From: Candidatus Babeliales bacterium
GTDB taxonomy: Bacteria > Babelota > Babeliae > Babelales > RVW-14
Length of the DNA stretch: 64,000 nt
Direction: 5' to 3'
NCBI GenBank assembly: GCA_041671765.1
Contig: JBAZAX010000002.1
Span: 3,609 to 67,608, forward strand
Made by a program: the position numbers and the translations under genes. Positions 1 to 64,000 of this stretch are shown here, one piece after another. The number at the start of each line of letters is the position of its first letter. The first letter of the stretch is position 1. Under the pieces are notes generated by a model that did no database searches, had not been told where the DNA came from, and was given only the letters and a program-made list of their open reading frames with translations.

Positions 1-2
1 CC

Positions 3-518
3 GCTTTTAACGTGTTTGCAAACAATGGAGTTTATGTAAAACCTTATCTTATCGAGTGGGTTAAAAATGAACGTGGGGAAAAAATTTGGGAAAATGAACC
101 TGAAAGCCATAAAGTGCTTGATTCCAAAATTAATTCAGTCATGATTTCAGCACTCAGCCAACGCATGATTTTGAACAAAAATTTTTTAGGCAAGAGCAAC
201 TGGTTTGAAGCAGATTCGATTGGTAAAAGCGGCACAACAAATGGCGCCATGTCTACTTGGTTTGTTGGCGCAACTCCTGAACTAACAACTGCCGTTTACA
301 TTGGTCGAGATGATAATAAACCAATGGGAGAGTCCGTTTTTGCAAGCAGAACAGCTTTTCCAATCTGGCTTGAAATAAATAAAAGAATCAAGTGCGATAA
401 AAAACATTTCCGGCTCGATCCGACCCTGGAAGAAACCAATATCAACTGGAGAACAGGTGAATATTCAGTTGAACGCCCATATGTTGATCCTGATATTATA
501 AAAATTTTGAAGCATTAG
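3..518 (+). CDS. Class A penicillin-binding protein, C-terminal (transpeptidase) part; 5' end outside window
   Basis: Frame is open from the window edge to TAG 516-518. 'IGKSGTTNG' (KT/SG box of penicillin-binding transpeptidases) is followed by 'WFVGATPELTTAVYIGRDD', the usual PBP1A-type arrangement. Confidence 0.8.
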   Translation, partial: AFNVFANNGVYVKPYLIEWVKNERGEKIWENEPESHKVLDSKINSVMISALSQRMILNKNFLGKSNWFEADSIGKSGTTNGAMSTWFVGATPELTTAVYIGRDDNKPMGESVFASRTAFPIWLEINKRIKCDKKHFRLDPTLEETNINWRTGEYSVERPYVDPDIIKILKH

Positions 519-531
519 AACGATGAAGCAA

Positions 532-612
532 CTAATCCATGGATCCCAGCCTTCGCTTTGAAATAGCTTCGGCGGGCAGGCCTGGAACAAGTTCAGGATG
601 ACAGATCTCTAA
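532..612. repeat. GC-rich dispersed repeat copy (modules D-end + C + D-core)
   Basis: 'CTAATCCATGGATCC', 'CAGCCTTCGCTTTGAAATAGCTTCGGCGGGCAGGCC' and 'TGGAACAAGTTCAGGATGACAG'. Supplies the mvk C-terminal tail and stop codon. Confidence 0.8.
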
Positions 613-1680
613 TCGAAAGCTACTTTTGGCATCCACATCACTTTTAGTAGCATCAATCTGCGTTTTTATAACAAAATATCCACGATCGTCAAAAAACGCA
701 GCAATTTTTGACTGCAAGTCAATTTCAGGAGTAAGCGCAAAAACCAATCCCCCTCGACCGGTTCCGGTAAGTTTTGCACCCAACGCACCAAGTGCGAGAG
801 CTTTATCAACAATTACATCAAGCTCCGGACACGAAACTCCAATCGCTTGTAACAGACTATGATTTTTGTTCATGCACACGCCAAGTTTTTCTAAATTATT
901 ACGCTCAAGTGCATCAATACCTAGATTAAAAATACTTTTATATTTATTAAATATTTCTTTGGTTTTATCCGGTTTTTTTTCAATAAAATCACGCACAGCC
1001 AACACAACTTGTTTTGTATCTGTTTGCTTGCCACTATCGATAATTACAATCCTAATCGGGTTAGAAATTTGAATTTTTGAATAAGAAAAGGCGGGAGTAA
1101 ATAGACCCGCTCGTGCCTGTACGTGTATCGAACCACCGCCCAGCGGGCGACGGGCAGCGTTTTGGGAAAATTTTATTACACCCCCAAAAACTGCCGCTGT
1201 ATTATCAATGCCACTTGGAGTACCATGAACTGCAGATTCTCCAACGAATGCCGCTTGATTTATATTTTCGTCGCTCAAATTAAGTTTAAATTTAGAATTT
1301 ATTGCACGAGCAAAAGATGTTGCCGCTGCAGCACTTGCGCCAATGCCACCACACGTTACAGGTAATGTACCCGTAAACGTTACAGTAAAATTTTTTTCTT
1401 TTATTTCAAAAAAATTCAGAATATTCTCGCACATGCACCTGTATTCAGCTTTTTTGCTGGAAATAAAACCAGGGGATTTCGGCCTGTTGTCAATTAAAAC
1501 TAAATGGTTATAAGAAGTTTTTTGAAAGTTATCTGGAGAGTTATCTTGAATTTCAGCGTAAGTTTTTAAATTAAGCGATGCGACAAGTGCAGGTAACCCA
1601 TGCACAACAAAATGCTCACCCAGCAAAATGATTTTTCCATATCCAAAATTATGCGCTTTTTCCAAATTATCTAACTTCAT
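532..1680 (-). CDS. mvk: Mevalonate kinase (GHMP kinase family)
   Basis: N-terminal 'GKIILLGEHFVVHG' and GHMP ATP loop 'PVTCGGIGASAAAATS'. ATGA 4-nt overlap with the upstream DUF35 gene. The last ~25 codons and an internal ~23-codon patch are encoded by GC-rich repeat copies. Confidence 0.85.
   Translation of the reverse strand: MKLDNLEKAHNFGYGKIILLGEHFVVHGLPALVASLNLKTYAEIQDNSPDNFQKTSYNHLVLIDNRPKSPGFISSKKAEYRCMCENILNFFEIKEKNFTVTFTGTLPVTCGGIGASAAAATSFARAINSKFKLNLSDENINQAAFVGESAVHGTPSGIDNTAAVFGGVIKFSQNAARRPLGGGSIHVQARAGLFTPAFSYSKIQISNPIRIVIIDSGKQTDTKQVVLAVRDFIEKKPDKTKEIFNKYKSIFNLGIDALERNNLEKLGVCMNKNHSLLQAIGVSCPELDVIVDKALALGALGAKLTGTGRGGLVFALTPEIDLQSKIAAFFDDRGYFVIKTQIDATKSDVDAKSSFRLEICHPELVPGLPAEAISKRRLGSMD
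1091..1160. repeat. GC-rich dispersed repeat copy (B-like + E-like), in frame inside mvk
   Basis: 'AGACCCGCTCGTGCCTGTACGTGTATCGAACCACCGCCCAGCGGGCGACGGGCAGCG'. Compare 'GAACCCGCTCGTGGTGAGCTTGTCGAACCAT' at 17847-17877. Confidence 0.6.
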
Positions 1681-2075
1681 AAAGCAGGCACAAACTTCAA
1701 ACCATATTCAATAATACCGTTATTGCCATGCGAATAAAATTTTCTGAATGTCGACTGCACGCGCATTCCAATCTTTAAGTCACAAAGACTAACATCTGCA
1801 AGCGCAACTGTAATTTGTGGACCTTCGTCAAGCTGCACAATGCCAATACAATAAGTAGGCATATGTTTAAACTCCACACAAGAACTGGTAATATTGGTAA
1901 AAGAGATCAATTTACCAAATCCACTAAATTTGAAAGTTTTGAAATCTCTTGATCCACACGAACATAAAAAAGATTTTAAATAATAAGCTTTTTCACAAAC
2001 GATACATTTTGTTCCCTCAAGAGTATATCTCTTGGGGTACTGCCTCCATCCGGGAATTGAACTTGAACTAAACAC
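1677..2075 (-). CDS. DUF35-type zinc-ribbon/OB-fold protein (thiolase/HMG-CoA synthase partner-like)
   Basis: Cys cluster 'KCIVCEKAYYLKSFLCSCGS' followed by an OB-like C-terminal half. It sits directly downstream of thiolase and HMG-CoA synthase, as in archaeal gene sets. Confidence 0.7.
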   Translation of the reverse strand: MFSSSSIPGWRQYPKRYTLEGTKCIVCEKAYYLKSFLCSCGSRDFKTFKFSGFGKLISFTNITSSCVEFKHMPTYCIGIVQLDEGPQITVALADVSLCDLKIGMRVQSTFRKFYSHGNNGIIEYGLKFVPAL

Positions 2076-2084
2076 TACTTCTCC

Positions 2085-3248
2085 TTATTTTCGTTCAAAA
2101 ATATGAACAACAGCCGTGGTTCCAATTCCACCAATATTGTGAGTAAGGCCATATTGAGCATTTTCTACCTGTCGTTGCCCACATCGACCCAAAAGCTGAT
2201 TTACAACTTCAATCACCTGTGAAATTCCACTTGCCCCAACCGGATGTCCTTTTGCTTTAAGCCCACCGGAAGTGTTAACTGGCAACTCACCAGTAATTTG
2301 AGTTTTACCTTGTGCCGTTTCAAACCCAGCGGTACCTTGCTTAAAAAAACCCAGATCTTCAAGCGCTATAATTTCTGCCATACTAAACGCATCGTGAATT
2401 TCTGCAACTCTAATATCGCGTTGCGTAATCCCCGCAATTTCAAAAGCTTTTTTACCGGCTATTTTTGTTGCTTTAAAACTTGTTATCTCTTCTCTGCTTG
2501 CAAGATCAAGTGTATCTGTCGCTTGAGTACTTGCAATTATATTAACACCGGTTTTGCCATATTTTTTTGCAAAATCATAACTCGAAATTATAACTGCAGC
2601 AGCTCCATCGCTAATCGGTGCACAATCAAGTAAACGTAACGGGTCAGCAACAACGGGAGAATTAAAGTAATCGTCTAATGTTATTTTTTTGTTAAATTGA
2701 GCCATTGGATTTAATGCTGCATTATTATGATTTTTGATACTGACGGCAGCCAGTTCTTTACTAGTCAACCCATATTTTTGCATATAAAGACGTGTAACCA
2801 TGGCAAAAAGTCCCGGAAATGTTGCCCCCGCAAAATGCTCTGATTGATAATCTCCGGCCCCCATCAAAGCCGATGTTGCCTGCGAAATTGCAACATCACT
2901 CATTTTTTCAACACCAATCACCATTACAACATTTGCAGCACCCGAAAGTATTGCCTGAACTCCACATATAAGGGCAGAGCTCCCGGAGGCGCAAGCATTT
3001 TCCACTCTAACACTGGGAACATTTATTCCAAGCTGCTGCGCAACAATCGCACCCAAATGCGCCTGTCCGTTGAATTGTTGAGCAAGCATGTTCCCTACAA
3101 AAATCGACTCTATCTGCGCAGGAGCAATTCCTGCGTCATCAAGGGCCATGAATTGTGCTTGCGCAATTAAATCATGCAAACTTTTATCCCACAATTCCGC
3201 AAATTTTGTGCATCCGACGCCAAGCACCGAAATTTTCATCTCATGCAC
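2085..3248 (-). CDS. Thiolase (acetyl-CoA C-acetyltransferase, archaeal/SCP-x-like type)
   Basis: Active-site Cys context 'VENACASGSSAL' and C-terminal 'KGHPVGASG' and 'HNIGGIGT'. 387 aa. Tightly packed between the HMG-CoA synthase and DUF35 genes. Confidence 0.85.
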   Translation of the reverse strand: MHEMKISVLGVGCTKFAELWDKSLHDLIAQAQFMALDDAGIAPAQIESIFVGNMLAQQFNGQAHLGAIVAQQLGINVPSVRVENACASGSSALICGVQAILSGAANVVMVIGVEKMSDVAISQATSALMGAGDYQSEHFAGATFPGLFAMVTRLYMQKYGLTSKELAAVSIKNHNNAALNPMAQFNKKITLDDYFNSPVVADPLRLLDCAPISDGAAAVIISSYDFAKKYGKTGVNIIASTQATDTLDLASREEITSFKATKIAGKKAFEIAGITQRDIRVAEIHDAFSMAEIIALEDLGFFKQGTAGFETAQGKTQITGELPVNTSGGLKAKGHPVGASGISQVIEVVNQLLGRCGQRQVENAQYGLTHNIGGIGTTAVVHIFERK

Positions 3249-3252
3249 ACCT

Positions 3253-4320
3253 TCACTTCATATCCTGATATAATAAATCAATATTTCTTCGATATTCAGA
3301 GTATGTTAAATATTTTTTATAACTTAAATGACTTTTTAAATCATATCCTGGACCCACACCACTATTGATAAGCTTTTTTATATTCTGAGTAGTTTTTAAA
3401 ATAAAAGCATCACAACCACTCCCACTTCCATAACTAACTAACAGTATTTTTTTATCAGGTTGTGCTTGATCAAGAACGGAACACAAACCTAATAAAGAAC
3501 TTGCACTGTAAGTATTTCCAATATCCTGCACGACAAACCCTGGATTGATTTGTTCTGATTTAAAACCTAAACTTTTTGCAACCATTAGCGGAAGTTTGCC
3601 GTTAGGTTGATGAAAAACAACATAATCAAATGCTTCCGGACCACAGGAATGTTTTTCAAAAATTTTTTTCACAATTGTACTGACGTGTTTTAAATATGCC
3701 GGCTCCGCGGTAAAACGTCCTGCATGTTCCGGATATTTTTGCATACTGCGACGCCAAAAATCAGGGGTATCTGATGCAATTGAAATTGTATCCTCAATAT
3801 TTGCAATAATCTTAGAGTCATCTGTGCCAAGAATAAATGCAGCCGCACCGGCACCGGCACTATACTCAAGAATATCGCCAGGAGAGGCTTGAGCTGTATC
3901 AGTTCCTATTGCCATTCCGAATTTTGCAAAACCTGATTTTACCAGACCAAGACAAACGCCTAATGCCGCAGTACCTGCCTTGCATGCAAACTCCATATCT
4001 GCAGCCATGCAAAAACTATCTGCACCAATAGCTGCACCAACAATTGTTGCCGTTGGTTTTACTGCATATGGAGCACTTTCGCTACCAACGTAAATAGCAT
4101 TAATTTCTTTAGAATTTAAACCACACTGTAAAAGAGAATTTTTTGCGGCATTAACTGCAAAAGTTACGGAGTCCTCGTCAATACCGGGAACAGATTTTTC
4201 TTCAATCAAGAGGCTAGATTTAATTTGATGAAAATTTTGTTGCCAAGCCTTGGCTATCTCTTCAGCCTTTATTCGATAGACCGGAATATAAAAACCATAT
4301 CCGACAATTCCAACATTCAT
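3253..4320 (-). CDS. HMG-CoA synthase (short archaeal-like form)
   Basis: 'MNVGIVGYGFYIPVYRIKAEEIA', 'GSESAPYAVKP', 'FACKAGTAAL' and 'VFHQPNGKLP'. I place the start at ATG 4318-4320, because ORF-track codons 4321-4404 are read through a GC-rich repeat copy. Confidence 0.8.
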   Translation of the reverse strand: MNVGIVGYGFYIPVYRIKAEEIAKAWQQNFHQIKSSLLIEEKSVPGIDEDSVTFAVNAAKNSLLQCGLNSKEINAIYVGSESAPYAVKPTATIVGAAIGADSFCMAADMEFACKAGTAALGVCLGLVKSGFAKFGMAIGTDTAQASPGDILEYSAGAGAAAFILGTDDSKIIANIEDTISIASDTPDFWRRSMQKYPEHAGRFTAEPAYLKHVSTIVKKIFEKHSCGPEAFDYVVFHQPNGKLPLMVAKSLGFKSEQINPGFVVQDIGNTYSASSLLGLCSVLDQAQPDKKILLVSYGSGSGCDAFILKTTQNIKKLINSGVGPGYDLKSHLSYKKYLTYSEYRRNIDLLYQDMK

Positions 4321-4338
4321 TATCAACTCTTTTTGTAA

Positions 4339-4457
4339 TCCTGCCTGTCCGCCACGTGTCGGCCATAGCCACCTGGGCGACGGCTGATAGCTCTTCGCGC
4401 TCATGGTGAGCCAGTCGAACCACGGCTGGGAACTTGATTCAGGATCAATGGATTAAC
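4339..4457. repeat. GC-rich dispersed repeat copy (E + B-like + D)
   Basis: 'CCTGCCTGTCCGCCAC..GGGCGACGGC', 'GGTGAGCCAGTCGAACCAC' and 'TTGATTCAGGATCAATGGATTAAC', immediately upstream of the HMG-CoA synthase start. Confidence 0.75.
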
Positions 4458-4511
4458 AAGTTCTTTAGGACACATTTGCGCATACTTGAGAAGTAAGTCT
4501 ACCACCTTTTA

Positions 4512-5807
4512 TCATCTATTCAACACATAAGTCTCAAGTAATTTTTTCAGTGAAATTTTTTTCCAGATATTTAAACGCCCATTACAACACGGCAGTGCTA
4601 TGACAGCTCCATCAACAGAAAGTTCTCCTGAAGAAACTCCGGATTCAGGATCTAATTCTTGAATTTTAATATATTGGCCATGTACAAATTTCCATATTTT
4701 AGTTCTAGTATTTAAGCCCCCTGCCATTACCAAAGATTTATCATAGGAAATTTTAACAAATTCCGCCCAACTATTTGAGCTAAGCTTTTGCAACAGACTA
4801 TAGCTGCAATTAGTTGAGTTGAATTGCAATACATTTAATTCTTCGGATGCAACAACAATAATATTTTTATCTTCTGATAGAGCCGCAGTATGAAGAAATC
4901 TATCTTCACTTGTAATGGTAGCAGCTAGTGCATAATGTGGTATCTCTAGCATCTCACTTAACTCAATACGATGTGCTATATCTCTTAACTCTAAATCAGT
5001 TAATCCGATGCGATCCATTTTCCAGACATAGATACTTGGGGTGTAAATTAACGTGGAACAAAATATAAAAACCTCTTGATCTGCAGAAAATTTTAAATTT
5101 TTTGGATATAACTGATGACCATAAAATTCTCTTACCTGATTATATACATTCCCATCAAAATGCCAAAAATTTATTGTACGATCATCACACCCAATAACTA
5201 TAAGCTTCTGATCCTGCGAAATAGCAACAGATAACACAAATGAGTTACAGGCCAGGCGTTGAAAATAAGTATATTCTGTTCCATTAAATTTCCATATATT
5301 TACTGAATCATCATCCATGGATGACGTTATAATTAAATTTTTATCTGAGGAAATTAAAACAGAATCTATTTTGGCTCTCCCCTTCTTAAAAAAGTGCCCC
5401 CGCAGTGTTTGAAAATATTGGTAGCTCTCACCGTTCAGCCTCCATATTTTCACGCAAGAATCACCGCCACCGGTGACAATAAGTTCATTATCACTTGAAA
5501 TACAAACAGATTCAACATAACGATCTGCTTGTATTGTCTGCGATAACTCATAATATTGTTTGAGGAATAATGATAACACATCAAATAATTTCGCCTCAAT
5601 TTCTTGAATTAAATCGCCTGGTAATCTTGATTGTAATTCTCCAAGCCTAGCAACAGGATCAGATGATTTTAATATATCAGAAACTATTCTATCATATGAC
5701 AAAGCTAAAAGACTTGGGACAGAATTTGAATCCATTGCATCTGCATAATTATTTTTTGAGCAACAAATAATGATAAATAAAAAAAATATTTTTCTAATAT
5801 TCTTCAT
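4512..5807 (-). CDS. WD40-repeat protein with N-terminal signal-like segment (paralog 1)
   Basis: Hydrophobic N-terminus 'IFFLFIIICCS'. Repeated WD-like blades 'VTGGGDSCVKIWRLNG', 'DDSVNIWKFNG', 'DRTINFWHFDG' and 'TKIWKF'. Shares long near-identical strings with the adjacent ORF. Confidence 0.75.
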   Translation of the reverse strand: MKNIRKIFFLFIIICCSKNNYADAMDSNSVPSLLALSYDRIVSDILKSSDPVARLGELQSRLPGDLIQEIEAKLFDVLSLFLKQYYELSQTIQADRYVESVCISSDNELIVTGGGDSCVKIWRLNGESYQYFQTLRGHFFKKGRAKIDSVLISSDKNLIITSSMDDDSVNIWKFNGTEYTYFQRLACNSFVLSVAISQDQKLIVIGCDDRTINFWHFDGNVYNQVREFYGHQLYPKNLKFSADQEVFIFCSTLIYTPSIYVWKMDRIGLTDLELRDIAHRIELSEMLEIPHYALAATITSEDRFLHTAALSEDKNIIVVASEELNVLQFNSTNCSYSLLQKLSSNSWAEFVKISYDKSLVMAGGLNTRTKIWKFVHGQYIKIQELDPESGVSSGELSVDGAVIALPCCNGRLNIWKKISLKKLLETYVLNR

Positions 5808-5852
5808 AAGATTCCAAGCATTATTAATTATTTAAATGATTCTTTTTATCAT

Positions 5853-7181
5853 CTATTCAACAGCAAGAATCTGGCATTTCTTTGCATAAATTTCAAGTAA
5901 TTTTTCAAGTGATATTCTTTTCCAAATATTGATACACCCGTTGTCACCGGTTAAAACAACAACATGCCCATTCACAGAAAGATCTCCCTTAGAAACTCCA
6001 AATTGGCAATCTATTTCTTGAATTTTAACATATTTATCTTGTTGTCTTATAAATTTCCATATCTCAATTTTATCATTTGGCCTACCCGCCATTATTAAAG
6101 ATTTATCATAGGAAACTTTAACAAACTGAGCCCACCCTCCTGTGCTAAGTTGTTGTAATAGGCTACAACTATAATCAGCTCCATTGAGTCTCAATACATT
6201 CAAATCTTCGGATGCAACAACAATAATATCTCTATCTTCGGACAAATCCGCGGCATTGAGATGACTACACCAATTTACAATTGTATTAGCTAATCGATAT
6301 TGCGGAACTCCGATCGGCTCGATCTCGTCCAATTTCAAAATTCGAATACTAGGAGTCCCTCCTAACATAGAACAACATGTAACGGTTCTCTTATCTGAAG
6401 AAAATTTTAGATTTTCCGGATATACATTAGGATCAGAAAAATTTTGCCCCTCATTATATTTATTTCCATCAAAATACCAAAACCGTATTGTATTATCATC
6501 GCATCCAACAATGATAATTTGCTGATCTTGTGAGATAGAGATAGATAATACCAAAGAATTACAGGCTAACTGTTGAAAATATGTGTATTCGGATCCATTA
6601 AATTTCCAAATATTTACTGAATCATCATCAATAGATCCAGTAATAATTAAATTATTGTCTAAAGAAATTAATACGGAATCTACTCGATCCATATTTGGCA
6701 CAGAAAAAAAATCCTGCTCCGAAGAAATTAATGCATAATCTTTTTTTGACATGCCCCTCTTAGCAAAGTGTCCTGGCAGTGTTTGAAAATATTCATATCC
6801 CTTCCCATTAAATCGCCATATTTTTACGGAAGAATCATTCCCTCCTGTTACAATAAGTTGGTTGTCCATTGAAATACAAACGGATGCTATGGCGTTATGA
6901 GATTGAATTGTCTGAAATAAATCATATTGTTGCTTGCAGTCAAACGAAAGTATGTTAAATAATTCATTCTCAACTTCTTGTATTAACTCAACTGGCAAAC
7001 TTGATTGTGCTTTTCTAAACATATCAACAGGATTATGTGATCTTAATATATCAGAAACTATTTTATCACATGCTATCTTTGCAAGGCACGGGGTCAACTT
7101 TGAACTCATGGCACCAGCGTAATAATTTTCTGAACAACAAATAACAAACAATAATAAAAATAAATAACTAAATTTTTTCAT
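5853..7181 (-). CDS. WD40-repeat protein with N-terminal signal-like segment (paralog 2)
   Basis: Same architecture as 4512-5807: 'VTGGNDSSVKIWRFNG', 'DDSVNIWKFNG' and 'DNTIRFWYFDG'. Tandem duplicate with an extra insert after blade 1. Confidence 0.75.
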   Translation of the reverse strand: MKKFSYLFLLLFVICCSENYYAGAMSSKLTPCLAKIACDKIVSDILRSHNPVDMFRKAQSSLPVELIQEVENELFNILSFDCKQQYDLFQTIQSHNAIASVCISMDNQLIVTGGNDSSVKIWRFNGKGYEYFQTLPGHFAKRGMSKKDYALISSEQDFFSVPNMDRVDSVLISLDNNLIITGSIDDDSVNIWKFNGSEYTYFQQLACNSLVLSISISQDQQIIIVGCDDNTIRFWYFDGNKYNEGQNFSDPNVYPENLKFSSDKRTVTCCSMLGGTPSIRILKLDEIEPIGVPQYRLANTIVNWCSHLNAADLSEDRDIIVVASEDLNVLRLNGADYSCSLLQQLSTGGWAQFVKVSYDKSLIMAGRPNDKIEIWKFIRQQDKYVKIQEIDCQFGVSKGDLSVNGHVVVLTGDNGCINIWKRISLEKLLEIYAKKCQILAVE

Positions 7182-7318
7182 AATGCATTGGACCTTATAA
7201 AGATTAAGAACAATTTTGACAATTAAAACTATTTATTGTCCTGCAGAATAACCTAAATGCAAAAAAATGTTAATTTAAATTTAGAGTAATAGTATTGATT
7301 CTAAGAGCTAGCATAAAC

Positions 7319-8575
7319 TTAAATAATTATCGGATTCAAAATCCAATCTTCAAATCGCAAATCCGTTTTTAAAATTCCGTAAACAGCTCTGTCTACTATT
7401 CCATATTCTGTTGCCGTAGTAAATGTAAAAATAGGAATTTTCTGATGAGCCACCACTATTTGACCAGCTGCCCACTCATCTTGACTGACAACCCCATCCC
7501 ATTGAATAGGCGCCCCCTGTTGTAGCTGATCTTTAAATATTGATAAACCACCTGCATGATGTTGATGCCCACGAAAAATTGCCAGAATACCGCTATCTTT
7601 AAACCACTTCACCATATCACATGTGGATAAATATTCTAACCAACTAATTCTTTTTAAATTCATTTCTATAGTAGATCCATTTCCTTGAAAATCCCCCCAC
7701 ACAAAACCATTCACAGCATCAGTACGACCAAAACCAATCTTGTTAAAATCAATATAACTAACCATCTCCGAATTATTTAAAAAATATCGCATATCACAAC
7801 ATGGATCAATAGCCCCATGACAACACTGTATCCAGTTATCTCCGGATTTTAGGTATAAAACAAGCACAAGCCGCTTGTACAACTCATCAAATTTTTTCAA
7901 ATAAATTGCCCCATTATCCACCCCATATTTTGCAACTAACTCAGCAAAAAAACCGACTGGAGTATCACTATTTTGCAACAAATTTTCATGGTTACCTCTC
8001 AAAACAAAAACTTTATCCCAATTTGCCAACTTTAAGCGCAATAGTGTATACCAAACCTCAACACCATACATACCACGATCAACATAGTCACCTGTAAAAA
8101 CAATATACAAATTATTTTTTATAATTTTAAAATCATCAGCTACATATTTTTTTATAATTTTTAATAAAGAATGAGCACTACCATGAATATCCCCAACAAA
8201 AACTATTTCACCCCCAAGAGGGACAATTTGTTTCTGACAATAGGAGAGATTTACATCTGTCGCAAAATTAAACTGCGCACGAAACAGACTCAAATACTCC
8301 TCGATTAATTTACTGATACACGAAAATGGGATAAACAACTGTGGCAGATGACTGAACACTTTTAACTGATCTTCCACGACTAAATCATCCATACGCCTTT
8401 GCTCAGGCATATTATCCATTTGCTGGATAAACCAACTTAACGGTTTCTTGTCAGCAGAAGAATCGCCCAATAAAATTGGAAGCCTGGAGGCAGAATTTAT
8501 CCACGGCAACCATAAAACAATTAATACAAAAAACAACACCCTAAATCTGTAAATTTGCTTGTAATTCATCGACAC
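7319..8575 (-). CDS. PPP-family Ser/Thr-type metallophosphatase with N-terminal signal/anchor
   Basis: Complete PPP motif set 'VGDIHG', 'GDYVDRG' and 'LRGNHE', plus later 'FRGHQHH'. N-terminal hydrophobic stretch 'VLFFVLIVLWLPWINSA'. Confidence 0.8.
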   Translation of the reverse strand: MSMNYKQIYRFRVLFFVLIVLWLPWINSASRLPILLGDSSADKKPLSWFIQQMDNMPEQRRMDDLVVEDQLKVFSHLPQLFIPFSCISKLIEEYLSLFRAQFNFATDVNLSYCQKQIVPLGGEIVFVGDIHGSAHSLLKIIKKYVADDFKIIKNNLYIVFTGDYVDRGMYGVEVWYTLLRLKLANWDKVFVLRGNHENLLQNSDTPVGFFAELVAKYGVDNGAIYLKKFDELYKRLVLVLYLKSGDNWIQCCHGAIDPCCDMRYFLNNSEMVSYIDFNKIGFGRTDAVNGFVWGDFQGNGSTIEMNLKRISWLEYLSTCDMVKWFKDSGILAIFRGHQHHAGGLSIFKDQLQQGAPIQWDGVVSQDEWAAGQIVVAHQKIPIFTFTTATEYGIVDRAVYGILKTDLRFEDWILNPIII

Positions 8576-8673
8576 TCCCCATATTCAAGCATCAGTGCAA
8601 TAAATTAATGCACTAGCTCAAGATTGCCAATATCTAATACAAATTGTCAATGAATTAATAATTACTATATCAA

Positions 8674-9828
8674 TTACTTGCTTCGCAGATGCAATCGCAT
8701 ATGCCCTTTTTGAATTCCCTCCCCAATCAGGGCTTTAAGCGCTGCAAAATTCTGCGCCAGGCCAACACTTGCAATAATTTGTGCAAGATCTGAGGCAGAT
8801 TTTACATCAAGAATTTTTAAACAAAGTTTAGCAAAAGGATTATTTTTTGTAGCGCCACCAACGATGCCAACAACAAGTGGAATTTCGATTGTTCCAACAA
8901 GATTACCACTCTCATTTTTTGAATATTCTGTTAAAGGCTTATAAGAATTGTGCATAGCCGCGTATCCATGAACACCAGACTCGATTGCACGAAAATCATT
9001 GCCTGTTGCCAAACAAACTGCATCAATTCCATTCATTATGCCTTTGTTATGTGTAATGGCACGGAATATATCAATTTTTGCAATCTCATTTGCCTGGATA
9101 ATTTTATTTATTAAATCAGAACCAAGCTCTTCTTTTGACCAAATGGCACGAGCTTTTACAACTCTATTAACAGCAAGATTTGATAATATTTTTAACAACA
9201 CAGTGCCGCATGTTAATTTTTCTATAACAGGCGCTATTGCTTCGCACATTGTGTTTACAACATTTGCACCCATTGCATCTTTGACATCAACCAAAATATG
9301 CAAAACTAAAACTTTTCCAAGTGATATTGATTCTATTTCTCGAATATTTAAATCAAATGCTCCCCCACCCAAATTTACAAGCACAGAATCTTGAGCATTT
9401 GCAAATTCAAGAATTTCAGTTTTATGTTCTTCTATGTTTTGCTTTGCCTGAGAAATATTCGTAATATTTAAAACATGCACCTGCCCAATCATCACAGATC
9501 GACTTACACTTGCAGTAAATCCACCACAGGTTCTGGCCAATTTTGCCGCATTACTTGCAGCTGCAATTACGCTGGCCTCTTCAGTGGCCAGCGGAACCAA
9601 ATAATCTTTGCCATTAATTATAAAATTTGTAGCAAGGCCAAGCGGCACAGGAAAAACAGAAATCATATTTTCGATCATCTGCTCAGCAACGCCAAATTCC
9701 AAATTATCTTTTAAATTTAATAACAAAAGATCTTGCTCGGAAAGTCCTGCAAACTTTCTTAATAAATTAAGCCGCTCATCGCGGCTTAATTTGTAAAATT
9801 CTTTTATTCTGCTGTTGCGTTCTCTCAT
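8674..9828 (-). CDS. mvaA: HMG-CoA reductase, class II type
   Basis: 'MIENMISVFPVPLGLATNFIINGKDYLVPLATEEASVIAAASNAAKLA' follows the class II pattern (ENxIG...NFxINGxDxLVP..EEPSxxAAAS). C-terminal 'GIQKGHMRLH'. Confidence 0.85.
   Translation of the reverse strand: MRERNSRIKEFYKLSRDERLNLLRKFAGLSEQDLLLLNLKDNLEFGVAEQMIENMISVFPVPLGLATNFIINGKDYLVPLATEEASVIAAASNAAKLARTCGGFTASVSRSVMIGQVHVLNITNISQAKQNIEEHKTEILEFANAQDSVLVNLGGGAFDLNIREIESISLGKVLVLHILVDVKDAMGANVVNTMCEAIAPVIEKLTCGTVLLKILSNLAVNRVVKARAIWSKEELGSDLINKIIQANEIAKIDIFRAITHNKGIMNGIDAVCLATGNDFRAIESGVHGYAAMHNSYKPLTEYSKNESGNLVGTIEIPLVVGIVGGATKNNPFAKLCLKILDVKSASDLAQIIASVGLAQNFAALKALIGEGIQKGHMRLHLRSK
9761..9808. repeat. Direct repeat copy X (inside the HMG-CoA reductase 5' codons)
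   Basis: 'AATAAATTAAGCCGCTCATCGCGGCTTAATTTGTAAAATTCTTTTATT'. By hand alignment about 44 of 49 positions match 10444-10490. Confidence 0.8.
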
Positions 9829-9833
9829 TGTTA

Positions 9834-10304
9834 TTACAATTTTGGAACCAATTGACTTAAAACCCTTTGTTTATCCATAGCATTCATTAAGCAGACACAA
9901 AAACCCGTAACCATAACACGATATAACTTTTCTACTTGATGGCATAAATCAGCCATAGCGGACTTTGTGCACACGTCATATCGACATATCTGCATTAAAT
10001 TTTTGAGTATAATATTTTTCAAAACTTCTACTCTATGTTTAGCAATATAAGATAATTCATACGATTTTAAACTTTCGTCTAGCAAAAAATACGAAAATTC
10101 AACATAGACATTATATGGAATCTCAGAGGGTTTAATTTGATCAACTAATGACTCAATCGATGCAACATTGTAACAAGCATTTACAGAAGAAGATCTTATA
10201 AAACTAGCAAACGCTGTCTCAAATGATTCTGTCATTGCAGATAAGCTAGATACACCAAAAAAAACAATCGCTATAACAAATTTTCTCATAAAAATCCTTA
10301 ACAC
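9834..10304 (-). CDS. Hypothetical secreted protein
   Basis: 156-aa ORF with signal-like 'FVIAIVFFGVSSLSA'. No recognisable motif. Flanked by a 48-bp direct repeat. Confidence 0.5.
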   Translation of the reverse strand: MLRIFMRKFVIAIVFFGVSSLSAMTESFETAFASFIRSSSVNACYNVASIESLVDQIKPSEIPYNVYVEFSYFLLDESLKSYELSYIAKHRVEVLKNIILKNLMQICRYDVCTKSAMADLCHQVEKLYRVMVTGFCVCLMNAMDKQRVLSQLVPKL

Positions 10305-10440
10305 TAAAAAACATTATAAATTTAGTTAAAAACTCCAAAAACGTACCCCCTTAGTGTTATGCTATTAAAAACGTTTTTTAAAAAAAATCAAGTTTTAAAA
10401 TTAAAAACAAAAAATTATATTTTAAAAATTGTATTACGCT

Positions 10441-10472
10441 GCTAATAAAATAAGCCGCTTACCGCGGCTTAT
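10441..10472 (-). terminator. Rho-independent terminator of ORF 10501-11169
   Basis: 9-bp stem ATAAGCCGC/GCGGCTTAT with a 5-nt loop, followed on the minus strand by 'TTTATTA'. Confidence 0.6.
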
Positions 10473-10490
10473 TTGTAAAATTTTTTTATT
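10444..10490. repeat. Direct repeat copy Y (intergenic; doubles as a terminator hairpin)
   Basis: 'AATAAAATAAGCCGCTTACCGCGGCTTATTTGTAAAATTTTTTTATT'. Confidence 0.8.
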
Positions 10491-10500
10491 TAACTACTTT

Positions 10501-11169
10501 TCATGCATGTAAAATTTCTACAGTTCCATCACCAAAAAGCCTAACCATCTTACCATCAACAACTCTAACTTCAGCGCCATCTCTTATTATTTGACTTAAA
10601 ATCAAACAAAAGCCAGGCAACACAAATTGGAAAAGACTTTTTACAGATGAAGCTTCTTCGTATTCGCTTTTCTGCTCAAAAAATCTATTTTCATATTTGC
10701 TTAACAAATTCACTTCAAGCCAACACCATAATAAGTTTTGACGATTGTCATGTATTGCATCTTCATCAATCCCATAAATGTCTCCGACGCCATATCCAAG
10801 CTGTAATAATTGTGAAAGTAAAAAATACATGAATTTTTTATATTCCAAATAGGAGCATTCCATAGCAGAATGCGTAACCCCGCTAGCTGTTGTCACAATA
10901 GCGACTGAAGGATTAAAAGAGTCTACATATCGCTTATAAGCCACTTTAAAATCTTCTTTTAATTTTTCTGCTAAAACATGATTTTGATCAAGTTTTTTTT
11001 TCAAAACATCCGCTAAATCTAATTTAGGCCCATCTTGTTCTGGCAAAGGAGAAAAAAATCTCTCAACGCCACCATCGGGCATAGGTAACTTTGTACCAAC
11101 TTTTTCATCATGACCTCCATATAAATTCAACGACAAAAACACAACAGCAGGTGCTATTAACCTTTTCAT
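10501..11169 (-). CDS. Hypothetical secreted protein
   Basis: 222-aa ORF with signal-like 'LIAPAVVFLSLNLYG', followed by a hairpin terminator at 10441-10472. Confidence 0.55.
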   Translation of the reverse strand: MKRLIAPAVVFLSLNLYGGHDEKVGTKLPMPDGGVERFFSPLPEQDGPKLDLADVLKKKLDQNHVLAEKLKEDFKVAYKRYVDSFNPSVAIVTTASGVTHSAMECSYLEYKKFMYFLLSQLLQLGYGVGDIYGIDEDAIHDNRQNLLWCWLEVNLLSKYENRFFEQKSEYEEASSVKSLFQFVLPGFCLILSQIIRDGAEVRVVDGKMVRLFGDGTVEILHA

Positions 11170-11342
11170 AAAACCCCTATAATAATATAAATAATAATAT
11201 AAAATTTCACACTTACAAAAACTTTATGATACCCCAACAAGAGTGCTTGCAATTAAATACTTTTTTTAAAAAAAATCAAGCCTTTTTCCATCCAAAAATA
11301 TTTTAAATTTGTTATACTCCTAAAAATAAACGAAGGTGTTTC

Positions 11343-11717
11343 ATGAAAAAATCAGATAAAAATATTACTATTCAAAACTTAAAAGATATTGCAAAAAAAT
11401 TTAGAGATGACCGAGATTGGGCTCAATTTCACAGCCCAAAAGAATTAGCAATCGACATGTCGATTGAAACAGGTGAACTCCTAGAACTTTTCTTATGGAA
11501 AAGCAAAGAAGAAATAGCAGAAAAGCTAATTTCTGATACAAACTTTAAACAAAATGTTTCAGATGAACTTGCAGATGTTGTACACGCATGCCTAGCGTTT
11601 GCCAACTCAGCAGATATAGATCTTGCATCTGCCGTGATAACAAAAATTGAAAAAACTGCACAAAAATATCCAATTGAAAAAGCCAAAGGGCAGACCAAAA
11701 AATACACTGAGCTTTAG
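11343..11717 (+). CDS. MazG-like nucleotide pyrophosphohydrolase (dCTPase-like)
   Basis: 'FRDDRDWAQFHSPKELAIDMSIETGELLELFLWK' and 'ELADVVHACLAFAN', the MazG-type acidic helix pair. 124 aa. RBS 'GAAGGTG' upstream. Confidence 0.75.
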   Translation: MKKSDKNITIQNLKDIAKKFRDDRDWAQFHSPKELAIDMSIETGELLELFLWKSKEEIAEKLISDTNFKQNVSDELADVVHACLAFANSADIDLASAVITKIEKTAQKYPIEKAKGQTKKYTEL

Positions 11718-11758
11718 GTCAAATATTTGGATCACAAATTTTAATCGATTGGATAGTA

Positions 11759-12742
11759 ATGACAAAAAGAACAGTCTTGGTTGTTGGCGGCGCCGGTTAC
11801 ATCGGATCACACGCATGCTGGCTTTTACACGAACAGGGTTACGAAGTTGTAATTCTGGACGCATTATTACACAATCAAAAATTTACCCATAGCTGGGCAA
11901 AACTTATAAAAGGCGACTTTGCAGATCAAAAACTACTCAAAGCCATTTTTACTAATTACAAAATAGATACCGTAATGCATTTTGCAGCATTTATCGAAGT
12001 TGGTGAGTCAGTAAAAAAACCAAAAGATTTTTATAATAACAACGTAACTAAAACATTAACGTTGCTTGATACTATGCTTGAATATAACGTCAAAAAATTT
12101 ATATTCTCTTCGAGCTGCGCCGTCTATGGCGTACCACAAAAACTTCCACTTGATGAAGCGCATCCACTGGCACCAATTAATCCTTATGGCAAAAATAAAC
12201 TAACAATTGAATTTGTTTTACAAGACTACCACACGGCATATAATTTAAACTATGTATCATTACGTTATTTCAACGCAGCGGGGGCACACTTTGAACAAGG
12301 TCTAGGCGAGCAACACTCCCCAGAAACACATGTAATTCCACTGCTAATAAGAGCAGCAATGCAAGACAAAGAATTTTTTATCTTTGGCGATAATTATCCA
12401 ACACATGATGGCACATGCGTAAGAGACTACGTACATGTTCTTGATATTGCCCAAGCACACATATTGGCGTACGACTACCTAGAAAAGCACGGAAAATCAA
12501 ATAGCTTCAATCTCGGCTCACAAAATGGTAATACAATTAAAGAATTAATTAAACAAATTGAACAAATTTGTAAAAAGAAAATCAAAACCAAATATTGGCC
12601 AAGAAGAGAAGGAGATGTGCCTATTTTAGTTGCAAATTCAAATAAAGCGCAACAAGAACTTGGCTGGGAAGCAAAGCTCTCAGATCTAGAAAATATTTTA
12701 AAAAGCGCTTATGAATGGGAACTAATACTTAAAAAAATGTAA
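11759..12742 (+). CDS. galE: UDP-glucose 4-epimerase
   Basis: 'VLVVGGAGYIGSH' Rossmann motif, 'SSSCAVYG' and catalytic 'YGKNKL' (YxxxK). 327 aa. Confidence 0.9.
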   Translation: MTKRTVLVVGGAGYIGSHACWLLHEQGYEVVILDALLHNQKFTHSWAKLIKGDFADQKLLKAIFTNYKIDTVMHFAAFIEVGESVKKPKDFYNNNVTKTLTLLDTMLEYNVKKFIFSSSCAVYGVPQKLPLDEAHPLAPINPYGKNKLTIEFVLQDYHTAYNLNYVSLRYFNAAGAHFEQGLGEQHSPETHVIPLLIRAAMQDKEFFIFGDNYPTHDGTCVRDYVHVLDIAQAHILAYDYLEKHGKSNSFNLGSQNGNTIKELIKQIEQICKKKIKTKYWPRREGDVPILVANSNKAQQELGWEAKLSDLENILKSAYEWELILKKM

Positions 12743-12767
12743 AAAATAATAAAAGTAGGGAGAAGAG

Positions 12768-14336
12768 ATGATTGAAGTAATAAAAAGATACAAGTGGTTT
12801 TTGATTGGACTTTTTGCATTTGCACTGTTTATACGCGCTGCAATTTTCGTTGGATATTTAGGTAAAAATCAAAATTTTTGGCAAGTTGATTCAAATACAT
12901 ATCATCTAATCGCAGAACAAATTTCGCAAGGGCATGGAATATGCACAGATCCAGGACATCCTAATTTTTATCGACTTCCAGGATATTCTTTATTCCTGTC
13001 CGCATTTTATAAAATATTTGGACCTGATACAAAAAATGTTTTATGGTTGCAAATTTTTATGGCCGCATTAATTCCGCTTCTGATTTTTTTACTCGGATGT
13101 ATACTTTTCCCGCAAAATATATTAATTGCAAAAACTGCCGGCATTTACGGTAGCATTCATATTGGTTATGTCCTTTATTCAGGGTTTTTCATGGCTGAAA
13201 GCCTATTTATTTTTTTATTCTTAATTTTTGCCATTTTATTTTTATCTTCCGTTCACTTATTTTTTTGTTTTCAAAACAGATGTAACTGCAAAGAATCTGA
13301 TAAAATCTTTCGGTATTTTAGCCTACCTGACCCCATTGCAACAAGTGAACCCTATCTAAGTCTTTTTGAAGACATGTTTGAAAACGAACAAAAAAACGTA
13401 GTACTGTGCAACTGCCAAGAAACAGAACTAATAAAATCATCTCGCAATCTTTTAGGGGCGGGATTTGCGCTTGGACTCGCATCTCTGGTACGCCCAGTTG
13501 GGCATTATTTAATCTGTCTTTCAATTTTGATATTAATTTTTTCAAACGAAACATGTAGGCAAAAGATCAGTAAAAGTTTTACGCTTTTTTGCGGATGGAT
13601 TGTTCCGGTTATCTTCTGGCTTGCACGTAATTTTATACTCACCGGACATATATTCTTTCATACACTTCCCGGCGGACATTTTCTTTATTTTTCTGCAAGT
13701 CGAGTTGCAATGCATGAATGCCATTGTTCTTATGACCAAGCAAAAGATATTTTGAGAAAAAAAGTAGATGAGATAGTGACACAAGAAGAACAAATTAAAC
13801 ACAAAAAGCTATCCGAAATAGAACAGTGCGACATTCGAGAAAATCTTGCTAAGCAGTATTTTAAAAAATACCCAGCATTGTCAATCAAACTCTGGTTAAC
13901 TGATATATTTCGAACTGCGACTTCGCTTTACAGCGCCGAGCTACTTTATATTGAATCCGGACGAAAAGAAATTGATTATTTTAATGCAAAACGAACTATC
14001 AAATCTATGGTATACAAATATCTTGTCCCACAAACGGAAAAATCCTGGCTTCGATGGTTAATAAGACTAGAAATTTTGGTATTTTTTTTAATGATTCTTG
14101 GACTCTTTTTGGGATTTTTAAGAACGGTTTTTAGATGCATTAAAAACTGGGACAGCGAGATAAATAGAATTAACCTCTGCTCGTGGCTCCGAAGCCTTGC
14201 ATTTGCAACTTTTTTCATTGTAATCGGACTCGCGGGAGGGTATGCACGGATGCGATTGCCTGCAGAGGTATTTTTAATTATTTTATCTATGAGCTTTTGG
14301 GTGCCAATGCTTACAGAATTTAAAAATAAATCATGA
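12768..14336 (+). CDS. GT-C-like polytopic membrane glycosyltransferase (PMT_2/ArnT-like), paralog 1
   Basis: Many hydrophobic helices and an early loop 'FYRLPGYSLFLSAFYKIFG'. Shares 'LVRPVGHYL', 'ARNFILTGHIFFHTL' and 'GGYARMRLP' with ORF 17227-18756. Confidence 0.65.
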   Translation: MIEVIKRYKWFLIGLFAFALFIRAAIFVGYLGKNQNFWQVDSNTYHLIAEQISQGHGICTDPGHPNFYRLPGYSLFLSAFYKIFGPDTKNVLWLQIFMAALIPLLIFLLGCILFPQNILIAKTAGIYGSIHIGYVLYSGFFMAESLFIFLFLIFAILFLSSVHLFFCFQNRCNCKESDKIFRYFSLPDPIATSEPYLSLFEDMFENEQKNVVLCNCQETELIKSSRNLLGAGFALGLASLVRPVGHYLICLSILILIFSNETCRQKISKSFTLFCGWIVPVIFWLARNFILTGHIFFHTLPGGHFLYFSASRVAMHECHCSYDQAKDILRKKVDEIVTQEEQIKHKKLSEIEQCDIRENLAKQYFKKYPALSIKLWLTDIFRTATSLYSAELLYIESGRKEIDYFNAKRTIKSMVYKYLVPQTEKSWLRWLIRLEILVFFLMILGLFLGFLRTVFRCIKNWDSEINRINLCSWLRSLAFATFFIVIGLAGGYARMRLPAEVFLIILSMSFWVPMLTEFKNKS

Positions 14337-14416
14337 TTTTTCCAGCCTAATTTCTGCATTTGCATATTTGTGGTATTCTTCCAATTATTATATAAAAAAA
14401 ATACCTATCAACGGCT

Positions 14417-14908
14417 TTGAAAGAAAACATGCAATACAAAATTGTACAATCTAATCGAATATTATTCGCAGGCATAGAATTACGGCTAAATCTTACAGAT
14501 GAGCAAGCACCTCAAAAAATTGGTAATTTTTGGAATAAATTTTTTACAGAAAAAATATTAGACAAAATTGTAAATGCAAAAAAGCCTATAAATACAATGG
14601 CTCTTTACACAAATTATGATAATCAAGGCAATTATTCTATGGTTATTGGATGCCAAGCAACCTCTCGAAGCAATATTCCGTCAGACATGACTTCAGAAAT
14701 TAATGTATATGAAATTCCTGCGGCAAAATACGCAGTATTTTCAGTCACAGGTCAATTTCCTCAAGCTGTTTCAGATTTTTGGCAAAAATTGTGGTTAAAC
14801 AAAGACAACTTGGGATTTCAACGCGCATTTACTACGGACTTTGAATTATATGATCATAGATTTTCATCTGCAACGCCAGAAATGGACGTTTATACCGCGA
14901 TTAAATAG
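14417..14908 (+). CDS. GyrI-like / AraC-effector-binding-domain small-molecule binding protein
   Basis: 163 aa. 'FWNKFF', 'YEIPAAKYAVFSVTG' and 'FELYD' are typical of the GyrI-like fold. TTG at 14417, alternative ATG at 14429. Confidence 0.6.
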   Translation: MKENMQYKIVQSNRILFAGIELRLNLTDEQAPQKIGNFWNKFFTEKILDKIVNAKKPINTMALYTNYDNQGNYSMVIGCQATSRSNIPSDMTSEINVYEIPAAKYAVFSVTGQFPQAVSDFWQKLWLNKDNLGFQRAFTTDFELYDHRFSSATPEMDVYTAIK

Positions 14909-14920
14909 AAAGAACCACTA

Positions 14921-16543
14921 ATGCCTAAGGAAAAACGTACGCTACACACATACTTATTGCTAGCTCTCTTTCTGTTCTCAACTTTCTCGTTCATTAAATC
15001 AGACATCAAAGAAATTGATTCTATAGCTCAAGTTAAAGAAGAATTTCAAAGTGCTAACAACAAAACCCTGGTCATCTTCGATATGGATGATACTTTAATT
15101 GTTCCTGTTGATAAAATATTTTATGTCATGAAGTGCGTTAACAGAAATATCAATGATTTTGACGAGCAAGATAAGGAATTTGTAAAACAACTTAGACTTG
15201 GTGCAGAACGACTCATTTCGGACAAAAGAGATCAAAATTATGCAATAAGACTTGAAAGTTCGATAGATTCCAAAACAAGATTTGTTCCCACGGAAGATGA
15301 TACAGTCAAATTAATTAAAAATATGCAAAATCGAAACGTTAAAGTTATTGCGCTTACCGCAGCAAAAACAGGAGTTTTTGGGGTGATTGATAATTTAGGC
15401 GAATGGCGCTTGAAAAATCTTGCAAGCATTGGACTTGATTTTAGCTCAAGCTTTAATATTCAAGAAATTATTTTTGATAAATTAAAAAAATCAAATTTTA
15501 GTGGATATCCTGAATATTACAAGGGAATATTGATGGCTGCAAATAATCCCAAGGGAAAGGTTCTAGCCTCATTCCTTGATAAGAATGACGACTGGAAACC
15601 AGATAAAATCATATTCCTTGATGATAGTTATAATAATTGCAAAAATGTTGATGAAGCCATGAAACAACTTGGTATACCAATTCAATGTTACTGTTATAGG
15701 GCTGCATTTAAAAATAAAATTAAGTTAAACCAGAAAGTTATAAGATATCAGTTTGACCACTGGATTAAACACGAAGAGTTTTTAACAGAACAAAAGGCAC
15801 TTGAAAAGATTGATAACGAGCCAGCATATATAATTTACGATTTTGAAAAAGAACAAGTTATAAAAGACGATGGCGACATCCAAACACAAGAGAGCCCATG
15901 TTCAACTTTCAAGATAGCATTAAGTTTAATGGGTTTTGATTCAGGAATTCTTAAAAATGAGAATGCGCCTGAATGGCACTATAAAGATGAATACAACGCA
16001 GAATTCGATTTTTGGCGATGCGCCCAAACCCCAAAATCATGGATCAAAAAATCTTGCATCTGGTACTCGCAAGTTTTAACATCCATACTCGGGCCAGAAA
16101 AATTTCAAAATCACGTGAACAGTTTTTGTTACGGGAACAAGGATGGTTCCGGCAATCCAGGTAAAAACGATGGACTTTCAAGATCATGGCTATGTTCAAA
16201 TTTAAAAATCTCGCCAACTGAGCAAATTGAATTTCTCAAAAATTTATTGAAAAAAACTCTGCCAGTTTCTGAATATGCGCATGAACAAACGCAAAATATT
16301 TTGTATATTTCAGATCTTACTGATGGATGGAAGTTGTACGGCAAAACTGGGGCTGGGATTTATGAAGGTGGCATCAAGAGTATTGGCTGGTTTATTGGTT
16401 GGATTACAAATAAACAAATCAAAAAAACACTTATTTTCGCATATCTAATCAAATCAAATAATGATAAAATTGTTGTGAACGGCAACTTGGCAAAAGAAAA
16501 CATTCTGAAAATTTTAACCGAGGGATGTCATGCAAATTGTTAA
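14921..16543 (+). CDS. Secreted fusion protein: HAD-like (DxDxT) domain + class D beta-lactamase/BlaR-sensor-like domain
   Basis: Signal-like N-terminus. HAD motifs 'VIFDMDDTLIVP' and 'IIFLDDSYNN'. The C-terminal half has the class D set 'STFK', 'SCI' (SxV-type), 'YGN', 'KTG' and 'GWFIGW'. Confidence 0.75.
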   Translation: MPKEKRTLHTYLLLALFLFSTFSFIKSDIKEIDSIAQVKEEFQSANNKTLVIFDMDDTLIVPVDKIFYVMKCVNRNINDFDEQDKEFVKQLRLGAERLISDKRDQNYAIRLESSIDSKTRFVPTEDDTVKLIKNMQNRNVKVIALTAAKTGVFGVIDNLGEWRLKNLASIGLDFSSSFNIQEIIFDKLKKSNFSGYPEYYKGILMAANNPKGKVLASFLDKNDDWKPDKIIFLDDSYNNCKNVDEAMKQLGIPIQCYCYRAAFKNKIKLNQKVIRYQFDHWIKHEEFLTEQKALEKIDNEPAYIIYDFEKEQVIKDDGDIQTQESPCSTFKIALSLMGFDSGILKNENAPEWHYKDEYNAEFDFWRCAQTPKSWIKKSCIWYSQVLTSILGPEKFQNHVNSFCYGNKDGSGNPGKNDGLSRSWLCSNLKISPTEQIEFLKNLLKKTLPVSEYAHEQTQNILYISDLTDGWKLYGKTGAGIYEGGIKSIGWFIGWITNKQIKKTLIFAYLIKSNNDKIVVNGNLAKENILKILTEGCHANC

Positions 16544-16841
16544 AGAAAAAATCTCGATTCCAGAGTTAAAGGCAATGTCTAAAAAAATGTTTGGTGACAT
16601 GGTAAAAGCAGTTGTAGACATTGAAAAAGAAATTATGGTTGTGGATGCTATTATGCACGCTGATGAAGAACATCTACTTTTGGAAGAAGGCTCCGAACAA
16701 GGAAATCTCTGGGGCATAAACATTTACCCTGAAAAGATGTGGGATCAACGATGGATCGTGTTTGACTCAATGGTAAATCTTCGTCCTTCTTGGGGAAACA
16801 AGACTCGGGTGTTGATAATCCACAAATTCAAGAAAAAATAA
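16530..16841 (+). CDS. Small conserved hypothetical protein (DUF5674-like by recollection)
   Basis: 103-aa ORF whose ATG overlaps the upstream stop by 14 nt. The family assignment is from memory of 'VVD...MHADEE..LLE.GS.Q..LWG.N'. Confidence 0.5.
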   Translation: MQIVKEKISIPELKAMSKKMFGDMVKAVVDIEKEIMVVDAIMHADEEHLLLEEGSEQGNLWGINIYPEKMWDQRWIVFDSMVNLRPSWGNKTRVLIIHKFKKK

Positions 16842-16869
16842 AAAAAATAGTAACAAAATTGGTGACAAA

Positions 16870-17208
16870 ATGATTATACATAAAGGTCTTACGCATGAAC
16901 GCTGGTTTAAATTTTCACTTATGGAGCAACTGGCAAATATCGGCAGCGACATCGAACGTACAATTCAATGGAAAACCGATGGGGATATGGAATATAGCAA
17001 AAAGGCATTTGAACGCGCGCTAGAGTTATTGTACTTTACAATTGAAGACCCCAAAAACAGCGGCCCGCGACTTAGAGAGATTTTACGTGCACGTGAGGCC
17101 CTCATTGACCATTTCGTATACGACAATGAATACAACACAACGGATGAGCAATGGCAACAGTATTTTTATGATTTTAATTATGCAGCGGCTCTGGAACGCG
17201 GGAGATAA
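16870..17208 (+). CDS. Small hypothetical protein
   Basis: 112-aa ORF with 'ERWFKFSLMEQLANIGSDIERTIQW'. No function recognised. Confidence 0.5.
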   Translation: MIIHKGLTHERWFKFSLMEQLANIGSDIERTIQWKTDGDMEYSKKAFERALELLYFTIEDPKNSGPRLREILRAREALIDHFVYDNEYNTTDEQWQQYFYDFNYAAALERGR

Positions 17209-17226
17209 AATTTAATATTTTCGAAA

Positions 17227-18756
17227 ATGGGAGTAGTAATGATCGAATTAATTAAAAAAGAAAAAAATTTTTTGCTACTTACGTTTTTTTTATCTCTTGC
17301 AATCAAAGTAATTTTCTTTCTAATTTTTCTCAAAAATAACTCCTGTTTATTAATGTTTGATTCAGGGCAGTATCACAAAGTCGCACTCAATATTTTATCG
17401 TGGACAGGTCAGACAAATTTTTACCGTATGCCAGGCTATCCGGTATTTTTAGCCGCTTGCTACAAAATTTTCGGGGTGCATCCCATTGCGGCTCTTATAA
17501 TGCAAATTATACTTGGCTCTCTAATTCCATTATTAGTATTTGCTCTTGCACTAGTATTGTTTGATAAATCAACATTTAACAGCCAGATAAAAACGGCTAA
17601 ACTTGCGAGTTTAGTTGCCTGTTTTGATCTTGGTTATATAATTTTCCCCGGACTAATCATGTCCGAAATATTATTTACTATGTTTTTCACGCTATTTCTA
17701 ATTTTATTTCTGTATAATTACACGCCATTTTTTTGCAAAAGCCCTCTTCTAAAAACATTAAGACAGCCCCTTCGACAGGCTCCCAGCCTTCGCTCAGAAT
17801 TAGCTTCGGCGGGCAGGCAGGGTGAGCGCGACGAGCACACTAAAGAACCCGCTCGTGGTGAGCTTGTCGAACCATTTCAACGGGTTCTTACATTTCCAAT
17901 TTCCAGATTGTTTTTGGCAGGAATAGCTCTCGGAATAGCTTGTCTGATCAGACCTGTTGGACATGGCCTGTTCTTAACATCAATTTTTATGCTGATGGTT
18001 TCAAAAGATAAATTTTTTGTAAAAATAAAATCTATAGCACTGTTTAGTACTGGGCTTGCATTCACATTGGGTATATGGATATTCAGAAATTTTCTTCTAA
18101 CCGGCTACATTTTTATGCACACACTTTCAGGCCCACATTTTTTAAATCATTCAGCAGTAAGGCTTTGCATGATGGATGAAAAAATAACTTATGAACAGGC
18201 ACAAAAAAAGGTTTACGCTGAACTTAAAAATCTTGAACCAGCAAAAACAAATGTACTGGGCAAGCCGTTGCAAGAAATCGAGCACTGCCAATTAGCGGAA
18301 AAGCTCGCAATATCTTACATGCTTAAGAACCCCGTACTTACAGTTCAACATTTTATATCAAACATGTTAAAAACAACATTTGGACTTTATAGCTCTGAGT
18401 TACTTGTAATAGACTCCGGCGGGCAACTCCCTGAATACAGTAATAATCGAAGTATTAAAAGCATTTTTAAACGTTTTTTGCTTCCTGACGTAAATAATAA
18501 ATTTATAATTTGGGTAATTTATTTTGAAATAATATTTTTTTTATTTATTTTACTTGGCCTAGCCATATTTATATTTATATCACCAATTGATCGCGGAAAA
18601 ATATGTACACTCATCAAAACACTGCCTTTTATCTGCTGCTTAATATTTTTGACTCTTTCATGCGGTTATGCGAGATTAAGATTGCCAATCGAATCATTTT
18701 TAATTATTTTAGCGATTAAAGAATGGCAACTTTTATTTTCTAAAAAAGGGGAGTAA
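17227..18756 (+). CDS. GT-C-like polytopic membrane glycosyltransferase, paralog 2 (carries in-frame GC-rich repeat)
   Basis: 'FYRMPGYPVFLAACYKIFG', 'LIRPVGHGL', 'FRNFLLTGYIFMHTL' and 'CGYARLRLP' parallel ORF 12768-14336. Codons at 17761-17890 come from a composite repeat. Alternative start ATG at 17239. Confidence 0.65.
   Translation: MGVVMIELIKKEKNFLLLTFFLSLAIKVIFFLIFLKNNSCLLMFDSGQYHKVALNILSWTGQTNFYRMPGYPVFLAACYKIFGVHPIAALIMQIILGSLIPLLVFALALVLFDKSTFNSQIKTAKLASLVACFDLGYIIFPGLIMSEILFTMFFTLFLILFLYNYTPFFCKSPLLKTLRQPLRQAPSLRSELASAGRQGERDEHTKEPARGELVEPFQRVLTFPISRLFLAGIALGIACLIRPVGHGLFLTSIFMLMVSKDKFFVKIKSIALFSTGLAFTLGIWIFRNFLLTGYIFMHTLSGPHFLNHSAVRLCMMDEKITYEQAQKKVYAELKNLEPAKTNVLGKPLQEIEHCQLAEKLAISYMLKNPVLTVQHFISNMLKTTFGLYSSELLVIDSGGQLPEYSNNRSIKSIFKRFLLPDVNNKFIIWVIYFEIIFFLFILLGLAIFIFISPIDRGKICTLIKTLPFICCLIFLTLSCGYARLRLPIESFLIILAIKEWQLLFSKKGE
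17761..17890. repeat. Composite GC-rich repeat (module A interrupted by module C, then hairpin module B), in frame in GT-C paralog 2
   Basis: 'CCTTCGACAGGCTC' + 'CCAGCCTTCGCTCAGAATTAGCTTCGGCGGGCAGGC' + 'AGGGTGAGCGCGA' ... 'AAGAACCCGCTCGTGGTGAGCTTGTCGAACCATTTCAACGGGTTCTT'. Confidence 0.85.
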
Positions 18757-20235
18757 ATGGTATCAAGCAAAAAAAGAGCCTTAATCATAGGGGCTGGACC
18801 TGCGGGTCTTACCGCTGGTTATGAGCTTTTAAAAACACAAAAATTTAGCGCAGAAATCATAGAAAAAGATAATCAGATCGGCGGACTTGCAAAAACAGTC
18901 AATTACAAAAATTACAAGTATGACATTGGGCCCCATCACTATGTCACAGAATCAAAAGAAATTGAAAAATGGTGGAAAAATATAATAAGTGAAGATGAAT
19001 TTATAAAATTAAATCGTTTTACACGAATTTATTACAATAAACATTTTTTCTTGTACCCGCTTCAACCAATCAACGCATTAATGGGATTAAGTCCATTTGA
19101 GTCAATACACTGCGTTTCTAGTTATTTTCGATATAAGTTATGGCCTAAAAAAGTTAATTCTTATGAAGACTGGCTCTCGAATAGGTTCGGGAAAAGGCTT
19201 TTTGAAATATTTTTTAAATCGTACACAGAAAAGCTTTGGGGAATAAAATGCGATCAGATTTCTGCCGACTGGGCTGCACAAAGAATTAAAAATTTTTCAC
19301 TTGGCAAGGCAATGTTTTTTGCATTCTTCGGAAAACTTTTCAAAAAATATACGCCCCGAACAATTTTAGGCGAATTTTATTATCCAATTTATGGCGCAGG
19401 AACATTGTGGGATAATGTTGGTAAAAAAATAATAAATTCTGAATTCGGCTCAATTCACACCAATAAAAAAGTTATGTCAATTGAACATGACGGTAAAAGT
19501 ATTTTGGGCGTATTAACAAAAAATATGTCTGATGAAAACCAACACAGCGAAATACAACACATGTCGCAAAAATTAACTCGATATGAAGCAGACTACTTTT
19601 TATCAACAATGACTTTACGTGACTTGGTTTTAAACATGGATCCAATCGCGCCCAAAGAAGTTGTTAATGCTGCCATGCAACTACGTTGCAGAGCGCTTAT
19701 AACACTCAACTTAATTATAGATAAAGAAAAGATTACGCCTGACCACTGGCTTTACATTCATGAAAAAAGTGTTCGTACAATAAGAATTGGAAATATGAAC
19801 AATTTTTCAGCCAAATTAAGACCTAATGAAAATCACTCTGCAATAAGCCTTGAGTGCTTTACGTTTACTGATGAGCCATTCTGGATTAAGACAGATGAAG
19901 AGTTACTTGAACAAGCAAAACTCGAAATTGATAAAATAGGTCTTGTGAAAAAAGAATTAATTATTGACGGCATGGCATTAAGAATTCCCGATGCCTACCC
20001 AATTTATGAAGGCAATTACAAAGAATATTTAAATATCGTTTATAACTATCTTGGTAAATTTAAAAATCTTAAATTGATGGGCAGGAATGGCATGCACCAG
20101 TATAACAACATGGACACTGCAATGCTTTCTGCCATGAAAGCTGTTGATGAAATTATTAGTTATGAAGATAAATATAAAACCAAAATAAATTTAAAAACAA
20201 AAACACAGAAGCATTCTGAAGCACAACTTAATTAA
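18757..20235 (+). CDS. FAD/NAD(P)-binding oxidoreductase (amine-oxidase/desaturase-like)
   Basis: Dinucleotide-binding 'ALIIGAGPAGLTAGYEL' followed by 'EKDNQIGGLAKT'. The ATG overlaps the upstream stop (TAAATG). Confidence 0.7.
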   Translation: MVSSKKRALIIGAGPAGLTAGYELLKTQKFSAEIIEKDNQIGGLAKTVNYKNYKYDIGPHHYVTESKEIEKWWKNIISEDEFIKLNRFTRIYYNKHFFLYPLQPINALMGLSPFESIHCVSSYFRYKLWPKKVNSYEDWLSNRFGKRLFEIFFKSYTEKLWGIKCDQISADWAAQRIKNFSLGKAMFFAFFGKLFKKYTPRTILGEFYYPIYGAGTLWDNVGKKIINSEFGSIHTNKKVMSIEHDGKSILGVLTKNMSDENQHSEIQHMSQKLTRYEADYFLSTMTLRDLVLNMDPIAPKEVVNAAMQLRCRALITLNLIIDKEKITPDHWLYIHEKSVRTIRIGNMNNFSAKLRPNENHSAISLECFTFTDEPFWIKTDEELLEQAKLEIDKIGLVKKELIIDGMALRIPDAYPIYEGNYKEYLNIVYNYLGKFKNLKLMGRNGMHQYNNMDTAMLSAMKAVDEIISYEDKYKTKINLKTKTQKHSEAQLN

Positions 20236-20268
20236 AAATGCAATCATGGAAGCCATTTGAGAGTTACT

Positions 20269-22248
20269 ATGTGTGGACTAGCCGGATATCTAAATTTAGA
20301 TAACAAAAATTTTACTGTCGATGAAGAACTTTTAAATAAAATGCAGCAGGCAATTGCGCATAGAGGACCCGATGCTCATCAAATTTACAAATCCGACGAA
20401 CACCAGTTGGGCCTGGCTTATAGGCGTTTATCAATTATTGATTTGTCTCCATCCGGAAACCAGCCAATGTTTGATAAACAAAAAACTGTTGTTGTTTGTT
20501 TTAATGGTGAAATATATAACTATAAAGAGTTAAGAGCTGAACTTGAAAGCTTAAATTACGAATTTTTCTCAAAATCTGATACCGAAACAATCTTATACGC
20601 ATACAAAGAATGGGGAATAAATTTTGTACATAAGCTCACCGGTATGTTTGCAATCTGCTTGTACGATTTTGAAAAACGTGAATTGTACTTGATTCGCGAT
20701 AGAATTGGGGTCAAACCACTCTACTTTTCATTACAATCAAATATTTTGGGTTTTGCATCTGAAATTAAGGCTTTATGGTGTTTGCCTTGGTTAAAAAACG
20801 AGATTAATCCAATTGCACAGTATCACTATCTAACATTCATGGTAACGCCGGCACCATACACGATCTATAAAGACATTTATAAACTCCCAGCAGGATTTTA
20901 CCTAAAAGTTGATTCCAATAAAAATACGACTTTTCAAGAGTGGTATAATCCGGTAAAACAAATTTCATCCACAGAAAAAAAACAGTTCGAATCTGAAGAT
21001 TTTTGCATAGAAAATATTACTAAATTATTAATAGAATCAACAAAAAAAAGAATGATTGCCGATGTTCCGGTCGGCGCATTTCTGTCCGGAGGCATTGATT
21101 CAAGCTTAAACGTAGCACTTATGTCACAATATGCGCATTTAGTAAAGACATTTACAGTTGCCTTTTCGGATGGACCTGAGTCCAACGAAATTAAATGGGC
21201 ACGGCTGGTAGCCAAAATATTTGGAACAGATCATCATGAAATAATCATCTCAGAAAAAGAGGCTTTTGATTTTTTCGAGAAGATGGTTTATCACCTGGAC
21301 GAACCTCTGGCGGACTGCGTCTGTATACCATTTTATTATGTTTCCAAATTAGCTCGCGAAAAAGGAATTGTGGTTGCACAAGTGGGAGAAGGGGCTGATG
21401 AGCTGTTCTTTGGATATAGCACGTACGCTACATACAAAAAATTTTATGATAAAATTTGGCATCCAACTCAAAAAATAATTCCTGCATTTGCACGCCAAGC
21501 AGCACAAACTCTGTTAAATCCATTTTTAAAATCGAATCCAACCAAATCAGAATTAATACAAAATTGGGCACATAATCGTGAACTTTTTTGGGGTGGCGCA
21601 ATTGCATTCAACGAACAACACAAAAACTTTTTGTATAACAAAAAATTATATACCAAAAAAACAGATCCGCTTTTTGATCCAATTGTCGAACAAATTTATC
21701 CGGGCATGCAACAAAATTTTGATAGTTTTTCAATTGTGAAATACCACATGTCAAAACTGAAACAACTCGATCCCTCTGCAGATTTCTGTAAAAAAATGCT
21801 TTATCTCGAACTTAAACAAAGGCTCCCGGAACTGCTTTTAATGAGAGCGGACAAAATGTCGATGGCCCAAGGGCTTGAAGCACGCGAACCATTTTTGGAT
21901 CACAAGCTTGTTGAATTCATGTTAAATGTTCCTGCTCACCTAAAATTCAAAAATAATACAACAAAATATCTTTTAAAAAAAATATGTCGCGGAATTTTAC
22001 CTGACGAGATAATAGATCGTAAAAAAGTCGGATTTGCAGCCCCAACAGTGCGTTGGCTAAATAACGGAAAATACTTTCCTGCTTATTTTGAAAAACTAAG
22101 TCAAAAATCAAACTCTATTCAAGCTAATGTGCCAACTAATCCGGGAAGAACTGCTCTGGAAAAATTATACAAAAACAATGTTTACAGTTTTGCCGTACAA
22201 AAGTGGACTTTACAAAATCTATGGGCAATTAAAAATATAGATAATTAA
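20269..22248 (+). CDS. Asparagine synthase (glutamine-hydrolysing)-family amidotransferase
   Basis: 'MCGLAGY' places the class II amidotransferase Cys right after Met, so I prefer ATG 20269 to TTG 20257. PP-loop 'FLSGGIDSS'. Confidence 0.85.
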   Translation: MCGLAGYLNLDNKNFTVDEELLNKMQQAIAHRGPDAHQIYKSDEHQLGLAYRRLSIIDLSPSGNQPMFDKQKTVVVCFNGEIYNYKELRAELESLNYEFFSKSDTETILYAYKEWGINFVHKLTGMFAICLYDFEKRELYLIRDRIGVKPLYFSLQSNILGFASEIKALWCLPWLKNEINPIAQYHYLTFMVTPAPYTIYKDIYKLPAGFYLKVDSNKNTTFQEWYNPVKQISSTEKKQFESEDFCIENITKLLIESTKKRMIADVPVGAFLSGGIDSSLNVALMSQYAHLVKTFTVAFSDGPESNEIKWARLVAKIFGTDHHEIIISEKEAFDFFEKMVYHLDEPLADCVCIPFYYVSKLAREKGIVVAQVGEGADELFFGYSTYATYKKFYDKIWHPTQKIIPAFARQAAQTLLNPFLKSNPTKSELIQNWAHNRELFWGGAIAFNEQHKNFLYNKKLYTKKTDPLFDPIVEQIYPGMQQNFDSFSIVKYHMSKLKQLDPSADFCKKMLYLELKQRLPELLLMRADKMSMAQGLEAREPFLDHKLVEFMLNVPAHLKFKNNTTKYLLKKICRGILPDEIIDRKKVGFAAPTVRWLNNGKYFPAYFEKLSQKSNSIQANVPTNPGRTALEKLYKNNVYSFAVQKWTLQNLWAIKNIDN

Positions 22249-22264
22249 AAATTATGGAACACTT

Positions 22265-23593
22265 ATGATAAATAAAAAAACATTTTTACTTTTAATACTA
22301 TTTTCTGCAATTTTTTTAAATTTATCACTGATACTTTTTTTACAAATACCTCCGACAAATTTTCATTGCGATATCGATTCCAAAGCTTATATCGAAAAAG
22401 TTACATTTTTATACGAAAAAAACACTCTTGCCCCAATACCTACTCAAACGCAATTCCCATACTACACACTCGGATATCCAATCATCATGGGCATAATTTT
22501 CAAAATATTTTCACCGCAAATTGAATGGGTCATTTTAATTCAAATTTTATTAACACTACTGGCTGCTTTTTTAATTTTTGTTACAGCAAAACGCCTATTT
22601 AACGAAACTGTAGGCATAATAGCCTTTGCTCTTACATGCATTAATATTGGTTTTTTAACTTTTTCTCAATTTATTTTAACAGAATCTTTTCTCGCCCTAT
22701 TTTTGATACTTTTCTTTGAACGGTTTACAGCCTATCTTTATGATAATAACTTAAAAAGTCTAAGCGTTTCAGGCATTGCGCTTGGCATATCAGTCTTAAT
22801 AAAGCCGGCAGCACTTTATTACCCAATACTACTGTTACCATTAATTTATTACAGTGCCCCAAGTGATAAAAAATTAAATTTCTCTGCATCTTTTTTGCTG
22901 TTATTTGCAGCACCGATATTTGCCTATATGTTGCATAATAAAATCGTATTTGATCAGTTTAAAATTGGAAATCTTGATTCAGTAAATGTTTATTTCTGGT
23001 TTTACCCAAATGTTCTGGCCCAAAAATATGGCACTTCATCAGATACTGAAAGATTAAAACTACAGTTTATTGCAGGACATAATAACTTTAACATCGAATA
23101 TATAAAAATGATGTTTAAGCAAGATGTTATGGAAAACCCAACTCTATTCGTTTATGTATGGATTAAAAACGTAATAAAAACATTTTTGGGATTATTTACA
23201 ACAAATTTAAAAGTTTTAATTGAGCCCTATGTTCATGGAGGAGACATCTCGTTTTTCAAAATGCATGGAACGGCGTTTCAAAAAACATTGCTTTATATAG
23301 AATCTGGAGCATCATCCAACTGGTTAAAATCTATTGGTTTTTATGAAGCAATATGGTCAATAATAAGATATATACTATGCTTTTTCGCACTTATAACAAT
23401 ATTTACCAACAAAAAATACACTCTCTTATATTTTATTAGTTCATATATTTTTTACTTTTCAATAATAACAGGACATGATGGATGCGCCAGATTCAGAATG
23501 ATGTTTGAATTTGTTTTAATAATTCTCGCAGCTGTTGGGCTATGGCTGCTACTTGCAAACAAAGAACCGTCGAAACAACAAAATATAACTTGA
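22265..23593 (+). CDS. GT-C-like polytopic membrane protein, paralog 3 (more divergent)
   Basis: 442 aa, highly hydrophobic, with an early loop 'PYYTLGYPIIMGIIFKIF' analogous to the other two. Confidence 0.55.
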   Translation: MINKKTFLLLILFSAIFLNLSLILFLQIPPTNFHCDIDSKAYIEKVTFLYEKNTLAPIPTQTQFPYYTLGYPIIMGIIFKIFSPQIEWVILIQILLTLLAAFLIFVTAKRLFNETVGIIAFALTCINIGFLTFSQFILTESFLALFLILFFERFTAYLYDNNLKSLSVSGIALGISVLIKPAALYYPILLLPLIYYSAPSDKKLNFSASFLLLFAAPIFAYMLHNKIVFDQFKIGNLDSVNVYFWFYPNVLAQKYGTSSDTERLKLQFIAGHNNFNIEYIKMMFKQDVMENPTLFVYVWIKNVIKTFLGLFTTNLKVLIEPYVHGGDISFFKMHGTAFQKTLLYIESGASSNWLKSIGFYEAIWSIIRYILCFFALITIFTNKKYTLLYFISSYIFYFSIITGHDGCARFRMMFEFVLIILAAVGLWLLLANKEPSKQQNIT

Positions 23594-23603
23594 GGATGCA
23601 GCC

Positions 23604-24644
23604 ATGAATCACTTTGTTATTCTTGCAGGAGGTAGTGGACAAAGGCTATGGCCACTAAGCACAAAAAAATGTCCTAAGCATCTTATTACATTCATTGATA
23701 ACAAATCGCTTCTCGAACAAACAATTGAAAGAATAAATTGGGGAAATCAAAAAAATCCGGATCATAAAATTTGGGTCCTAACAAACCAAGAACAGTTGGA
23801 ACTTGTAAAAAATCACATTCAACATTTACAAGTTCAAAATTTGGATATAACAGTTGAGGCAGAACCAGTTGCAAGAAATACTGCACCGGCAATTCTGTGG
23901 ATGTGCGAAAAAATAAAGAAATTAGATCACGATGCAACAATAATTATTCTTCCTGCAGATCACTTCATTCCCGAAAAAGATATTTTTAATAAAACAGTTG
24001 AGCAAGCCATAACATTTGCACAAAACAACGCAAAAATTGTAACACTTGGGGTTATGCCTACAATGCCGGCTACCGGATATGGTTATATCCAAGCAGATAC
24101 TTCTGTCTGCCAAAATATATTTCCGGTAATCAAATTTCATGAAAAACCGGATCTAGTAAAAGCTAATCAATACATAAATCAACCCAACATGTTTTGGAAT
24201 GCGGGAATATTTGTCGGGAAAGTTTCAACATTTTTAAATGAATTCAAAACACACAGTACCCAACTTTTTGATAATATGCAAAGCTACATAACCGGTAAAA
24301 AAACTTATGACTCTTTAGAAAATATTTCAATCGATTACGCTATAATGGAAAAAAGTTCAAATATATATCTAATTCCTGCAATATTTGAATGGCATGATGT
24401 TGGAAATTTGGCAGTATTTTTATCACTGAAAAAACGTTTTGCCAAGAGCATAGAAGATATCATAAATATCGATGGATACAATAACCTAAGTAGCACTAGC
24501 AAAAAAGTGGTTGTATGTATTGGAGTAAGCGATTTATGCATAGTTGAAACTGATAACATAATTTTGGTATCCAAAAAAGATTGTACCGAAAATGTAAAAA
24601 ATGCTTTGCCGAAAGTCAAACAGATCTATGGAATGGGATTATAA
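23604..24644 (+). CDS. Mannose-1-phosphate guanylyltransferase-type nucleotidyltransferase
   Basis: 'VILAGGSGQRLWPLS' and 'EPVARNTAPAI' sugar-nucleotidyltransferase motifs. 346 aa, no C-terminal isomerase domain. Confidence 0.8.
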   Translation: MNHFVILAGGSGQRLWPLSTKKCPKHLITFIDNKSLLEQTIERINWGNQKNPDHKIWVLTNQEQLELVKNHIQHLQVQNLDITVEAEPVARNTAPAILWMCEKIKKLDHDATIIILPADHFIPEKDIFNKTVEQAITFAQNNAKIVTLGVMPTMPATGYGYIQADTSVCQNIFPVIKFHEKPDLVKANQYINQPNMFWNAGIFVGKVSTFLNEFKTHSTQLFDNMQSYITGKKTYDSLENISIDYAIMEKSSNIYLIPAIFEWHDVGNLAVFLSLKKRFAKSIEDIINIDGYNNLSSTSKKVVVCIGVSDLCIVETDNIILVSKKDCTENVKNALPKVKQIYGMGL

Positions 24645-24769
24645 AAGAGAAAGGCAACGGAACAAAATGTATTTTAAAAAATATTGATTTTAATACAACT
24701 TTTGTTGTACAACTGTGAGTGATATGTAATTGAAATAGAGTTTAAAATTTTTAAAATGGAAGAGTAACA

Positions 24770-25468
24770 ATGAAGAAACTTGATGAATTTCTTAACTCCA
24801 TTGATGAAAAAGTAGATAAAAAATTTGGACCTGTCTCAAAAAAGCTTAGGCAGTATTTCGTCATTTTTAGTGCAACCCTGATTGCAAGCCTTTTTGTGAT
24901 TTTCCTGGTAAAAACCTCCAAAGAAGGGCCGGCACAACTGGCCACAATAATTCAAAATGATCTTGAACAAATTGAAAAAATTTTAACAAACATAGATACA
25001 ACCTGTAACATTTTAAGCTTTAATTATGACAGCCTACGAATAGACTTCTTTACTGTAGAAAAATTTGTTGGATCAACAATCGGCTGTCTTAATCTTGCCT
25101 ACCCTGGCAAATGGGAAGGACCTTACATGCAACGCAATCCAACACTGCAAGGTAAATTTTATGAAGTTATAAGATCAAAAGATGGATTTTTTATAGCTCC
25201 TGGACTTGGCGTCAAACTCCCAAATGGTCAAATCGTTGGCAAAGATTTTATAATTACTTCTAACACATCCATGACTGAACTGCTAACAGACGAAGGCCCA
25301 TTGAATTACAAGGGACAAAAACTTGCCCGAAAAATCGAATTCAAAATAGGCGACTGGGATAGTGTATTCACACAAACAACGACAGTAGACAAAATTAACA
25401 CAGCTTTAAAAGAGTTTAATGACGCAATGCCATTTACAAAATTGGAAACTGGCACCCAACACGCATAA
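24770..25468 (+). CDS. Hypothetical membrane-anchored protein
   Basis: 232-aa ORF with one N-terminal helix 'YFVIFSATLIASLFVIFLV'. RBS-like 'GGAAGAG' upstream. Confidence 0.5.
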   Translation: MKKLDEFLNSIDEKVDKKFGPVSKKLRQYFVIFSATLIASLFVIFLVKTSKEGPAQLATIIQNDLEQIEKILTNIDTTCNILSFNYDSLRIDFFTVEKFVGSTIGCLNLAYPGKWEGPYMQRNPTLQGKFYEVIRSKDGFFIAPGLGVKLPNGQIVGKDFIITSNTSMTELLTDEGPLNYKGQKLARKIEFKIGDWDSVFTQTTTVDKINTALKEFNDAMPFTKLETGTQHA

Positions 25469-25476
25469 ATCAAAAA

Positions 25477-26406
25477 TTAAGCACTTTTAAATTGCACAAA
25501 TCCCTGCAAAAAATAATTGGCTAGGCCAATGAAAATTTTATCTGCAATATATCGCTGATCAGCCTTATCGCTCTTAGCCTGCTTAAAAGATAGCGCAATA
25601 AATGCAAGTATTTGCATACACGGTTCGATATCGGCAACAGACTTAATTGCACTATTTTTAATACCCAGTTCTTGCCAAACTTTGGCGGCATCACCCCCGA
25701 ACACGTTGGCATTTTGCATTGGAATAAACATATTGAATAACTGATTAAGAACTACCTGATCAACAGTAACAGCTTGAGATAAAGCATTTCTTAAATTTTG
25801 TAAAATTTGGGTGTTTTCTTGCTCATACAAATTATAAATGAAAAAAATAAAAGTTCGTAAAAAGTAATAGCCTAATATACCTGATGCCCCACCGGCCAAA
25901 TTGATTAGAATTTTTTGTGAAGATGTGTATTTCACCAGTTTATTTGACTCTGACGAACTGTAACCTACCATGGGATCAAATCCATCGATGCTAAGATATT
26001 TTGAATCAATTATAGGCCAAGTTTTTTGGGAAGAATTTTTACCCAAATGTATCTTAAAATCGCTGCCTACTAATATTTTCTTTGCAATACCGTGCCCAAA
26101 CTCATGAAAAAATGTAGCTGCAAAATTCATGCAGTATGTAGATGCAAAATTAAGCGCAATATTTTGTGGTTTGAACTGAGATTTTAAAGATTCAGGCATC
26201 TGGTTAATTTGGGCTTGATAAACACCCAAAAACATTAACATTAATAGGCAAGTACCAATCGCAACGTTACTTTTTAAATCACCCGGTTCAACTGATACCT
26301 GGTCCGTTTGCCCTGCCATTTGCGCAATAGCGTTACAAAAACGAAAGCCAGTTTGCCCGCAGAAAAGCATCGTAATTAAAAAAAACAATTTTAAAAACTT
26401 AGGCAT
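25477..26406 (-). CDS. Putative membrane zinc metallopeptidase (M50B-like)
   Basis: HExxH motif in 'FFHEFGHGIAKK' inside a hydrophobic protein. 9-nt gap to the helicase gene upstream. Confidence 0.5.
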   Translation of the reverse strand: MPKFLKLFFLITMLFCGQTGFRFCNAIAQMAGQTDQVSVEPGDLKSNVAIGTCLLMLMFLGVYQAQINQMPESLKSQFKPQNIALNFASTYCMNFAATFFHEFGHGIAKKILVGSDFKIHLGKNSSQKTWPIIDSKYLSIDGFDPMVGYSSSESNKLVKYTSSQKILINLAGGASGILGYYFLRTFIFFIYNLYEQENTQILQNLRNALSQAVTVDQVVLNQLFNMFIPMQNANVFGGDAAKVWQELGIKNSAIKSVADIEPCMQILAFIALSFKQAKSDKADQRYIADKIFIGLANYFLQGFVQFKSA

Positions 26407-26415
26407 TAACGATAC

Positions 26416-28917
26416 TCAAACTTTGTTCACGTAGCTTGCCAATAATTTTTTCTGACCACATTTAAATGCCACTGTTAAATAAAAGTCTTCAGAATTTTTT
26501 TCAACTTTTACAATCACACCTTGCCCAAATTTTTTATGAGCAACCATCAATCCACTTCTCCAGCCACCCATATTGCTCTCAGAATCTAATCTGGATATTT
26601 TATCTGCCTCAGGCTTTTTATTTGATACCGGCGTTTTTGAAGTAGAAGCTGAATAACGTGAATTTGAAAAATTTGAATTTTGTTTCGCATATGACGACTT
26701 TGTACCCGAACGGTTTATAACCGAACGGTTAGCAAGTGAACGGTTGGGAACCGAATGGTTGCCATGTGAAGGCGTTGCAACAGAATCTCTAGAATAATCC
26801 GGCTTTGAAAATGTCAGCACAGAACTAGTCAAAGCACGACCTAAAAACCATGATTCTAAAGTTTCCGTAATCTGCATACCCAACATTTTTTCAAAATCAA
26901 CTTTATGAACCAACTTGGCAGGAATTTCAGATAAAAATCTTGATGACACTTGCTCAACTATCTGTCCATAACTATTACGGTACGAAGCGGTAAAAAGTAA
27001 TAAATGTTCTTGAGCCCGCGTTATACCAACATAAAACAGACGCCGCTCTTCTTCTAATGCTTCAGAGGTACTTAAAGATTTTGATCCAGGAAGAAGACCT
27101 TCATCAAGCCCGGAAATTATTACTGCTTCAAATTCAAGACCCTTTGCTGCATGCAAAGTCATCATTTGTACTTTGTCACTATTTTCATTTTGCGCAAGTT
27201 TTTCTTGTAACAACGCAATGTCGTATAAATAATTTTCAAGTGTAGGAGCAGTCGGTTGCCACGAATTATAAGAATCACCAAATGGATCATCAGGAGAATC
27301 TGAACCTACTTGAGATCTAGGTTCAATCGAAGAGCTGGCAACCTTATTTTCAAAAAGTTGTGCCGAACCTAAAAACTCTTTAACGTTTTCAATTTTAGCT
27401 TCAGCTTCTTTGGGATCATAATTTTGTCTAAGATAACCCAGGTAATCAGTTGTTTTTAAAATAACTTCAATTACTTTACCAGGCAACATTGAGTTATCAA
27501 GTCCATCAAAAACTCTTAAAAAATCTCCAATTGAAATCTGCTTTCCCATAGGCTGAGAATCTTTTATAAATTTTAAAATTTGCTTGAAATCAAGCATAGG
27601 ATTCTGCATCCAAGCATCATGAGCATCCTGTTCAAACTTCGGTCCCAATCCACGAGTTGGACAATTGATTGCACGAAACAGACTAATTTTATCAAATGGA
27701 TTTGAAATTATTCGCATGTATGCAAGTAGATCTTTTATTTCTTTACGCTCATAAAACTGCAATCCGCCAACAATTTTATATGGAATGGAATGATAAATTA
27801 AGGCCTCTTCAATCTGTCTCGACTGAAAGTGCGTTCGATATAAAATTGCAATGTCACTCAGTTTCTTTTTTTTATCTTTTATAAAACTTTGAATAAAACG
27901 TGCGATTGCAGAAGATTCTTGCTCACCCGAACGACAATGTCCAATCAAAATTCTGTTTTTTGCCTCTTTTTCAGACCAAAGATTTTTGGGATTACGCAAT
28001 CGATTATTATCTATAACACAATTTGCTGCATCAAGAATTGGTTGAACAGATCGATAATTTTGCTCAATTTTAACAACACTGACAGGTGAAAAATCACGTT
28101 GAAATGAAAGCATGTTTGCAACGGTTGCTCCACGCCAAGAATAAATCGACTGATCTTCATCACCCACAGCGCACAGGGAATCGATTGTAAACTTATTATT
28201 TGCATCAAGCGCCATATACTGTAACAACTGGTGCTGCACCACGCTGGTATCTTGGTACTCATCAACAAGAAGATGCCTAACTCTTTTTTGAAATGTTTTT
28301 CTAAAATCGACATTCTTGCTAAAAAGATTTAACCCTTGTATCAGGAGATCATCAAAATCAAAACAATGCGCAGCAGCCTTTTCAACTTCATACTCACGGT
28401 GAATCTCACGAATAAATTGCGGCACCAAATCTTCGGCCTGCTTAGTCAAAAGATTATTTTTATAGGTTGAAAGCTGGTAACATGCCTGACTTGCGGTTAC
28501 ATATTTGGTCAAGGCGTTTTTTGTTATAATTTTTCTTATAAGCTCAACTTGATCATCACTATCAATAATTGAAAATTCGGGAAACGGCAACAATGAAGAA
28601 TTTCTACGTAAAAGTAGTAAACAGTATGAGTGAAACGTTCCCACAAATGGAACTCTTTTGGATGTCCCTAAAAACGAAGCAATTCGCTCTTTCATCTCCC
28701 CTGCCGCTTTATTTGTAAAAGTAAGAGCAACAATCGATGATGGATCCGCCTCTTGATTAAGAATTAGATTTGCAATGCGTGCAGTAATTACACGTGTTTT
28801 ACCTGAACCTGCGCCGGCGATAACCAATGTAGCAGGATCTTGGCTCTTTACGGCCATCTGCTGGGGACCATTTAAATTTTTGTTTAAAAACTCGTTAAAA
28901 GCTTGTTTGTGTTCCAT
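26416..28917 (-). CDS. UvrD/PcrA/Rep-family ATP-dependent DNA helicase
   Basis: 'LNGPQQMAV...VIAGAGSGKTRVITARI', 'LLVDEYQDT', 'ILYRTH' and 'TLHAAKGLEF'. I prefer start ATG 28915-28917 ('MEHKQAFNEFL') over the ORF-track start at 29007. Confidence 0.85.
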   Translation of the reverse strand: MEHKQAFNEFLNKNLNGPQQMAVKSQDPATLVIAGAGSGKTRVITARIANLILNQEADPSSIVALTFTNKAAGEMKERIASFLGTSKRVPFVGTFHSYCLLLLRRNSSLLPFPEFSIIDSDDQVELIRKIITKNALTKYVTASQACYQLSTYKNNLLTKQAEDLVPQFIREIHREYEVEKAAAHCFDFDDLLIQGLNLFSKNVDFRKTFQKRVRHLLVDEYQDTSVVQHQLLQYMALDANNKFTIDSLCAVGDEDQSIYSWRGATVANMLSFQRDFSPVSVVKIEQNYRSVQPILDAANCVIDNNRLRNPKNLWSEKEAKNRILIGHCRSGEQESSAIARFIQSFIKDKKKKLSDIAILYRTHFQSRQIEEALIYHSIPYKIVGGLQFYERKEIKDLLAYMRIISNPFDKISLFRAINCPTRGLGPKFEQDAHDAWMQNPMLDFKQILKFIKDSQPMGKQISIGDFLRVFDGLDNSMLPGKVIEVILKTTDYLGYLRQNYDPKEAEAKIENVKEFLGSAQLFENKVASSSIEPRSQVGSDSPDDPFGDSYNSWQPTAPTLENYLYDIALLQEKLAQNENSDKVQMMTLHAAKGLEFEAVIISGLDEGLLPGSKSLSTSEALEEERRLFYVGITRAQEHLLLFTASYRNSYGQIVEQVSSRFLSEIPAKLVHKVDFEKMLGMQITETLESWFLGRALTSSVLTFSKPDYSRDSVATPSHGNHSVPNRSLANRSVINRSGTKSSYAKQNSNFSNSRYSASTSKTPVSNKKPEADKISRLDSESNMGGWRSGLMVAHKKFGQGVIVKVEKNSEDFYLTVAFKCGQKKLLASYVNKV
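26704..26778. repeat. Degenerate 15-bp tandem repeat (about 5 units) in the helicase C-terminal linker
   Basis: Units 'ACCCGAACGGTTTAT', 'AACCGAACGGTTAGC', 'AAGTGAACGGTTGGG', 'AACCGAATGGTTGCC' and 'ATGTGAAGGCGTTGC'. They encode 'GNHSVPNRSLANRSVINRSG'. Confidence 0.75.
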
Positions 28918-29095
28918 CGATAAATTCCAACTAAAAACGCAGGGTAAAGCACGCAAGACAAAGCACGAATGTGAAGTATACAAAAATTTTACAATGCTGG
29001 GAAACAAAAAAACAAAACTCTTGATATCATAGAAAAATCAATTTTATAATGCTTAAAGTTTATAAAGTTAAATTTTTTAGCAAAGGGAGATTTTT

Positions 29096-29785
29096 ATGAA
29101 TAGTAATGCTTTTAAGTACTCATTGATTTTACTAACAATTACATCAAGCCTTTTTATTTCACTTAATCCAATAGCTGCACCAAAATATTTACGCGATTTA
29201 GACATTGAAATTAAAGATATTACTAAGCAGACAAGTATGGATGCCGCAAATCAATTAAAAAATAAAAAAACTATTGCAATAAAATCTCTTAAAAATGGCG
29301 GATATGTTTATGCATCAAATGATTCAGACAACCAAATAATAAAAACATTAAAATCTGAAGGGACTTTCACACATTTGGCATACGTATACAACACACCACA
29401 AGAAACTCATTTTATTGTAGTAAAATCTAAAACTAATGGAGTTATTTATTTAAAATCAATGTTTATGGAAGGCAAAGTTCTTGCATGCGACACTTCTACA
29501 GATAAAATAACATTTAAATCTTTTAACGAAAAAGACGAAACACAACAATGGGAAATTCAAAGTGGAGATGGTCTTAATCAAGTTTATTTTAAAAATAGAG
29601 GCTACAAAGATGCTTCCTGTTTTTTAAGTATAGACGGCGAAAAATCAAAAGATGAAAAACCCTCCGAAAACACCCCGGGACCGCTTAAGATTGGCACGAC
29701 AAAACAGACCGAACCATGCATGAATTGCACATCGATTGACACCCCAACCAAATCTGAGCTATTTAAAATTGTCGTGTTAGACTAA
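29096..29785 (+). CDS. Hypothetical secreted protein (possible beta-trefoil/QxW-containing)
   Basis: Signal-like 'LILLTITSSLFISLNPIAA'. A single 'QQW' motif. RBS 'AAGGGAG' upstream. Confidence 0.5.
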   Translation: MNSNAFKYSLILLTITSSLFISLNPIAAPKYLRDLDIEIKDITKQTSMDAANQLKNKKTIAIKSLKNGGYVYASNDSDNQIIKTLKSEGTFTHLAYVYNTPQETHFIVVKSKTNGVIYLKSMFMEGKVLACDTSTDKITFKSFNEKDETQQWEIQSGDGLNQVYFKNRGYKDASCFLSIDGEKSKDEKPSENTPGPLKIGTTKQTEPCMNCTSIDTPTKSELFKIVVLD

Positions 29786-29971
29786 TTTACGTAAATACCA
29801 ATTTTTCAATTGAACTTTACTTAGAGATCGTCTACGATCTCTAAAAGACGATGACGCGGCAGCAGCCGATGTGGATGCTCCAAAGGAAGTTTGTGCATGT
29901 GCTTTTCCTTTGTATATTGCCATGTAATCCAATACATCTTCAAACGATCTAATCTCTCCCGCTCTTACCAC
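29777..29971 (-). CDS. Questionable small ORF in a locally GC-richer intergenic patch
   Basis: 64-aa ORF with an Ala/Ser run 'ASTSAAAASSS'. It overlaps the convergent stop by 9 nt, has no recognisable family and contains a perfect 9-bp hairpin. Confidence 0.2.
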   Translation of the reverse strand: MVRAGEIRSFEDVLDYMAIYKGKAHAQTSFGASTSAAAASSSFRDRRRSLSKVQLKNWYLRKLV

Positions 29972-30120
29972 CGGTATTAAAATGCCTCAACTAATTAATA
30001 ATCGTCTGAATCAGGCCACCCAAAGATACTTTAATCAAATCATAAGACATATTATGTTAAATTATGTTCAAAAAATGTTGCAGCCCTGACAAAAATTGAC
30101 AAATATGCTAGTATAACCTC

Positions 30121-32352
30121 ATGAATACAGTAAAATTTAAAAGAATATTAATATTAATTTCAAGCGTTTTGGCACTATTTGCTATTACATGGGTAGAGCT
30201 TTTTTTGCAACGCAAACAAAACATCATTGGCGCAGGAATTAATCGTGCATTTCTTTTCCTGCTAATCAATTTTCACGTCATTATCATAGCTTTCCTGTTA
30301 TATGTGATCATAAGACAAAGTATAAAGTTGTTTCTTGAATGGCACCGTTCAACTCCAGGATCAGTCTTTAAACGTAATCTACTTTTTGCGTTAACCCTCT
30401 TTTCTGTCATTCCATCGTTTTTTGTTTTTTTCACAGCGGGTAAATTCATATCAACAAGCATCGATGACTGGTTTCACACACGTATAAGCCAGGGACTACA
30501 AAATGGGTTGAAGCTTCACGAAATTCAAACAGAAGATTTGCGACTGCGTATGGTAACCCACGGAGAAGAATTATTAAAAAACATAGACTCACAAATAAAA
30601 GAAGAGAGTCCCGATAATCCAATATTTAGTGAGGCTTTCAAAAGAGAGTTTGAAAATCTAAAATTAAAATATCCCGAAGCAAAAAACTACTCCTTCTATG
30701 TTTGGCAAGAAAATAGAAGTGGAATCTTGGGAAAAATAAAAGATGAAGTTTTGGTTTGGCGAGAATATCGCAAACTCAATGATCGCACAACACATCATCT
30801 GAAAAAAGAGTTTTTTCAGGCCATGAACATTTACGAGGGTAAAAAGCCTTTCGATTTTTACGGATCATTATACTGGGTAAAAAAAATTAACACAGTATAT
30901 TTTGTTCTAGCTCAAAGATATCCGGCCTCAATCCGATACCCACTTATTGAAATTCAAAACTCTATTTCAGATTATCAGCAGCTAAAATCAATGCGAAATC
31001 CCATTTATTTTTCTTATATATGTACATTTATTTTTATAACACTTTTGATTTTATTTTTATCCATATGGTGTGCATTTTACTTTGCTCGTGGACTTGTCCA
31101 ACCAATTCAAGAACTTTTAGGGGCCATGATACAAATAAGAAATGGTAACTGGGATGTAAAGGTAAATTATCATCCCGACAATGATTTAAACCATTTGACG
31201 CACGGATTTAATGATATGACCAATGCACTCAAAATGGCGCAGATCCAACTCAATGAAAAAAACCGTGAGATGATGCTAATTCTCGAAAATATACGCGCCA
31301 GCGTTTTTTTGGTAAACAAATTTGGTCGAATAGTGACTTCTAATATTCCAGGTCAAAAAATGATCCACGACCTTTTTGGCTCATCCGAATGCGAAAATAA
31401 AAAAATAAACGTATTTTGTCCTGAAATTAAAAATAAGATTATTGAGCTAACCCGCGAATTAGTAAAAACGCAAAAACAAAATATCATAAAAGAGATTTCA
31501 TTTTCACATCATGGAGAAGATAAAACGTTCATGATCCACCTGGCAAAAATTAACATTGAGCACTCCCTTGAGGTCACAGAAAAAGGCCTACTTATATTCA
31601 TTGAAGACCTAACTGACATAGTCAAAATCAACACACTCAAAACATGGCAAGAAGCTGCAAAACAGATGGCTCACGAGGTCAAAAATCCACTTACTCCCAT
31701 TCAAATATCCACACAACGGCTGCAGCGTAAATACAGTGATGCACTAAATAATGACCCAATATTTATCGACTGCACAAACATTATTCTGGAGCAAGTAAAA
31801 ACAATTAAAGACTTGGTTTCGCATTTTTCAAAATTTGCATCAATGCCTCAGCTTTTTCTTGAAACTGCAAACATAAACGAACTAATCACGCAAACAATTC
31901 GCTTGTATCAGGTAAGCTACCCTGATATCAATATCGTTCTTAATCTTGATCATGCTATCACAGAAATGAAACTTGATAAGAAAAAAATACGCAGAGTATT
32001 CACAAATTTACTTGATAACAGCATCAGAGCAATTCAACAAGAACAACCCTCATCAGATTACAAACCATTTATCAAAATTCAGACCCGATTTATAAAGCAT
32101 CAAAATAAAATAGAAATTTTATTTATAGATAATGGCCCCGGCATTCCAAAAATAATTCAAAACAAGCTTTTCATGCCTTATGTTTCCACTGATAAAAAGA
32201 ATATGGGGTTAGGACTTGCCATTGTTCGCGATATTATTGAACAAATGGGCGGAAAGATTGAACTAGAAAAATCTGATTCTCAAATAAACGAACCCCAAAA
32301 ACTAGGTGCTCGATTTAAAATTGAGCTACCATTTAATATTTTTAAGATTTAA
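30121..32352 (+). CDS. Sensor histidine kinase (NtrY-like: TM-HAMP-PAS-HisKA-HATPase)
   Basis: N-terminal TM helices. H-box 'MAHEVKNPLTPI', N-box 'NLLDNSIRA', G1 'DNGPGIP' and G2 'GLGLAIV'. No response regulator is adjacent. Confidence 0.85.
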   Translation: MNTVKFKRILILISSVLALFAITWVELFLQRKQNIIGAGINRAFLFLLINFHVIIIAFLLYVIIRQSIKLFLEWHRSTPGSVFKRNLLFALTLFSVIPSFFVFFTAGKFISTSIDDWFHTRISQGLQNGLKLHEIQTEDLRLRMVTHGEELLKNIDSQIKEESPDNPIFSEAFKREFENLKLKYPEAKNYSFYVWQENRSGILGKIKDEVLVWREYRKLNDRTTHHLKKEFFQAMNIYEGKKPFDFYGSLYWVKKINTVYFVLAQRYPASIRYPLIEIQNSISDYQQLKSMRNPIYFSYICTFIFITLLILFLSIWCAFYFARGLVQPIQELLGAMIQIRNGNWDVKVNYHPDNDLNHLTHGFNDMTNALKMAQIQLNEKNREMMLILENIRASVFLVNKFGRIVTSNIPGQKMIHDLFGSSECENKKINVFCPEIKNKIIELTRELVKTQKQNIIKEISFSHHGEDKTFMIHLAKINIEHSLEVTEKGLLIFIEDLTDIVKINTLKTWQEAAKQMAHEVKNPLTPIQISTQRLQRKYSDALNNDPIFIDCTNIILEQVKTIKDLVSHFSKFASMPQLFLETANINELITQTIRLYQVSYPDINIVLNLDHAITEMKLDKKKIRRVFTNLLDNSIRAIQQEQPSSDYKPFIKIQTRFIKHQNKIEILFIDNGPGIPKIIQNKLFMPYVSTDKKNMGLGLAIVRDIIEQMGGKIELEKSDSQINEPQKLGARFKIELPFNIFKI

Positions 32353-32353
32353 C

Positions 32354-33559
32354 CTAGCCTATTGAATACGCCAAATTAAATATCGGCAAATAGATCATCC
32401 AAATTAAAATACCGGTTATTAAACCTACAGTAATCAACAAGACAGGTTGAAAGAGTGTGGTTAAAATAAGTACAAAACGCCTAAGTTCTTCCTGGAATGA
32501 TTCGGTCGCTCTGCCTAAAACATCGGCCAATGCTCCCGTCTGCTCTCCAACATTTATCAGCGCAACAAGGGTTGCCTGTCTATAAAAACTGGGCAGCAAT
32601 GCAATAGAATCAGACAATGTTCTCCCACGTGTTATATTATCAATGGCATTATTCACATTGCTCCTCAAGTACCCGTTATTCATTGAATCCCGAGCACATA
32701 CAACAGCATCTTTCAATGGAATTCCTGATTTTAGAAGAACAGTTAACGCCTGCAGAAAATGCGTAAAATTTGAAAGCTCAACCAAGTTTTTAACATATGG
32801 AATTGAAATAAAAAGCCAGTCTTTGAACCTTTTTACCCGATTTTTGCCCAGCAAAAACATACCCCCAAAAAATCCCGCAACTAATGTTATTAATGCTGCA
32901 GCTCCCCGCCAAGAACGCAAAAATTTGCTAACCCAGATTATTCTTTTCGTAGCAGTCGGCAGTTGCTTGCCTATAGAGCTAAAAAATATTTCGAACTGCG
33001 GCACAACAAGTATTAAAATTACTACTACAATCAATAACGCAAAAAAGACTGTAACAATCGGCATAAGAGCAGCACTGTACAAATCCTTTCTCAACTGTTG
33101 ATCTTTTTTTATGTGCAGTGAAATTTGAGCAAGCACAAAGCTTAATTGTCCACTACGTAGCCCAACTTCAATCATTTGAGTTATAAAATCATTAAATATT
33201 TTTTTATGCTTTGAAAGTGCAACTGCCAAACTATTCCCATTTTGCAAATCTATTCTTATACACCCCAAAATATCGCGCAGTTTATTGTTATGCTCCTGCT
33301 GTTCAACAGTTTTAATTGCACTCAATAAATCAACTCCTCCATCTAGCAACATGGCCATCTGATCAAAAAAGTTTATAAAATCATACTGAGACAAACGCCT
33401 GCTAATCTGCCACTGTTTTTTATCCTCAATGCGGCAGCTTAATAGCGCAACACCATTATTCAAAAGCTGGTTTTTTAAAGCGTCTTGATTATCCGCAAAT
33501 ACATTCCCTTTAACTTGATTTCCAACAACATCAATCCCCTTCCATAAAAATTTTGGCAT
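32354..33559 (-). CDS. Type II secretion / type IV pilus platform protein (GspF/PilC family)
   Basis: 401 aa with two repeats of the T2SS-F-type segment ('MAMLLDGGVDLLSAIK' and 'LTVLLKSGIPLKDAV') and 3-4 TM helices. Confidence 0.8.
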   Translation of the reverse strand: MPKFLWKGIDVVGNQVKGNVFADNQDALKNQLLNNGVALLSCRIEDKKQWQISRRLSQYDFINFFDQMAMLLDGGVDLLSAIKTVEQQEHNNKLRDILGCIRIDLQNGNSLAVALSKHKKIFNDFITQMIEVGLRSGQLSFVLAQISLHIKKDQQLRKDLYSAALMPIVTVFFALLIVVVILILVVPQFEIFFSSIGKQLPTATKRIIWVSKFLRSWRGAAALITLVAGFFGGMFLLGKNRVKRFKDWLFISIPYVKNLVELSNFTHFLQALTVLLKSGIPLKDAVVCARDSMNNGYLRSNVNNAIDNITRGRTLSDSIALLPSFYRQATLVALINVGEQTGALADVLGRATESFQEELRRFVLILTTLFQPVLLITVGLITGILIWMIYLPIFNLAYSIG

Positions 33560-33573
33560 AAAAAGCCTCTTTT

Positions 33574-34014
33574 TTATCTGTTTTTTTTATGAATAGATCT
33601 CTTCTGCAACTTAAGAACCCGTTGAAATGGTTCGACAAGCTCACCACGAGCGGGTTCTTCAAAATGTTCATCGCGCTCACCCTGAGCTTGTCGAAGGGTC
33701 TGCTTGCTTGCATTTAGAAGAGATCTAGTAACTTCTTGTGTAACACTTATGCCAAGCCTTACCAATACACTGGATAGATCAAAATTTTGTGTATCAATTT
33801 TTATCATTTTGTTCCTCGATGTTGCGCCACGCAATATTTTAAAACAATCAGTAGAGATCCCAAGTGCTTTACTTAGTAGCTTTACCAATTCCTCATTTGC
33901 CTTCCCACCTTCTGGCTTACTTTTTAATCTGCACTTAATAATTCCGGATTTATCTTGCTCAAAGCCCTGCTGTTTGGAGTTTGGAACAACTTTTAACTCA
34001 ATAACTACAGACAT
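33574..34014 (-). CDS. DUF167 (YggU-like) protein with repeat-encoded C-terminal extension
   Basis: 'LKVVPNSK...KCRLKSKPEGGKANEELVKLLSKALG' is the DUF167 core. The last ~45 codons ('LRQAQGERDEHFEEPARGELVEPFQRVL') are read from a GC-rich repeat. Confidence 0.7.
   Translation of the reverse strand: MSVVIELKVVPNSKQQGFEQDKSGIIKCRLKSKPEGGKANEELVKLLSKALGISTDCFKILRGATSRNKMIKIDTQNFDLSSVLVRLGISVTQEVTRSLLNASKQTLRQAQGERDEHFEEPARGELVEPFQRVLKLQKRSIHKKNR
33611..33705. repeat. GC-rich repeat (modules B + A, opposite orientation to 17761-17890)
   Basis: 'AAGAACCCGTTGAAATGGTTCGACAAGCTCACCACGAGCGGGTTCTT' has 9-bp inverted arms. It is followed by 'TCGCGCTCACCCTGAGCTTGTCGAAGGG'. Confidence 0.85.
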
Positions 34015-34144
34015 TTACTCAGCCTTTCGAGTTAAATTTATGTTATTTTTTAAAATTTCAATATAAAAACGAGACATTTTTGATAGTATATCTTATAATA
34101 TTTTACATATTATCGGATCAAGTACTTTGAAATTTAGCAAATTA

Positions 34145-34221
34145 GCGCCCATAGCTCAATTGGATAGAGCGTCAGACTACGGATCTGAAGGTTAGAGGTT
34201 CGACTCCTCTTGGGCGCACCA
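34145..34221 (+). tRNA. tRNA-Arg (anticodon ACG), CCA encoded
   Basis: Hand-folded cloverleaf: acceptor GCGCCCA/TGGGCGC, D arm GCTC..GAGC, anticodon stem TCAGA/TCTGA with loop CTACGGA, and T arm AGAGG-TTCGACT-CCTCT. Confidence 0.9.
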
Positions 34222-34235
34222 TAAAAATATTGCTT

Positions 34236-34327
34236 GGAGAGATGGCTGAGTGGCTGAAAGCACTTGCCTGCTAAGCAAGTATCTGGAGAAATCCGGGTCG
34301 AGGGTTCGAATCCCTCTCTCTCCACCA
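34236..34327 (+). tRNA. tRNA-Ser (anticodon GCT), long variable arm, CCA encoded
   Basis: Acceptor GGAGAGA/TCTCTCC, anticodon stem CTTGC/GCAAG with loop CTGCTAA, long variable arm, and T arm GAGGG-TTCGAAT-CCCTC. Confidence 0.9.
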
Positions 34328-34374
34328 GTCTTCGCAGCTATGCAGCTTCGCCTGGCTGACGCCATTAACGGCCA
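34328..34374. repeat. Module C-like GC-rich copy abutting tRNA-Ser(GCT) 3' end
   Basis: 'GTCTTCGCAGCTATGCAGCTTCGCCTGGCTGACGCC'. Compare 'GCCTTCGCTTTGAAATAGCTTCGGCGGGCAGGCC' at 551-583. Confidence 0.55.
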
Positions 34375-34426
34375 AATACTTTAATCTTTGAATTTAGTTC
34401 TTTAAAATATCAATTTATTATTCTCT

Positions 34427-34518
34427 GGAGAGGTGGCAGAGTGGTTGAATGCGACGGTCTTGAAAACCGTTATTCCGGGAGACTGGAATCGTGGGTTCGA
34501 ATCCCACCCTCTCCACCA
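34427..34518 (+). tRNA. tRNA-Ser (anticodon TGA), long variable arm, CCA encoded
   Basis: Acceptor GGAGAGG/CCTCTCC, anticodon stem ACGGT/ACCGT with loop CTTGAAA, long variable arm, and T loop TTCGAAT. Confidence 0.9.
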
Positions 34519-34552
34519 GCATATGCCCTATGTGGCTACGACTGGCAGGCCA
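34519..34552. repeat. Module C-like GC-rich copy abutting tRNA-Ser(TGA) 3' end
   Basis: 'TGGCTACGACTGGCAGGCC'. Compare 'TAGCTTCGGCGGGCAGGCC'. Confidence 0.5.
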
Positions 34553-34640
34553 TTTCTTTTAATGTTTAAACTTAAATAACGCCAACTCGATAATTAGTGA
34601 AAGAGCTGTGCAAATCTAAAACGACTTTCAATTGTAGATT

Positions 34641-34675
34641 TGTCATCCTGAATTTATTTCAGGATCCATGGATTA
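34641..34675. repeat. Module D copy
   Basis: 'TGTCATCCTGAATTTATTTCAGGATCCATGGATTAG' has an internal hairpin (CCTGAA/TTCAGG). Its end is identical to 532-546 in reverse complement. Confidence 0.8.
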
Positions 34676-34718
34676 GTTTTTCCTATTATCAATTTACAAA
34701 AATTTTGAATTAATTTAT

Positions 34719-34752
34719 CCATAGATGCTGAAACTAGTTCAGCATGACAAAG
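34719..34752. repeat. Module D copy, inverted relative to 34641-34675
   Basis: 'CCATAGATGCTGAAACTAGTTCAGCATGACAAAG'. Its reverse complement aligns with the copy 45 bp upstream. Confidence 0.7.
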
Positions 34753-34881
34753 TGTTGCCAAAGCTCTGCCTGATTCACTGCTATATTAATTTTAGAGCTA
34801 TCGAGTTGCTGTTAATATAAATATTTTATGTTTACTCGCTTAAATCAACCAATTTTCCTGAAAAAATACGCTATATCCAAA

Positions 34882-36906
34882 TCACTGGCTCGAAACAATA
34901 AACACTCTGCTATCAAATTGATCAAGATCAATCTGACTCAAAAGTTTGTGTATGCTAGAAAACGTTTGTGATTTTAGAAATATCTGTCTGATTTCAACAT
35001 TCTGGATTTTAGAAATCACAGGTTGAGCAGGTCCAAGTATCTGAATTTTTAAATCTTGAGAGTCGTTAATTTTATTCAAAATATCTGCAATAGAATTGGC
35101 ATCTCTATCAAGTTGAATATCAGAATTATTTTTTATCTCTATCTGAACGAGTCGGCCAAATGGTGGATAACAAATTTCTTTACGTAAAACGGCTTCGTCC
35201 TCACAAAATTTAAGATAATCAATCTCATTCAAATAATTGAAAATTTTATGATCTTTCATCATCTGAATTATTACAGTACTGGGAAGCTGCCCACGCCCTG
35301 CCCGACCTGCAACCTGAATAAGTTGCTGAATTGAAGTTTCAGCCGCGTTATAAATGGGCATGTGTAGGTTCAAATCTGCCCACAGCACCCCAACAAGTGT
35401 AACACGCGGGAAATGATACCCCTTGGTAATAGTCTGAGTTCCAATAAGAATATCTATTTTCCCCTGCTCAAAATCTTCCACCGTTTGATACCATGACCTT
35501 TTTTGGCTTGTGGTATCAAGATCTGCTCGCGCAATAATGGCAGTGGGAAAAAGTTCTTGAAATATTTTAACAGCTTGCTGCGTCCCCACGCCCTTTTTTA
35601 AAAAATTCTTCTGATCAGACTTACAATCAGGGCATGCTGCCGGTAATGGCTTTTGAAAATCACAGTAGTGACATCGTAGCGTTTCCTGACCATAGTGCGA
35701 ATGCAATGTTAAACTCACGGAACAGTTTGAACACTGAAAAACATGCCCACAGTCTTTGCATTGCACAAAAAAGCTGTACCCTCGTCTATTCAGATAAATA
35801 ATTGCCTGCTCTTTGCGGCTTAGGCAATCCCTAATCGCAGTTTCAAGCTCTCGAGACACCCAAAAATTACTTCGTCTTTGGTCTTTTTGCGATTTTAAAA
35901 TTACTTTTTTAATCTCCGGAAAACTACCCGCAAATCTCTTTGTTATATTAAAAAGCTTCCAGCCTTTTGTTTGCACATTATGCAAAGAACTAAGTGATGG
36001 GGTGGCTGATCCAAGAAGAATTGGAATTTTATAGATACTAGCACGCCAAATTGCAATCTCTTTACTATTCAAGCGTGGATGTTTTTTTTCTAAAAAACCA
36101 TGCTCGTGTTCTTCGTCTATAATTATCAAGCCCAAATTATTTACTGGCAACATTATTGGCATATGTACGCCAATAATTAATGCAGGCTCGTTTTTTAGTA
36201 ATCCATTCCACAAAGCCCGCCGATCTGCAGGCTTACTGGCCGAATGAAAACCGATGACTTTCGAATTGGGAAGTTTTTTTTGAAAAATACGCTCAAATTG
36301 CAAACTAAGTGAAACTTCGGGAAGAAGCAGCAAAACGCTTTTGTTATTATTAATACACTCTTGAATTAAATTACTATAAACTTCGGTTTTGCCTGATCCG
36401 GTAACCCCATGGATTAATGTGGGTTTATAATCAGGATTTTTTACAAACGGTTTTAGGTAATCAACCACAAGCTGTTGCTCATCAGTTAATTGCACGTTAT
36501 GAGGAACAATTGTTTGGATAGATCCTGAATCAAGTTCAGGATGACAAAGAGGCGCATCCTGCCTGCCCGCCACAGCCTTGGCGACGGCGGGTGTTTTTTT
36601 GTCTGCGAAAAAGCCTCTAATTCGTTGGTAAAAATGCAAACTGGGAACAAAATAAAATTTTGAAATTTTTTCGATAAATTCCGCGTATTTTATATCATCA
36701 GGAAATTGCTGCAATCCCAAAATCTCTCTTACATTGAAATCAGAGTAAAAATTTGAATCAATCTGGACAACATAAGCCAGATGCTGAGATGTCTTGAGGG
36801 GAACTTTAATAAGTGCCCCAACTCCAATTTTGCCTTCAAGCTCTTCAGGAATTTTGTATGTTAACGGTCGCTGAAATCCATTTAAGAGAAGAACGGTTGC
36901 AAACAT
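34882..36906 (-). CDS. priA: Primosomal protein N' (replication restart helicase PriA)
   Basis: Walker A 'HGVTGSGKTEVY', 'IIDEEHE', Cys-rich insert 'CKDCGHVFQCSNCSVSLTLH...CHYCD' and 'QVAGRAGRG'. Carries an in-frame GC-rich repeat at 36521-36594. Confidence 0.9.
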   Translation of the reverse strand: MFATVLLLNGFQRPLTYKIPEELEGKIGVGALIKVPLKTSQHLAYVVQIDSNFYSDFNVREILGLQQFPDDIKYAEFIEKISKFYFVPSLHFYQRIRGFFADKKTPAVAKAVAGRQDAPLCHPELDSGSIQTIVPHNVQLTDEQQLVVDYLKPFVKNPDYKPTLIHGVTGSGKTEVYSNLIQECINNNKSVLLLLPEVSLSLQFERIFQKKLPNSKVIGFHSASKPADRRALWNGLLKNEPALIIGVHMPIMLPVNNLGLIIIDEEHEHGFLEKKHPRLNSKEIAIWRASIYKIPILLGSATPSLSSLHNVQTKGWKLFNITKRFAGSFPEIKKVILKSQKDQRRSNFWVSRELETAIRDCLSRKEQAIIYLNRRGYSFFVQCKDCGHVFQCSNCSVSLTLHSHYGQETLRCHYCDFQKPLPAACPDCKSDQKNFLKKGVGTQQAVKIFQELFPTAIIARADLDTTSQKRSWYQTVEDFEQGKIDILIGTQTITKGYHFPRVTLVGVLWADLNLHMPIYNAAETSIQQLIQVAGRAGRGQLPSTVIIQMMKDHKIFNYLNEIDYLKFCEDEAVLRKEICYPPFGRLVQIEIKNNSDIQLDRDANSIADILNKINDSQDLKIQILGPAQPVISKIQNVEIRQIFLKSQTFSSIHKLLSQIDLDQFDSRVFIVSSQ
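36521..36594. repeat. GC-rich repeat (modules D + E), in frame inside priA
   Basis: 'GATCCTGAATCAAGTTCAGGATGACAAAG' + 'CATCCTGCCTGCCCGCCACAGCCTTGGCGACGGCGGG'. Translated as 'AVAKAVAGRQDAPLCHPELDSGS'. Confidence 0.8.
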
Positions 36907-36908
36907 TG

Positions 36909-37604
36909 TTATAACATATCTCCGGCTGTATGAGTCCTAAGTGCCTTAGGATCGCACTTGCTAACATGAATATTAATTTTGCTGAATGGCAATGGAATTT
37001 GAAATTTATCCCAACTTTTTTTGAATGTAAAATGCCAGGAAGATGAACATTCCACAAAAAACAGTGGCTTATTCGCAGTAATTGCCAAAAATGGAACACC
37101 CTGTTTAAGTTCAAATGCAGGGCCTCTTGAACCATCTCCAACAATACACAACGATTGATTATCTTTTAAGATTTTTAGGGCTTGCCTGGTAACCTGAATT
37201 GGATTTTTGAAAGCAGACCCATAAATCGCTTTATATCCAAACAACTCAACAACGCTTCCTACTAACTTTCCATCATTACTACTACTAACAATACAATGCT
37301 GAGCGGCTTTTACTTTAATAAGAAAATACGCTGCAGCAATCGTCTGTTGATGCCAAAAATAAAATACTCCAACGTTTTCACTGAAATTTTTATTTAAATT
37401 TGAATCAAGAGAAAAACTCAAGCGATATGTCATAAAAAGTAAACGCGTTAAACCATATAATAAGTACTTTGTTATAAAAAACAGAGCAGTATCTCGCTTT
37501 ATGCTTAAAAAAACCGGTATAAAAAAATTACGTAGGGCCATAACAAATCCTCGTGTAAACTGTAAAAATGGGAAGAAGTAATAGGATATTAAACTTTTAA
37601 ACAA
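36909..37604 (-). CDS. DUF374-type (lysophospholipid acyltransferase-like) protein
   Basis: 'FYFWHQQTIAAAYF' and 'VGDGSRGPAFELKQGVPFLA' resemble the DUF374 pattern. 2-nt gap to priA. Confidence 0.6.
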   Translation of the reverse strand: MFKSLISYYFFPFLQFTRGFVMALRNFFIPVFLSIKRDTALFFITKYLLYGLTRLLFMTYRLSFSLDSNLNKNFSENVGVFYFWHQQTIAAAYFLIKVKAAQHCIVSSSNDGKLVGSVVELFGYKAIYGSAFKNPIQVTRQALKILKDNQSLCIVGDGSRGPAFELKQGVPFLAITANKPLFFVECSSSWHFTFKKSWDKFQIPLPFSKINIHVSKCDPKALRTHTAGDML

Positions 37605-37628
37605 AAATTAAGCTGAATAGGTTTTTCC

Positions 37629-40277
37629 ATGACAAAACTTAACAATTTTAAAGTATTTAAACACGTATTACCCAACGGCCTTACAATTTTAGTCAAACCA
37701 CAGCATACCATACCTAGAGTAGAATCACACCTCTGGTACAATGTCGGATCAAAAGATGAAGGGCAAGGAGAACAAGGAATAACCCATCTGATCGAACATA
37801 TGCTGTTCAAAGGCACTAAAAATCTTTCCGAATCGGATATAAATTTGATTACACACAAATTATCCGGAATTTCCAATGCATTCACTTCACACGATGCAAC
37901 CTGCTATACATTTCGCTTCCCCAGCAACGTGTGGCAAGAGTCATTAGCACTTTTTGCAGAATGTATGCAGAATGCTACATTTGATCCACAAACGCTTGCT
38001 TCTGAACTTAAAGCCGTTATTGAAGAATTTAGGCTATATCAGGACGACTATCAGGGATTGGTTGTTGAAAAAATGATTGAGGCACTCTGGCCACAACACC
38101 CATACCGAACGCCAGTTCTTGGACTCAAACAAGACATATGCAACATAGGGCAGGAAAGATTACTTGAGTATTACAAAAAGCACTATCACCCGGCCAATGC
38201 TACCTTAGTCGTAGTTGGAGATGTTCAACCAAATGAGGTATTCAAACTGGCAGAAACACATTTTGGTAAAATTCCAGGCAAGCCGAATTACACAAAACAT
38301 AAATTTTTATTTGAGCCGGATATTCAACGTAAAACCATTCAACTGTTCAGAGACATTCAGGTTCCTTGGTGTTGCTACTTTTTTGAAATTCCTGGACTAC
38401 GGGATGGCCAAAACTATATTTTTGACGCCGCATCACTTCTGCTTGGCGGCGGGAAAAGTTCCAGATTACACAAAAAACTGGTTGAACAAACAGAAATAGC
38501 CGTAGAAGTTGCCTGCTCGATTTATGAATTTTTTGATCGCGGACTTTTTGCAATCACTGTTTATCCAAAAAGTATGTCTGATATCGCACAAATAGAACAA
38601 ATCATAAATCTTGAAATTTTAGAGTTACAAAAAAAATTGATTGCAGATTGGGAGATGGAATCAGTTAAAAAACGTGCCCAAGTTGATTTTACCACCCTTC
38701 TTGAAGACACTGAAAAGCAGGCAGCTATGATAGGCAATCTTTATGTTGCAACAAAAGATGAATCTGCTTTTGAAAAATATATGGAAAACATCGAAAAACT
38801 GGATAAGAAACAGATTCAAAACTTTTTCATAGAATATTTTAGCCCTGCAACATTACACGCAGGATATTTATACCCAATGCTTGAGCTGGACAAACCAAAA
38901 TTTCATAAATTACAAACAGAAGCAGACAAGCAAGAGGCAAAGCTTTTGGAAAAACTTATTCGCTCCACGCCGGTTGAAGGAGGAAAATGGGTTACCAAAG
39001 TTAATGAGAGCAAACTACAAAAATTTAGTTATCCAAAACTAAAAAGCTTCAAACTGGATAATGGCCTAGTCGTAACATTTTATAACAATCCAACAATTCC
39101 AAGCATTAGCGCAATTTTGAATTTTAAAGCCAGTAGCTTGTATGATGAAGACGGAGCTGAAGGCTGCTTTATTTTTTTAATAAGGTTAATGCTTGAAAAA
39201 ACGAAAAAATACGATGCAAAAAAAATGGCACAATTTTTGGAAACAAACGGAATTTACATTGGAAATCTTAACGACGTAATCACATTCAAATGTTTGAACC
39301 AAAATTTTGAACAAGCTCTTGATATTTTATATCAGATTTTAACTCAACCATCATTTGATGCTCAAACAATTTCGAAAATTAAACATCAAGCAATTAGCGA
39401 ATTAAAAGAGTTTTGGGATACACCGCTTGAATTTATTGAACAGGTAACTCGTGAACATATTTATCAAAACCATCCATACAGTAAAAATCCGGCCGGCAAT
39501 CTTAAAAGCGTTCCCAATTTAACTGCAGCTGACTTAAAAAAAAGCTTCAAGAAATATATTTCACCTGTAAACACAAATTTAATAATCGTTGGAGATTTAA
39601 GCAATATTGATCTGGAAAAAACTGTAAAAAAACATCTTGGCACATGGAGTGGCCTAGAAATACCAGACTTAGAGTTCCCTGCAATTATTTTACCGAAAGA
39701 TACCGAAAAACACATAAATTCAAACCGTGACCAAACCGTAATTACAATTGCGGCACCGTCTGTTTCTAGAAAATCGCCGGAATACAACCACCTTGCAATT
39801 TTAGATGTGATATTAACGGGAGGACCCGGATTCTCTTCTAACTCAAGATTGTTTGATTTACGCGAAAAATATGGGCTATTTTACGCTATCGGAGGTTCTC
39901 TTGTGTATGGAGCAAAAGAAGAACCTGGGTTAATGCTCATAAAAACATTGGTAAGTCATGACAAAGTAGAAAAAGCAAAAAAATTAATACTTGCATCAAT
40001 TAATGATTTAGGGCAGAATGGAATTATTCAGGATGAATTTGAAATGGCCAAAAACATGATCCTATCGAGCTTAGTTGAGAATTTTGAGAGTAACATGCAA
40101 ACTGCCAGCGCCTTTCTTTTTTTACAGAAATTTAAATTAGATATAAATTTATTTGACAAAATGGGGGATACTTTCTCTATAATAAAGATAGATGAAGTAA
40201 ATAAAGTTGCAAAAAAGTTTTGTCGAAGTAGTTGTTTTTCTTTTATTACGGTTGGTAGGGCTAGACCGAATCGATAG
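37629..40277 (+). CDS. M16-family zinc peptidase, double-unit (PqqL-like) form
   Basis: Inverted zinc motif HxxEH in 'GITHLIEHMLFKGT' in the first unit. A second M16-like half follows ('LDNGLVVTFYNNP'). 882 aa. Confidence 0.85.
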   Translation: MTKLNNFKVFKHVLPNGLTILVKPQHTIPRVESHLWYNVGSKDEGQGEQGITHLIEHMLFKGTKNLSESDINLITHKLSGISNAFTSHDATCYTFRFPSNVWQESLALFAECMQNATFDPQTLASELKAVIEEFRLYQDDYQGLVVEKMIEALWPQHPYRTPVLGLKQDICNIGQERLLEYYKKHYHPANATLVVVGDVQPNEVFKLAETHFGKIPGKPNYTKHKFLFEPDIQRKTIQLFRDIQVPWCCYFFEIPGLRDGQNYIFDAASLLLGGGKSSRLHKKLVEQTEIAVEVACSIYEFFDRGLFAITVYPKSMSDIAQIEQIINLEILELQKKLIADWEMESVKKRAQVDFTTLLEDTEKQAAMIGNLYVATKDESAFEKYMENIEKLDKKQIQNFFIEYFSPATLHAGYLYPMLELDKPKFHKLQTEADKQEAKLLEKLIRSTPVEGGKWVTKVNESKLQKFSYPKLKSFKLDNGLVVTFYNNPTIPSISAILNFKASSLYDEDGAEGCFIFLIRLMLEKTKKYDAKKMAQFLETNGIYIGNLNDVITFKCLNQNFEQALDILYQILTQPSFDAQTISKIKHQAISELKEFWDTPLEFIEQVTREHIYQNHPYSKNPAGNLKSVPNLTAADLKKSFKKYISPVNTNLIIVGDLSNIDLEKTVKKHLGTWSGLEIPDLEFPAIILPKDTEKHINSNRDQTVITIAAPSVSRKSPEYNHLAILDVILTGGPGFSSNSRLFDLREKYGLFYAIGGSLVYGAKEEPGLMLIKTLVSHDKVEKAKKLILASINDLGQNGIIQDEFEMAKNMILSSLVENFESNMQTASAFLFLQKFKLDINLFDKMGDTFSIIKIDEVNKVAKKFCRSSCFSFITVGRARPNR

Positions 40278-40302
40278 CCCCAAAGGAAGTAAGGAGAATA
40301 GC

Positions 40303-40452
40303 ATGGCAGTCAAGAAAAAAGCAAAAAAGGCAGCTAAGAAGGTTGTCAAAAAAGTTGCCAAGAAAAAGGTAGCTAAGAAGGCAGCTAAGAAGGTTGTCAA
40401 AAAAGTTGCCAAAAAGGCAGCTAAAAAAGTCAGCATGAAACTTGTCAAGTAA
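40303..40452 (+). CDS. Lysine/alanine-rich histone-H1-like small basic protein
   Basis: ATG 40303 is preceded by 'AAGGAG' (40291-40296). 49 aa: 'MAVKKKAKKAAKKVVKKVAKKKVAKKAAKKVVKKVAKKAAKKVSMKLVK'. Followed by a hairpin and T-run terminator. Confidence 0.65.
   Translation: MAVKKKAKKAAKKVVKKVAKKKVAKKAAKKVVKKVAKKAAKKVSMKLVK
40330..40412. repeat. 51-bp tandem duplication inside the histone-like gene
   Basis: 'GCAGCTAAGAAGGTTGTCAAAAAAGTTGCCAA' occurs at 40330-40361 and again at 40381-40412. Confidence 0.85.
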
Positions 40453-40478
40453 TATACTCTGACAGTTGCAGATTTTAA

Positions 40479-40511
40479 AGCGATCCATAACAGGGTCGCT
40501 TTTTTATTTTG
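40479..40511 (+). terminator. Rho-independent terminator after the histone-like gene
   Basis: 8-bp stem AGCGATCC/GGGTCGCT (one G-U pair) with loop ATAACA, then 'TTTTTTATTTT'. Confidence 0.65.
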
Positions 40512-40537
40512 ACAAAACGCTCACATGTATTTATTAT
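40509..40537 (+). promoter_or_regulatory. Sigma70-type promoter upstream of ndk
   Basis: TTGACA (40509-40514), a 17-nt spacer, then TATTAT (40532-40537). Confidence 0.45.
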
Positions 40538-40594
40538 AATTGCTCTTAATATAAGAACATTTGTATAGCATATAAACTAGAAGGATTTTAAGAA

Positions 40595-41098
40595 ATGACT
40601 CGTGCAAATAGTTTTTCTAAGACATTGATAATGGGTGGGGTATTTACAGTTATTGCTTTGCTAGGACTTACATTTTGGTACTTCAAATTTGCAAGCAAAC
40701 CTGCCATTCAACAAACACTTGCCATCATCAAACCTGACGCCGTAGCAGCTGGAAACAGTGGTAAGATCATTGATAAAATTGAACAAAGCGGATTCAAGAT
40801 TATTGCAATGAAAAAAACTGAATTAACAAAAGAAAAAGCAGAAGAATTTTATGCCATACATAAAGAAAAACCTTTCTTCGGCGAACTTGTAAGCTTCATG
40901 ATCAGCGGCCCAATTGTTGTTCTTGTTCTTGAAAAAGAAAACGCTATTGAAGAGTGGCGCAAGCTCATGGGCAAAGCAGAGATTGAAGGAACATTACGCA
41001 ACTTGTTCGGAACAAGTGTTACCAAGAATGCGGTTCACGGTTCTGATGCTCCTGAAACAGCAAAAGTCGAAATTAAACAGTTCTTTCCAGAGCTTTAA
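40595..41098 (+). CDS. ndk: Nucleoside diphosphate kinase with N-terminal transmembrane extension
   Basis: 'TLAIIKPDAV', 'GPIVVLVLE' and 'NAVHGSD' (catalytic His). About 38 extra N-terminal residues contain 'GGVFTVIALLGLTFWYF'. Confidence 0.85.
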   Translation: MTRANSFSKTLIMGGVFTVIALLGLTFWYFKFASKPAIQQTLAIIKPDAVAAGNSGKIIDKIEQSGFKIIAMKKTELTKEKAEEFYAIHKEKPFFGELVSFMISGPIVVLVLEKENAIEEWRKLMGKAEIEGTLRNLFGTSVTKNAVHGSDAPETAKVEIKQFFPEL

Positions 41099-41115
41099 AA
41101 TTTAGATTTTTATAT

Positions 41116-41170
41116 AAAAAAAAGAGGCAGATGATTTGTAAAAAATCATCCGCCTCTTTTTTTTATTTTT
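41116..41170. terminator. Bidirectional terminator between convergent ndk and the coiled-coil gene
   Basis: 13-bp stem GAGGCAGATGATT/AATCATCCGCCTC (one mismatch), flanked by an A-run on the left and a T-run on the right. Confidence 0.7.
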
Positions 41171-41197
41171 TAACAAACAACTCTGAGTTGTTTCAAA

Positions 41198-42925
41198 TTA
41201 ACTAAGTTTGTCTTTTAATAAAACTAATTTACCCTGCAACAATTCTGTCTTAACTTTCAATTCTTGCAAAGATGTTTTCAAGCTAGAAAGCGAACCTTTC
41301 AGAGCTTTGGTTGCATGATCTTCTCTCGCTGGTAGTGGAGGCGGTGCATCCTCGCCTTTTCCATCTACATCTGGTTTGTGCTTACCAGGTTCTCTTTTAG
41401 GCAATTCTGGCCCTGGCTCGGGTCTTGGGACGACGGCCGGTGCCTTTTCTTTTTCTTTAATCTTTTCACCTAAAAACCTAATGGAATCATTGAGAGAGTC
41501 TCGTCCTTGGCCAAACAACTCTCTTTCAATTGTTTCTTTCTCGCGAACATCTTTAATAAAAGTCGCCATTCCCATTTCTTGATATGCATGTATCAACTTA
41601 ATTAAACTCTCAAATTTAACAGAACCTAGTTGATAACCAGTCTTTTGCTGACTACCAATAATACCCGATTTTGTAACCAACTGGTGAAAGCTGGAAACTC
41701 CAGTTAATGAAGCTTTTAAAGCATTAAACACTTGGTTCTTTTGAATTGTGTTAGCTTCACGTAAAACGTCTGCTATTAAATCAAACATCTGGATAAAAAG
41801 ACCAAAAGTTGCATCGGATACGTAGTCGTTTAAGGATTTAAGCAATCCTGGAAAATTTTTATCCTTATATGTGATTTCTGCGCTACTTATGTCAGTCTGA
41901 AGAGATTTAAAATTTTTTGCAGCCACATCTTCTTTAATTTTTTCAAGCAAAGCTTTTACAAAATCCAAGCCCTTAACTGAAGCTGCAAGTTGTTTTTTTG
42001 CATCAGCTGCCATTGCCTGAGCTTGTTGCGCAAGATATGCTTGATGCTCAGCTTTAGCCTCAGCTTCCCGCCTTGCTGCCTCTGCCTCATCTGCTTCTTT
42101 TTGCAACCTTACTCGGTCCTCTTCAGCAGCCTTTTCTGCAGCCTCTTTAGCTTTTCGCGCATCTTCTTCTGCGCGTCTTCGGGACTCCTCAGCCTTTCTT
42201 TGCTCTTCCTCGGCGGCAAGCATCGCCTTCGCCTCTTCTTCACGTTTTGTTTGTTCTGCTCGTTGACGATCCGCTAGCTCTTTTTCAAGTTCTTTGCGTA
42301 CTTTATTCTTTGACTTTTTTATAGCAGCTTTTAGCAACCGTTCAATAACATTAGGTATCGTTGTATCTGTTGACTTCATTAATCTTACCAGATCAATTAT
42401 CTTATCACTGTTCTGTGAATGATACTTAAATTGCAAAAGGCTTATGACCTGATCAAAATCCTTTGTCCATTCAATAAATTTACACAAAGGCAGAACAGCC
42501 ATATCTACTAATATTCCCGACATAAAGTTTAAATTATTTAGACACAAATCAACATTTTTCTTAAATACAGTATCATAATCTATCTCAGCACTACTTTCAT
42601 CAATAGCTTTAATCAAATCTTCCGCATTTCTAATTTCTTTCAAAATAAGGTCATTTGGGTCAGTTACAAGTCTATGAAGACGAGAATAAACCGATTGATC
42701 ATTTAATGAACGCTGAACTGCATTAATAAAAAAGACATGAAAAGAATCTACAGATATTCCATGCAGCAAAGGCAAGCCTGCCCCCACACTCGGTTGCATC
42801 ATAATACGATGCATTTCTTGATATAAATCATTTAAGCTCTCTGCTGCTGTCATTCCACTCAAGTACCCTTGCGAGAATACAAAAATGCCCCAAAATAATA
42901 CTACCCTAGTAATTCGATTAACCAT
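41198..42925 (-). CDS. Secreted coiled-coil protein with E/A/R/K-rich core and Pro-rich segment
   Basis: Signal-like 'VVLFWGIFVFSQG', charged core 'EEQRKAEESRRRAEEDARKAKEAAEKAAEE' and 'PRPEPGPELPKREPG'. The C-terminal module is shared with the next ORF. Confidence 0.65.
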   Translation of the reverse strand: MVNRITRVVLFWGIFVFSQGYLSGMTAAESLNDLYQEMHRIMMQPSVGAGLPLLHGISVDSFHVFFINAVQRSLNDQSVYSRLHRLVTDPNDLILKEIRNAEDLIKAIDESSAEIDYDTVFKKNVDLCLNNLNFMSGILVDMAVLPLCKFIEWTKDFDQVISLLQFKYHSQNSDKIIDLVRLMKSTDTTIPNVIERLLKAAIKKSKNKVRKELEKELADRQRAEQTKREEEAKAMLAAEEEQRKAEESRRRAEEDARKAKEAAEKAAEEDRVRLQKEADEAEAARREAEAKAEHQAYLAQQAQAMAADAKKQLAASVKGLDFVKALLEKIKEDVAAKNFKSLQTDISSAEITYKDKNFPGLLKSLNDYVSDATFGLFIQMFDLIADVLREANTIQKNQVFNALKASLTGVSSFHQLVTKSGIIGSQQKTGYQLGSVKFESLIKLIHAYQEMGMATFIKDVREKETIERELFGQGRDSLNDSIRFLGEKIKEKEKAPAVVPRPEPGPELPKREPGKHKPDVDGKGEDAPPPLPAREDHATKALKGSLSSLKTSLQELKVKTELLQGKLVLLKDKLS

Positions 42926-42951
42926 AAATTCTCCTTTATTTTTTAATAAAA

Positions 42952-45900
42952 CTACGCACCAAGCTCTTGATTTAATAATGATAATTTACGATGCAATATA
43001 AACATTTTATTTTTTAGTTCCAGCAAAGACCTTTTTAAATTAAAAAGCGAAGATTTTAAGGCTTTCGCGCCAGGGCTTTCGACCGCTTGTTGACGTTGCA
43101 AAACACTTATCAAAGATTCTAAACTTTCCATTCTATGATACAGGTAGTTAATCCAATACCATTTACTATTTATATTTGCACGTATGTATTCGGACAACTT
43201 TTGCTCCTCGCTACTCCAAGCTGAGACAATGCTGTCACGGTTACGAATTCTATCAAATAGATTGAATAATTTCTGTATTTGAGCAATATCTTTTTCAGTC
43301 AAAGCCTTTTTATATAATTTTTCCAAACCCTTTAAAAAAGTAGTTCCTAAATCTTCACTCGAGAAAATAACTTTCTCCCCTCGTTTATATTTTTCAACAT
43401 TTTCATCATAAGTTTTTACCATAAAATCCAAAAGTTCGCCAAGCGGTTGCTCTGATTCAATAGTTGATTTAAACCTAAGCTCTTCAGCCATTCTTTCTCG
43501 CTCAGCTCTTTGTTGCTCTTCAGCAATTCGAGCGGCCTCTTTTTGTTCTACTATCTTTTTCTGCAAAAACATTCCCCGATCCTCATCAATTCCAAGCATA
43601 CACGCCGCAAAATCTTCCTCATCGGGGATAAACTCTTTTAGTTTTGGCTCTAATTTACTTTGAATCAAAATGCTTATTTGGGATATTATTTTCCAGGCAT
43701 TTGTAAATGCAATAAATTTTTCGATATTGCCATCCAAAATTTTCCCATCTGTATCTAATTCGTAAAATTCTGGATTTATTTTGTAACTATTTGCAGGTCC
43801 GGGAATTTCAAGAGGAGCCTTTATGTCTTTTTGCTGCTTAATAACTACATATGCACTTCGTGAAAGGGCTTCGAGCTGATCCCGTGTTACATCTTTCAAT
43901 ATTTGATCTAAAACAAATTCATCGACTGTTGCGAGCTGAACAACCTGCTCTTCAGAAGTTTTATCCGCAGCACCTATAATTTGAGGAAGTGTTGATATAG
44001 ATTGTTCTGTTTTTTCACTTATAAAGTTTAATTTATCACGCTTAGCTTTAAGTTTAAGATAAGCATCTTTATTTCCAGCTTCAACAAATTCCCCCGCTTG
44101 CCATTTTTGCCGAGCTTCCTGAAAACTATCAGGCTTCTGCCCTCGTAACTTATCCAGCTCTTTTTCGATTTCTTCTTTCTTTATTTGCTCGTCATCTGGC
44201 AACTCTTGGCCCAGATCCATCAACTCATCATCTTTTGCAGACAACTTATCAAATTCTTCCTTTAATCTGGCAAAACGGTCTTTATCGCTTGGTTGTACAA
44301 AATCCCCATTTAACCATTTTTTCATTTCAGCTTGGCATGCTTTCATATCTGGAGCTTTTCCAATCATTAAATTTATTGATTCTCTCAAAGCTTCTTCTTG
44401 CGCCTCTACCTCTTGCTTCAGTGCATCAATCTGTTCTTTTTTATATTTTTTTAATAATTCGCCTATTGCGTCTTGCTGCATTTTTAGTAATTGATCTAAA
44501 GATATAGCCATTACCGTTTCATGAAGAGGTTCTTCCCATTTAACTGGTATGACGACTGTATCTGCAAAATCAGCTTTTCTGCCTATATATTGTAATGTCC
44601 CAAACCTGCGAGCACTTAAAAGAGCATCTTCCTGTTTATCAAACACCTCCATTTCTGTTCTGTTTTTCGTAGCACGGTAATAACGTGCCTTATTGCCAAT
44701 AGTTTGTAGCTGTTTTAAAATATCCGGCTCTACATCCATACGCAAATCTGCATCTAAGCGATTTAATAGTTGACGGTTATTACGAATTAATGGAATGATT
44801 TTTGATATTGGCATTCCATGCCACAAACACAATTCAATTTGCTCAAAAAATGATTTTTTTTCACCTTCAGACCAGAAATGAACCCTAGCTAGCGCATCAA
44901 ATAAAAACTTAAGTTTTGCCTTGACGCCAAGATGTTTTACCTCATCCTTCTTTGCAAGTATTTCCTCTAGCGAAGCCCCATATGCAATAGTTTCAAAAAC
45001 AATATCATCCGAATTATGCAAATACATATCCGCTTCTGTATAAGGCATATGCCCAGATGTCTCCCATGTTTTGCCTACTGATAAAAATGACACGAGATGA
45101 CATTCTTCAATTGTTGCTGGGTAAATAACCTCCTGATATTTGTTTGCTAAAAATTCTGCTTGCCGTTTTATCCCATCTTTAACAAATTGAGACATTTGAT
45201 CCAATTGCTCTTGAGTAAAATATATTTGACTTAATAAATTAAGCGTATTTTCAGCATCAAATTTTTTGTCTGGTGAAATGTGATTTCTTGCTGCCAAAGT
45301 TTGATGATATATTGCAGACAGGTAAGATAAATATATTGGGTGAAAACTATAATTATCATTTATGTATTTTATAAAATCTTCACTCAACGGATGTACACAG
45401 GCATCAATATAAATTCCACTTCTTTTGACCCCATCATATTCTCTTGCAATTCGACGCGGAGTTGCATCTATCTTCTCTTTCAAACACTTACAACAAGCTA
45501 CATGGGCAGGATTGCATGGTAGGAAAAATGGCATATGATCTGTACCATTTAAAAACTCATCGTCCCCGGCTGCCTTCTTTATTTTGCACACCAAATAAAC
45601 TGATGAATACCAGCTTTTCAATGCATCATAAAGTTTCTTTTCCAAATCATCAATCTCGCGACCTTCCGCTTCGGCAGTTTCCCAGGCCTTTATTTTTGCA
45701 GGAAGATCAATTTTTAGTTTTTTTATTTCCGGAATAATCCACTTTTTTAGAGATTGGGTAGATGCGACGTCTTCTGTTAATTTTTTTACATCTAGCTCTT
45801 CTTGTCTAACGGTATCATTTAATTTTAACAGTTCCCTTTCCCCATCGGATATGGCAGATTTTATATCTAAAAATCTTCGCTCTAAACCAGTTAACATTGC

Positions 45901-47217
45901 ATCAAACTTCAAATTGATCTCTTTAACTTGAGGCTGATATTCTTTTTCTATCTCTTTTTTAATTCTTTCTTCTATTGCCCTTAAATTGGATTGAATTATT
46001 GCTAAGTCTGCTGGTAAAATATCCGGCCATGTTCTTGCCGATTCATAAAATTCTTTTTGTTCTAAATATTCCTTATCTTCTTTTATTTTTTTTATAAGAG
46101 CATCCTGTATCAACCTTTCAACTTCTTGTCTTTTACGAATATTAATAGACTCAATATCTCGCTTCACCTGATCAATTTGTTGCGTTTGCTTTAATGCCAT
46201 ATCTCTTTTTCTAATTATTTCGCTTGCATGATCACGCAGGCGCTGCTGCAAGCCTACAAGTTCTCGTTCCCTCTGCAAAATCTCATCTCTATTTTCTTCT
46301 TTAAATTTGCGCCACAGAGCTTTTATCTCCGGCGTATTTTCCAAATATTTAAGTTTTACACTGTTTTCAGCAAATTCTTTATTCAAATTAATTTGGAAGT
46401 CTACCATTGATATCCAATCATCCACAGATTGGGTGGAAACTCTTTTTGATGGATCTGCAACTTCAATTATCCACTTTTGATATATGTCATAACATATTGG
46501 GAAATAATATGAGCCAAGCGACCTTCCATTCTCCGCGTCAGCAACCACAATTTCTAATTCTTCTGAATCCTGACCTGTTTTACGGACAAGTATAGCTGTC
46601 CAGTGGCCTACATTTATGGCAAATTTGGTATCGGATTGAGATATAACAAGCATGTAACTTAATTCACCACTAATAATTTTTTGGATAAAATCTTGAATAT
46701 CCTCCTTTTGGCCTTTTATTGGTGTAAAATTATTTGATCCAGGCCCCATTCCCCAAAGAATTGTTTTATTTTTGATTTCAGGTGGATAAAGTTTATTAAC
46801 AACTTCATTTATGTCATATTGCTTTCCAAAAACTCTTGGAAACTTTCCCCTCAGATCTTGGAAAAAGCTTGCTAAATCAGGTTGATTTGAAAAGGCCCCT
46901 GTCAATTCTGAGTAAGTTGCATAAGGTTTTTTTTCTAAAACTTCCCCCATTCGCAATACATAAAAAATTGTTGCATCTTCACAAGTTATACTCGAATTTA
47001 CAGAAAATCGTTCAGGGGCGTTAAGATAATAAATATATGGAGATTTTCTTTTATCAAAACCCTTTAACCCATCAACGCGATTAGACTTAATCGATTCATA
47101 TACCCCAAAAATATCAGCGTCTTTATTCACCATACAAAAAAGGAATTGCCGCCCAAACAACAACAAAAGAATGGAAGCAATTATGTAAACACGATATTTC
47201 TTATAAAGTATTTTCAT
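42952..47217 (-). CDS. Very large membrane-anchored coiled-coil protein (about 1420 aa)
   Basis: Uninterrupted ORF. I prefer ATG 47215-47217 ('MKILYKKYRVYIIASILLLLF'), which has 'AAGGAA' 7 nt upstream, over the start at 47277. Long heptad-like charged regions. Confidence 0.7.
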   Translation of the reverse strand: MKILYKKYRVYIIASILLLLFGRQFLFCMVNKDADIFGVYESIKSNRVDGLKGFDKRKSPYIYYLNAPERFSVNSSITCEDATIFYVLRMGEVLEKKPYATYSELTGAFSNQPDLASFFQDLRGKFPRVFGKQYDINEVVNKLYPPEIKNKTILWGMGPGSNNFTPIKGQKEDIQDFIQKIISGELSYMLVISQSDTKFAINVGHWTAILVRKTGQDSEELEIVVADAENGRSLGSYYFPICYDIYQKWIIEVADPSKRVSTQSVDDWISMVDFQINLNKEFAENSVKLKYLENTPEIKALWRKFKEENRDEILQRERELVGLQQRLRDHASEIIRKRDMALKQTQQIDQVKRDIESINIRKRQEVERLIQDALIKKIKEDKEYLEQKEFYESARTWPDILPADLAIIQSNLRAIEERIKKEIEKEYQPQVKEINLKFDAMLTGLERRFLDIKSAISDGERELLKLNDTVRQEELDVKKLTEDVASTQSLKKWIIPEIKKLKIDLPAKIKAWETAEAEGREIDDLEKKLYDALKSWYSSVYLVCKIKKAAGDDEFLNGTDHMPFFLPCNPAHVACCKCLKEKIDATPRRIAREYDGVKRSGIYIDACVHPLSEDFIKYINDNYSFHPIYLSYLSAIYHQTLAARNHISPDKKFDAENTLNLLSQIYFTQEQLDQMSQFVKDGIKRQAEFLANKYQEVIYPATIEECHLVSFLSVGKTWETSGHMPYTEADMYLHNSDDIVFETIAYGASLEEILAKKDEVKHLGVKAKLKFLFDALARVHFWSEGEKKSFFEQIELCLWHGMPISKIIPLIRNNRQLLNRLDADLRMDVEPDILKQLQTIGNKARYYRATKNRTEMEVFDKQEDALLSARRFGTLQYIGRKADFADTVVIPVKWEEPLHETVMAISLDQLLKMQQDAIGELLKKYKKEQIDALKQEVEAQEEALRESINLMIGKAPDMKACQAEMKKWLNGDFVQPSDKDRFARLKEEFDKLSAKDDELMDLGQELPDDEQIKKEEIEKELDKLRGQKPDSFQEARQKWQAGEFVEAGNKDAYLKLKAKRDKLNFISEKTEQSISTLPQIIGAADKTSEEQVVQLATVDEFVLDQILKDVTRDQLEALSRSAYVVIKQQKDIKAPLEIPGPANSYKINPEFYELDTDGKILDGNIEKFIAFTNAWKIISQISILIQSKLEPKLKEFIPDEEDFAACMLGIDEDRGMFLQKKIVEQKEAARIAEEQQRAERERMAEELRFKSTIESEQPLGELLDFMVKTYDENVEKYKRGEKVIFSSEDLGTTFLKGLEKLYKKALTEKDIAQIQKLFNLFDRIRNRDSIVSAWSSEEQKLSEYIRANINSKWYWINYLYHRMESLESLISVLQRQQAVESPGAKALKSSLFNLKRSLLELKNKMFILHRKLSLLNQELGA

Positions 47218-47344
47218 ATCTAAGTTCCTTAATAACCATTTATAAATTAGAAATATAACTCTGCAGAGATATACCATTTTTAAAAAATAAAATGGAATGA
47301 TTCATTTAAAAAGGTTTGAAGTCTTTGCTAATTGCAAAAAATTA

Positions 47345-47374
47345 TAAAAAAGGCGCAGTATTTTTCACTGCGCC
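47345..47374 (-). terminator. Rho-independent terminator of clpB
   Basis: 8-bp GC-rich stem GGCGCAGT/ACTGCGCC, followed by a T-run on the minus strand (A-run 47346-47351 on plus). Confidence 0.7.
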
Positions 47375-47410
47375 CAAGCTATTATTAAATTATTTTAATA
47401 TAAATAACTA

Positions 47411-49969
47411 TTAACTGATCACAATCTGATCTTTTTTAGCATCGATTATGAAAAGTTTCTTGTCAGGATTTTTAAGAATCTGGATAGAAAGCGGGCTAAC
47501 AACATAATGCTGCACAGCTCGTTTTAAAGGCCTGGCTCCAAACTCTTTTTGGTACCCAAGCTCACCCAAAAACTCAATTGCACCGCTTGTAACATCAAGC
47601 TCTATGTTTTTCTCTTTTAACCGATCACTTAGATAAGCAAGCTGAATGCGTACTATCTGCTCGATATCTTTTTGATTCAAAGATTTAAAGAACACAACCT
47701 CGTCAATTCTATTAAGAATCTCCGGCCGGAAGTATTTAAGAAGTAAGCCATCAATTTCTTTGCGCACTTTCTCAGTAATATCACCTGCAGCTAAAATCAA
47801 GTCTGAACCAATGTTTGAAGTCATAATAATTATGCAATTTTTGAATGACACGGTGCGGCCTTGCGAATCAGTCAGATGGCCTTCATCAAGAATCTGTAAA
47901 AAAATGTTAAATACATCGGGGTGAGCTTTTTCAATCTCATCAAAAAGCACCACGCTGTAAGGATTTTTGCGCACGGCTTCCGTCAATTGGCCACCTTCTT
48001 CGTAACCAACATAACCCGGAGGCGCGCCAATCAGACGCGCAACGGCATGTTTTTCCATATACTCGGACATATCAATACGAATCATCTTGCGTTCATCGTT
48101 AAAAAGATAATCTGCCAAAGTTTTGGCAACTTCTGTTTTGCCAACACCGGTTGGCCCAAGAAACAGAAATGAACCGATTGGTTTGTTTGGATCAGCAATT
48201 CCCGACCTGTGAATTCGAATGGTATCAGAGATTTTGGTAATCGCCTCATCTTGGCCTATAACTCGTTTGTGCAACTCACTTTCCATCTCGATAAGTTTTT
48301 GGCTTTCATCGGATTTTAGTTTTTCAACAGGAACATGCAGCCAACGAGAAAGCACAAGTGCTATGTCATCTTCATCAACCTCTTCTTTGATCAAATGTGT
48401 TTTGAGCTTTTTAAGCTTATCCTGTTCCTGAGCTAATTTTTTTTCTAGCTCGACAATTTTGCCATATTTAATTTTTGAGGCTTTTGCAAAATCACCCTCA
48501 CGTTCAGCCTGTGAAAATTCAACTTTTGCAGCGTCAATCTGCTCTTTTATTTTTTGCATAACTTCAAGAGGTTTCCGCTCAGATTGCCACTGTTCTGATT
48601 TAATTCTATGAGATTCTTTGAGTTCTGATAGTTCTTTTTCTAAATCTTTCAAGCGCGTCTTCGAGGTTTCGTCCTTCTCTTTTCCCAAAGCAACTTTTTC
48701 AATCTCAAGCTGTGTTATACGACGTTGTAACTGATCAATCTCTTCGGGTTTTGAGTCAATCGCCATTTTAACCATTGAAGCGGCTTCGTCAATTAAATCA
48801 ATTGCTTTGTCAGGTAAGAATCTATCAGAAATCATTCGTGATGAAAGCTGTACGGCTTTAACAAGAGCAGAATCTTTGATTCTGATTCCATGATGCAACT
48901 CATAACGTTCTTTCAAACCACGCAAGATTGAGATTGCATCTTCATCTGTCGGTTCTTCGATTAAAACCTTTTGGAACCTACGCTCAAGAGCTGCATCTTT
49001 TTCAATATATTTTTTGTATTCAACAATTGTTGTTGCACCGACACAGTGTAACATGCCACGCGCAAGTGCAGGTTTTAGCAAATTTGAGGCATCCATGCCA
49101 CCATTTGTAGCCCCGGCCCCTACAAGCATATGCAATTCATCGATGAAAAGAATTATGCCTTCCGACTCTTTTTCAATAGCCTCTAAAATGGATTTCAAAC
49201 GCTCTTCAAATTCACCACGATATTTCGTTCCTGCTATCAATGATCCAAGGTCAAGCGATAATATTCTGCGATTTTTAAGACTCTCCGGAACGTCATTGTC
49301 AATAATACGCTGCGCGATACCTTCAACAATTGCAGTTTTACCAACGCCGGGGTCACCGACAAGCACAGGATTATTTTTCGTACGACGTGATAAAATTTGA
49401 ACCACCCGCCTGATTTCATCATTGCGACCAATGACAGGATCAAGCTTGCCATCACGGGCAAGTTTAGTTAGATCCTTGCAGTATTTTTCAAGAACCTGAT
49501 AACCACTCTCCGCATTCTGATTTTTCACCGCTTCCCCTCCCCGCATATTTTTAATCCATTCTAAAACTTTCTGGTCTGTAAAACCATTTTGCTTAAAGTA
49601 CTGTTGTATTTGACTTGGTAATGTTAATGTTTTTGCAAATGCCAGTATACAAACATCCAGACTTATAAATTCATCGCCAAGACTTTTGGCCTCTTTTTCA
49701 CACTCACCTAAAAATTTTTGAAATGAATGATCTACTGAAATCTGTCCACCGGTAACTTTTGGCAAACGAGAAAGCTCTTGATCTACAATCACCCTTAATC
49801 TATCAATATCAAGACCGCATGAACGAAAACCTGATGCACAAAAATCGTTATTCAAAGCAGATGATAAAAGTTGAATTGGCGAAAATGTTGAATACTGTTC
49901 CTGAGTTGCTAACGTATATGCTTCTTGTAATAGCTCTGTGAAAGCATTTGTAAATTTTTCTGAATTCAT
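47411..49969 (-). CDS. clpB: Chaperone disaggregase ClpB
   Basis: Two AAA+ modules ('GDPGVGKTA' and 'GPTGVGKTE') separated by a long coiled-coil middle domain. I prefer start '[14 protein letters not shown]' at 49969, which removes the overlap with the upstream ORF. Confidence 0.9.
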
Positions 49970-50006
49970 GCAAAAACTCCCGAATTTTACCTGAATTATA
50001 AAAGAA

Positions 50007-51146
50007 TTAAGCCAGTTCTGAGAATTGCTCGCGTGGAATTGGAACATAACTTAGATGCAAAGATCGCCCCCAGGCTCTTAAAAAACTACGTAACCTGTAT
50101 GCTTTTGGCGTAGTAGAATTTCTAGGAAATGCCGGATCTATGCATAAAACGCACTGTTTTTCTTTATTCCATCCCACAACAACCATCAAATGCCCATTTG
50201 TGTATGAGGTGGCTCCACCACGTAACTTGCGAACACTAACGGCCACGGGAATTTTTTTGGAAAGATATTTATACAGATCATCAAAAAAGTTTAATCTCTC
50301 AACTCGAAAGAAAACATTTCCATAAGTTGCGTCATGTGCGGCTGCAACATTAAGCGGCCAATTTCCATAAATATTTAAGTACCCATTGTCATAAACTTTA
50401 TCTGCAAAATCAACCATATAACTGTTCAAATCATGTGAACAGTCACCGTAAAGTTTTTTATTGAAATAATTTACAATAATTCCGGTAGATGTTGGTGAAC
50501 ACAAATCTCGGTACCGTGGGTGATTTAGCACCATTTGAGACTGCCTTGGCACACCACTCACAATGACAGATGGAAGATTTGAAACGTAGGAATCACCCTT
50601 GAACTTTTTAACATTTGATAAACATGCAAATAGGGCTTTTAGATTTTTTGGATTTGCACCTTTTTGAAATACGACTTTTACCTTGAATGCTGTACCCAAC
50701 TGCCCTTTTTTTAATTCTACTTTAGAGTGCGTTGTGTGCACGTAACGGTTGAGCTTATTAACGAAGGTTCTTTGAGAACTGGCTCCCCACTCAGCCAAAC
50801 GCTGCCACCCAGCCCATGAAGAATGCTTTACATTAACCCAAAAAGTCATTTTCCCTGATTCAGGGCGCATCGCATTCCAGGATAAAATTAGTTCAGTAAA
50901 ATGAAAATTCGGCTCACATTCCCAAATAAAAAATTCTTGATCGGAATCAATTTCACCGTCAAAAATATATCTTGATACGGTTTTTGAAAATTTTTCATTA
51001 CTGACAGTTTGAGTTGAATCCAAATCTCTTCGTCGTTTTCTTCTTCCAGCAGTTACTGCATTTACATTCAAAAAATTAAACGCGAAGCACGTTATTAAAA
51101 ATAAAAAAATCCGCTTTTTAAATCCAATAAAAACCTTCATTAGCAT
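50007..51146 (-). CDS. Secreted papain-like cysteine peptidase (C39-like domain)
   Basis: Signal-like N-terminus. Candidate nucleophile 'DLCSPTSTGIIVNYF' and His 'NGHLMVVVGW' in the order and spacing seen in C39-like domains. Confidence 0.55.
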   Translation of the reverse strand: MLMKVFIGFKKRIFLFLITCFAFNFLNVNAVTAGRRKRRRDLDSTQTVSNEKFSKTVSRYIFDGEIDSDQEFFIWECEPNFHFTELILSWNAMRPESGKMTFWVNVKHSSWAGWQRLAEWGASSQRTFVNKLNRYVHTTHSKVELKKGQLGTAFKVKVVFQKGANPKNLKALFACLSNVKKFKGDSYVSNLPSVIVSGVPRQSQMVLNHPRYRDLCSPTSTGIIVNYFNKKLYGDCSHDLNSYMVDFADKVYDNGYLNIYGNWPLNVAAAHDATYGNVFFRVERLNFFDDLYKYLSKKIPVAVSVRKLRGGATSYTNGHLMVVVGWNKEKQCVLCIDPAFPRNSTTPKAYRLRSFLRAWGRSLHLSYVPIPREQFSELA

Positions 51147-51197
51147 TCCCCCCTGATATGAATTACCCTAAACCCTTAACAATTTTGAAGCTCAACA

Positions 51198-52664
51198 TCA
51201 CTTTCCTACACAAAACTCATTAAAAACAGAGTCTAATACGTGCTCGTTTATATTTCGGCCCGTTAGCTCAAACATAAGCTCCAAAATTTCCTTAAGCTTG
51301 TAAGCTATCAATTCATATTCTAGGGAATTAAGCTGATTTTTTACAACAGAATCAAATTTTAACTCAATTTCAGTAATTAATCGGGCCTGCCTTTGATTTA
51401 ATAAAAATGAAGACTGTTGCATTAAAAAAATTTCTTTTATCTTGTCTTTTACAGCCTGCAACAATGCGGACATTCCGCTCCTTTCCTTAGCTGAAACTAC
51501 AATAATATTACTATAATCTCGTAAAAATATACGTAATTCATTTGCAGATGCATCTGCTTTTTCAAAATTTGACTGATCAATTTTATTTACGACAAAGATA
51601 ACTTTTTCTAAATATAAATCAATAATTTCTTTATATCTGTTTTTTTGTTCCATATTCAAATTTTGGGTGGCATCAAAAACAAGCAATACCAGATCAGCAC
51701 TTTGTGCTTGGGATAAGGATCTTTCTATGCCCTGCATTTCGATGGCATCGCCGGTTTGACGTAAGCCGGCAGTATCAATGAATGTCAAAAAAATTCCGTT
51801 ATCATAAATGCTTGATTCAATAGTATCTCTTGTGGTGCCTTCTATCTGAGAAACTATGGCTCGTTCTTGATTTATAAGTGCATTAAATAATGTGGATTTT
51901 CCGGTATTGACTAGGCCAAGCAGTGCAATTTTTACGCCTTCACGAATCTGCTTTTGTTGGCTAAAATTAACTTTAACCTCGTTTAATTTTTTCAAAATTT
52001 GTAAGCTATGTGTTTTTATTGATCCGTTTAAATCAATATCCCTCTGCTCTTCTTCGATAAACTCAAAACACGCCTCAACAAGACCAAGCAATTTAACAAA
52101 ATCAGCCTGTAATCCAAAAAGAAAATTTGATAGAGTTCCATGTAATTGCTCCATTGATTTCTTCAGAGCAAGTTCGTTTTGTGCATTAATCAAATCGTTG
52201 ATTGCTTCAGCCTGAACCAAATTTAATTTTTCATTTAAGACCGCACGCCTTGAAAATTCACCAGGCCGGGCCATTCTGGCGCCATACCTACATGAAAGTT
52301 GAATAATTTTTTCTATGATAAATGGATTATTGTGACAACTAATCTCGATTGTGTCTTGGCCGGTAAAAGTCCTTGGCGCTCGCATCAGAAAAAATAAGAC
52401 GTCATCAATTTTACTATAACCTATTGAATCGGTATTTTCCGGGTTACTACTTTCCGGATCAATTACAAAACCAAACTGAATTGTATGCGACTCTACTTGA
52501 GATACGTTTTTTCCACAAGCAAGCTTTGAAATAGATTCTATGATACTAAAAACACTATGCCCACAAAGACGTATCAATGCCAGCGCCCCACTCCCTTGAG
52601 GCGTACATAATGCTACAATCGTCTGCTGTTCATCAGCAATGTTTATTTCATTTAGACGATTCAT
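51198..52664 (-). CDS. mnmE: tRNA modification GTPase MnmE
   Basis: G1 'GLVNTGKSTLFNAL', G3 'DTAGLR', 'NKID' and the family-typical C-terminal 'FCVGK'. Confidence 0.9.
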   Translation of the reverse strand: MNRLNEINIADEQQTIVALCTPQGSGALALIRLCGHSVFSIIESISKLACGKNVSQVESHTIQFGFVIDPESSNPENTDSIGYSKIDDVLFFLMRAPRTFTGQDTIEISCHNNPFIIEKIIQLSCRYGARMARPGEFSRRAVLNEKLNLVQAEAINDLINAQNELALKKSMEQLHGTLSNFLFGLQADFVKLLGLVEACFEFIEEEQRDIDLNGSIKTHSLQILKKLNEVKVNFSQQKQIREGVKIALLGLVNTGKSTLFNALINQERAIVSQIEGTTRDTIESSIYDNGIFLTFIDTAGLRQTGDAIEMQGIERSLSQAQSADLVLLVFDATQNLNMEQKNRYKEIIDLYLEKVIFVVNKIDQSNFEKADASANELRIFLRDYSNIIVVSAKERSGMSALLQAVKDKIKEIFLMQQSSFLLNQRQARLITEIELKFDSVVKNQLNSLEYELIAYKLKEILELMFELTGRNINEHVLDSVFNEFCVGK

Positions 52665-53349
52665 GAGATGAAGAGATAGTTACAAGAATCTGATATCCAC
52701 GAAATTTCTTTTTATATTTTCGTTTCAAATACTGCATTAATATATATGAAATACTAGCAGAAACTGCTCTATTTTCATCTTCATTTTCCATTAAAGGCTT
52801 ATCAAACATTATTGAGAGAACTTTTTTGTCGATTTTTGTTGTAAAATTGGTTTGAAACGGCAAAAATTTCAACAAATCACGTAGCCCTTCGCTAACGAAG
52901 CTTATCCATTCAGGAATCCAGATTTGTGATTCTTCAGGCGACAATGGCCCTTGATTTTGCACAACTTTTTTTTCAACTTTTAACTGCTCAATTTTTGAAT
53001 TTACAGCCTGTTGTTGGCGTCTTGCAAACTCTTGTGAATCTGCACTTTGCATTCTGCCACGATCTTGCTGCTGATTTTTTTCTGCCTGACGAGGAGCATA
53101 ATCTGGCCTTGGCCTTTTTTGCTGCGCATCACGATGCTGAAACTCGCGTTCTTTAAATTTATTTTTTTCAGGAGCCCTGACTTCATTAAAAGTAATTGAA
53201 ATTATTGCAGGACGCTTAGCAAAACCAAGAAAACCCTTTTCGCCCGCTTCAAGAATTTTAATCGTAAATTCAGATGGCTTGCCAGACTCAGTCCAGGCTT
53301 TCTCAATTGCGTTTATGATAGAAGAAGCCTCGTGAAGCATTGATTTCAT
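52648..53349 (-). CDS. Jag/KhpB-like RNA-binding protein
   Basis: Jag_N-like 'AIEKAWTESGKPSEFTIKILEAGEKGFLGFAKRPAIISITF'. Overlaps mnmE by 17 nt (the usual jag-mnmE neighbourhood). I prefer ATG 53349 to the TTG start at 53412. Confidence 0.65.
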   Translation of the reverse strand: MKSMLHEASSIINAIEKAWTESGKPSEFTIKILEAGEKGFLGFAKRPAIISITFNEVRAPEKNKFKEREFQHRDAQQKRPRPDYAPRQAEKNQQQDRGRMQSADSQEFARRQQQAVNSKIEQLKVEKKVVQNQGPLSPEESQIWIPEWISFVSEGLRDLLKFLPFQTNFTTKIDKKVLSIMFDKPLMENEDENRAVSASISYILMQYLKRKYKKKFRGYQILVTISSSHESSK

Positions 53350-53525
53350 TGTTACAAAATCCTTTTTCGTAAGAACCTTTGATTTGCTTTCAAATTTTTC
53401 GGTAACTAGCAACTAACAATTTCACAGTACAAAATCCTAAAAAATCCTTTTTTCAAACATTTTCTACACCAAAAATCTATCAGAATTTTATATCCAGTGC
53501 AAACAGAACATTTTTTTTGAGGTTT

Positions 53526-53600
53526 TGGAGCGGGAAACGGGATTCGAACCCGCGACCCTTGCCTTGGCAAGGCAATGCTCTACCACTGAGCTATTCCCGC
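53526..53600 (-). tRNA. tRNA-Gly (anticodon GCC), CCA encoded
   Basis: The reverse complement folds as GCGGGAA-TA-GCTC..GAGC-A-TTGCC-TTGCCAA-GGCAA-..-GCGGG-TTCGAAT-CCCGT-TTCCCGC-T-CCA. Confidence 0.9.
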
Positions 53601-53710
53601 AAGAAGTCAAACGTTAAAAAAGATTCAAATTATCTGCTTAAACTTTATATATAAAACGCATGCTTGTCAAATAATTTTTTCAAAGAATTATACCCCAAAT
53701 TATATGGCGA

Positions 53711-55555
53711 TTACACATGTACTACGGTCACAACGCCATGCAGCTTATTTCGTGGTAATTCATGGAATTGTACAAAAGATGGTGATAGGCGCTTGATAGC
53801 AGAGAAAATGCGCATAAAAATATTTTTTGTAACAATCTCATCAAGCCCATAAAATATCACTTTAGCGTTAATTCCTGCGTTTTTTAGGACGTTTTCAACG
53901 TTGAGTACTTCCATATAACCGCAATGAATTTCAAATATACGCAATCCGGAAGATATTTCACCCTTAAAAAAACCAATAATACCGTATGGATCATCTCGCT
54001 GAATAACTGAAACGAGAATGTTATCCTCGTAAATTATTCCATTTTCAAACATTGCCTGATGAACGTATGGCGAAATTGCCTGTGTATCCCGAACGAAAAA
54101 AAGAGCCGTTCCACAAAGCCTACCAGTAGATGAATAAGCTTGTGAAAAAATATTGATAAAATTTTCTAAAGAAACAGGCTGCAATGCACTGCGTACTTTT
54201 GCTTGACCCAACACATAAATCAAAATTATTGAAAGAGGAATCAATGCTATTAAAATGGACCAATAACCACCATGTTTTACCTTAAATAATGTTGACGCAA
54301 AGAAAATAACATTAATTGAAACAAGAAATCCAGCCAAAATTCGCTTAAATTTGTTTTTACGCAACCAAAAAATACTTGTCATCATAATTCCGGTTATTAC
54401 CATTGTTCCACTTGCTGCAAAACCATATGCCGCTGCTAAATTCAGAGATTCTTTAAAGTTAATAATCATAAACAGCACAGCACAAAGTAATGTCCAATTT
54501 ATAAAACCAATGTAAACCTGTGAATGCATTCTACTTGAGGTGTATTCTATTTTAAACATCGGCATAATTTGAGTCGTAATACCCTGATAAATAACAGAAA
54601 AAATTCCGCTAATCATCGCCTGGGAAGCGATCACAGTAGCCATCAAGCTTAAAATTAAAAATGGCACGTATAGCCAACTCACCTGACCAAGAAACATCTC
54701 ATATATAATAATTTTTGAATTTGGATTTTGAATCAAGTAAGCGCCCTGCCCCAGATACGTAAAAATTAAAGCTATAAAAACATAACCCCATGCTTGTTGT
54801 ATCGGCTTGCGACCTAAATGCCCCATATCCGCGTATAAGGCCTCAACTCCGGTGGCGCAAAGTATTATACCCGATAGAATAAAAAATCCCACCCAGCCTG
54901 ATGTAACAACAAATTTAATTCCATAGTATGGATTCAGTGCATTTAAAATAAATGGATACTGAATAATCGCTAAAAAGCCGGACCCCAAAATCGCTAAAAA
55001 CCAGACAACCATAATAGGCCCAAAAGTTCGAGAAACAGCATCTACGCCCTTACGCTGAAACATGAACAACCCAAACGTTATCAAACAAGCTACAGCAACG
55101 AGCGTTGCCGTTTTTAGATACTCAAGACCGGGAATATAACGCAAACCCTCAACTGCACTCAAAATACTTATTGCAGGAGTTATTACTCCATCCCCAATGA
55201 ATAACGATATGCCTATGAATGAAAGAAAAGTAATAAGTGTAACTTTAGATTTTGATTTTAAGAGTGATTTTAAGATCTCACGCAAAACAATCGTCCCTCC
55301 CTCACCTTTTTTACTTAAACTCATTGCAAGCCATGAGTATTCAATGCAAACAAGCAGTCCCAGCGTCCAGATTATCAACGATACAACCCCGATTACATTT
55401 TCAATAGATGGTCTAATCAAATAAAAAATTGCAGGAAGCGTGTAAATCGGGCTTGTTCCAATATCTCCAAAAACTATGCCCAGGGCCTTGATTATATCCT
55501 TGATCTGTTTGGGCGCAGAACTTGGCCTAGTAATTGGCAAATAAGAATCCGTCAT
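53711..55555 (-). CDS. kup: KUP/HAK/KT-family potassium transporter
   Basis: N-terminal signature 'GIVFGDIGTSPIYT', about 12 hydrophobic helices and a cytoplasmic C-terminal domain. 614 aa. Confidence 0.9.
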   Translation of the reverse strand: MTDSYLPITRPSSAPKQIKDIIKALGIVFGDIGTSPIYTLPAIFYLIRPSIENVIGVVSLIIWTLGLLVCIEYSWLAMSLSKKGEGGTIVLREILKSLLKSKSKVTLITFLSFIGISLFIGDGVITPAISILSAVEGLRYIPGLEYLKTATLVAVACLITFGLFMFQRKGVDAVSRTFGPIMVVWFLAILGSGFLAIIQYPFILNALNPYYGIKFVVTSGWVGFFILSGIILCATGVEALYADMGHLGRKPIQQAWGYVFIALIFTYLGQGAYLIQNPNSKIIIYEMFLGQVSWLYVPFLILSLMATVIASQAMISGIFSVIYQGITTQIMPMFKIEYTSSRMHSQVYIGFINWTLLCAVLFMIINFKESLNLAAAYGFAASGTMVITGIMMTSIFWLRKNKFKRILAGFLVSINVIFFASTLFKVKHGGYWSILIALIPLSIILIYVLGQAKVRSALQPVSLENFINIFSQAYSSTGRLCGTALFFVRDTQAISPYVHQAMFENGIIYEDNILVSVIQRDDPYGIIGFFKGEISSGLRIFEIHCGYMEVLNVENVLKNAGINAKVIFYGLDEIVTKNIFMRIFSAIKRLSPSFVQFHELPRNKLHGVVTVVHV

Positions 55556-55797
55556 AAAAGCCTCTCTATTTTTACTTTTGTACTATCTTTTTATTATTGG
55601 TTATTTATGAGTTTTACTAAAATGTAACCAAAAAAACAAGTTAACAATGATTTCATGCCATTCAGGCATTTTTAAACTATCCAAAATCAAACCCATTTGT
55701 ATCTTAACTTTTCAAATTTCGTAGCTATACTAAGCCTCACGAAATTAAACGTGAAAAAAATTTAAAAATATTATTTCTTAAAATTGAAGGATTTTTC

Positions 55798-56358
55798 GTG
55801 AAAAATTTGTTAAAAATAGCATTTTTTGCAACAACATTGTCAATTACACAGCTTTCCCGCGGTGCGACAGTTACAATCAATAATACAGCGCCATTTAAGA
55901 TTGAAGCCAGCTTTGATCTAATGGCATATCCTGACACAAAAAAAACAATCAGCGAAAATTCAAGCCTAAAAGAAGATATTGGAAAAGTGTTCTTACGAGG
56001 CATATCCATTGGAGTTCATATTGGAAATAACTTTATGGAAAATGTTTTAAGCGAAAACTTGTCTCAAACGCTTGGACTTGGCGATATTGAGTATTACGTA
56101 TTCAGTGAACTAAAAAATGATGGCAGAAAAAATAGCGCCGGCGAGTTTATTGTTGAATTCAAGCTTTATCTACTTCGACTCCCAAGATTTATATATTCCG
56201 GTGGCTGTGTGGCAAAAAGCGAGACATTTAAAGTTGTAACAAAAGATTTTGAAACATTTAGGCTAATCAAAGAAGAAAAAGAGCAAAACGCTAATTCACA
56301 GGTAAATAGCATGTCAAATAGTGGTTCTCTTGGTTATTCATCAACTAATATCAGATAA
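55798..56358 (+). CDS. Hypothetical secreted protein
   Basis: 186-aa ORF (GTG start) with signal-like 'IAFFATTLSITQLSRG'. Confidence 0.45.
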   Translation: MKNLLKIAFFATTLSITQLSRGATVTINNTAPFKIEASFDLMAYPDTKKTISENSSLKEDIGKVFLRGISIGVHIGNNFMENVLSENLSQTLGLGDIEYYVFSELKNDGRKNSAGEFIVEFKLYLLRLPRFIYSGGCVAKSETFKVVTKDFETFRLIKEEKEQNANSQVNSMSNSGSLGYSSTNIR

Positions 56359-56447
56359 AAAAGTTGTACAAAAAACTGCTTTCCTGTTGACAACAAGCAA
56401 CTTCACAGGTAGGCTACAGCTTGTAATATTTATGAAAATTATGAAGT

Positions 56448-56524
56448 GCCAGGGTAGCTCAGGTGGTAGAGCAGAAGACTGAAAATCTTTGTGTCAGCGG
56501 TTCAACTCCGCTCCTTGGCACCAT
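56448..56524 (+). tRNA. tRNA-Phe (anticodon GAA), CCA encoded
   Basis: Acceptor GCCAGGG/CCTTGGC, anticodon stem GAAGA/TCTTT with loop CTGAAAA, and T arm AGCGG-TTCAACT-CCGCT. Confidence 0.9.
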
Positions 56525-56665
56525 TTTTTTGTCTAATATTTAAAAACATGAAAAATCCTATATTTCCAAACCAAATCTTGTACAAAAAATGTGATCGTTT
56601 AAAATACTGAATAATACTCTGATAAATTTGTTTTTTGGGTAACAGTTTTTAATTGTGGAAATAAA

Positions 56666-57994
56666 ATGTTTAACTTTCTTTCAGAAAAATTTGCAGGCGT
56701 CTTAGGTTGGCTAAAAAACAAGGGTCGGTTAACCGAAGAAAACATTCAAGAAGCTCTTGATCAGGTTCGCAATGCATTGCTCGATGCAGACGTACCTCAC
56801 GATATTATAGATGCATTTTTAAATCAAATAAAAGACGGCATCGTTGGACAAAAGCTTCAGGCAAGCTTAAATCCGGGACAAATGCTTATCAAAATTGTTC
56901 ATGAAAAATTACTCAGTTTTTTGGGAGGCACAGGCTCAACAAGCCAAGTTACATTCCAAATCCCATCAATTATACTGGTCATGGGGTTACAGGGCTCCGG
57001 TAAAACAACCACTATCGCAAAGGTTGCTAACTGGGTAAACAAGGAAGCAGCCAAACGTGGAAAAAAGCGCAGAATCCTGTTGGCATCAGTCGATTTTTAT
57101 CGTCCGGCAGCCGTTGAACAGCTTAAAATACTTGCTGCCCAGGTTGGCGTAGATTTTTATTCCGCCACAAACACCAAACCGGTAAGCGCTGCCAAAGAAA
57201 TTCAAGATTATTTCAAAAAAAATCAATATGAACTACTGTTCTTAGATACGGCCGGTCGCTTCCACGTTGACGACGAAATGATGCATGAGTTAGTTGAAAT
57301 CAACAAAACAGTAGCTCCAAAATACAAATTTCTAGTTTTGGATGCCATGACGGGCCAAGAGTCCTTAAAAGTAGCTAAATCATTCAATGATTCCGTAAAT
57401 TTTGATTTTTCTATTTTAAGCAAAATGGATAGCGACGCACGCGGTGGTGCGGCATTTGCATTTCGCTATGCCCTTAAAAAACCCATTGCTTTTGTTGGAT
57501 CCGGCGAGAAAATAGATGATCTTGAAACTTTCATTCCTGAACGTATGGCAACAAGAATTCTTGGAATGGGCGACATTTTGACACTGATTGAAAAAGCAAG
57601 TGAAAGCATCGAGATAGACAGCCAAGAAACTATGGTCAAAAGATTCTCCGAGGGCACATTTTCTTTAAAAGATTTCGCCGAACAGCTTGATATGATTGAC
57701 AAAATGGGGTCTTTGAATAAAATTACAAGATACCTTCCAGGAATGAACAGCATTTCTCCGGAGGATATGGAACGCGGACAGTCGGAAATGAAGCGTTTCA
57801 AGGCAATAATATCTTCCATGACGGAAAAAGAACGCATTATGCCAACCCTACTTGATGGATCAAGAAAGCAAAGAGTTGCAAGGGGTGCAGGCGTAAATGT
57901 GCAAGATATCAATCAATTGCTACAAAGATTTGAACAAAGTAAGCAATTTGTTAAAATGTTTAAAAAGATGGGTAAGTTCAGAAAGTTTTTTTAA
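56666..57994 (+). CDS. ffh: Signal recognition particle protein Ffh
   Basis: NG domain 'GLQGSGKTTT', 'DTAGR' and 'SKMD', followed by a Met-rich M domain. Confidence 0.92.
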   Translation: MFNFLSEKFAGVLGWLKNKGRLTEENIQEALDQVRNALLDADVPHDIIDAFLNQIKDGIVGQKLQASLNPGQMLIKIVHEKLLSFLGGTGSTSQVTFQIPSIILVMGLQGSGKTTTIAKVANWVNKEAAKRGKKRRILLASVDFYRPAAVEQLKILAAQVGVDFYSATNTKPVSAAKEIQDYFKKNQYELLFLDTAGRFHVDDEMMHELVEINKTVAPKYKFLVLDAMTGQESLKVAKSFNDSVNFDFSILSKMDSDARGGAAFAFRYALKKPIAFVGSGEKIDDLETFIPERMATRILGMGDILTLIEKASESIEIDSQETMVKRFSEGTFSLKDFAEQLDMIDKMGSLNKITRYLPGMNSISPEDMERGQSEMKRFKAIISSMTEKERIMPTLLDGSRKQRVARGAGVNVQDINQLLQRFEQSKQFVKMFKKMGKFRKFF

Positions 57995-58056
57995 CTAAAA
58001 TATCTTACCTCTTAATGTTGATAGTTGTTAGTTGTTGTTAGAAAGGACATTGATAA

Positions 58057-58317
58057 ATGGCAGTTAAAATTCGTCTAAGCAGAATAGGCAAAAAAAACAG
58101 ACCGTTCTGTCGCATTGTTGCTATAGACTCTCAGAAAAAAAGAGATGGTGCTTCCCTTGAAACTCTAGGTTCTTACGATCCTATTACACATGAAGTCATA
58201 CAACTTCATATGGACAAAATAGAACAATGGATCTCAAAGGGTGCCAAATGCAGCGCCGCAGTTGAAAAGCTTATCAAGGATAAGAAAACCAGCTCACCAA
58301 AAGCAAAAGCCGCTTAA
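58057..58317 (+). CDS. rpsP: 30S ribosomal protein S16
   Basis: 'MAVKIRLSRIGKKNRPFCRIVAIDSQKKRDG' is the canonical S16 N-terminus. Lies downstream of ffh. Confidence 0.92.
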   Translation: MAVKIRLSRIGKKNRPFCRIVAIDSQKKRDGASLETLGSYDPITHEVIQLHMDKIEQWISKGAKCSAAVEKLIKDKKTSSPKAKAA

Positions 58318-58393
58318 CACTGGCAAGACTTTTAGATTTGTTAATTGAGGTAGTTCTTACAAACTGTATAGCTTAATTTTGGAGCAGTAAACC

Positions 58394-58633
58394 ATGAGTA
58401 TCCTTAAAGAATTAGTTGAACAAATCGTAAAAAAATTAGTTGATAAACCAGAGAGTGTCAACGTAACAGAAGTCAGTGGCGAACAATCAACTATTATTGA
58501 ACTTCGCGTTGCACCTGAAGATTTGGGCAAAGTCATTGGCAAAGAAGGCAGAACCGCAAGGTCAATAAGAACTCTTGTTCAGGCTACAGCATCAAAAGAA
58601 CACAAGCGCGCTGTTCTTGAGATTTTGGAATAA
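58394..58633 (+). CDS. KH-domain RNA-binding protein (UPF0109/YlqC/KhpA-like)
   Basis: 79 aa with '[25 protein letters not shown]' (GxxG KH motif). Canonical position after rpsP. Confidence 0.85.
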
Positions 58634-58664
58634 GAAGTCACAAAATATTTATAATAAAATTCGG

Positions 58665-58698
58665 TGGCTGGTGAACTTAACGCCAGCCATTTTTTTTT
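58665..58698 (+). terminator. Rho-independent terminator (or attenuator) between the KH gene and trmD
   Basis: Stem TGGCTGGTG/CGCCAGCCA with loop AACTTAA, followed by T9. Confidence 0.65.
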
Positions 58699-58716
58699 GG
58701 AAGCCATGATTAAATC

Positions 58717-60234
58717 ATGATTAAGATATCAATTATCACCGTTTTTCCTGAATTACATGAAAATTTCATTAACACGAGCTTGATTCAACGTGCCGTTAAA
58801 CAAGAAATTATTCAATTCAATCTCGTGCGTTTTTCAGACATGTGTCAACCCAAAGAACGAATTGACGAACCAACCGTTGGACATGGCGCCGGAATGATAA
58901 TTAAGCCTGAAGTTATCCAAAAGGCAATTGATCAGTGCCAAGAAAAGTGGGGTTCCGGATTTAAAATCTTTTTTTCGCCTCAGGGACAAAGACTTGATCA
59001 ACGCAAACTAAGCAATATTTATAAAAAATTGATATCCCGGGACCAAAATCAACAAGATCAAACTGGTAAATCTAACCAAGGACAAGCCATCGTATCCGCT
59101 CCTATAAGCACCACTGAGCCTTTTCCAGAATCAGACGCGTCACCTATCGGTGATGGTTCGACAAGCTCACCACGAGCGCGCCAGCTTGATGGCACTCTTC
59201 CTGAGCCTATCGAAGGATGCGAGCTTCAGAAGAGATATACTGAATCAGATCTTCATTTAATACTTATATGTTCTCGATACGAAGGCATCGACGAACGCGT
59301 AGAAAGTTTTTATGCAGACATGACAGTATCAATCGGCGACTATGTATTAATGGGCGGAGACCTTCCAGCACAGGTCTTCTTGGAAGGACTTTTGCGATTG
59401 ATTCCAAATGTTGTTGGAAAAACAGCTTCTGTAGAGAACGAATCGTTCCAGGGAGCTTTTTTTGACCACCCTGAATATGGGCTGCCAGTTGAATGGAATC
59501 AACTGAAAATTCCGGATGTATTGCGTTCAGGGAATCACAAGCAAATAGCAATATGGCGAAAAGAACAGGCTGTTAAAAAAACAATTTTAAATAGATTTGA
59601 TTGGATACAAGAAAGTCACCCGGATGAAACGGATCTTGAACTTTGCAGAAAATTTATTCCTAACCATTATGTCGTAATAATGCACTCCCAAGTTATTGTT
59701 GGAGACGGGCATAAAGTTGGGCACACATCTGTGGCATCAATAGACATTCACGACATCGCCCGCAGTTGTAAAACATATGGCATCAAGAATTTTTTTATTG
59801 TTACGCAGCTTGAAGATCAGTTCAAGATCGTAAACACATTTTTTGATTTTTGGCATTCCAAAAAAGGCAAAGATTACAACTTAAGCCGCTACAACGCGAT
59901 CGAATCCGTGATTTTAACAAAATCATTCGAGTCAGTACGGGAACAAATTAAACAAAAAGAGAATCTGGATCCTATCATAATTACAACATCTGCAAAATCT
60001 CATGGAAACGGCGTAAAAATTGATTACTTCAGCCAAGGACTTGTTTGGCAAGAGAATCGACCGGTTTTGATTGTTTTTGGCACAGGACAGGGGCTCAGCG
60101 ATGAAATAATGGATCAAAGTAATTTTATCCTCACCCCGGTTCGTGGCCTTACCAGTTACAACCATCTTTCTGTAAGATCTGCTGCTGCAGTTATTCTTGA
60201 CAGATGGCTTGGATTAAATTCAAAAGTTGAGTAA
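58717..60234 (+). CDS. trmD: tRNA (guanine37-N1)-methyltransferase TrmD fused to a second SPOUT-like (TM1570/Methyltrn_RNA_4-like) domain
   Basis: TrmD part: 'ISIITVFPELHENF', 'VGHGAGMIIKPE' and 'LICSRYEGIDERV'. C-terminal ~200 aa: 'VASIDIHDIARSCKTYGIKNFFIV', 'VFGTGQGLSDE' and 'YNHLSVRSAAAVILDRW'. 505 aa in total. Confidence 0.8.
   Translation: MIKISIITVFPELHENFINTSLIQRAVKQEIIQFNLVRFSDMCQPKERIDEPTVGHGAGMIIKPEVIQKAIDQCQEKWGSGFKIFFSPQGQRLDQRKLSNIYKKLISRDQNQQDQTGKSNQGQAIVSAPISTTEPFPESDASPIGDGSTSSPRARQLDGTLPEPIEGCELQKRYTESDLHLILICSRYEGIDERVESFYADMTVSIGDYVLMGGDLPAQVFLEGLLRLIPNVVGKTASVENESFQGAFFDHPEYGLPVEWNQLKIPDVLRSGNHKQIAIWRKEQAVKKTILNRFDWIQESHPDETDLELCRKFIPNHYVVIMHSQVIVGDGHKVGHTSVASIDIHDIARSCKTYGIKNFFIVTQLEDQFKIVNTFFDFWHSKKGKDYNLSRYNAIESVILTKSFESVREQIKQKENLDPIIITTSAKSHGNGVKIDYFSQGLVWQENRPVLIVFGTGQGLSDEIMDQSNFILTPVRGLTSYNHLSVRSAAAVILDRWLGLNSKVE
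59135..59232. repeat. GC-rich repeat (module B core and related sequence), in frame inside trmD
   Basis: 'GGTTCGACAAGCTCACCACGAGCG' is identical to 33639-33662. It is followed by 'GAGCCTATCGAAGGATGCGAGCTTCAG'. Confidence 0.75.
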
Positions 60235-60332
60235 AAATTAAAAAAGAAACTCGGAGACTTTACTGTATCTATGCAAAATACACTAACTTACATTATTACA
60301 GCTTGAATATAGATATTTACTAAATTTTACCC

Positions 60333-60361
60333 TTGATAACTGCCCATTTTGTCTATATAAT
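60333..60361 (+). promoter_or_regulatory. Sigma70-type promoter upstream of rplS
   Basis: TTGATA (60333-60338), an exact 17-nt spacer, then TATAAT (60356-60361). This implies a leader of about 85 nt. Confidence 0.5.
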
Positions 60362-60454
60362 ACAAGTTAAGTCTTTAAATTTTCCTGCATTTATGCTTTA
60401 TAATTTGATATAATAATTTGATATAGTTTTTTAAGTTTTGGTTCAAGGAATACG

Positions 60455-60871
60455 ATGAAATCGACTCGTTTAAGCAAAGAAACAATTTTGGATTTGGCAA
60501 CAGCTGAGCGCAATTTCCCCGACTTCAGAGTTGGCGATACAATCAGCGTTGCATCAAAGGTAAAAGAAGGCGCCAAGGAAAGACTACAGAGCTTTGAAGG
60601 CGAAGTTATTGACAGTCACAAAAATGGCATTGCATCGACCTTTACCGTTCGTAGAATTGGGGCAAATAGCGTTGGAGTTGAAAGAATCTATCCATACTAC
60701 TCTCCAAATATAGCTGAAATCACATTTGTAAAACGCGGTCGTGTACGCAGAGCCAAATTGGGCTACCTACGTCATCGTGTTGGTCGTGCCGGCAGAGTTA
60801 AAGAATTGGTCATATCAAAAGAAGAAACGGCCAGAATCAAAGGCGCAGGAACTCCTAAAACAAATGAATAA
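60455..60871 (+). CDS. rplS: 50S ribosomal protein L19
   Basis: 'FRVGDTISVASKVKEGAKERLQSFEGEVI' and 'TFTVRRIGANSVGVERIYPYYSPNI'. RBS 'AAGGA'. Confidence 0.92.
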   Translation: MKSTRLSKETILDLATAERNFPDFRVGDTISVASKVKEGAKERLQSFEGEVIDSHKNGIASTFTVRRIGANSVGVERIYPYYSPNIAEITFVKRGRVRRAKLGYLRHRVGRAGRVKELVISKEETARIKGAGTPKTNE

Positions 60872-61448
60872 ATTCGATATAAATTCGATACACAAAGGGC
60901 AGCCAAAAGGCTGTCCTTTGTTATTTATCCCAATTATTTTAACAATTTTCATTGCAATTTTACCCGCATGCTCAAAAAAGAGTATTGAAAATACTGCATC
61001 GCAAGTTCAATCAAGTGATATAAATAATCCATGCGAAGAAGCAACTCAAAACATATATCCCAAAATATCTCCCAGCATATCCCAAGTCCAAATCAAAAAA
61101 ACTCACTATAAAACATTTGTAAATCAGGCCAGAAATATTGATATATCAACGCCTGTTGGATTTAGGCTTGAAAAAAGTGATAGTAATGAGATTGTAGAAA
61201 ACAGAACCATGAACGATGAAATCCTCTTTTTTTTATATCATGGAAATCAGGACATAAAAAAAGTGGGTTCATTCTATAAGCGTGAGCTTGAAATTTTAGG
61301 ATGGGACTTTAAAGATTTATCAACAAAGCAAGAGGGCCTTTTTATCTGTAATAAAAGCTCAAAAACATGCGTTGTATCAATCAGACCTAAAGATATTAGT
61401 GGCTCAATAATTTGTATCACAATAACAAATAAATTTGATCAAAATTAA
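60864..61448 (+). CDS. Hypothetical lipoprotein
   Basis: I prefer ATG 60864 ('MNKFDINS...'), which overlaps the rplS stop by 8 nt. Lipobox-like 'ILPAC'. The ORF-track start at 60741 would lie inside rplS. Confidence 0.5.
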   Translation: MNKFDINSIHKGQPKGCPLLFIPIILTIFIAILPACSKKSIENTASQVQSSDINNPCEEATQNIYPKISPSISQVQIKKTHYKTFVNQARNIDISTPVGFRLEKSDSNEIVENRTMNDEILFFLYHGNQDIKKVGSFYKRELEILGWDFKDLSTKQEGLFICNKSSKTCVVSIRPKDISGSIICITITNKFDQN

Positions 61449-61466
61449 AACAAGTACGGTGATTTA

Positions 61467-61580
61467 ATGATTATAGTTTTAAAGACAATTTTATTTTTCG
61501 GACTAATATTATTGGTATCATTCTTAGTTTTTACATCATTGGTTAAAACTGTAGGTCAACTTTTTGGGTTCAAAAACTAA
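61467..61580 (+). CDS. Possible 37-aa hydrophobic peptide
   Basis: 'MIIVLKTILFFGLILLVSFLVFTSLVKTVGQLFGFKN'. Below the ORF-track size cut-off. One TM helix and a weak RBS. Confidence 0.25.
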   Translation: MIIVLKTILFFGLILLVSFLVFTSLVKTVGQLFGFKN

Positions 61581-61592
61581 TTTTAGTTTTCG

Positions 61593-61802
61593 TTACTTTT
61601 TCTTAGTTATAAAACATTTGATTTTATGCACCAATTTGCGTCCACCTATCAGAAATAACCCTAACAAAATTAATAAAACTCCTGGAATTATTGGAAGAAA
61701 CAGACCGACAACTCCAATAATAATAAAAATAATACCAAATACTAGATGGACAAAGCCATTTAGCTCACTTATTATTTCTTGAAACCAGTTATTTTGCTTC
61801 AT
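61593..61802 (-). CDS. Small two-helix membrane protein (PGPGW/YbaN-like)
   Basis: 69 aa with 'GVVGLFLPIIPGVLLILLGLFLIG'. Confidence 0.45.
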   Translation of the reverse strand: MKQNNWFQEIISELNGFVHLVFGIIFIIIGVVGLFLPIIPGVLLILLGLFLIGGRKLVHKIKCFITKKK

Positions 61803-61856
61803 AAGCTTGTCAAATCCTCATATTTATGTTAAAAAACTAATATAATTCTTTTTTAT

Positions 61857-61930
61857 TGGGAAGTCGTCTAATGGCAGGACTCTGGATTCTGGTTCCAGTT
61901 ATAGAGGTTCGAATCCTCTCTTCCCAGCCA
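61857..61930 (+). tRNA. tRNA-Gln (anticodon CTG), CCA encoded
   Basis: Acceptor TGGGAAG/CTTCCCA, anticodon stem CTGGA/TCCAG with loop TTCTGGT, and T arm AGAGG-TTCGAAT-CCTCT. Confidence 0.88.
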
Positions 61931-62036
61931 CCTACTTTTTTATCTATTTCATATTTTACGTTTGTATATTTAGATTAGCACAACTATTCATACAAAAATT
62001 TATTTGATAAATGCAAGTGTTAACTATATTGAGAAA

Positions 62037-62609
62037 TTAATTATTCCACCATGCCTTAACCCGGTTGTAGGTGTCGTTGACCCCTTGCACAAACGTATCA
62101 TGCACCTCACGTACGTTCGCCTTGAGATCCTCTCTTGCTCTATATTGCTGATATTCTTTATATTGCCTCTCAACTTCTTTATAAATATAAGCGCTACAAG
62201 CTCCTATTACAACCAAACATGCTAAAATAAGCAAAATTCTCTGGACTGATAATAGTGATGAAGTTTTATTCGAAGCTACAACATCATTGGTAAAATCCAC
62301 AGATCTCTTCGTATTTGATAAATCTGCAAATTTGGCTGCAACCAAAAACTTTTTGACTTCCTTAACGGGAATCTTGTTCAAGATAGAGTATGCAACCAGC
62401 ACTCTTATTAGTTCCTCATCTAAAACGCCAACAGATTTAGCATCCGCTACAAATTTATGAACATTTTTTAACAAATCTATTTCGTCATGCGGACCAGCCA
62501 CTTCAGAACCTATATCATCAAAAATTGACTCCTGTCCGCTACAAATAGGATAACAAGACCCTATTAGAATTAATAAAAAAACCATGTATGCGCCATTTTT
62601 GTTATTCAT
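62037..62609 (-). CDS. Hypothetical protein with signal peptide and C-proximal TM helix
   Basis: 190-aa ORF with 'MVFLLILIGSCYPICSG' and 'ILLILACLVVIGACSAYIY'. Confidence 0.5.
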   Translation of the reverse strand: MNNKNGAYMVFLLILIGSCYPICSGQESIFDDIGSEVAGPHDEIDLLKNVHKFVADAKSVGVLDEELIRVLVAYSILNKIPVKEVKKFLVAAKFADLSNTKRSVDFTNDVVASNKTSSLLSVQRILLILACLVVIGACSAYIYKEVERQYKEYQQYRAREDLKANVREVHDTFVQGVNDTYNRVKAWWNN

Positions 62610-62956
62610 AAATCATAATCCATTTTCTATCAAACTTATAAATATAAAAAAACACCTTAATTCTATATATCGTCTTGTTATTTGCAATAATTACTTGTAC
62701 AAAAAAAGATAGCTCTCAAATTGTTTACTCAATCACTTACTGTGCAATTTTTAATCTAGAAACACACCCAATTTTGGATTTCATTTTATCTCAAAAAAAT
62801 TGCAATACTGAAAACACAAAAATTGTTCTATCATTTTTAAATTTAACATGTTTGCAAAACACTATTGACAATTGGTCTACGATTAAAATACTTTCACTTA
62901 AACACTTATTAGAACCAAAAAATATATTTTGTTTATTTTATAAAGGAAAAAGTAAT

Positions 62957-64000
62957 ATGAAAAAAATAACTTTATGTATCTATTTTTGTGTATTTTCATC
63001 AATAACAATAACAAATTTTGCAGCAATAAACCATTCACAAACATCTCCAGACGCATATGCTTCTTTAGATGGCAATGAAGAAGCTTTAATTTCTAGAATG
63101 CTGGGAAATCCAATAAACTTTGAAATTAATGCTCACAACGAAACTGGAGAGCTGATAGTTCCACCTTGCTACCAACAAAATAGATTTTGCACCATCTTTC
63201 AGGCATTACATGAAAAGCTCCATAAAGAATACATCCGCCCATCTTTGTCGCACTTCCAATCAATAAAAGAATTTATCAAAAGAAATCCCGATGGCTCATT
63301 CCAAAAATATATATTTTTCACAGGTGGAGATATTACTCAATGGACATCGCATCTTATGGTAGCAAAGCAAAATCAAGAAGGTAAATTTTCTGCAATAAGA
63401 ACAATCGCCATCAATACACCAAGAGATGTAAATCCGTTGATAGATGAATCCGACTTATGGCACCCATGCGGTATGGATATTTGTGGAAATTATTTGGCAA
63501 TTCCACTGCAGCCATATAAAATTCAACAACTTAATCCAGGAATTTACAGGGGAGATCGGTTGCGAATAGTTTTTTTTGATATAAGTAATCCGGAAAACCC
63601 ACAAAGGGTTGTTGACCCTGCTCATCCAGCAAGATTTTATGTTCTTGATTTAATGGATGCCGCAGGTGGAACAATAACCTGTCCTGCAATTGCGTTTACA
63701 CGATTAATAAACAACCGCTATATAATTGCATGTCAGTACGGATACTTTGTTTCAAGAGGACAAAATATTGATTCAGGTTTTGATTTTGCGGGAAATATAA
63801 ATTTTACAAATACTACCGGATTTGCACCCAAAGATGTCGGTGAATTTCAAAATCTAAGTTTTGTTACATTAAGCGGCCAACTCTATCTTATTGGAACCGG
63901 AACCACAAGCAAACTTGCACCTGTAATTTTGGGTGAAAATATAGCTAATTTATATAAATTAAATTTAAATGTTATCAATGCAGGCCAAGCTTTTGATATT
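62957..64000 (+). CDS. Hypothetical secreted protein, 3' end outside window
   Basis: ATG 62957 after 'AAAGGAAAAAG'. I translated the frame by hand to the window end and found no stop (348 codons). Signal-like 'LCIYFCVFSSITITNFAA'. Absent from the ORF track because it has no stop. Confidence 0.6.
   Translation, partial: MKKITLCIYFCVFSSITITNFAAINHSQTSPDAYASLDGNEEALISRMLGNPINFEINAHNETGELIVPPCYQQNRFCTIFQALHEKLHKEYIRPSLSHFQSIKEFIKRNPDGSFQKYIFFTGGDITQWTSHLMVAKQNQEGKFSAIRTIAINTPRDVNPLIDESDLWHPCGMDICGNYLAIPLQPYKIQQLNPGIYRGDRLRIVFFDISNPENPQRVVDPAHPARFYVLDLMDAAGGTITCPAIAFTRLINNRYIIACQYGYFVSRGQNIDSGFDFAGNINFTNTTGFAPKDVGEFQNLSFVTLSGQLYLIGTGTTSKLAPVILGENIANLYKLNLNVINAGQAFDI

Follow-up and report, generated by a model that had tools for sequence, protein, structure and literature searches.

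Why should two neighbouring genes encode proteins that are dissimilar over most of their length and yet end in the same helix? The 64,000-nucleotide stretch of DNA analysed here (contig JBAZAX010000002.1; hereafter the window), from an uncultured Candidatus Babeliales bacterium of the intracellular-parasite type, contains such a pair, genes A and B. The initial annotation had described their products as giant coiled-coil proteins and had proposed three roles for the shared C-terminus: a sorting or secretion signal, a heterodimerization handle or an anchoring module. It had given the coordinates and sequences of both genes correctly, as well as their common direction and 26-nt separation, and the gap contains an AGGAG ribosome-binding site. 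The locus is arranged as follows.

41114..41168, strand (.): bidirectional terminator hairpin separating A from the convergent ndk gene (RNA fold -31.3 kcal/mol, with an A-run and a T-run on its sides)
41198..42925, (-) strand: gene A, an ORF of 575 aa with a signal-peptide-like N-terminus, an all-helical body, a Pro-rich linker and the zipper tail
42926..42951, (-) strand: 26-nt spacer between B and A, with an AAAGGAG ribosome-binding site and without a terminator
42952..47217, (-) strand: gene B, an ORF of 1421 aa with a signal-peptide-like N-terminus, a Cys/His domain, coiled-coil stretches, a RING-like cluster, a duplicated unit and the zipper tail
47341..47375, (-) strand: clpB terminator hairpin overlapping a promoter-like site (10/12 matches by consensus scan only), upstream of B

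B and A are probably co-transcribed. The hairpin between A and ndk is retained at loci L003, L004 and L006. An in-frame ATG at 47277 would lengthen B to 1441 aa, but the extra stretch aligns with intergenic DNA in a relative. The B protein is identical to an NCBI entry, 'MAG: hypothetical protein [Candidatus Babeliales bacterium]'.

Comparison of A with B by BLASTP gives one significant segment, at the C-termini (22/43 identical, E = 9e-5), and all other segments have E > 0.9. This agrees with the annotated module of ~38 residues, about half identical and located at the extreme C-terminus of two otherwise dissimilar proteins. Without gaps, the tails are identical at 20/37 positions, compared to 11.1 +/- 1.5 (maximum 18) in 50,000 shuffles that keep the leucine stripe. 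Scored with a profile of A-lineage tails alone, the B tail reaches 40.3 bits, compared to 3.6 +/- 3.4 bits (maximum 24.4) for heptad-preserving shuffles, none of which (0/5000) reaches the real score; the similarity is therefore not a matter of generic heptad composition. Charged helices are abundant in both proteins, and two generic coiled-coil ends might have come to resemble each other by chance. However, neither set of shuffles (0/5000 and 0/50,000) reproduces the similarity, nothing else in the window outside the two tails scores, the tails have homologues at the DNA level in other genomes, and the family has more than 20 members. Chance resemblance, to which we assign a negligible probability, is refuted. 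The initial annotation would have abandoned the module had further carriers been lacking and scores been shuffle-like; neither is the case.

The module comprises 33–38 residues in five heptads, with Leu at a and d and Lys, Arg, Gln or Ser at e and g. In 18 tails, which keep the 3/4 spacing over 4.5 to 5 heptads, Leu accounts for 74/98 residues in the a column and 83/90 in the d column. The g column contains K52/S24/R4 of 90 and the e column K55/Q14/R9/H5 of 90; acidic residues occupy only 2/180 of these positions, and the net charge is +3 to +8. The Leu/Lys periodicity noted earlier is indeed the same in A and B. The hydrophobic a and d columns, kept up through more than four heptads, give the tail the sequence pattern of a coiled coil, or leucine zipper, and its Lys/Arg residues at both e and g, with acidic residues nearly absent, give it that of a K-coil. 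The tails share a conserved SLQELK motif, end in ...KLS or ...LGA and are amphipathic without a hydrophobic run. The HeliQuest discriminant (D = 0.944 × muH + 0.33 × z, with lipid binding predicted above 1.34) ranges from 0.98 to 1.77 in seven tails and is 1.05 for a designed K-coil. An assignment to the Pfam family CLZ of CNG channels (PF16526) was rejected: three related carriers score 15.8 to 18.3 bits against a gathering threshold of 26.7 bits, and A and B give no match. Pfam, NCBIfam, the PDB and the literature contain nothing equivalent, in keeping with the earlier view that this is not a described system.

In protein A, all on the (-) strand, the following parts can be distinguished.

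42854..42925, (-) strand: residues 1–24, MVNRITRVVLFWGIFVFSQGYLSG, Sec-type signal-peptide-like as read from sequence (maximum Kyte-Doolittle 12-residue window 2.04)
42014..42307, (-) strand: residues 207–304, E/A/R/K-rich long helix (AF2 helices 207–270 and 276–304)
41312..41446, (-) strand: residues 494–538, Pro-rich linker PRPEPGPELPKREPGKHKP...PPPLPAREDHA, predicted disordered (pLDDT < 50 over 494–537)
41201..41311, (-) strand: residues 539–575, tail, TKALKGSLSSLKTSLQELKVKTELLQGKLVLLKDKLS, a single AF2 helix (537–574)

The AF2 model of A is all-alpha with a mean pLDDT of 63. The tail forms an uninterrupted α-helix (residues 537–574) that follows the disordered 44-residue Pro-rich linker, the proline-rich segment already noticed in the initial annotation; its pLDDT is only 51–59, as expected for an unpartnered helix. 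Two orthologues, P0002 (48% identity) and P0003 (41%), retain both the hydrophobic N-terminus and the tail, and the signal-peptide-like segment is conserved in them. Against P0002, the tail is the most conserved 37-aa window of A (81% compared to 50% overall; rank 1 of 578). The E/A/R/K-rich helix matches ARGLU and TolA models below threshold only.

Protein B is more elaborate.

47134..47217, (-) strand: residues 1–28, MKILYKKYRVYIIASILLLLFGRQFLFC, signal-peptide-like as read from sequence (maximum Kyte-Doolittle 12-residue window 2.95)
46318..47133, (-) strand: N-terminal domain with invariant Cys79 (46981-46983) and His205-Trp206 (46603-46605)
45484..45588, (-) strand: residues 544–578, RING-like Cys/His cluster (C544, C568, H572, C575 and C578 conserved in the alignment)
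44026..44397, (-) strand: internal duplication, residues 941–993 and 1014–1064
42955..43068, (-) strand: residues 1384–1421, tail, AKALKSSLFNLKRSLLELKNKMFILHRKLSLLNQELGA, shared with A

Three homologues share Cys79 and His205-Trp206 without exception. The surroundings of the His-Trp motif have a single, weak PDB match, to the ULP-protease-domain protein 7fiu_A (E = 0.83), and the single-sequence AF2 model of the domain (pLDDT 40) is too poor for a fold search; a papain-like or Ulp-like thiol protease is a possible, tentative assignment. The RING-like cluster lacks the second Cys of a canonical RING, and the L008 homologue matches zf-RING_5 below threshold (E = 0.004). The duplicated unit seen earlier is genuine (local alignment score 85, compared to 32 +/- 5.7 in shuffles) and is present as one copy only in the L008 homologue. 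This homologue (L008:4074-7631, 1185 aa, 32% identity) also has the tail; another (L001:7757-8236, 60% identity) is interrupted by the contig end. The DNA of the B tail also aligns with slot-gene tails of other genomes, at 74% for L004 and 71% for L005. The term giant coiled-coil protein thus proves overstated: A is an all-helical protein of 575 aa, and the charged helices of B are accompanied by the conserved Cys/His domain and the RING-like cluster.

The search for further members that had been suggested at the outset extends the family well beyond this pair. Among 1.84 billion representative proteins, a profile search yielded only seven full-length terminal matches, which are the true carriers; metagenome and genome scans bring the total to ~19 C-terminal copies, 0–5 residues before the stop, and three copies directly after the predicted signal peptide (~7 residues past it). 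They are distributed over nine related contigs. The contigs of tail carriers are all low-GC, and two of the carrier proteins have the NCBI label Candidatus Babeliales. Cargo types include USP deubiquitinases (PF00443, E = 1e-27 to 1e-45), B-type proteins with Cys/His and RING-like features, A-type helical proteins and P0006-type bodies. Five carriers (L003, L007 and L008) score 37.7 to 156 bits against PF00443 (USP/UCH; gathering threshold 23.9 bits), a family that neither A nor B matches in Pfam. A basic and hydrophobic N-terminus, signal-peptide-like as judged from sequence, is found in 20/21 carriers; A and B, whose hydrophobic N-termini had been noted earlier, both have one. Ankyrin proteins and other proteins with signal peptides nearby have no tail. 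The proposal of one terminal amphipathic helix on unrelated cargo is therefore strongly supported by the USP, B-type and A-type carriers. The tail is a lineage-specific module of a eukaryote-like protein repertoire with predicted Sec signals in a Candidatus Babeliales clade.

Tail carriers occupy two hypervariable loci, at which the flanks are 95-99% identical between strains and the cargo genes are swapped. The window and L006 have flanks of 95.6% identity; the interval from 47347 to 41423 gives no alignment, and homology begins again at 41423, inside the Pro-rich linker of A, with linker and tail. Between L017 and L015, identity is 98.9% in the downstream flank and 89.6% in the upstream one; the arrays contain three and six genes, respectively, and only tail DNA aligns (75-84%). 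Cargo genes turn over rapidly between strains at the two loci, and tail and linker are kept.

At both loci, homology between strains breaks off at the linker and tail DNA or close to it, which could mean that the tail is only a DNA-level recombination handle, a 3′ segment kept for cassette exchange with a functionless peptide. L003 lacks B by a precise deletion between short repeats, and the B tail shares codons with A-type tails above chance (z = 3.9 to 4.8); the A and B tails have 14 identical codons, compared to 6.8 expected, which indicates gene conversion. However, most paralogous tails retain ~55% residue identity with synonymous sites at chance (z near 0.5), which shows that the peptide, and not the DNA, is under selection. 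In five of the six pairs formed by the four USP-type tails of L015, 16–19 of 33 residues are identical and codon identity stays at the chance level (z = 0.5 to 1.0); z is 4.0 for the sixth. The heptad chemistry is also retained where the DNA of different lineages no longer aligns. Selection on the tail is at the amino-acid level, and a pure recombination handle is highly improbable.

Under the established pairing rules of E-coil/K-coil and Fos/Jun helices, helices with basic e/g residues avoid one another in favour of an acidic partner. The designed E-coil/K-coil heterodimers and the Fos/Jun zippers resemble the tail in their length of four to five heptads, their aliphatic a/d core and the Lys residues at e and g, and poor self-pairing with a preference for an acidic partner is therefore predicted for the tail. 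It differs from the designed coils in being a natural module that ends predicted exported bacterial proteins, and in its all-Leu core, compared to Val/Leu or Ile/Leu; its pairing is deduced here from sequence. Since Lys or Arg occupies both core-flanking positions of every tail and the net charge is uniformly positive, the tails should repel each other, which disfavours an A-B heterodimerization handle. A broader form of self-association, in which the tails zip as homotrimers, dimers or mixed bundles (A with B included) and join the exported enzymes into multi-enzyme complexes, seems unlikely to us. It would suit the perfect heptads with Leu at both a and d, the side-by-side encoding and probable co-expression of several carriers, and the weak, sub-threshold likeness to the trimeric CLZ zipper (E = 0.003 to 0.018); GCN4 core-variant work reportedly found that an all-Leu core favours trimers, which Lys at e/g does not strictly forbid. 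On the other hand, Lys/Arg flanks the core on both sides in nearly every heptad, designed K-coils of this pattern are unfolded alone, and the conserved surface residues of SLQELK point beyond the bare core. An E-coil-like acidic partner segment was not found in the window or in loci L001-L009 (~200 kb, no complete genome) by a scan that picked out every tail.

Dependentiae are reported to have many proteins with Sec signal peptides and no effector-injection system, and to depend on Sec, possibly with outer-membrane vesicles, for their effectors (PMC6561590). Under such conditions the helix might itself be an export or translocation signal, read by a post-Sec machine (for example type II or type IV-pilus-like, or vesicle loading), or a membrane-active helix that carries cargo across the outer or vacuolar membrane. 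This would explain the strictly terminal position equally well, and diverse cargo must reach the host cytosol, as the USP enzymes need ubiquitin. The window contains a T2SS-F gene (32354-33559), and the size, charge and amphipathicity of the tail resemble those of cationic helical membrane-active peptides. Nevertheless, the module is found at the start as well as at the end of the mature chain, an unusual freedom for machine-read signals; it matches no known sorting-signal model, and the nearby proteins with signal peptides lack it. No secretion genes are linked to either locus; the neighbours are housekeeping genes, with no ABC/MFP pair. The three copies directly past the signal peptide weaken the proposed sorting signal in its C-terminal form, and an export role could stand. 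We consider an export function improbable, and slightly more so in its specific form of a linear, transferable signal that directs effectors, once exported by Sec, from the periplasm outwards or through the membrane of the host vacuole. If true, the latter would add a new class to the bacterial secretion or cell-entry signals, and its sequence would tag the effector repertoire of these parasites.

Among the roles first proposed, anchoring or docking fits best. We tentatively favour, at somewhat below even confidence, the tail as a terminal K-coil handle that docks or targets its carriers to a shared acidic partner or an anionic membrane. The carriers would be exported by Sec. A flexible linker holds the tail at the extreme end of the mature chain, most often the C-terminus and in some cases just past the signal peptide. 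The free basic amphipathic helix would then bind a single acidic target common to the carriers, be it an acidic coiled-coil receptor or an anionic membrane surface belonging to the bacterium, to its vesicles or to the host. Enzymes of different kinds (USP, B-type Cys/His with RING-like, A-type helical) would thus be brought to one place, with no pairing between the tails of A and B.

Obligate parasites of protists, the Dependentiae (TM6) are widespread, and we know of no effector-delivery system or signal in them. The tail marks a fast-changing set of predicted exported, eukaryote-like enzymes and may dock them to one common target. It is a short, searchable peptide tag on USP deubiquitinases, RING-like and other predicted exported proteins, and it outlasts the reshuffling of cargo between near-identical strains. 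It could be used to compile candidate effectors from metagenomes, to isolate the partner or membrane that the carriers have in common, and to show whether a simple helix targets or exports proteins in a lineage for which no injection machinery is known. Both loci are clear cases of strain-level effector turnover in an uncultured phylum.

Several known systems share features with the tail. Like LPXTG, PEP-CTERM, GlyGly-CTERM and the T9SS CTD, it is a C-terminal tag that is confined to a lineage, shared by many proteins with Sec export and frequently placed behind a low-complexity linker. Unlike them, it has no signature motif, trans-membrane helix with basic cluster or β-sandwich and also occurs N-terminally; no NCBIfam sorting model matches six carriers at E <= 1. 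Type I secretion substrates lack a Sec signal peptide and have linked ABC transporter and membrane-fusion-protein genes, and this assignment was rejected on the signal-peptide-like N-termini and the lack of an ABC/MFP pair among the neighbouring genes. A Dot/Icm (T4BSS) signal, which consists of an acidic E-block and a short polar C-terminus on proteins without Sec signals, was rejected for the strongly basic tails and the N-terminal signals of their carriers. Protein A resembles the envelope-spanning TolA and TonB in its N-terminal hydrophobic segment, long Ala/Glu/Lys-rich helix, Pro-rich spacer and small C-terminal interaction module. However, it lacks the TolA or TonB C-terminal domain, its tail is also found on USP enzymes, which have no periplasmic substrate, and TolA models remain below cut-off (TIGR02794, 11.7 bits compared to 59.45; PRK09510, 10.6 bits compared to 213; E = 0.11 to 0.2).

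In their domains (USP of PF00443, RING-like, RBR-like) and obligate intracellular lineage, the carriers are reminiscent of the ubiquitin effectors of Legionella, Chlamydia and amoeba symbionts (USP/OTU/CE-clan deubiquitinases and RING/U-box/RBR ligase mimics). Those effectors have T3SS or T4SS signals in place of a Sec signal peptide, and to our knowledge no shared terminal zipper. The tail loci are also similar to Rhs, CDI and MIX/FIX-marked T6SS effector loci, in which a conserved marker is joined to rapidly exchanged cargo in hotspot arrays between conserved housekeeping genes, with strain-level turnover. Here, however, a 35-residue coiled coil at the 3′ end is the marker, eukaryote-like host-manipulation enzymes take the place of toxins as cargo, and no immunity genes or secretion system are linked. 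The dockerins of cellulosomal enzymes, which dock onto cohesins, are duplicated Ca-binding loop-helix motifs with no relation to the tail in sequence or fold, and their cohesin-type receptor scaffold has no known counterpart here, so that the likeness is a functional analogy only. Dockerins are nevertheless likewise short, usually C-terminal and sometimes N-terminal, placed behind a Pro/Thr-type linker and shared by many unrelated secreted enzymes, and the tail would similarly attach its carriers to one scaffold.

The two genes considered here, A and B, are neighbours in the window. Both end in a shared, Lys-flanked leucine zipper of about 37 residues, hereafter the tail; proteins with a tail are termed carriers, and the rest of each carrier its cargo.

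Gene pair A and B and its flanks in the window
42952-47217, minus strand: B, 1421 aa
41198-42925, minus strand: A, 575 aa
47411-50047: clpB, at one flank of the pair
40595-41098, plus strand: ndk, convergent with A at the other flank

A and B are co-directional and 26 nt apart, as first described. The spacer contains an AGGAG site and lacks a terminator. Upstream of B there is a terminator with a promoter-like site, and A is followed by a strong hairpin, bidirectional and of -31.3 kcal/mol. The pair is surrounded by housekeeping genes, and the G+C content of the window is ~35%. B is 100% identical to the NCBI entry 'MAG: hypothetical protein [Candidatus Babeliales bacterium]'. The source organism is a member of the Dependentiae (TM6), whose characterised members live as obligate parasites within the cells of protists (PMC6561590). 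Elsewhere in the window (4512-7181, minus strand), two genes for WD40 beta-propeller proteins (431 and 442 aa) adjoin mevalonate-pathway genes for HMG-CoA reductase, HMG-CoA synthase, thiolase and GHMP kinase; these Pfam families were taken from matching gene order in the related contigs L013 and L014, with identity to the window confirmed for the 382-aa GHMP kinase only.

The internal duplication of B and the proline-rich stretch of A, both pointed out in the initial annotation, are real. The AF2 model of A, built from a three-sequence alignment, has a mean pLDDT of 63 and an all-helical body, followed by a disordered segment (residues 494-537) and by the tail as one isolated helix (537-574). 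A TolA-like reading of A from NCBIfam was dropped since the TolA models score far below cut-off, as was the JGI label 'CheA', whose supporting domain is absent.

The similarity between A and B is confined to their ends. BLASTP of A against B gave one significant segment, the last 43 residues (22/43 identical, E = 9e-5), with all remaining segments at E > 0.9. Since the tail has Leu at a and d positions, the shuffle controls were made to keep this Leu stripe. The ungapped tails share 20/37 residues, compared with 11.1 +/- 1.5 (maximum 18) in 50,000 shuffles. A profile made from A-lineage tails alone gives 40.3 bits for the B tail and 3.6 +/- 3.4 (maximum 24.4) for 5000 shuffles. No other reading frame of the window scores for the tail. 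The shared C-terminal module proposed initially is thus borne out, as shuffles never reach the real score, and a chance resemblance between the two tails can be practically dismissed.

A profile search for further members, suggested in the initial annotation, found carriers beyond A and B. Together with shuffles so far below the real scores, this goes against the refuting outcome named there, in which no further carriers exist and the similarity is of a generic heptad kind. The first profile, of four tails, was searched against 1.84 billion representative proteins and gave 14 matches at E <= 0.001. Seven are full-length and at the very C-terminus (A, B, the A orthologues P0002 and P0003, and the further carriers P0006, P0007 and P0008); the remaining seven match repeat proteins in part, over several stretches. 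Contigs L006-L009 came from a metagenome scan and a genome scan. Of two genome-contig scans, the first, with A-type patterns, gave no match and the second gave one locus, L009; a viral-contig scan gave none. A protein search through a word index, with seven aligned tails as query, found nothing even at E <= 10; such an index probably copes poorly with a 50-residue low-complexity query. No more carriers came to light in the wider flanks of contigs from the window's own population (L010-L014). Over every fetched locus, a 12-tail HMM identified ~19 C-terminal copies and 3 more located ~7 residues after the signal peptide in 407-421-aa proteins. A 'kinase-like' assignment of these N-terminal-module proteins is not claimed, its basis being a DFG-like string seen by eye on which Pfam is silent.

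The carriers are diverse. They include USP deubiquitinases (Pfam PF00443, E = 1e-27 to 1e-45, and a weaker one at E = 2e-9), one of which is labelled Candidatus Babeliales by NCBI, helical proteins of the A and P0006 types, a giant L005 protein with frameshifts, and a B homologue of 1185 aa (32% identity). B and this homologue have in common an invariant Cys79, His205-Trp206 and a RING-like Cys/His cluster. We tentatively read a protease-like domain from the B sequence; a PDB search gave a weak hint to an Ulp-like protease (E = 0.83), and the AF2 single-sequence model of the N-terminal domain (pLDDT 40) is too low for a fold search. A basic plus hydrophobic, signal-peptide-like start can be read in 20 of 21 carriers, and the cargo appears to be exported. 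The giant L005 gene (5990-10708) is frameshift-broken, with three ~130-aa repeats and a SGHG...SCFAGG pair that looks caspase-like by eye, on which Pfam is silent. Immediately ahead of the tail, the linker of A-type carriers closes with a conserved PPPLP / PPLPxRED motif (window 41312-41350; same position in P0002, P0003, P0006 and P0007). This motif is missing from USP-type carriers and looks like the short proline-rich linear motifs of eukaryotes (WW, SH3 or EVH1 ligands).

Tail genes occupy two hotspots. The first lies in the clpB neighbourhood, itself an insertion hotspot; here one tail gene or more comes after clpB and runs towards ndk, a small basic ORF and an M16 peptidase gene in convergent orientation. 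The slot between clpB and ndk holds B then A in the window, an A orthologue then a B orthologue in L001, an A orthologue directly after clpB in L002 (a 2.6-kb contig ending just past it), and one P0006-type gene each in L003, L004 and L006. In L005, the giant gene is followed by a group II intron, whose reverse transcriptase gene (11411-12724) is inserted before ndk. The flanks of the window and L006 are 95.6% identical, with no alignment from 47347 to 41423; homology restarts at the Pro-rich linker and tail. In L003 (GCA_043808975.1), B is precisely absent, leaving its last 22 nt (NQKLGV*) joined to sequence that lies upstream of the B start in the window, with TTAT(A/T)AAAT microhomology at the junction (L003, 9940-10000, compared with window 42952-42974 and 47238-47260). 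This scar and junction show that B was deleted in the L003 lineage.

Several neighbours at this locus were also recorded. A Peptidase_C39_2-like protein with a signal peptide and no tail (window 50007-51146, minus strand; E = 1.2e-14) is conserved in all related contigs, immediately upstream of clpB, and would be another exported papain-like protease. Between the C39-like peptidase and clpB, L003 has an insertion (3684-5832) with a toxin-antitoxin pair of the HepT/MNT type and a USP-like gene of 413 aa that bears a tail, and, between clpB and the slot gene, an inserted AAA_14/DUF4143 gene (8550-9785). Just upstream of the slot gene, L004 has a tail-less C-terminal fragment (1-1368) resembling a RING1-IBR-RING2 (RBR) E3 ligase, with sub-threshold Pfam RING and IBR matches (E ~6e-4 to 8e-4). 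In the product of the window ndk (40595-41098, plus strand), the NDK fold is preceded by an additional hydrophobic segment at the N-terminus (MTRANSFSKTLIMGGVFTVIALLGLTFWYFKF), and the protein has 167 aa, compared to 148 aa for the L005 copy; the window NDK may be membrane-anchored or exported. Between the M16 peptidase and ndk lies a tiny Lys/Ala-rich ORF (MAVKKKAKKAAKKVVKKVAKKK...; 40306-40452, plus strand, within ORF 40207-40452) with a histone-H1-like basic look; a 47-53-aa gene is called at the equivalent place in L003, L004 and L005.

The second hotspot lies between mscS, a large MscS-like channel gene, and brnQ-pheT-lspA, and holds arrays of tail genes.

Arrays at the second locus
L015, 3547-13410: 6 tail-bearing genes
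L017, 356-4198: 3 tail-bearing genes

Each array opens with a 409-421-aa protein whose module directly follows the signal peptide. L017 and L015 are 98.9% identical in downstream DNA and 89.6% in the upstream segment; within the arrays, the tail-coding segments alone align (75-84%). Since the same three samples hold both contigs with the window genes and L017-type contigs, both loci are probably present in the window's population. L009 (CAZMQG010000002.1), titled 'uncultured Pseudomonadota bacterium' by its depositor, groups with Babeliales-type contigs by gene order and 86-88% DNA identity to L017, and the Pseudomonadota label is probably wrong.

Conservation of the tails could reflect selection on the peptide or exchange of DNA. 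For residues identical between two tails, codon identity was compared with that predicted by codon usage in the window. The four USP-type tails of L015 form six pairs. Five of these have 16-19 of 33 residues in common and match in codons no more often than chance would give (z = 0.5 to 1.0), so that the peptide, not the DNA, is maintained; the sixth (a 138-aa protein with USP371) has a codon excess (z = 4.0). A purely DNA-level recombination handle, contradicted by this synonymous-site result, is highly improbable. Between A and B, 14 codons are identical at 18 shared residues (6.8 expected, z = 3.9), and between the B tail and the L004 slot tail 17/19 (z = 4.8), whereas the B tail matches that of its own L015 homologue at chance (4 identical codons, 4.4 expected). 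The window's B tail therefore reads as a mosaic that has exchanged sequence with a neighbouring slot-type tail. Between A and P0002, the tail is the best-conserved 37-residue window (81%, compared with 50% overall).

Eighteen tails align gap-free over 33-37 residues, 0-5 residues from the stop, with the consensus (TKALKxS)LxxLKxSLQELKxKxxxLQxKLxxLKxKL. Leu occupies 74/98 a and 83/90 d positions; of 90 residues each, the g column has K52/S24/R4 and the e column K55/Q14/R9/H5. Acidic residues account for 2/180 of these flanking positions, and the net charge is +3 to +8. A 'K-coil' rule (zipper helix with Lys/Arg at e/g) applied to the window and L001-L009 (~165 kb) picks every tail and a single other segment, which belongs to the L009 MscS-like protein; no acidic counterpart in the same ~165 kb fits the mirror 'E-coil' rule. 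Seven tails give a HeliQuest-type lipid-binding discriminant of D = 0.98 to 1.77 (criterion 1.34). A ubiquitin-interacting motif, considered by eye, was rejected: the tails do not have its acidic residues, and those of the USP type have no Ala-x3-Ser heptad.

By the pairing rules of E-coil/K-coil and Fos/Jun helices, helices that carry Lys at both e and g are mutually repulsive and prefer to pair with an acidic one. The tail is a specific terminal helix common to unrelated, seemingly exported cargo, with a disordered-linker tether, basic flanks, peptide-level selection and turnover of the cargo. Because Lys at both e and g disfavours self-pairing and favours an acidic partner, we suggest, at slightly short of an even chance, that the tail serves various enzymes as a shared handle for docking or targeting. 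All of them would be directed to a single acidic target, which may be a receptor of coiled-coil type or else an anionic membrane belonging to the bacterium, to its vesicles or to the host. This reading argues against an A-B heterodimer through the tails, one of the roles first proposed, as basic tails would repel. The all-Leu core does permit self-association, for example as trimers, which we consider unlikely given the same Lys residues.

An export or translocation signal would suit USP enzymes, which must reach host ubiquitin, in a phylum with no known delivery system; the Chromulinavorax paper mentions Sec signals and vesicles alone (PMC6561590). This role is weakened by the N-terminal copies of the module and by the absence of linked machinery, and we rate it as improbable; a linear export or entry signal, which would be of a more novel kind, is about as improbable.

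The tail has parallels among known modules. A and B have no Pfam match, and the CLZ zipper matches of related carriers are all sub-threshold. No NCBIfam sorting-signal model matches, a PDB profile search with the tails returned designed coiled coils only (E >= 0.05), and full-text literature searches found no description of the module. The membership tests do not place the tail in the families of dockerins, C-terminal sorting domains, marker segments of polymorphic effector loci or K-coils; it does have the Lys/Arg at e and g that typifies a K-coil. As a shared terminal module on secreted proteins, it is of a general kind already known: its nearest functional analogies are the dockerins, sorting domains and polymorphic-locus markers, and its nearest chemical analogy is the K-coil.

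What the first reader, a model, noticed from the sequence alone, without database searches (positions are those of the whole stretch)
58717..60234. TrmD fused to a second SPOUT-like domain (TM1570/Methyltrn_RNA_4-like); rimM absent from the operon
At 505 aa the ORF is about twice the size of a normal TrmD. From my recollection of the predicted RNA methyltransferase family typified by Thermotoga TM1570, the C-terminal ~200 residues match it ('SIDIHDIARSCKTYGIKNFFIVT', 'FGTGQGLSDE', 'YNHLSVRSAAAVILDRW'). As I recall, that gene neighbours trmD in Thermotoga. A covalent fusion would be strong Rosetta-stone evidence that the uncharacterised domain acts with TrmD on tRNA.

The usual rimM gene between the KH gene and trmD is missing. 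In its place is a strong hairpin with a T9 run (58665-58698), which could act as a terminator or an attenuator.
Basis: partly seen in the sequence, partly recalled or inferred. Interest (0 to 1): 0.6.

Follow-up and report, generated by a model that had tools for sequence, protein, structure and literature searches.

The report
TrmD–Tm1570 fusion carrying repeat insertion
The gene is a real fusion of the essential tRNA methyltransferase TrmD with a second knotted methyltransferase domain, an architecture already described and crystallised, but here a mobile palindromic DNA repeat is translated in frame inside the knotted core of the TrmD half.

Summary
ORF 58717-60234 is one uninterrupted 505-aa gene with TrmD (PF01746) followed by Tm1570/Methyltrn_RNA_4 (PF09936, E 7e-57). 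The identical ORF occurs in three independent assemblies. The fusion is not new: it was noted in 2007 and crystallised from Calditerrivibrio (PDB 8B1N, the best sequence and fold match). It is the form found in every Dependentiae (TM6/Babeliales) relative examined, the phylum this window comes from.

rimM is missing between the KH gene and trmD in all 14 related loci. The spacer always holds a GC-rich hairpin plus T-run with lineage-specific stems, which suggests a conserved terminator or attenuator.

New here: about 75 of the 505 residues are an insertion in the helix-to-strand loop inside the TrmD knot core. AlphaFold predicts residues 121-174 to be disordered. The insertion carries a doublet of a palindromic repeat with 26-nt exact copies at three window sites (four copies within 3 mismatches; 0 expected). 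One other copy sits in frame in another gene. The closest relatives lack the TrmD insertion. At least three other Dependentiae lineages carry copies of the same repeat family in the same loop. The repeat's 24-nt arm also occurs across many phyla.

Verdict: a known fusion, with a new RPE-like variant.

The parts
56666..57994 (+). ffh (SRP54), first gene of the conserved block
   Evidence: Pfam SRP54_N/SRP54/SRP_SPB. It is in the same position in all related loci.
58057..58317 (+). rpsP (ribosomal protein S16)
   Evidence: PF00886, E 2e-20.
58394..58633 (+). KhpA-like KH-domain protein gene
   Evidence: PF13083, E 8e-27. NCBIfam NF001748 scores 112 bits against a cutoff of 106.
58663..58698 (+). 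Intrinsic-terminator-like hairpin (11-bp stem, 7-nt loop) plus T9, occupying the place where rimM normally lies
   Evidence: Terminator scan. RNA fold gives -18.4 kcal/mol, z -3.7. An equivalent hairpin plus T-run, with different stem sequences, is in the same spacer in L001, L007-L012.
58717..60234 (+). trmD::Tm1570 fusion gene, 505 aa
58717..59025 (+). TrmD domain, part before the insertion (aa 1-103, including D50 and the SPQG loop 87-90)
   Evidence: Aligns to 8b1n residues 6-105. Invariant residues in A5. pLDDT above 90.
59023..59256 (+). Hypervariable loop of the TrmD domain (aa 103-180). It replaces 4 residues (106-109) of CnTrmD, which lie inside its knot core of residues 85-129.
   Evidence: The stretch between invariant Q95 and H180 is 84 aa here; the median over 119 homologues is 29. 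pLDDT is below 50 for aa 121-174, i.e. nt 59077-59238.
59136..59249 (+). 114-nt (38-codon) in-frame insertion derived from a palindromic repeat. It holds two inverted modules (loop motifs at 59157 + and 59202 -) and is flanked by the direct repeat GAATCAGA (59128-59135 and 59242-59249).
   Evidence: There is a 26-nt exact match to two other window sites. The arm has 4 copies within 3 mismatches against 0 expected. The doublet is shown. The insertion is absent from the P0001-P0004 loci. GC is 0.49 against 0.355 for the window. There are 122 BLAST hits to repeat copies from other phyla.
59248..59640 (+). TrmD domain, part after the insertion (RYEGID, SIGDYVLMGGD, R227, E242-S-F, SGNH 271-274) and the C-terminal helical subdomain
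   Evidence: Pfam best stretch is aa 178-293. Alignment to 8b1n. Invariant columns. Foldseek TM about 0.89 to TrmD structures.
59665..60210 (+). Tm1570 / Methyltrn_RNA_4 SPOUT domain (aa 317-498)
   Evidence: PF09936, E 6.7e-57. 3dcm TM_1570, E 5e-39. Invariant motifs D343/H345/D346/R349, T424-A426, G455-L460 and H483-R487.
60333..60361 (+). Near-consensus sigma-70-like promoter (TTGATA-17-TATAAT) in the 220-nt spacer before rplS
   Evidence: Matches 11 of 12 positions. This is a consensus match only.
60455..60871 (+). rplS (L19), followed by a terminator-like hairpin at 60892-60921
   Evidence: PF01245, E 2e-38. Terminator scan.
33594..33727 (+). Most complete copy of the same repeat: a 134-nt palindrome with the 12-nt terminal inverted repeat TAGATCTCTTCT. 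It forms the C-terminal tail of the YggU/DUF167 ORF 33574-34014 (-).
   Evidence: MFE -53.6 kcal/mol, z -5.6.
17737..17892 (-). Copy of the repeat translated in frame inside the 509-aa ArnT-like glycosyltransferase ORF 17227-18756 (+). It gives an insertion of about 50 aa that is absent from all 9 nearest homologues.
4396..4422 (-). Diverged single module of the repeat at the 5' end of ORF 3253-4404 (-)

Best explanation
The gene encodes a bifunctional, probably homodimeric, doubly knotted SPOUT methyltransferase of the TrmD-Tm1570 type. This is the ordinary form of TrmD in every Dependentiae relative examined here.

Shown:
- The domain architecture is intact.
- All SAM-binding and catalytic motifs of both halves are conserved.
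- The fold matches PDB 8B1N.

Inferred from the family:
- The N-terminal half makes m1G37 in tRNA.
- The C-terminal half is a TrmJ-like ribose 2'-O-methyltransferase acting on the same tRNA anticodon-loop region. Its substrate is unproven.

Specific to this genome: a 114-nt doublet of a palindromic, MITE/REPIN-like repeat has landed in frame in the loop between helix alpha4 and the 'LILICSRYEG' strand. This loop lies inside the TrmD trefoil-knot core but at the N-terminal end of the strand, away from the SAM pocket. The insertion is simply translated as a disordered surface loop, as Rickettsia palindromic elements (RPEs) are. The same loop has been hit by the same repeat family in other Dependentiae lineages, so it is a permissive landing site.

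Expression (inferred): rimM has been lost from the operon. A conserved hairpin plus T-run between the KH gene and trmD most likely attenuates read-through from rpsP and the KH gene. The enzyme would then be made at a lower level than the ribosomal protein. rplS appears to have its own promoter.
For: Architecture and integrity:
- The identical ORF occurs in three independent assemblies.
- The best 120 homologues listed (119 aligned) all carry PF01746+PF09936. The named ones are TM6, Dependentiae or Babeliales, apart from one labelled Epsilonproteobacteria and two labelled only 'bacterium'.
- The window organism is a Babeliales MAG (P0121).

Structure:
- phmmer against PDB gives 8b1n at E 1.9e-79 and 3dcm at E 5e-39.
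- The AF2 model has pLDDT 87.6 and pTM 0.82.
- The Foldseek top hit is 8b1n at E 1e-40. The TrmD half has TM about 0.89 and rmsd about 2 A to TrmD crystals.

Conserved motifs across 119 sequences:
- TrmD half: D50, G90, R187-Y188-E189-G190, S205, G207-D208, G213-G214-D215, R227, S243-F244, G272, H274.
- Tm1570 half: D343, H345, D346, R349, T424, A426, G455, T456, G459, L460, H483-R487.

Function of the family (PMC11187310):
- CnTrmD-Tm1570 methylates tRNALeu at G37.
- Tm1570 is closest in structure to TrmJ.

Insertion:
- It replaces Cn residues 106-109, inside the Cn knot core 85-129.
- pLDDT is below 50 for aa 121-174.
- It has a 26-nt exact match to 2 other window sites.
- The 24-nt arm gives 4 hits within 3 mismatches against 0.00 expected.
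- It has an inverted-module doublet.
- Relatives that are 89-94 % identical outside the loop lack it.
- Its GC is 0.49 against 0.355 for the window.

Same phenomenon elsewhere:
- There is an in-frame insertion of about 50 aa in the glycosyltransferase ORF, absent from 9 homologues.
- There is an in-frame copy in a >=380-aa ORF of another Babeliales MAG, L100.

Recurrence in the TrmD loop: only the loop region of the trmD genes hits a database of repeat copies taken from other phyla.
- Window: 122 hits.
- P0019: 169 hits (32 nt at 97 %, 27 nt at 100 %).
- P0014: 45 hits.
- P0093: 4 hits.
- Seven other genes: 0 hits.

Operon:
- rimM is absent in L001-L012 and L132-L135.
- A hairpin plus T-run with unrelated stem sequences is in every spacer examined.
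Against: Nothing here is experimental.
- The Tm1570 substrate is unknown. In the only assay published, the isolated Cn Tm1570 domain kept just 18 +/- 9 % of the activity on tRNALeu.
- NCBIfam NF000648 falls just below its cutoff (213.7 against 220), because the insertion splits the match.
- The general base Asp169 of E. coli TrmD is Glu242 here. It is also Glu in the active Cn enzyme.
- The GAATCAGA 'target-site duplication' is weak evidence. An 8-mer direct repeat somewhere in 250 nt is not rare, and the left boundary cannot be fixed independently because the loop is hypervariable.
- The trmD copy lacks the left terminal inverted repeat seen in the 33.6-kb copy.
- No promoter for trmD was found between the hairpin and the ATG, so read-through is assumed, not shown.
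- The knot topology of the model could not be computed with these tools.
Confidence: 0.8

Rival explanations
1. The 505-aa ORF is an assembly or sequencing artefact that joins two adjacent genes (trmD and a TM1570-like gene), or the insert is a chimeric misassembly.
For: In Thermotoga the two genes are separate and overlap by 7 nt. The insert has an atypical GC content.
Against: - The identical 505-aa product, insert included, is found on contigs from three other samples and assemblers.
- More than 119 homologous fusions exist.
- The inter-domain linker is conserved and modelled with high confidence.
- Fused proteins have been crystallised (8B1N).
Confidence: 0.01
2. The long TrmD loop is ordinary low-complexity linker drift. 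Its similarity to other window sites is chance, and no mobile element is involved.
For: The loop is hypervariable in length (16-84 aa) and in sequence in all Dependentiae homologues. It is rich in Q, S, T and P in the close relatives.
Against: - Exact 26-nt matches occur at two other window sites, with 0 expected.
- A second, inverted module lies 45 nt downstream, as in the other copies.
- There are 28-nt exact matches to repeat copies in Chloroflexota genomes.
- The extra roughly 111-114 nt are absent from relatives that are 89-94 % identical outside the loop.
Confidence: 0.04
3. There was one ancient insertion of the repeat in the TrmD loop of the Dependentiae ancestor. It has since decayed in most lineages, which is the origin of the variable linker. 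It is occasionally refreshed by gene conversion from other genomic copies. On this view there were no repeated independent insertions.
For: - All Dependentiae homologues have a longer loop (median 29 aa between Q95 and H180) than the 4-residue connection in CnTrmD.
- Repeat-like remnants of graded quality are seen, from P0019 through P0014 and P0093 to P0083.
Against: - The close relatives of the window lineage have no trace of the repeat at the DNA level.
- The window copy is identical over 26 nt to other copies in the same genome.
- Module A is read in different frames in the window (G-S-T-S-S) and in P0014 (W-F-D).
- None of this excludes conversion or later indels.
Confidence: 0.3
4. The Tm1570 half is not an active methyltransferase on tRNA. 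It serves only as a tRNA-binding or dimer-stabilising module for TrmD, or it methylates rRNA instead.
For: The isolated Cn Tm1570 domain had only 18 +/- 9 % of the activity. The authors suggest it may aid substrate binding and complex stability. No substrate is known for any PF09936 protein.
Against: - SAM is bound in the Tm1570 domain of 8B1N and in 3DCM.
- The three SAM-loop motifs and the Arg/Ser positions predicted to be catalytic are invariant across 119 Dependentiae fusions.
- Standalone homologues of 180-215 aa are the majority of the family, so the domain has a function of its own.
Confidence: 0.2
5. The hairpin plus T9 is a full terminator ending an ffh-rpsP-KH transcript. On this view trmD::Tm1570 is transcribed from its own promoter, for example the TATAAT at 58650-58655 just upstream of the hairpin, which would place the hairpin in the trmD leader. 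It is not transcribed by read-through.
For: The hairpin is strong and followed by nine T. A TATAAT box lies 8 nt upstream of the stem and is kept in L001, L007 and L008.
Against: - No good -35 box lies at 16-18 nt. The scan did not report a promoter there.
- The spacers in L010-L012 are only 60-87 nt and have no obvious promoter.
- In E. coli the four genes are co-transcribed (my own knowledge of the trmD operon).
Confidence: 0.3

Closest known systems
CnTrmD-Tm1570 of Calditerrivibrio nitroreducens (UniProt E4THH1, PDB 8B1N), the 'double-knotted' SPOUT fusion
   Same: - The domain order PF01746-PF09936 is the same.
- It is the best sequence match in the PDB (E 1.9e-79, both halves aligned) and the best fold match.
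- The motifs are the same, including Glu at the general-base position and SGNH.
   Different: - Identity is only about 29 % in the Foldseek alignment.
- The window protein has about 75 extra residues where Cn has residues 106-109, inside the Cn knot core 85-129.
- The phylum differs (Dependentiae against Deferribacterota by my own knowledge).
Thermotoga maritima TM1570 (PDB 3DCM) and standalone PF09936 proteins
   Same: The C-terminal 182 aa match over the full profile. 3dcm aligns at residues 5-187 with E 5e-39.
   Different: - TM1570 is a separate gene overlapping trmD by 7 nt.
- Among the best 150 cluster representatives, about 27 are fusions and most are standalone proteins of 180-215 aa.
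Escherichia coli trmD operon rpsP-rimM-trmD-rplS
   Same: The neighbours are the same (ffh upstream, rpsP, trmD, rplS). Low TrmD expression relative to the ribosomal proteins is known in E. coli (my own knowledge).
   Different: - rimM is missing and a KH gene is present.
- A terminator-like hairpin precedes trmD.
- rplS has a promoter-like site of its own.
Rickettsia palindromic elements (RPEs; Ogata et al. 2000, 2002, as summarised in PMC10969869)
   Same: - It is a short (about 110-150 nt) palindromic repeat.
- It has several copies per genome.
- It is inserted in frame in unrelated protein-coding genes, including essential ones, and is translated.
- The host is an intracellular or host-dependent bacterium with a reduced genome.
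   Different: - There is no sequence relationship to RPEs.
- The host phylum differs.
- The 24-nt arm is shared with genomes of many other phyla, which is not reported for RPEs.
- The same protein loop is hit in several lineages.
REP doublets (REPINs) and MITEs
   Same: - Two inverted modules can pair into a long hairpin.
- The best copy has 12-nt terminal inverted repeats flanked by TA.
- There is stem covariation in a subset of copies (A-T and G-C over A/C and G/T, Fisher p 0.008).
   Different: - No RAYT or parent transposase was identified.
- REPs are by definition extragenic and usually lineage-specific, whereas copies here lie inside ORFs and the arm is cross-phylum.
- No Rfam family matches.

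Membership tests
TrmD (tRNA m1G37 methyltransferase, PF01746 / TIGR00088) | Profile match above the curated cutoff | tested here: met
   PF01746 scores 124.3 bits against a cutoff of 27.3. TIGR00088 scores 207.6 against 195. NF000648 scores 213.7 against 220, just below, because the match is split by the insert.
TrmD (tRNA m1G37 methyltransferase, PF01746 / TIGR00088) | SAM-binding knot loops and catalytic residues: SPQG, RYEG, SIGDY..GG, Arg154-equivalent, acidic general base, Asp50-equivalent, SGNH | tested here: met
   S87-P88-Q89-G90, R187-G190, S205-Y209, G213-G214, R227, E242 (Glu as in the active CnTrmD), D50 and S271-H274 are all present. Most are invariant in 119 homologues. The residue roles come from my own knowledge of E. 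coli and H. influenzae TrmD.
TrmD (tRNA m1G37 methyltransferase, PF01746 / TIGR00088) | TrmD fold | tested here: met
   The AF2 model matches TrmD crystal structures with target-normalised TM 0.86-0.91 and rmsd about 2-2.5 A.
TrmD (tRNA m1G37 methyltransferase, PF01746 / TIGR00088) | m1G37 methyltransferase activity on G36-G37 tRNAs | not testable with these tools
   This is shown only for the Cn homologue.
Tm1570 / Methyltrn_RNA_4 (PF09936, COG4752) | Full-length profile match and similarity to TM1570 | tested here: met
   PF09936 has E 6.7e-57 over profile positions 2-181 of 182. 3dcm has E 5e-39.
Tm1570 / Methyltrn_RNA_4 (PF09936, COG4752) | Conserved SAM-binding loops and the Arg/Ser positions predicted to be catalytic | tested here: met
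   R349, T424, A426, G455-T456, G459-L460 and H483-R487 are invariant in A5. The prediction of their roles comes from PMC1829167.
Tm1570 / Methyltrn_RNA_4 (PF09936, COG4752) | RNA methyltransferase activity and substrate | not testable with these tools
   The substrate is unknown for the whole family.
Doubly knotted TrmD-Tm1570 fusion (PF01746-PF09936) | Both domains in one polypeptide, in this order | tested here: met
Doubly knotted TrmD-Tm1570 fusion (PF01746-PF09936) | Two 3_1 knots in the chain | not testable with these tools
The topology is inferred from the fold match to 8b1n.
RPE-like in-frame palindromic repeat | Repeated in the genome beyond chance | tested here: met
   There are 4 copies of the 24-nt arm in 64 kb against 0.00 expected.
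RPE-like in-frame palindromic repeat | Palindromic, hairpin-forming | tested here: met
   Inverted module doublets. The 33.6-kb copy folds at -53.6 kcal/mol, z -5.6. The trmD copy has z -2.9.
RPE-like in-frame palindromic repeat | Inserted in frame in protein-coding genes and absent from orthologues | tested here: met
   trmD, the glycosyltransferase ORF and an L100 ORF.
RPE-like in-frame palindromic repeat | Sequence homology to a Rickettsia RPE family | not tested
   No RPE sequences were available for comparison. The claim is that it works like an RPE, not that it is one.
MITE / REPIN | Terminal inverted repeats and target-site duplication | tested here: inconclusive
   The 12-nt TIR with flanking TA occurs in one copy only. 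GAATCAGA flanks the trmD copy but is statistically weak.
MITE / REPIN | Cognate transposase or RAYT in the genome | not tested
   Only 64 kb of the genome is available.
Rho-independent terminator / attenuator | GC-rich stem-loop followed by a U-run, conserved in position | tested here: met
Rho-independent terminator / attenuator | Termination or read-through in vivo | not testable with these tools
   No transcript data are available.

The most novel reading that the evidence does not exclude
The helix-to-strand loop inside the TrmD trefoil-knot core is a recurrent landing site, across Dependentiae lineages, for a cross-phylum palindromic (REPIN/MITE-like) repeat that is translated in frame.

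[quoted passage not shown] Its conserved 24-nt arm is shared with Chloroflexota, Acidobacteriota, Nitrospirota, Proteobacteria and others.

It would also be the origin of the hypervariable linker seen in all Dependentiae TrmD proteins. Finally, it would provide natural variants in which the knot-forming loop of an essential knotted enzyme is enlarged from about 45 to about 120 residues.
Probability: 0.4. Interest if true: 0.6.

Novelty: new variant of a known kind. Interest (0 to 1): 0.4.

Why it matters
The fusion itself adds little. It was known, crystallised and already used as Rosetta-stone evidence. What this window adds is threefold.

1. The fusion is the normal TrmD in every Dependentiae relative examined. 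All of the best 120 homologue clusters (90 % identity) listed in one search are fusions, against 66 proteins counted in Pfam by the 2024 paper. Across the 14 related loci it always lacks rimM and always follows a terminator-like hairpin.

2. An essential, deeply knotted enzyme tolerates a mostly disordered insertion of about 75 residues inside its knot core. Nature has repeated this in several lineages. These are ready-made constructs for testing how loop size affects knot threading, folding and ClpXP degradation in the system that the knot-folding field already uses.

3. The inserted DNA belongs to a palindromic repeat family whose 24-nt arm is conserved across many bacterial phyla. It has no Rfam family, and no paper in the searched library quotes its motif. 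In Babeliales it behaves like Rickettsia palindromic elements. If it is mobile across phyla, it is an undescribed and very widespread small element.

Tried and rejected
- **Rfam.** The whole window at gathering thresholds gave only 6 tRNAs. Region 58000-61000 at E<=1 gave only chance-level hits and no L19 or S16 leader. Fifteen repeat-bearing loci and the 33.6-kb copy gave no family for the repeat.
- **rimM elsewhere.** A Pfam scan of 18 window ORFs (17 of 112-254 aa plus the 383-aa ORF 3253-4404) found no RimM or PRC-barrel domain. Genome-wide absence could not be tested, because only 64 kb and flanks of up to 10 kb of relatives are available. The literature reports RimM missing from most CPR genomes. 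In the passages matching 'rimM' and 'Dependentiae' I found no statement on RimM in Dependentiae.
- **Literature on the repeat.** A search for the loop motif in four spellings found only two unrelated papers. 'Dependentiae + palindromic + repeat' found only CRISPR-type mentions.
- **Simple hairpin model of the repeat module.** Only 15 of 123 copies have an exact 7-nt complementary 5' arm next to the core. The element is better described as a doublet of inverted modules.
- **Integron attC site.** I considered this and dropped it, because I saw no convincing R''/R' core sites by eye.
- **tRNA 3'-half resemblance.** GGTTCGA...CACCA resembles a tRNA 3' half. I noted this and did not pursue it.
- **P0083 insert.** It looks repeat-like by eye but gave no significant BLAST hit, so it is not counted.
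- **Target-site duplication.** GAATCAGA is reported only as a possibility.
- **Knot detection.** This could not be run on the AF2 model because coordinates are not exposed.


Full report
**1. Observation**

The ORF at 58717-60234 on the plus strand is a single 505-aa frame from ATG to stop.
- Pfam finds PF01746 (tRNA_m1G_MT) in two stretches.
- Pfam finds PF09936 (Methyltrn_RNA_4, the TM1570 family) at residues 317-498, covering 180 of 182 profile positions (E 6.7e-57).
- The NCBIfam trmD equivalog TIGR00088 is passed (207.6 bits against a cutoff of 195). NF000648 falls just short (213.7 against 220) because the match is split.

Gene order is ffh, rpsP, a KhpA-like KH gene, the fusion, then rplS.

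The 83-nt gap between the KH gene and the fusion contains an 11-bp stem, a 7-nt loop and nine T (58663-58698). Its energy is -18.4 kcal/mol, z -3.7.

Every factual element of the finding is therefore confirmed.

**2. Not an artefact**

Exactly the same 505-aa product is called on contigs from three other samples (ENA ERZ27254744, ENA ERZ28564009, Logan SRR18595301), with the same neighbours. The best 120 homologues in a 5.8-billion-protein collection all carry both Pfam domains. So the proposed refutation, 'resequencing reveals two ORFs', does not apply.

**3. Organism and distribution**

Named homologues are mostly from candidate division TM6, Candidatus Dependentiae or Candidatus Babeliales. 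A neighbouring window protein is 100 % identical to a protein of a Candidatus Babeliales MAG (P0121).

I examined 14 related loci in all: three identical to the window and eleven spanning 52-94 % identity. In every one the order is ffh-rpsP-KH-fusion with no rimM. The fusion without rimM is therefore the form seen in every Dependentiae relative examined, not an oddity of this genome.

No RimM or PRC-barrel domain was found in 18 window ORFs tested. Whether rimM exists elsewhere in the genome cannot be decided from 64 kb. RimM is reported missing from most CPR genomes (PMC6744442; bioRxiv 10.1101/2024.11.29.625318), so its loss has precedent in reduced genomes.

**4. The fusion is already known**

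- Tkaczuk et al. 2007 reported TrmD fused to COG4752 in Desulfovibrio, Lawsonia and a deltaproteobacterium. They predicted COG4752 to be a ribose 2'-O-methyltransferase (PMC1829167).
- Perlinska et al. 2024 counted 66 PF01746-PF09936 proteins out of 299 PF09936 proteins. They described the series separate genes, adjacent genes, overlapping genes (Thermotoga, 7 nt) and fused gene.
- They also showed that the Calditerrivibrio fusion is a homodimer that methylates tRNALeu at G37 through its TrmD domain. The isolated Tm1570 domain kept 18 +/- 9 % of the activity.
- They noted that Tm1570 is structurally closest to TrmJ (PMC11187310).
- The crystal structure is PDB 8B1N (bioRxiv 10.1101/2023.03.13.532328).

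In my searches, 8b1n is the best PDB match by sequence (E 1.9e-79). It is also the best match by fold for an AlphaFold2 model of the window protein (pLDDT 87.6, pTM 0.82; Foldseek E 1e-40).

An exhaustive HMMER search with the C-terminal domain finds 392 clusters (50 % identity) at E<=1e-10. Among the best 150, about 27 are fusions of 408-554 aa and most others are standalone proteins of 180-215 aa.

**5. Both halves look functional**

Across 119 aligned fusions these residues are invariant.
- TrmD half: D50, the SPQG loop (G90), R187-Y188-E189-G190, S205, G207-D208, G213-G214-D215, R227, S243-F244, G272 and H274.
- Tm1570 half: D343, H345, D346, R349, T424, A426, G455-T456, G459-L460 and H483-R487.

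The general-base position is Glu242, as in the active Cn enzyme. The roles of the TrmD residues come from my knowledge of the E. coli and H. influenzae enzymes. Those of the Tm1570 residues are predictions from PMC1829167.

**6.

The PDB alignment breaks between query residues 102 and 181, which correspond to Cn residues 105 and 110. About 75 residues therefore stand where Cn has four.

The authors of the Cn structure place the TrmD knot core at residues 85-129, so the insertion lies within the knot core. It falls between helix alpha4 and the strand that leads into the RYEG SAM loop. That is the N-terminal end of the strand, on the side opposite the cofactor pocket (an inference from alpha/beta topology).

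AlphaFold gives pLDDT below 50 for residues 121-174 and above 90 on both sides.

Among 119 homologues, the distance between invariant Q95 and H180 has a median of 29 residues (range 16-84). The window protein is the longest. Close relatives that are 89-94 % identical elsewhere have shorter, unrelated sequences here.

**7. The insertion is derived from a dispersed palindromic repeat**

- The insert is GC-rich (0.49 against 0.355 for the window).
- It contains 26 nt identical to two other window sites (17850-17875 minus strand, 33627-33652 plus strand). A fourth site matches at 89 % (4396-4422).
- The 24-nt arm GGTTCGACAAGCTCACCACGAGCG has four matches within 3 mismatches, against 0.00 expected in 100 shuffles.
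- Each full copy is a doublet of inverted modules with the loop motif TTCGACARGCTCA. The pairs are at 59157(+)/59202(-), 33631(+)/33683(-) and 17859(-)/17771(+).
- The 33.6-kb copy is a 134-nt palindrome with 12-nt terminal inverted repeats flanked by TA. It folds at -53.6 kcal/mol, z -5.6.
- In trmD the extra DNA is bracketed by the direct repeat GAATCAGA, 114 nt or exactly 38 codons apart. The P0001 locus has a single GAATCAGA at the right-hand junction. I regard this as only a possible target-site duplication, because the left boundary lies in hypervariable sequence.

**8. The repeat behaves like a Rickettsia palindromic element**

- The 17.8-kb copy is translated in frame inside a 509-aa ArnT-like glycosyltransferase. 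It gives an insertion of about 50 aa (...LRQAPSLRSELASAGRQGERDEHTKEPARGELVEPFQRV...) that all nine nearest homologues lack.
- The 33.6-kb copy forms part of the C-terminal tail of a YggU/DUF167 protein, whose domain ends at residue 73 of 145.
- In another Babeliales MAG (L100) a copy lies 120 codons into an open frame of at least 380 codons.
- In-frame translated palindromic repeats in unrelated genes are the hallmark of RPEs (Ogata et al. 2000, 2002, as reviewed in PMC10969869).

I did not test sequence homology to RPEs. The claim is one of analogy.

**9. The TrmD loop is hit repeatedly**

Peptides typical of the repeat appear in the same loop of other homologues: 'GSTSSPRT...RGELVEP' in P0019, 'WFDAS...VRPEPVEG' in P0014, and others.

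At the DNA level, I searched eleven relatives' trmD genes, plus the window gene, against a database of repeat copies taken only from non-Dependentiae genomes.
- The only regions that hit are the loops of the window gene (122 hits), P0019 (169 hits; 32 nt at 97 %, 27 nt at 100 %), P0014 (45 hits) and P0093 (4 hits).
- Eight other genes give none.
- These four proteins are only 56-62 % identical to each other. Module A is read in different frames in the window and in P0014.

This favours independent insertions, or one ancient insertion with conversion and indels. I give the second a probability of about 0.3.

**10. The repeat is not confined to Dependentiae**

- Most are in Chloroflexota (Dehalococcoidia, SAR202), often with several copies per chromosome.
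- Others are in Acidobacteriota, Nitrospirae, Binatia, Burkholderiales, Nitrotoga, Lysobacterales, Anaeromyxobacter, Desulfobulbaceae, Parasphingorhabdus and Elusimicrobia.
- Three are in Dependentiae genomes.

Outside the roughly 28-nt core the copies do not align. In 46 of the 123 copies there is an upstream GCTCN that could pair with the core. In those 46, the base at N covaries with the core's Y position (A-T 19, G-C 11, A/C 9, G/T 3; Fisher p 0.008).

No Rfam family matches. The literature searches found nothing on it. What this element is, and why a 24-mer is conserved across phyla, remains unexplained.

**11. The hairpin**

In every Dependentiae locus examined, the 60-87-nt spacer between the KH gene and trmD folds into a GC-rich hairpin followed by a T-run. 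The stems have unrelated sequences:
- window and close relatives, GGTGGCTGG.../...CCAGCCA;
- L010, ATGGCTGGCAAA/TTTGCCAGCCAT;
- L011, AAAGAGGCTGAC/GTCAGCCTCTTT;
- L012, a 16-bp stem.

Position and structure are kept while sequence is not, which argues for function.

No promoter was predicted between the hairpin and the ATG. The simplest reading is therefore partial termination that lowers trmD expression relative to rpsP. A near-consensus promoter (TTGATA-17-TATAAT, 60333-60361) and a terminator (60892-60921) bracket rplS. This part is inference only.

**12. Verdict**

The finding is real and correctly interpreted, but the fusion is an already known, crystallised architecture. Its functional implication has already been drawn and remains experimentally open.

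The new content has three parts:
- the conservation of the fusion across the Dependentiae relatives examined, without rimM and behind a conserved terminator-like hairpin;
- the in-frame insertion of a palindromic repeat into the knot core of TrmD, recurrent across lineages;
- the existence of a cross-phylum repeat family that behaves in Babeliales like RPEs.

I rate it a new variant of a known kind, with interest 0.4.

Noticed in passing
They span many phyla: mainly Chloroflexota/Dehalococcoidia, but also Acidobacteriota, Nitrospirae, Binatia, several Proteobacteria, Elusimicrobia and Dependentiae. No Rfam family matches and no paper was found. Its nature (MITE, REPIN or other) and the reason for cross-phylum conservation are unexplained.
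   Followed up: partly
window 17737-17892 (within ORF 17227-18756 +): There is a second in-frame insertion of the same repeat, of about 50 aa, in an ArnT/PMT_2-like membrane glycosyltransferase. It is absent from all nine nearest homologues (62-80 % identity).
   Followed up: yes
window 33574-34014 (-), repeat 33594-33727: The YggU/DUF167 protein has its domain at aa 2-73 of 145. Its C-terminal tail is encoded partly by the most complete copy of the repeat, a 134-nt palindrome with 12-nt terminal inverted repeats flanked by TA.
   Followed up: partly
P0126 (homologue of ORF 17227-18756), alignment A6 columns ~355-380; window 4300-4400: A relative's glycosyltransferase carries a different 22-aa insertion (KILNQVPAVAKAMADTQDDKRQ). 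It resembles one reading of the sequence next to the 4.4-kb repeat module (VAMADTWRTG). Other repeat modules may therefore circulate in the clade.
   Followed up: no
L100 (Candidatus Babeliales MAG JBAYHB010000157.1) 756-779: The repeat arm lies 120 codons into an open frame of at least 380 codons (...HMVRHAHHERTKQ...PLVLSPSKD...). This is an in-frame intragenic copy in another Babeliales genome.
   Followed up: partly
window 58706-58720: A mini-ORF ATG ATT AAA TCA TGA (MIKS*) ends in an ATGA overlap with the trmD start codon. In L009 the first ATG is lost, but an in-frame ATG one codon later keeps a three-codon version. It could be a translational-coupling leader. It is absent in distant relatives (L010).
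   Followed up: no
window 60333-60361 and 60892-60921: A near-consensus promoter-like site (TTGATA-17-TATAAT) lies in the unusually long 220-nt spacer before rplS. A strong 13-bp terminator-like hairpin lies after rplS. Together they suggest that rplS is a separate transcription unit.
   Followed up: no
window 60741-61448 (+): The ORF downstream of and overlapping rplS encodes a protein with a lipoprotein-like N-terminus (...ILPACSKK). Its counterparts in relatives give weak PF27226 (AF_1845) hits. It is conserved next to rplS in many Dependentiae loci.
   Followed up: no
L012 6368-6973; L010 6321-7097: The gene after the fusion is not always rplS. In L012 an HD-domain gene lies between the fusion and rplS. 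In L010 (TM6 GW2011_GWF2_37_49) rplS is not adjacent at all.
   Followed up: no
window 14417-14908 (+): This is a Cass2 / GyrI-like small-molecule-binding protein ('integron-associated effector binding protein' in Pfam). It is noted only because an integron attC origin of the repeat was briefly considered.
   Followed up: no
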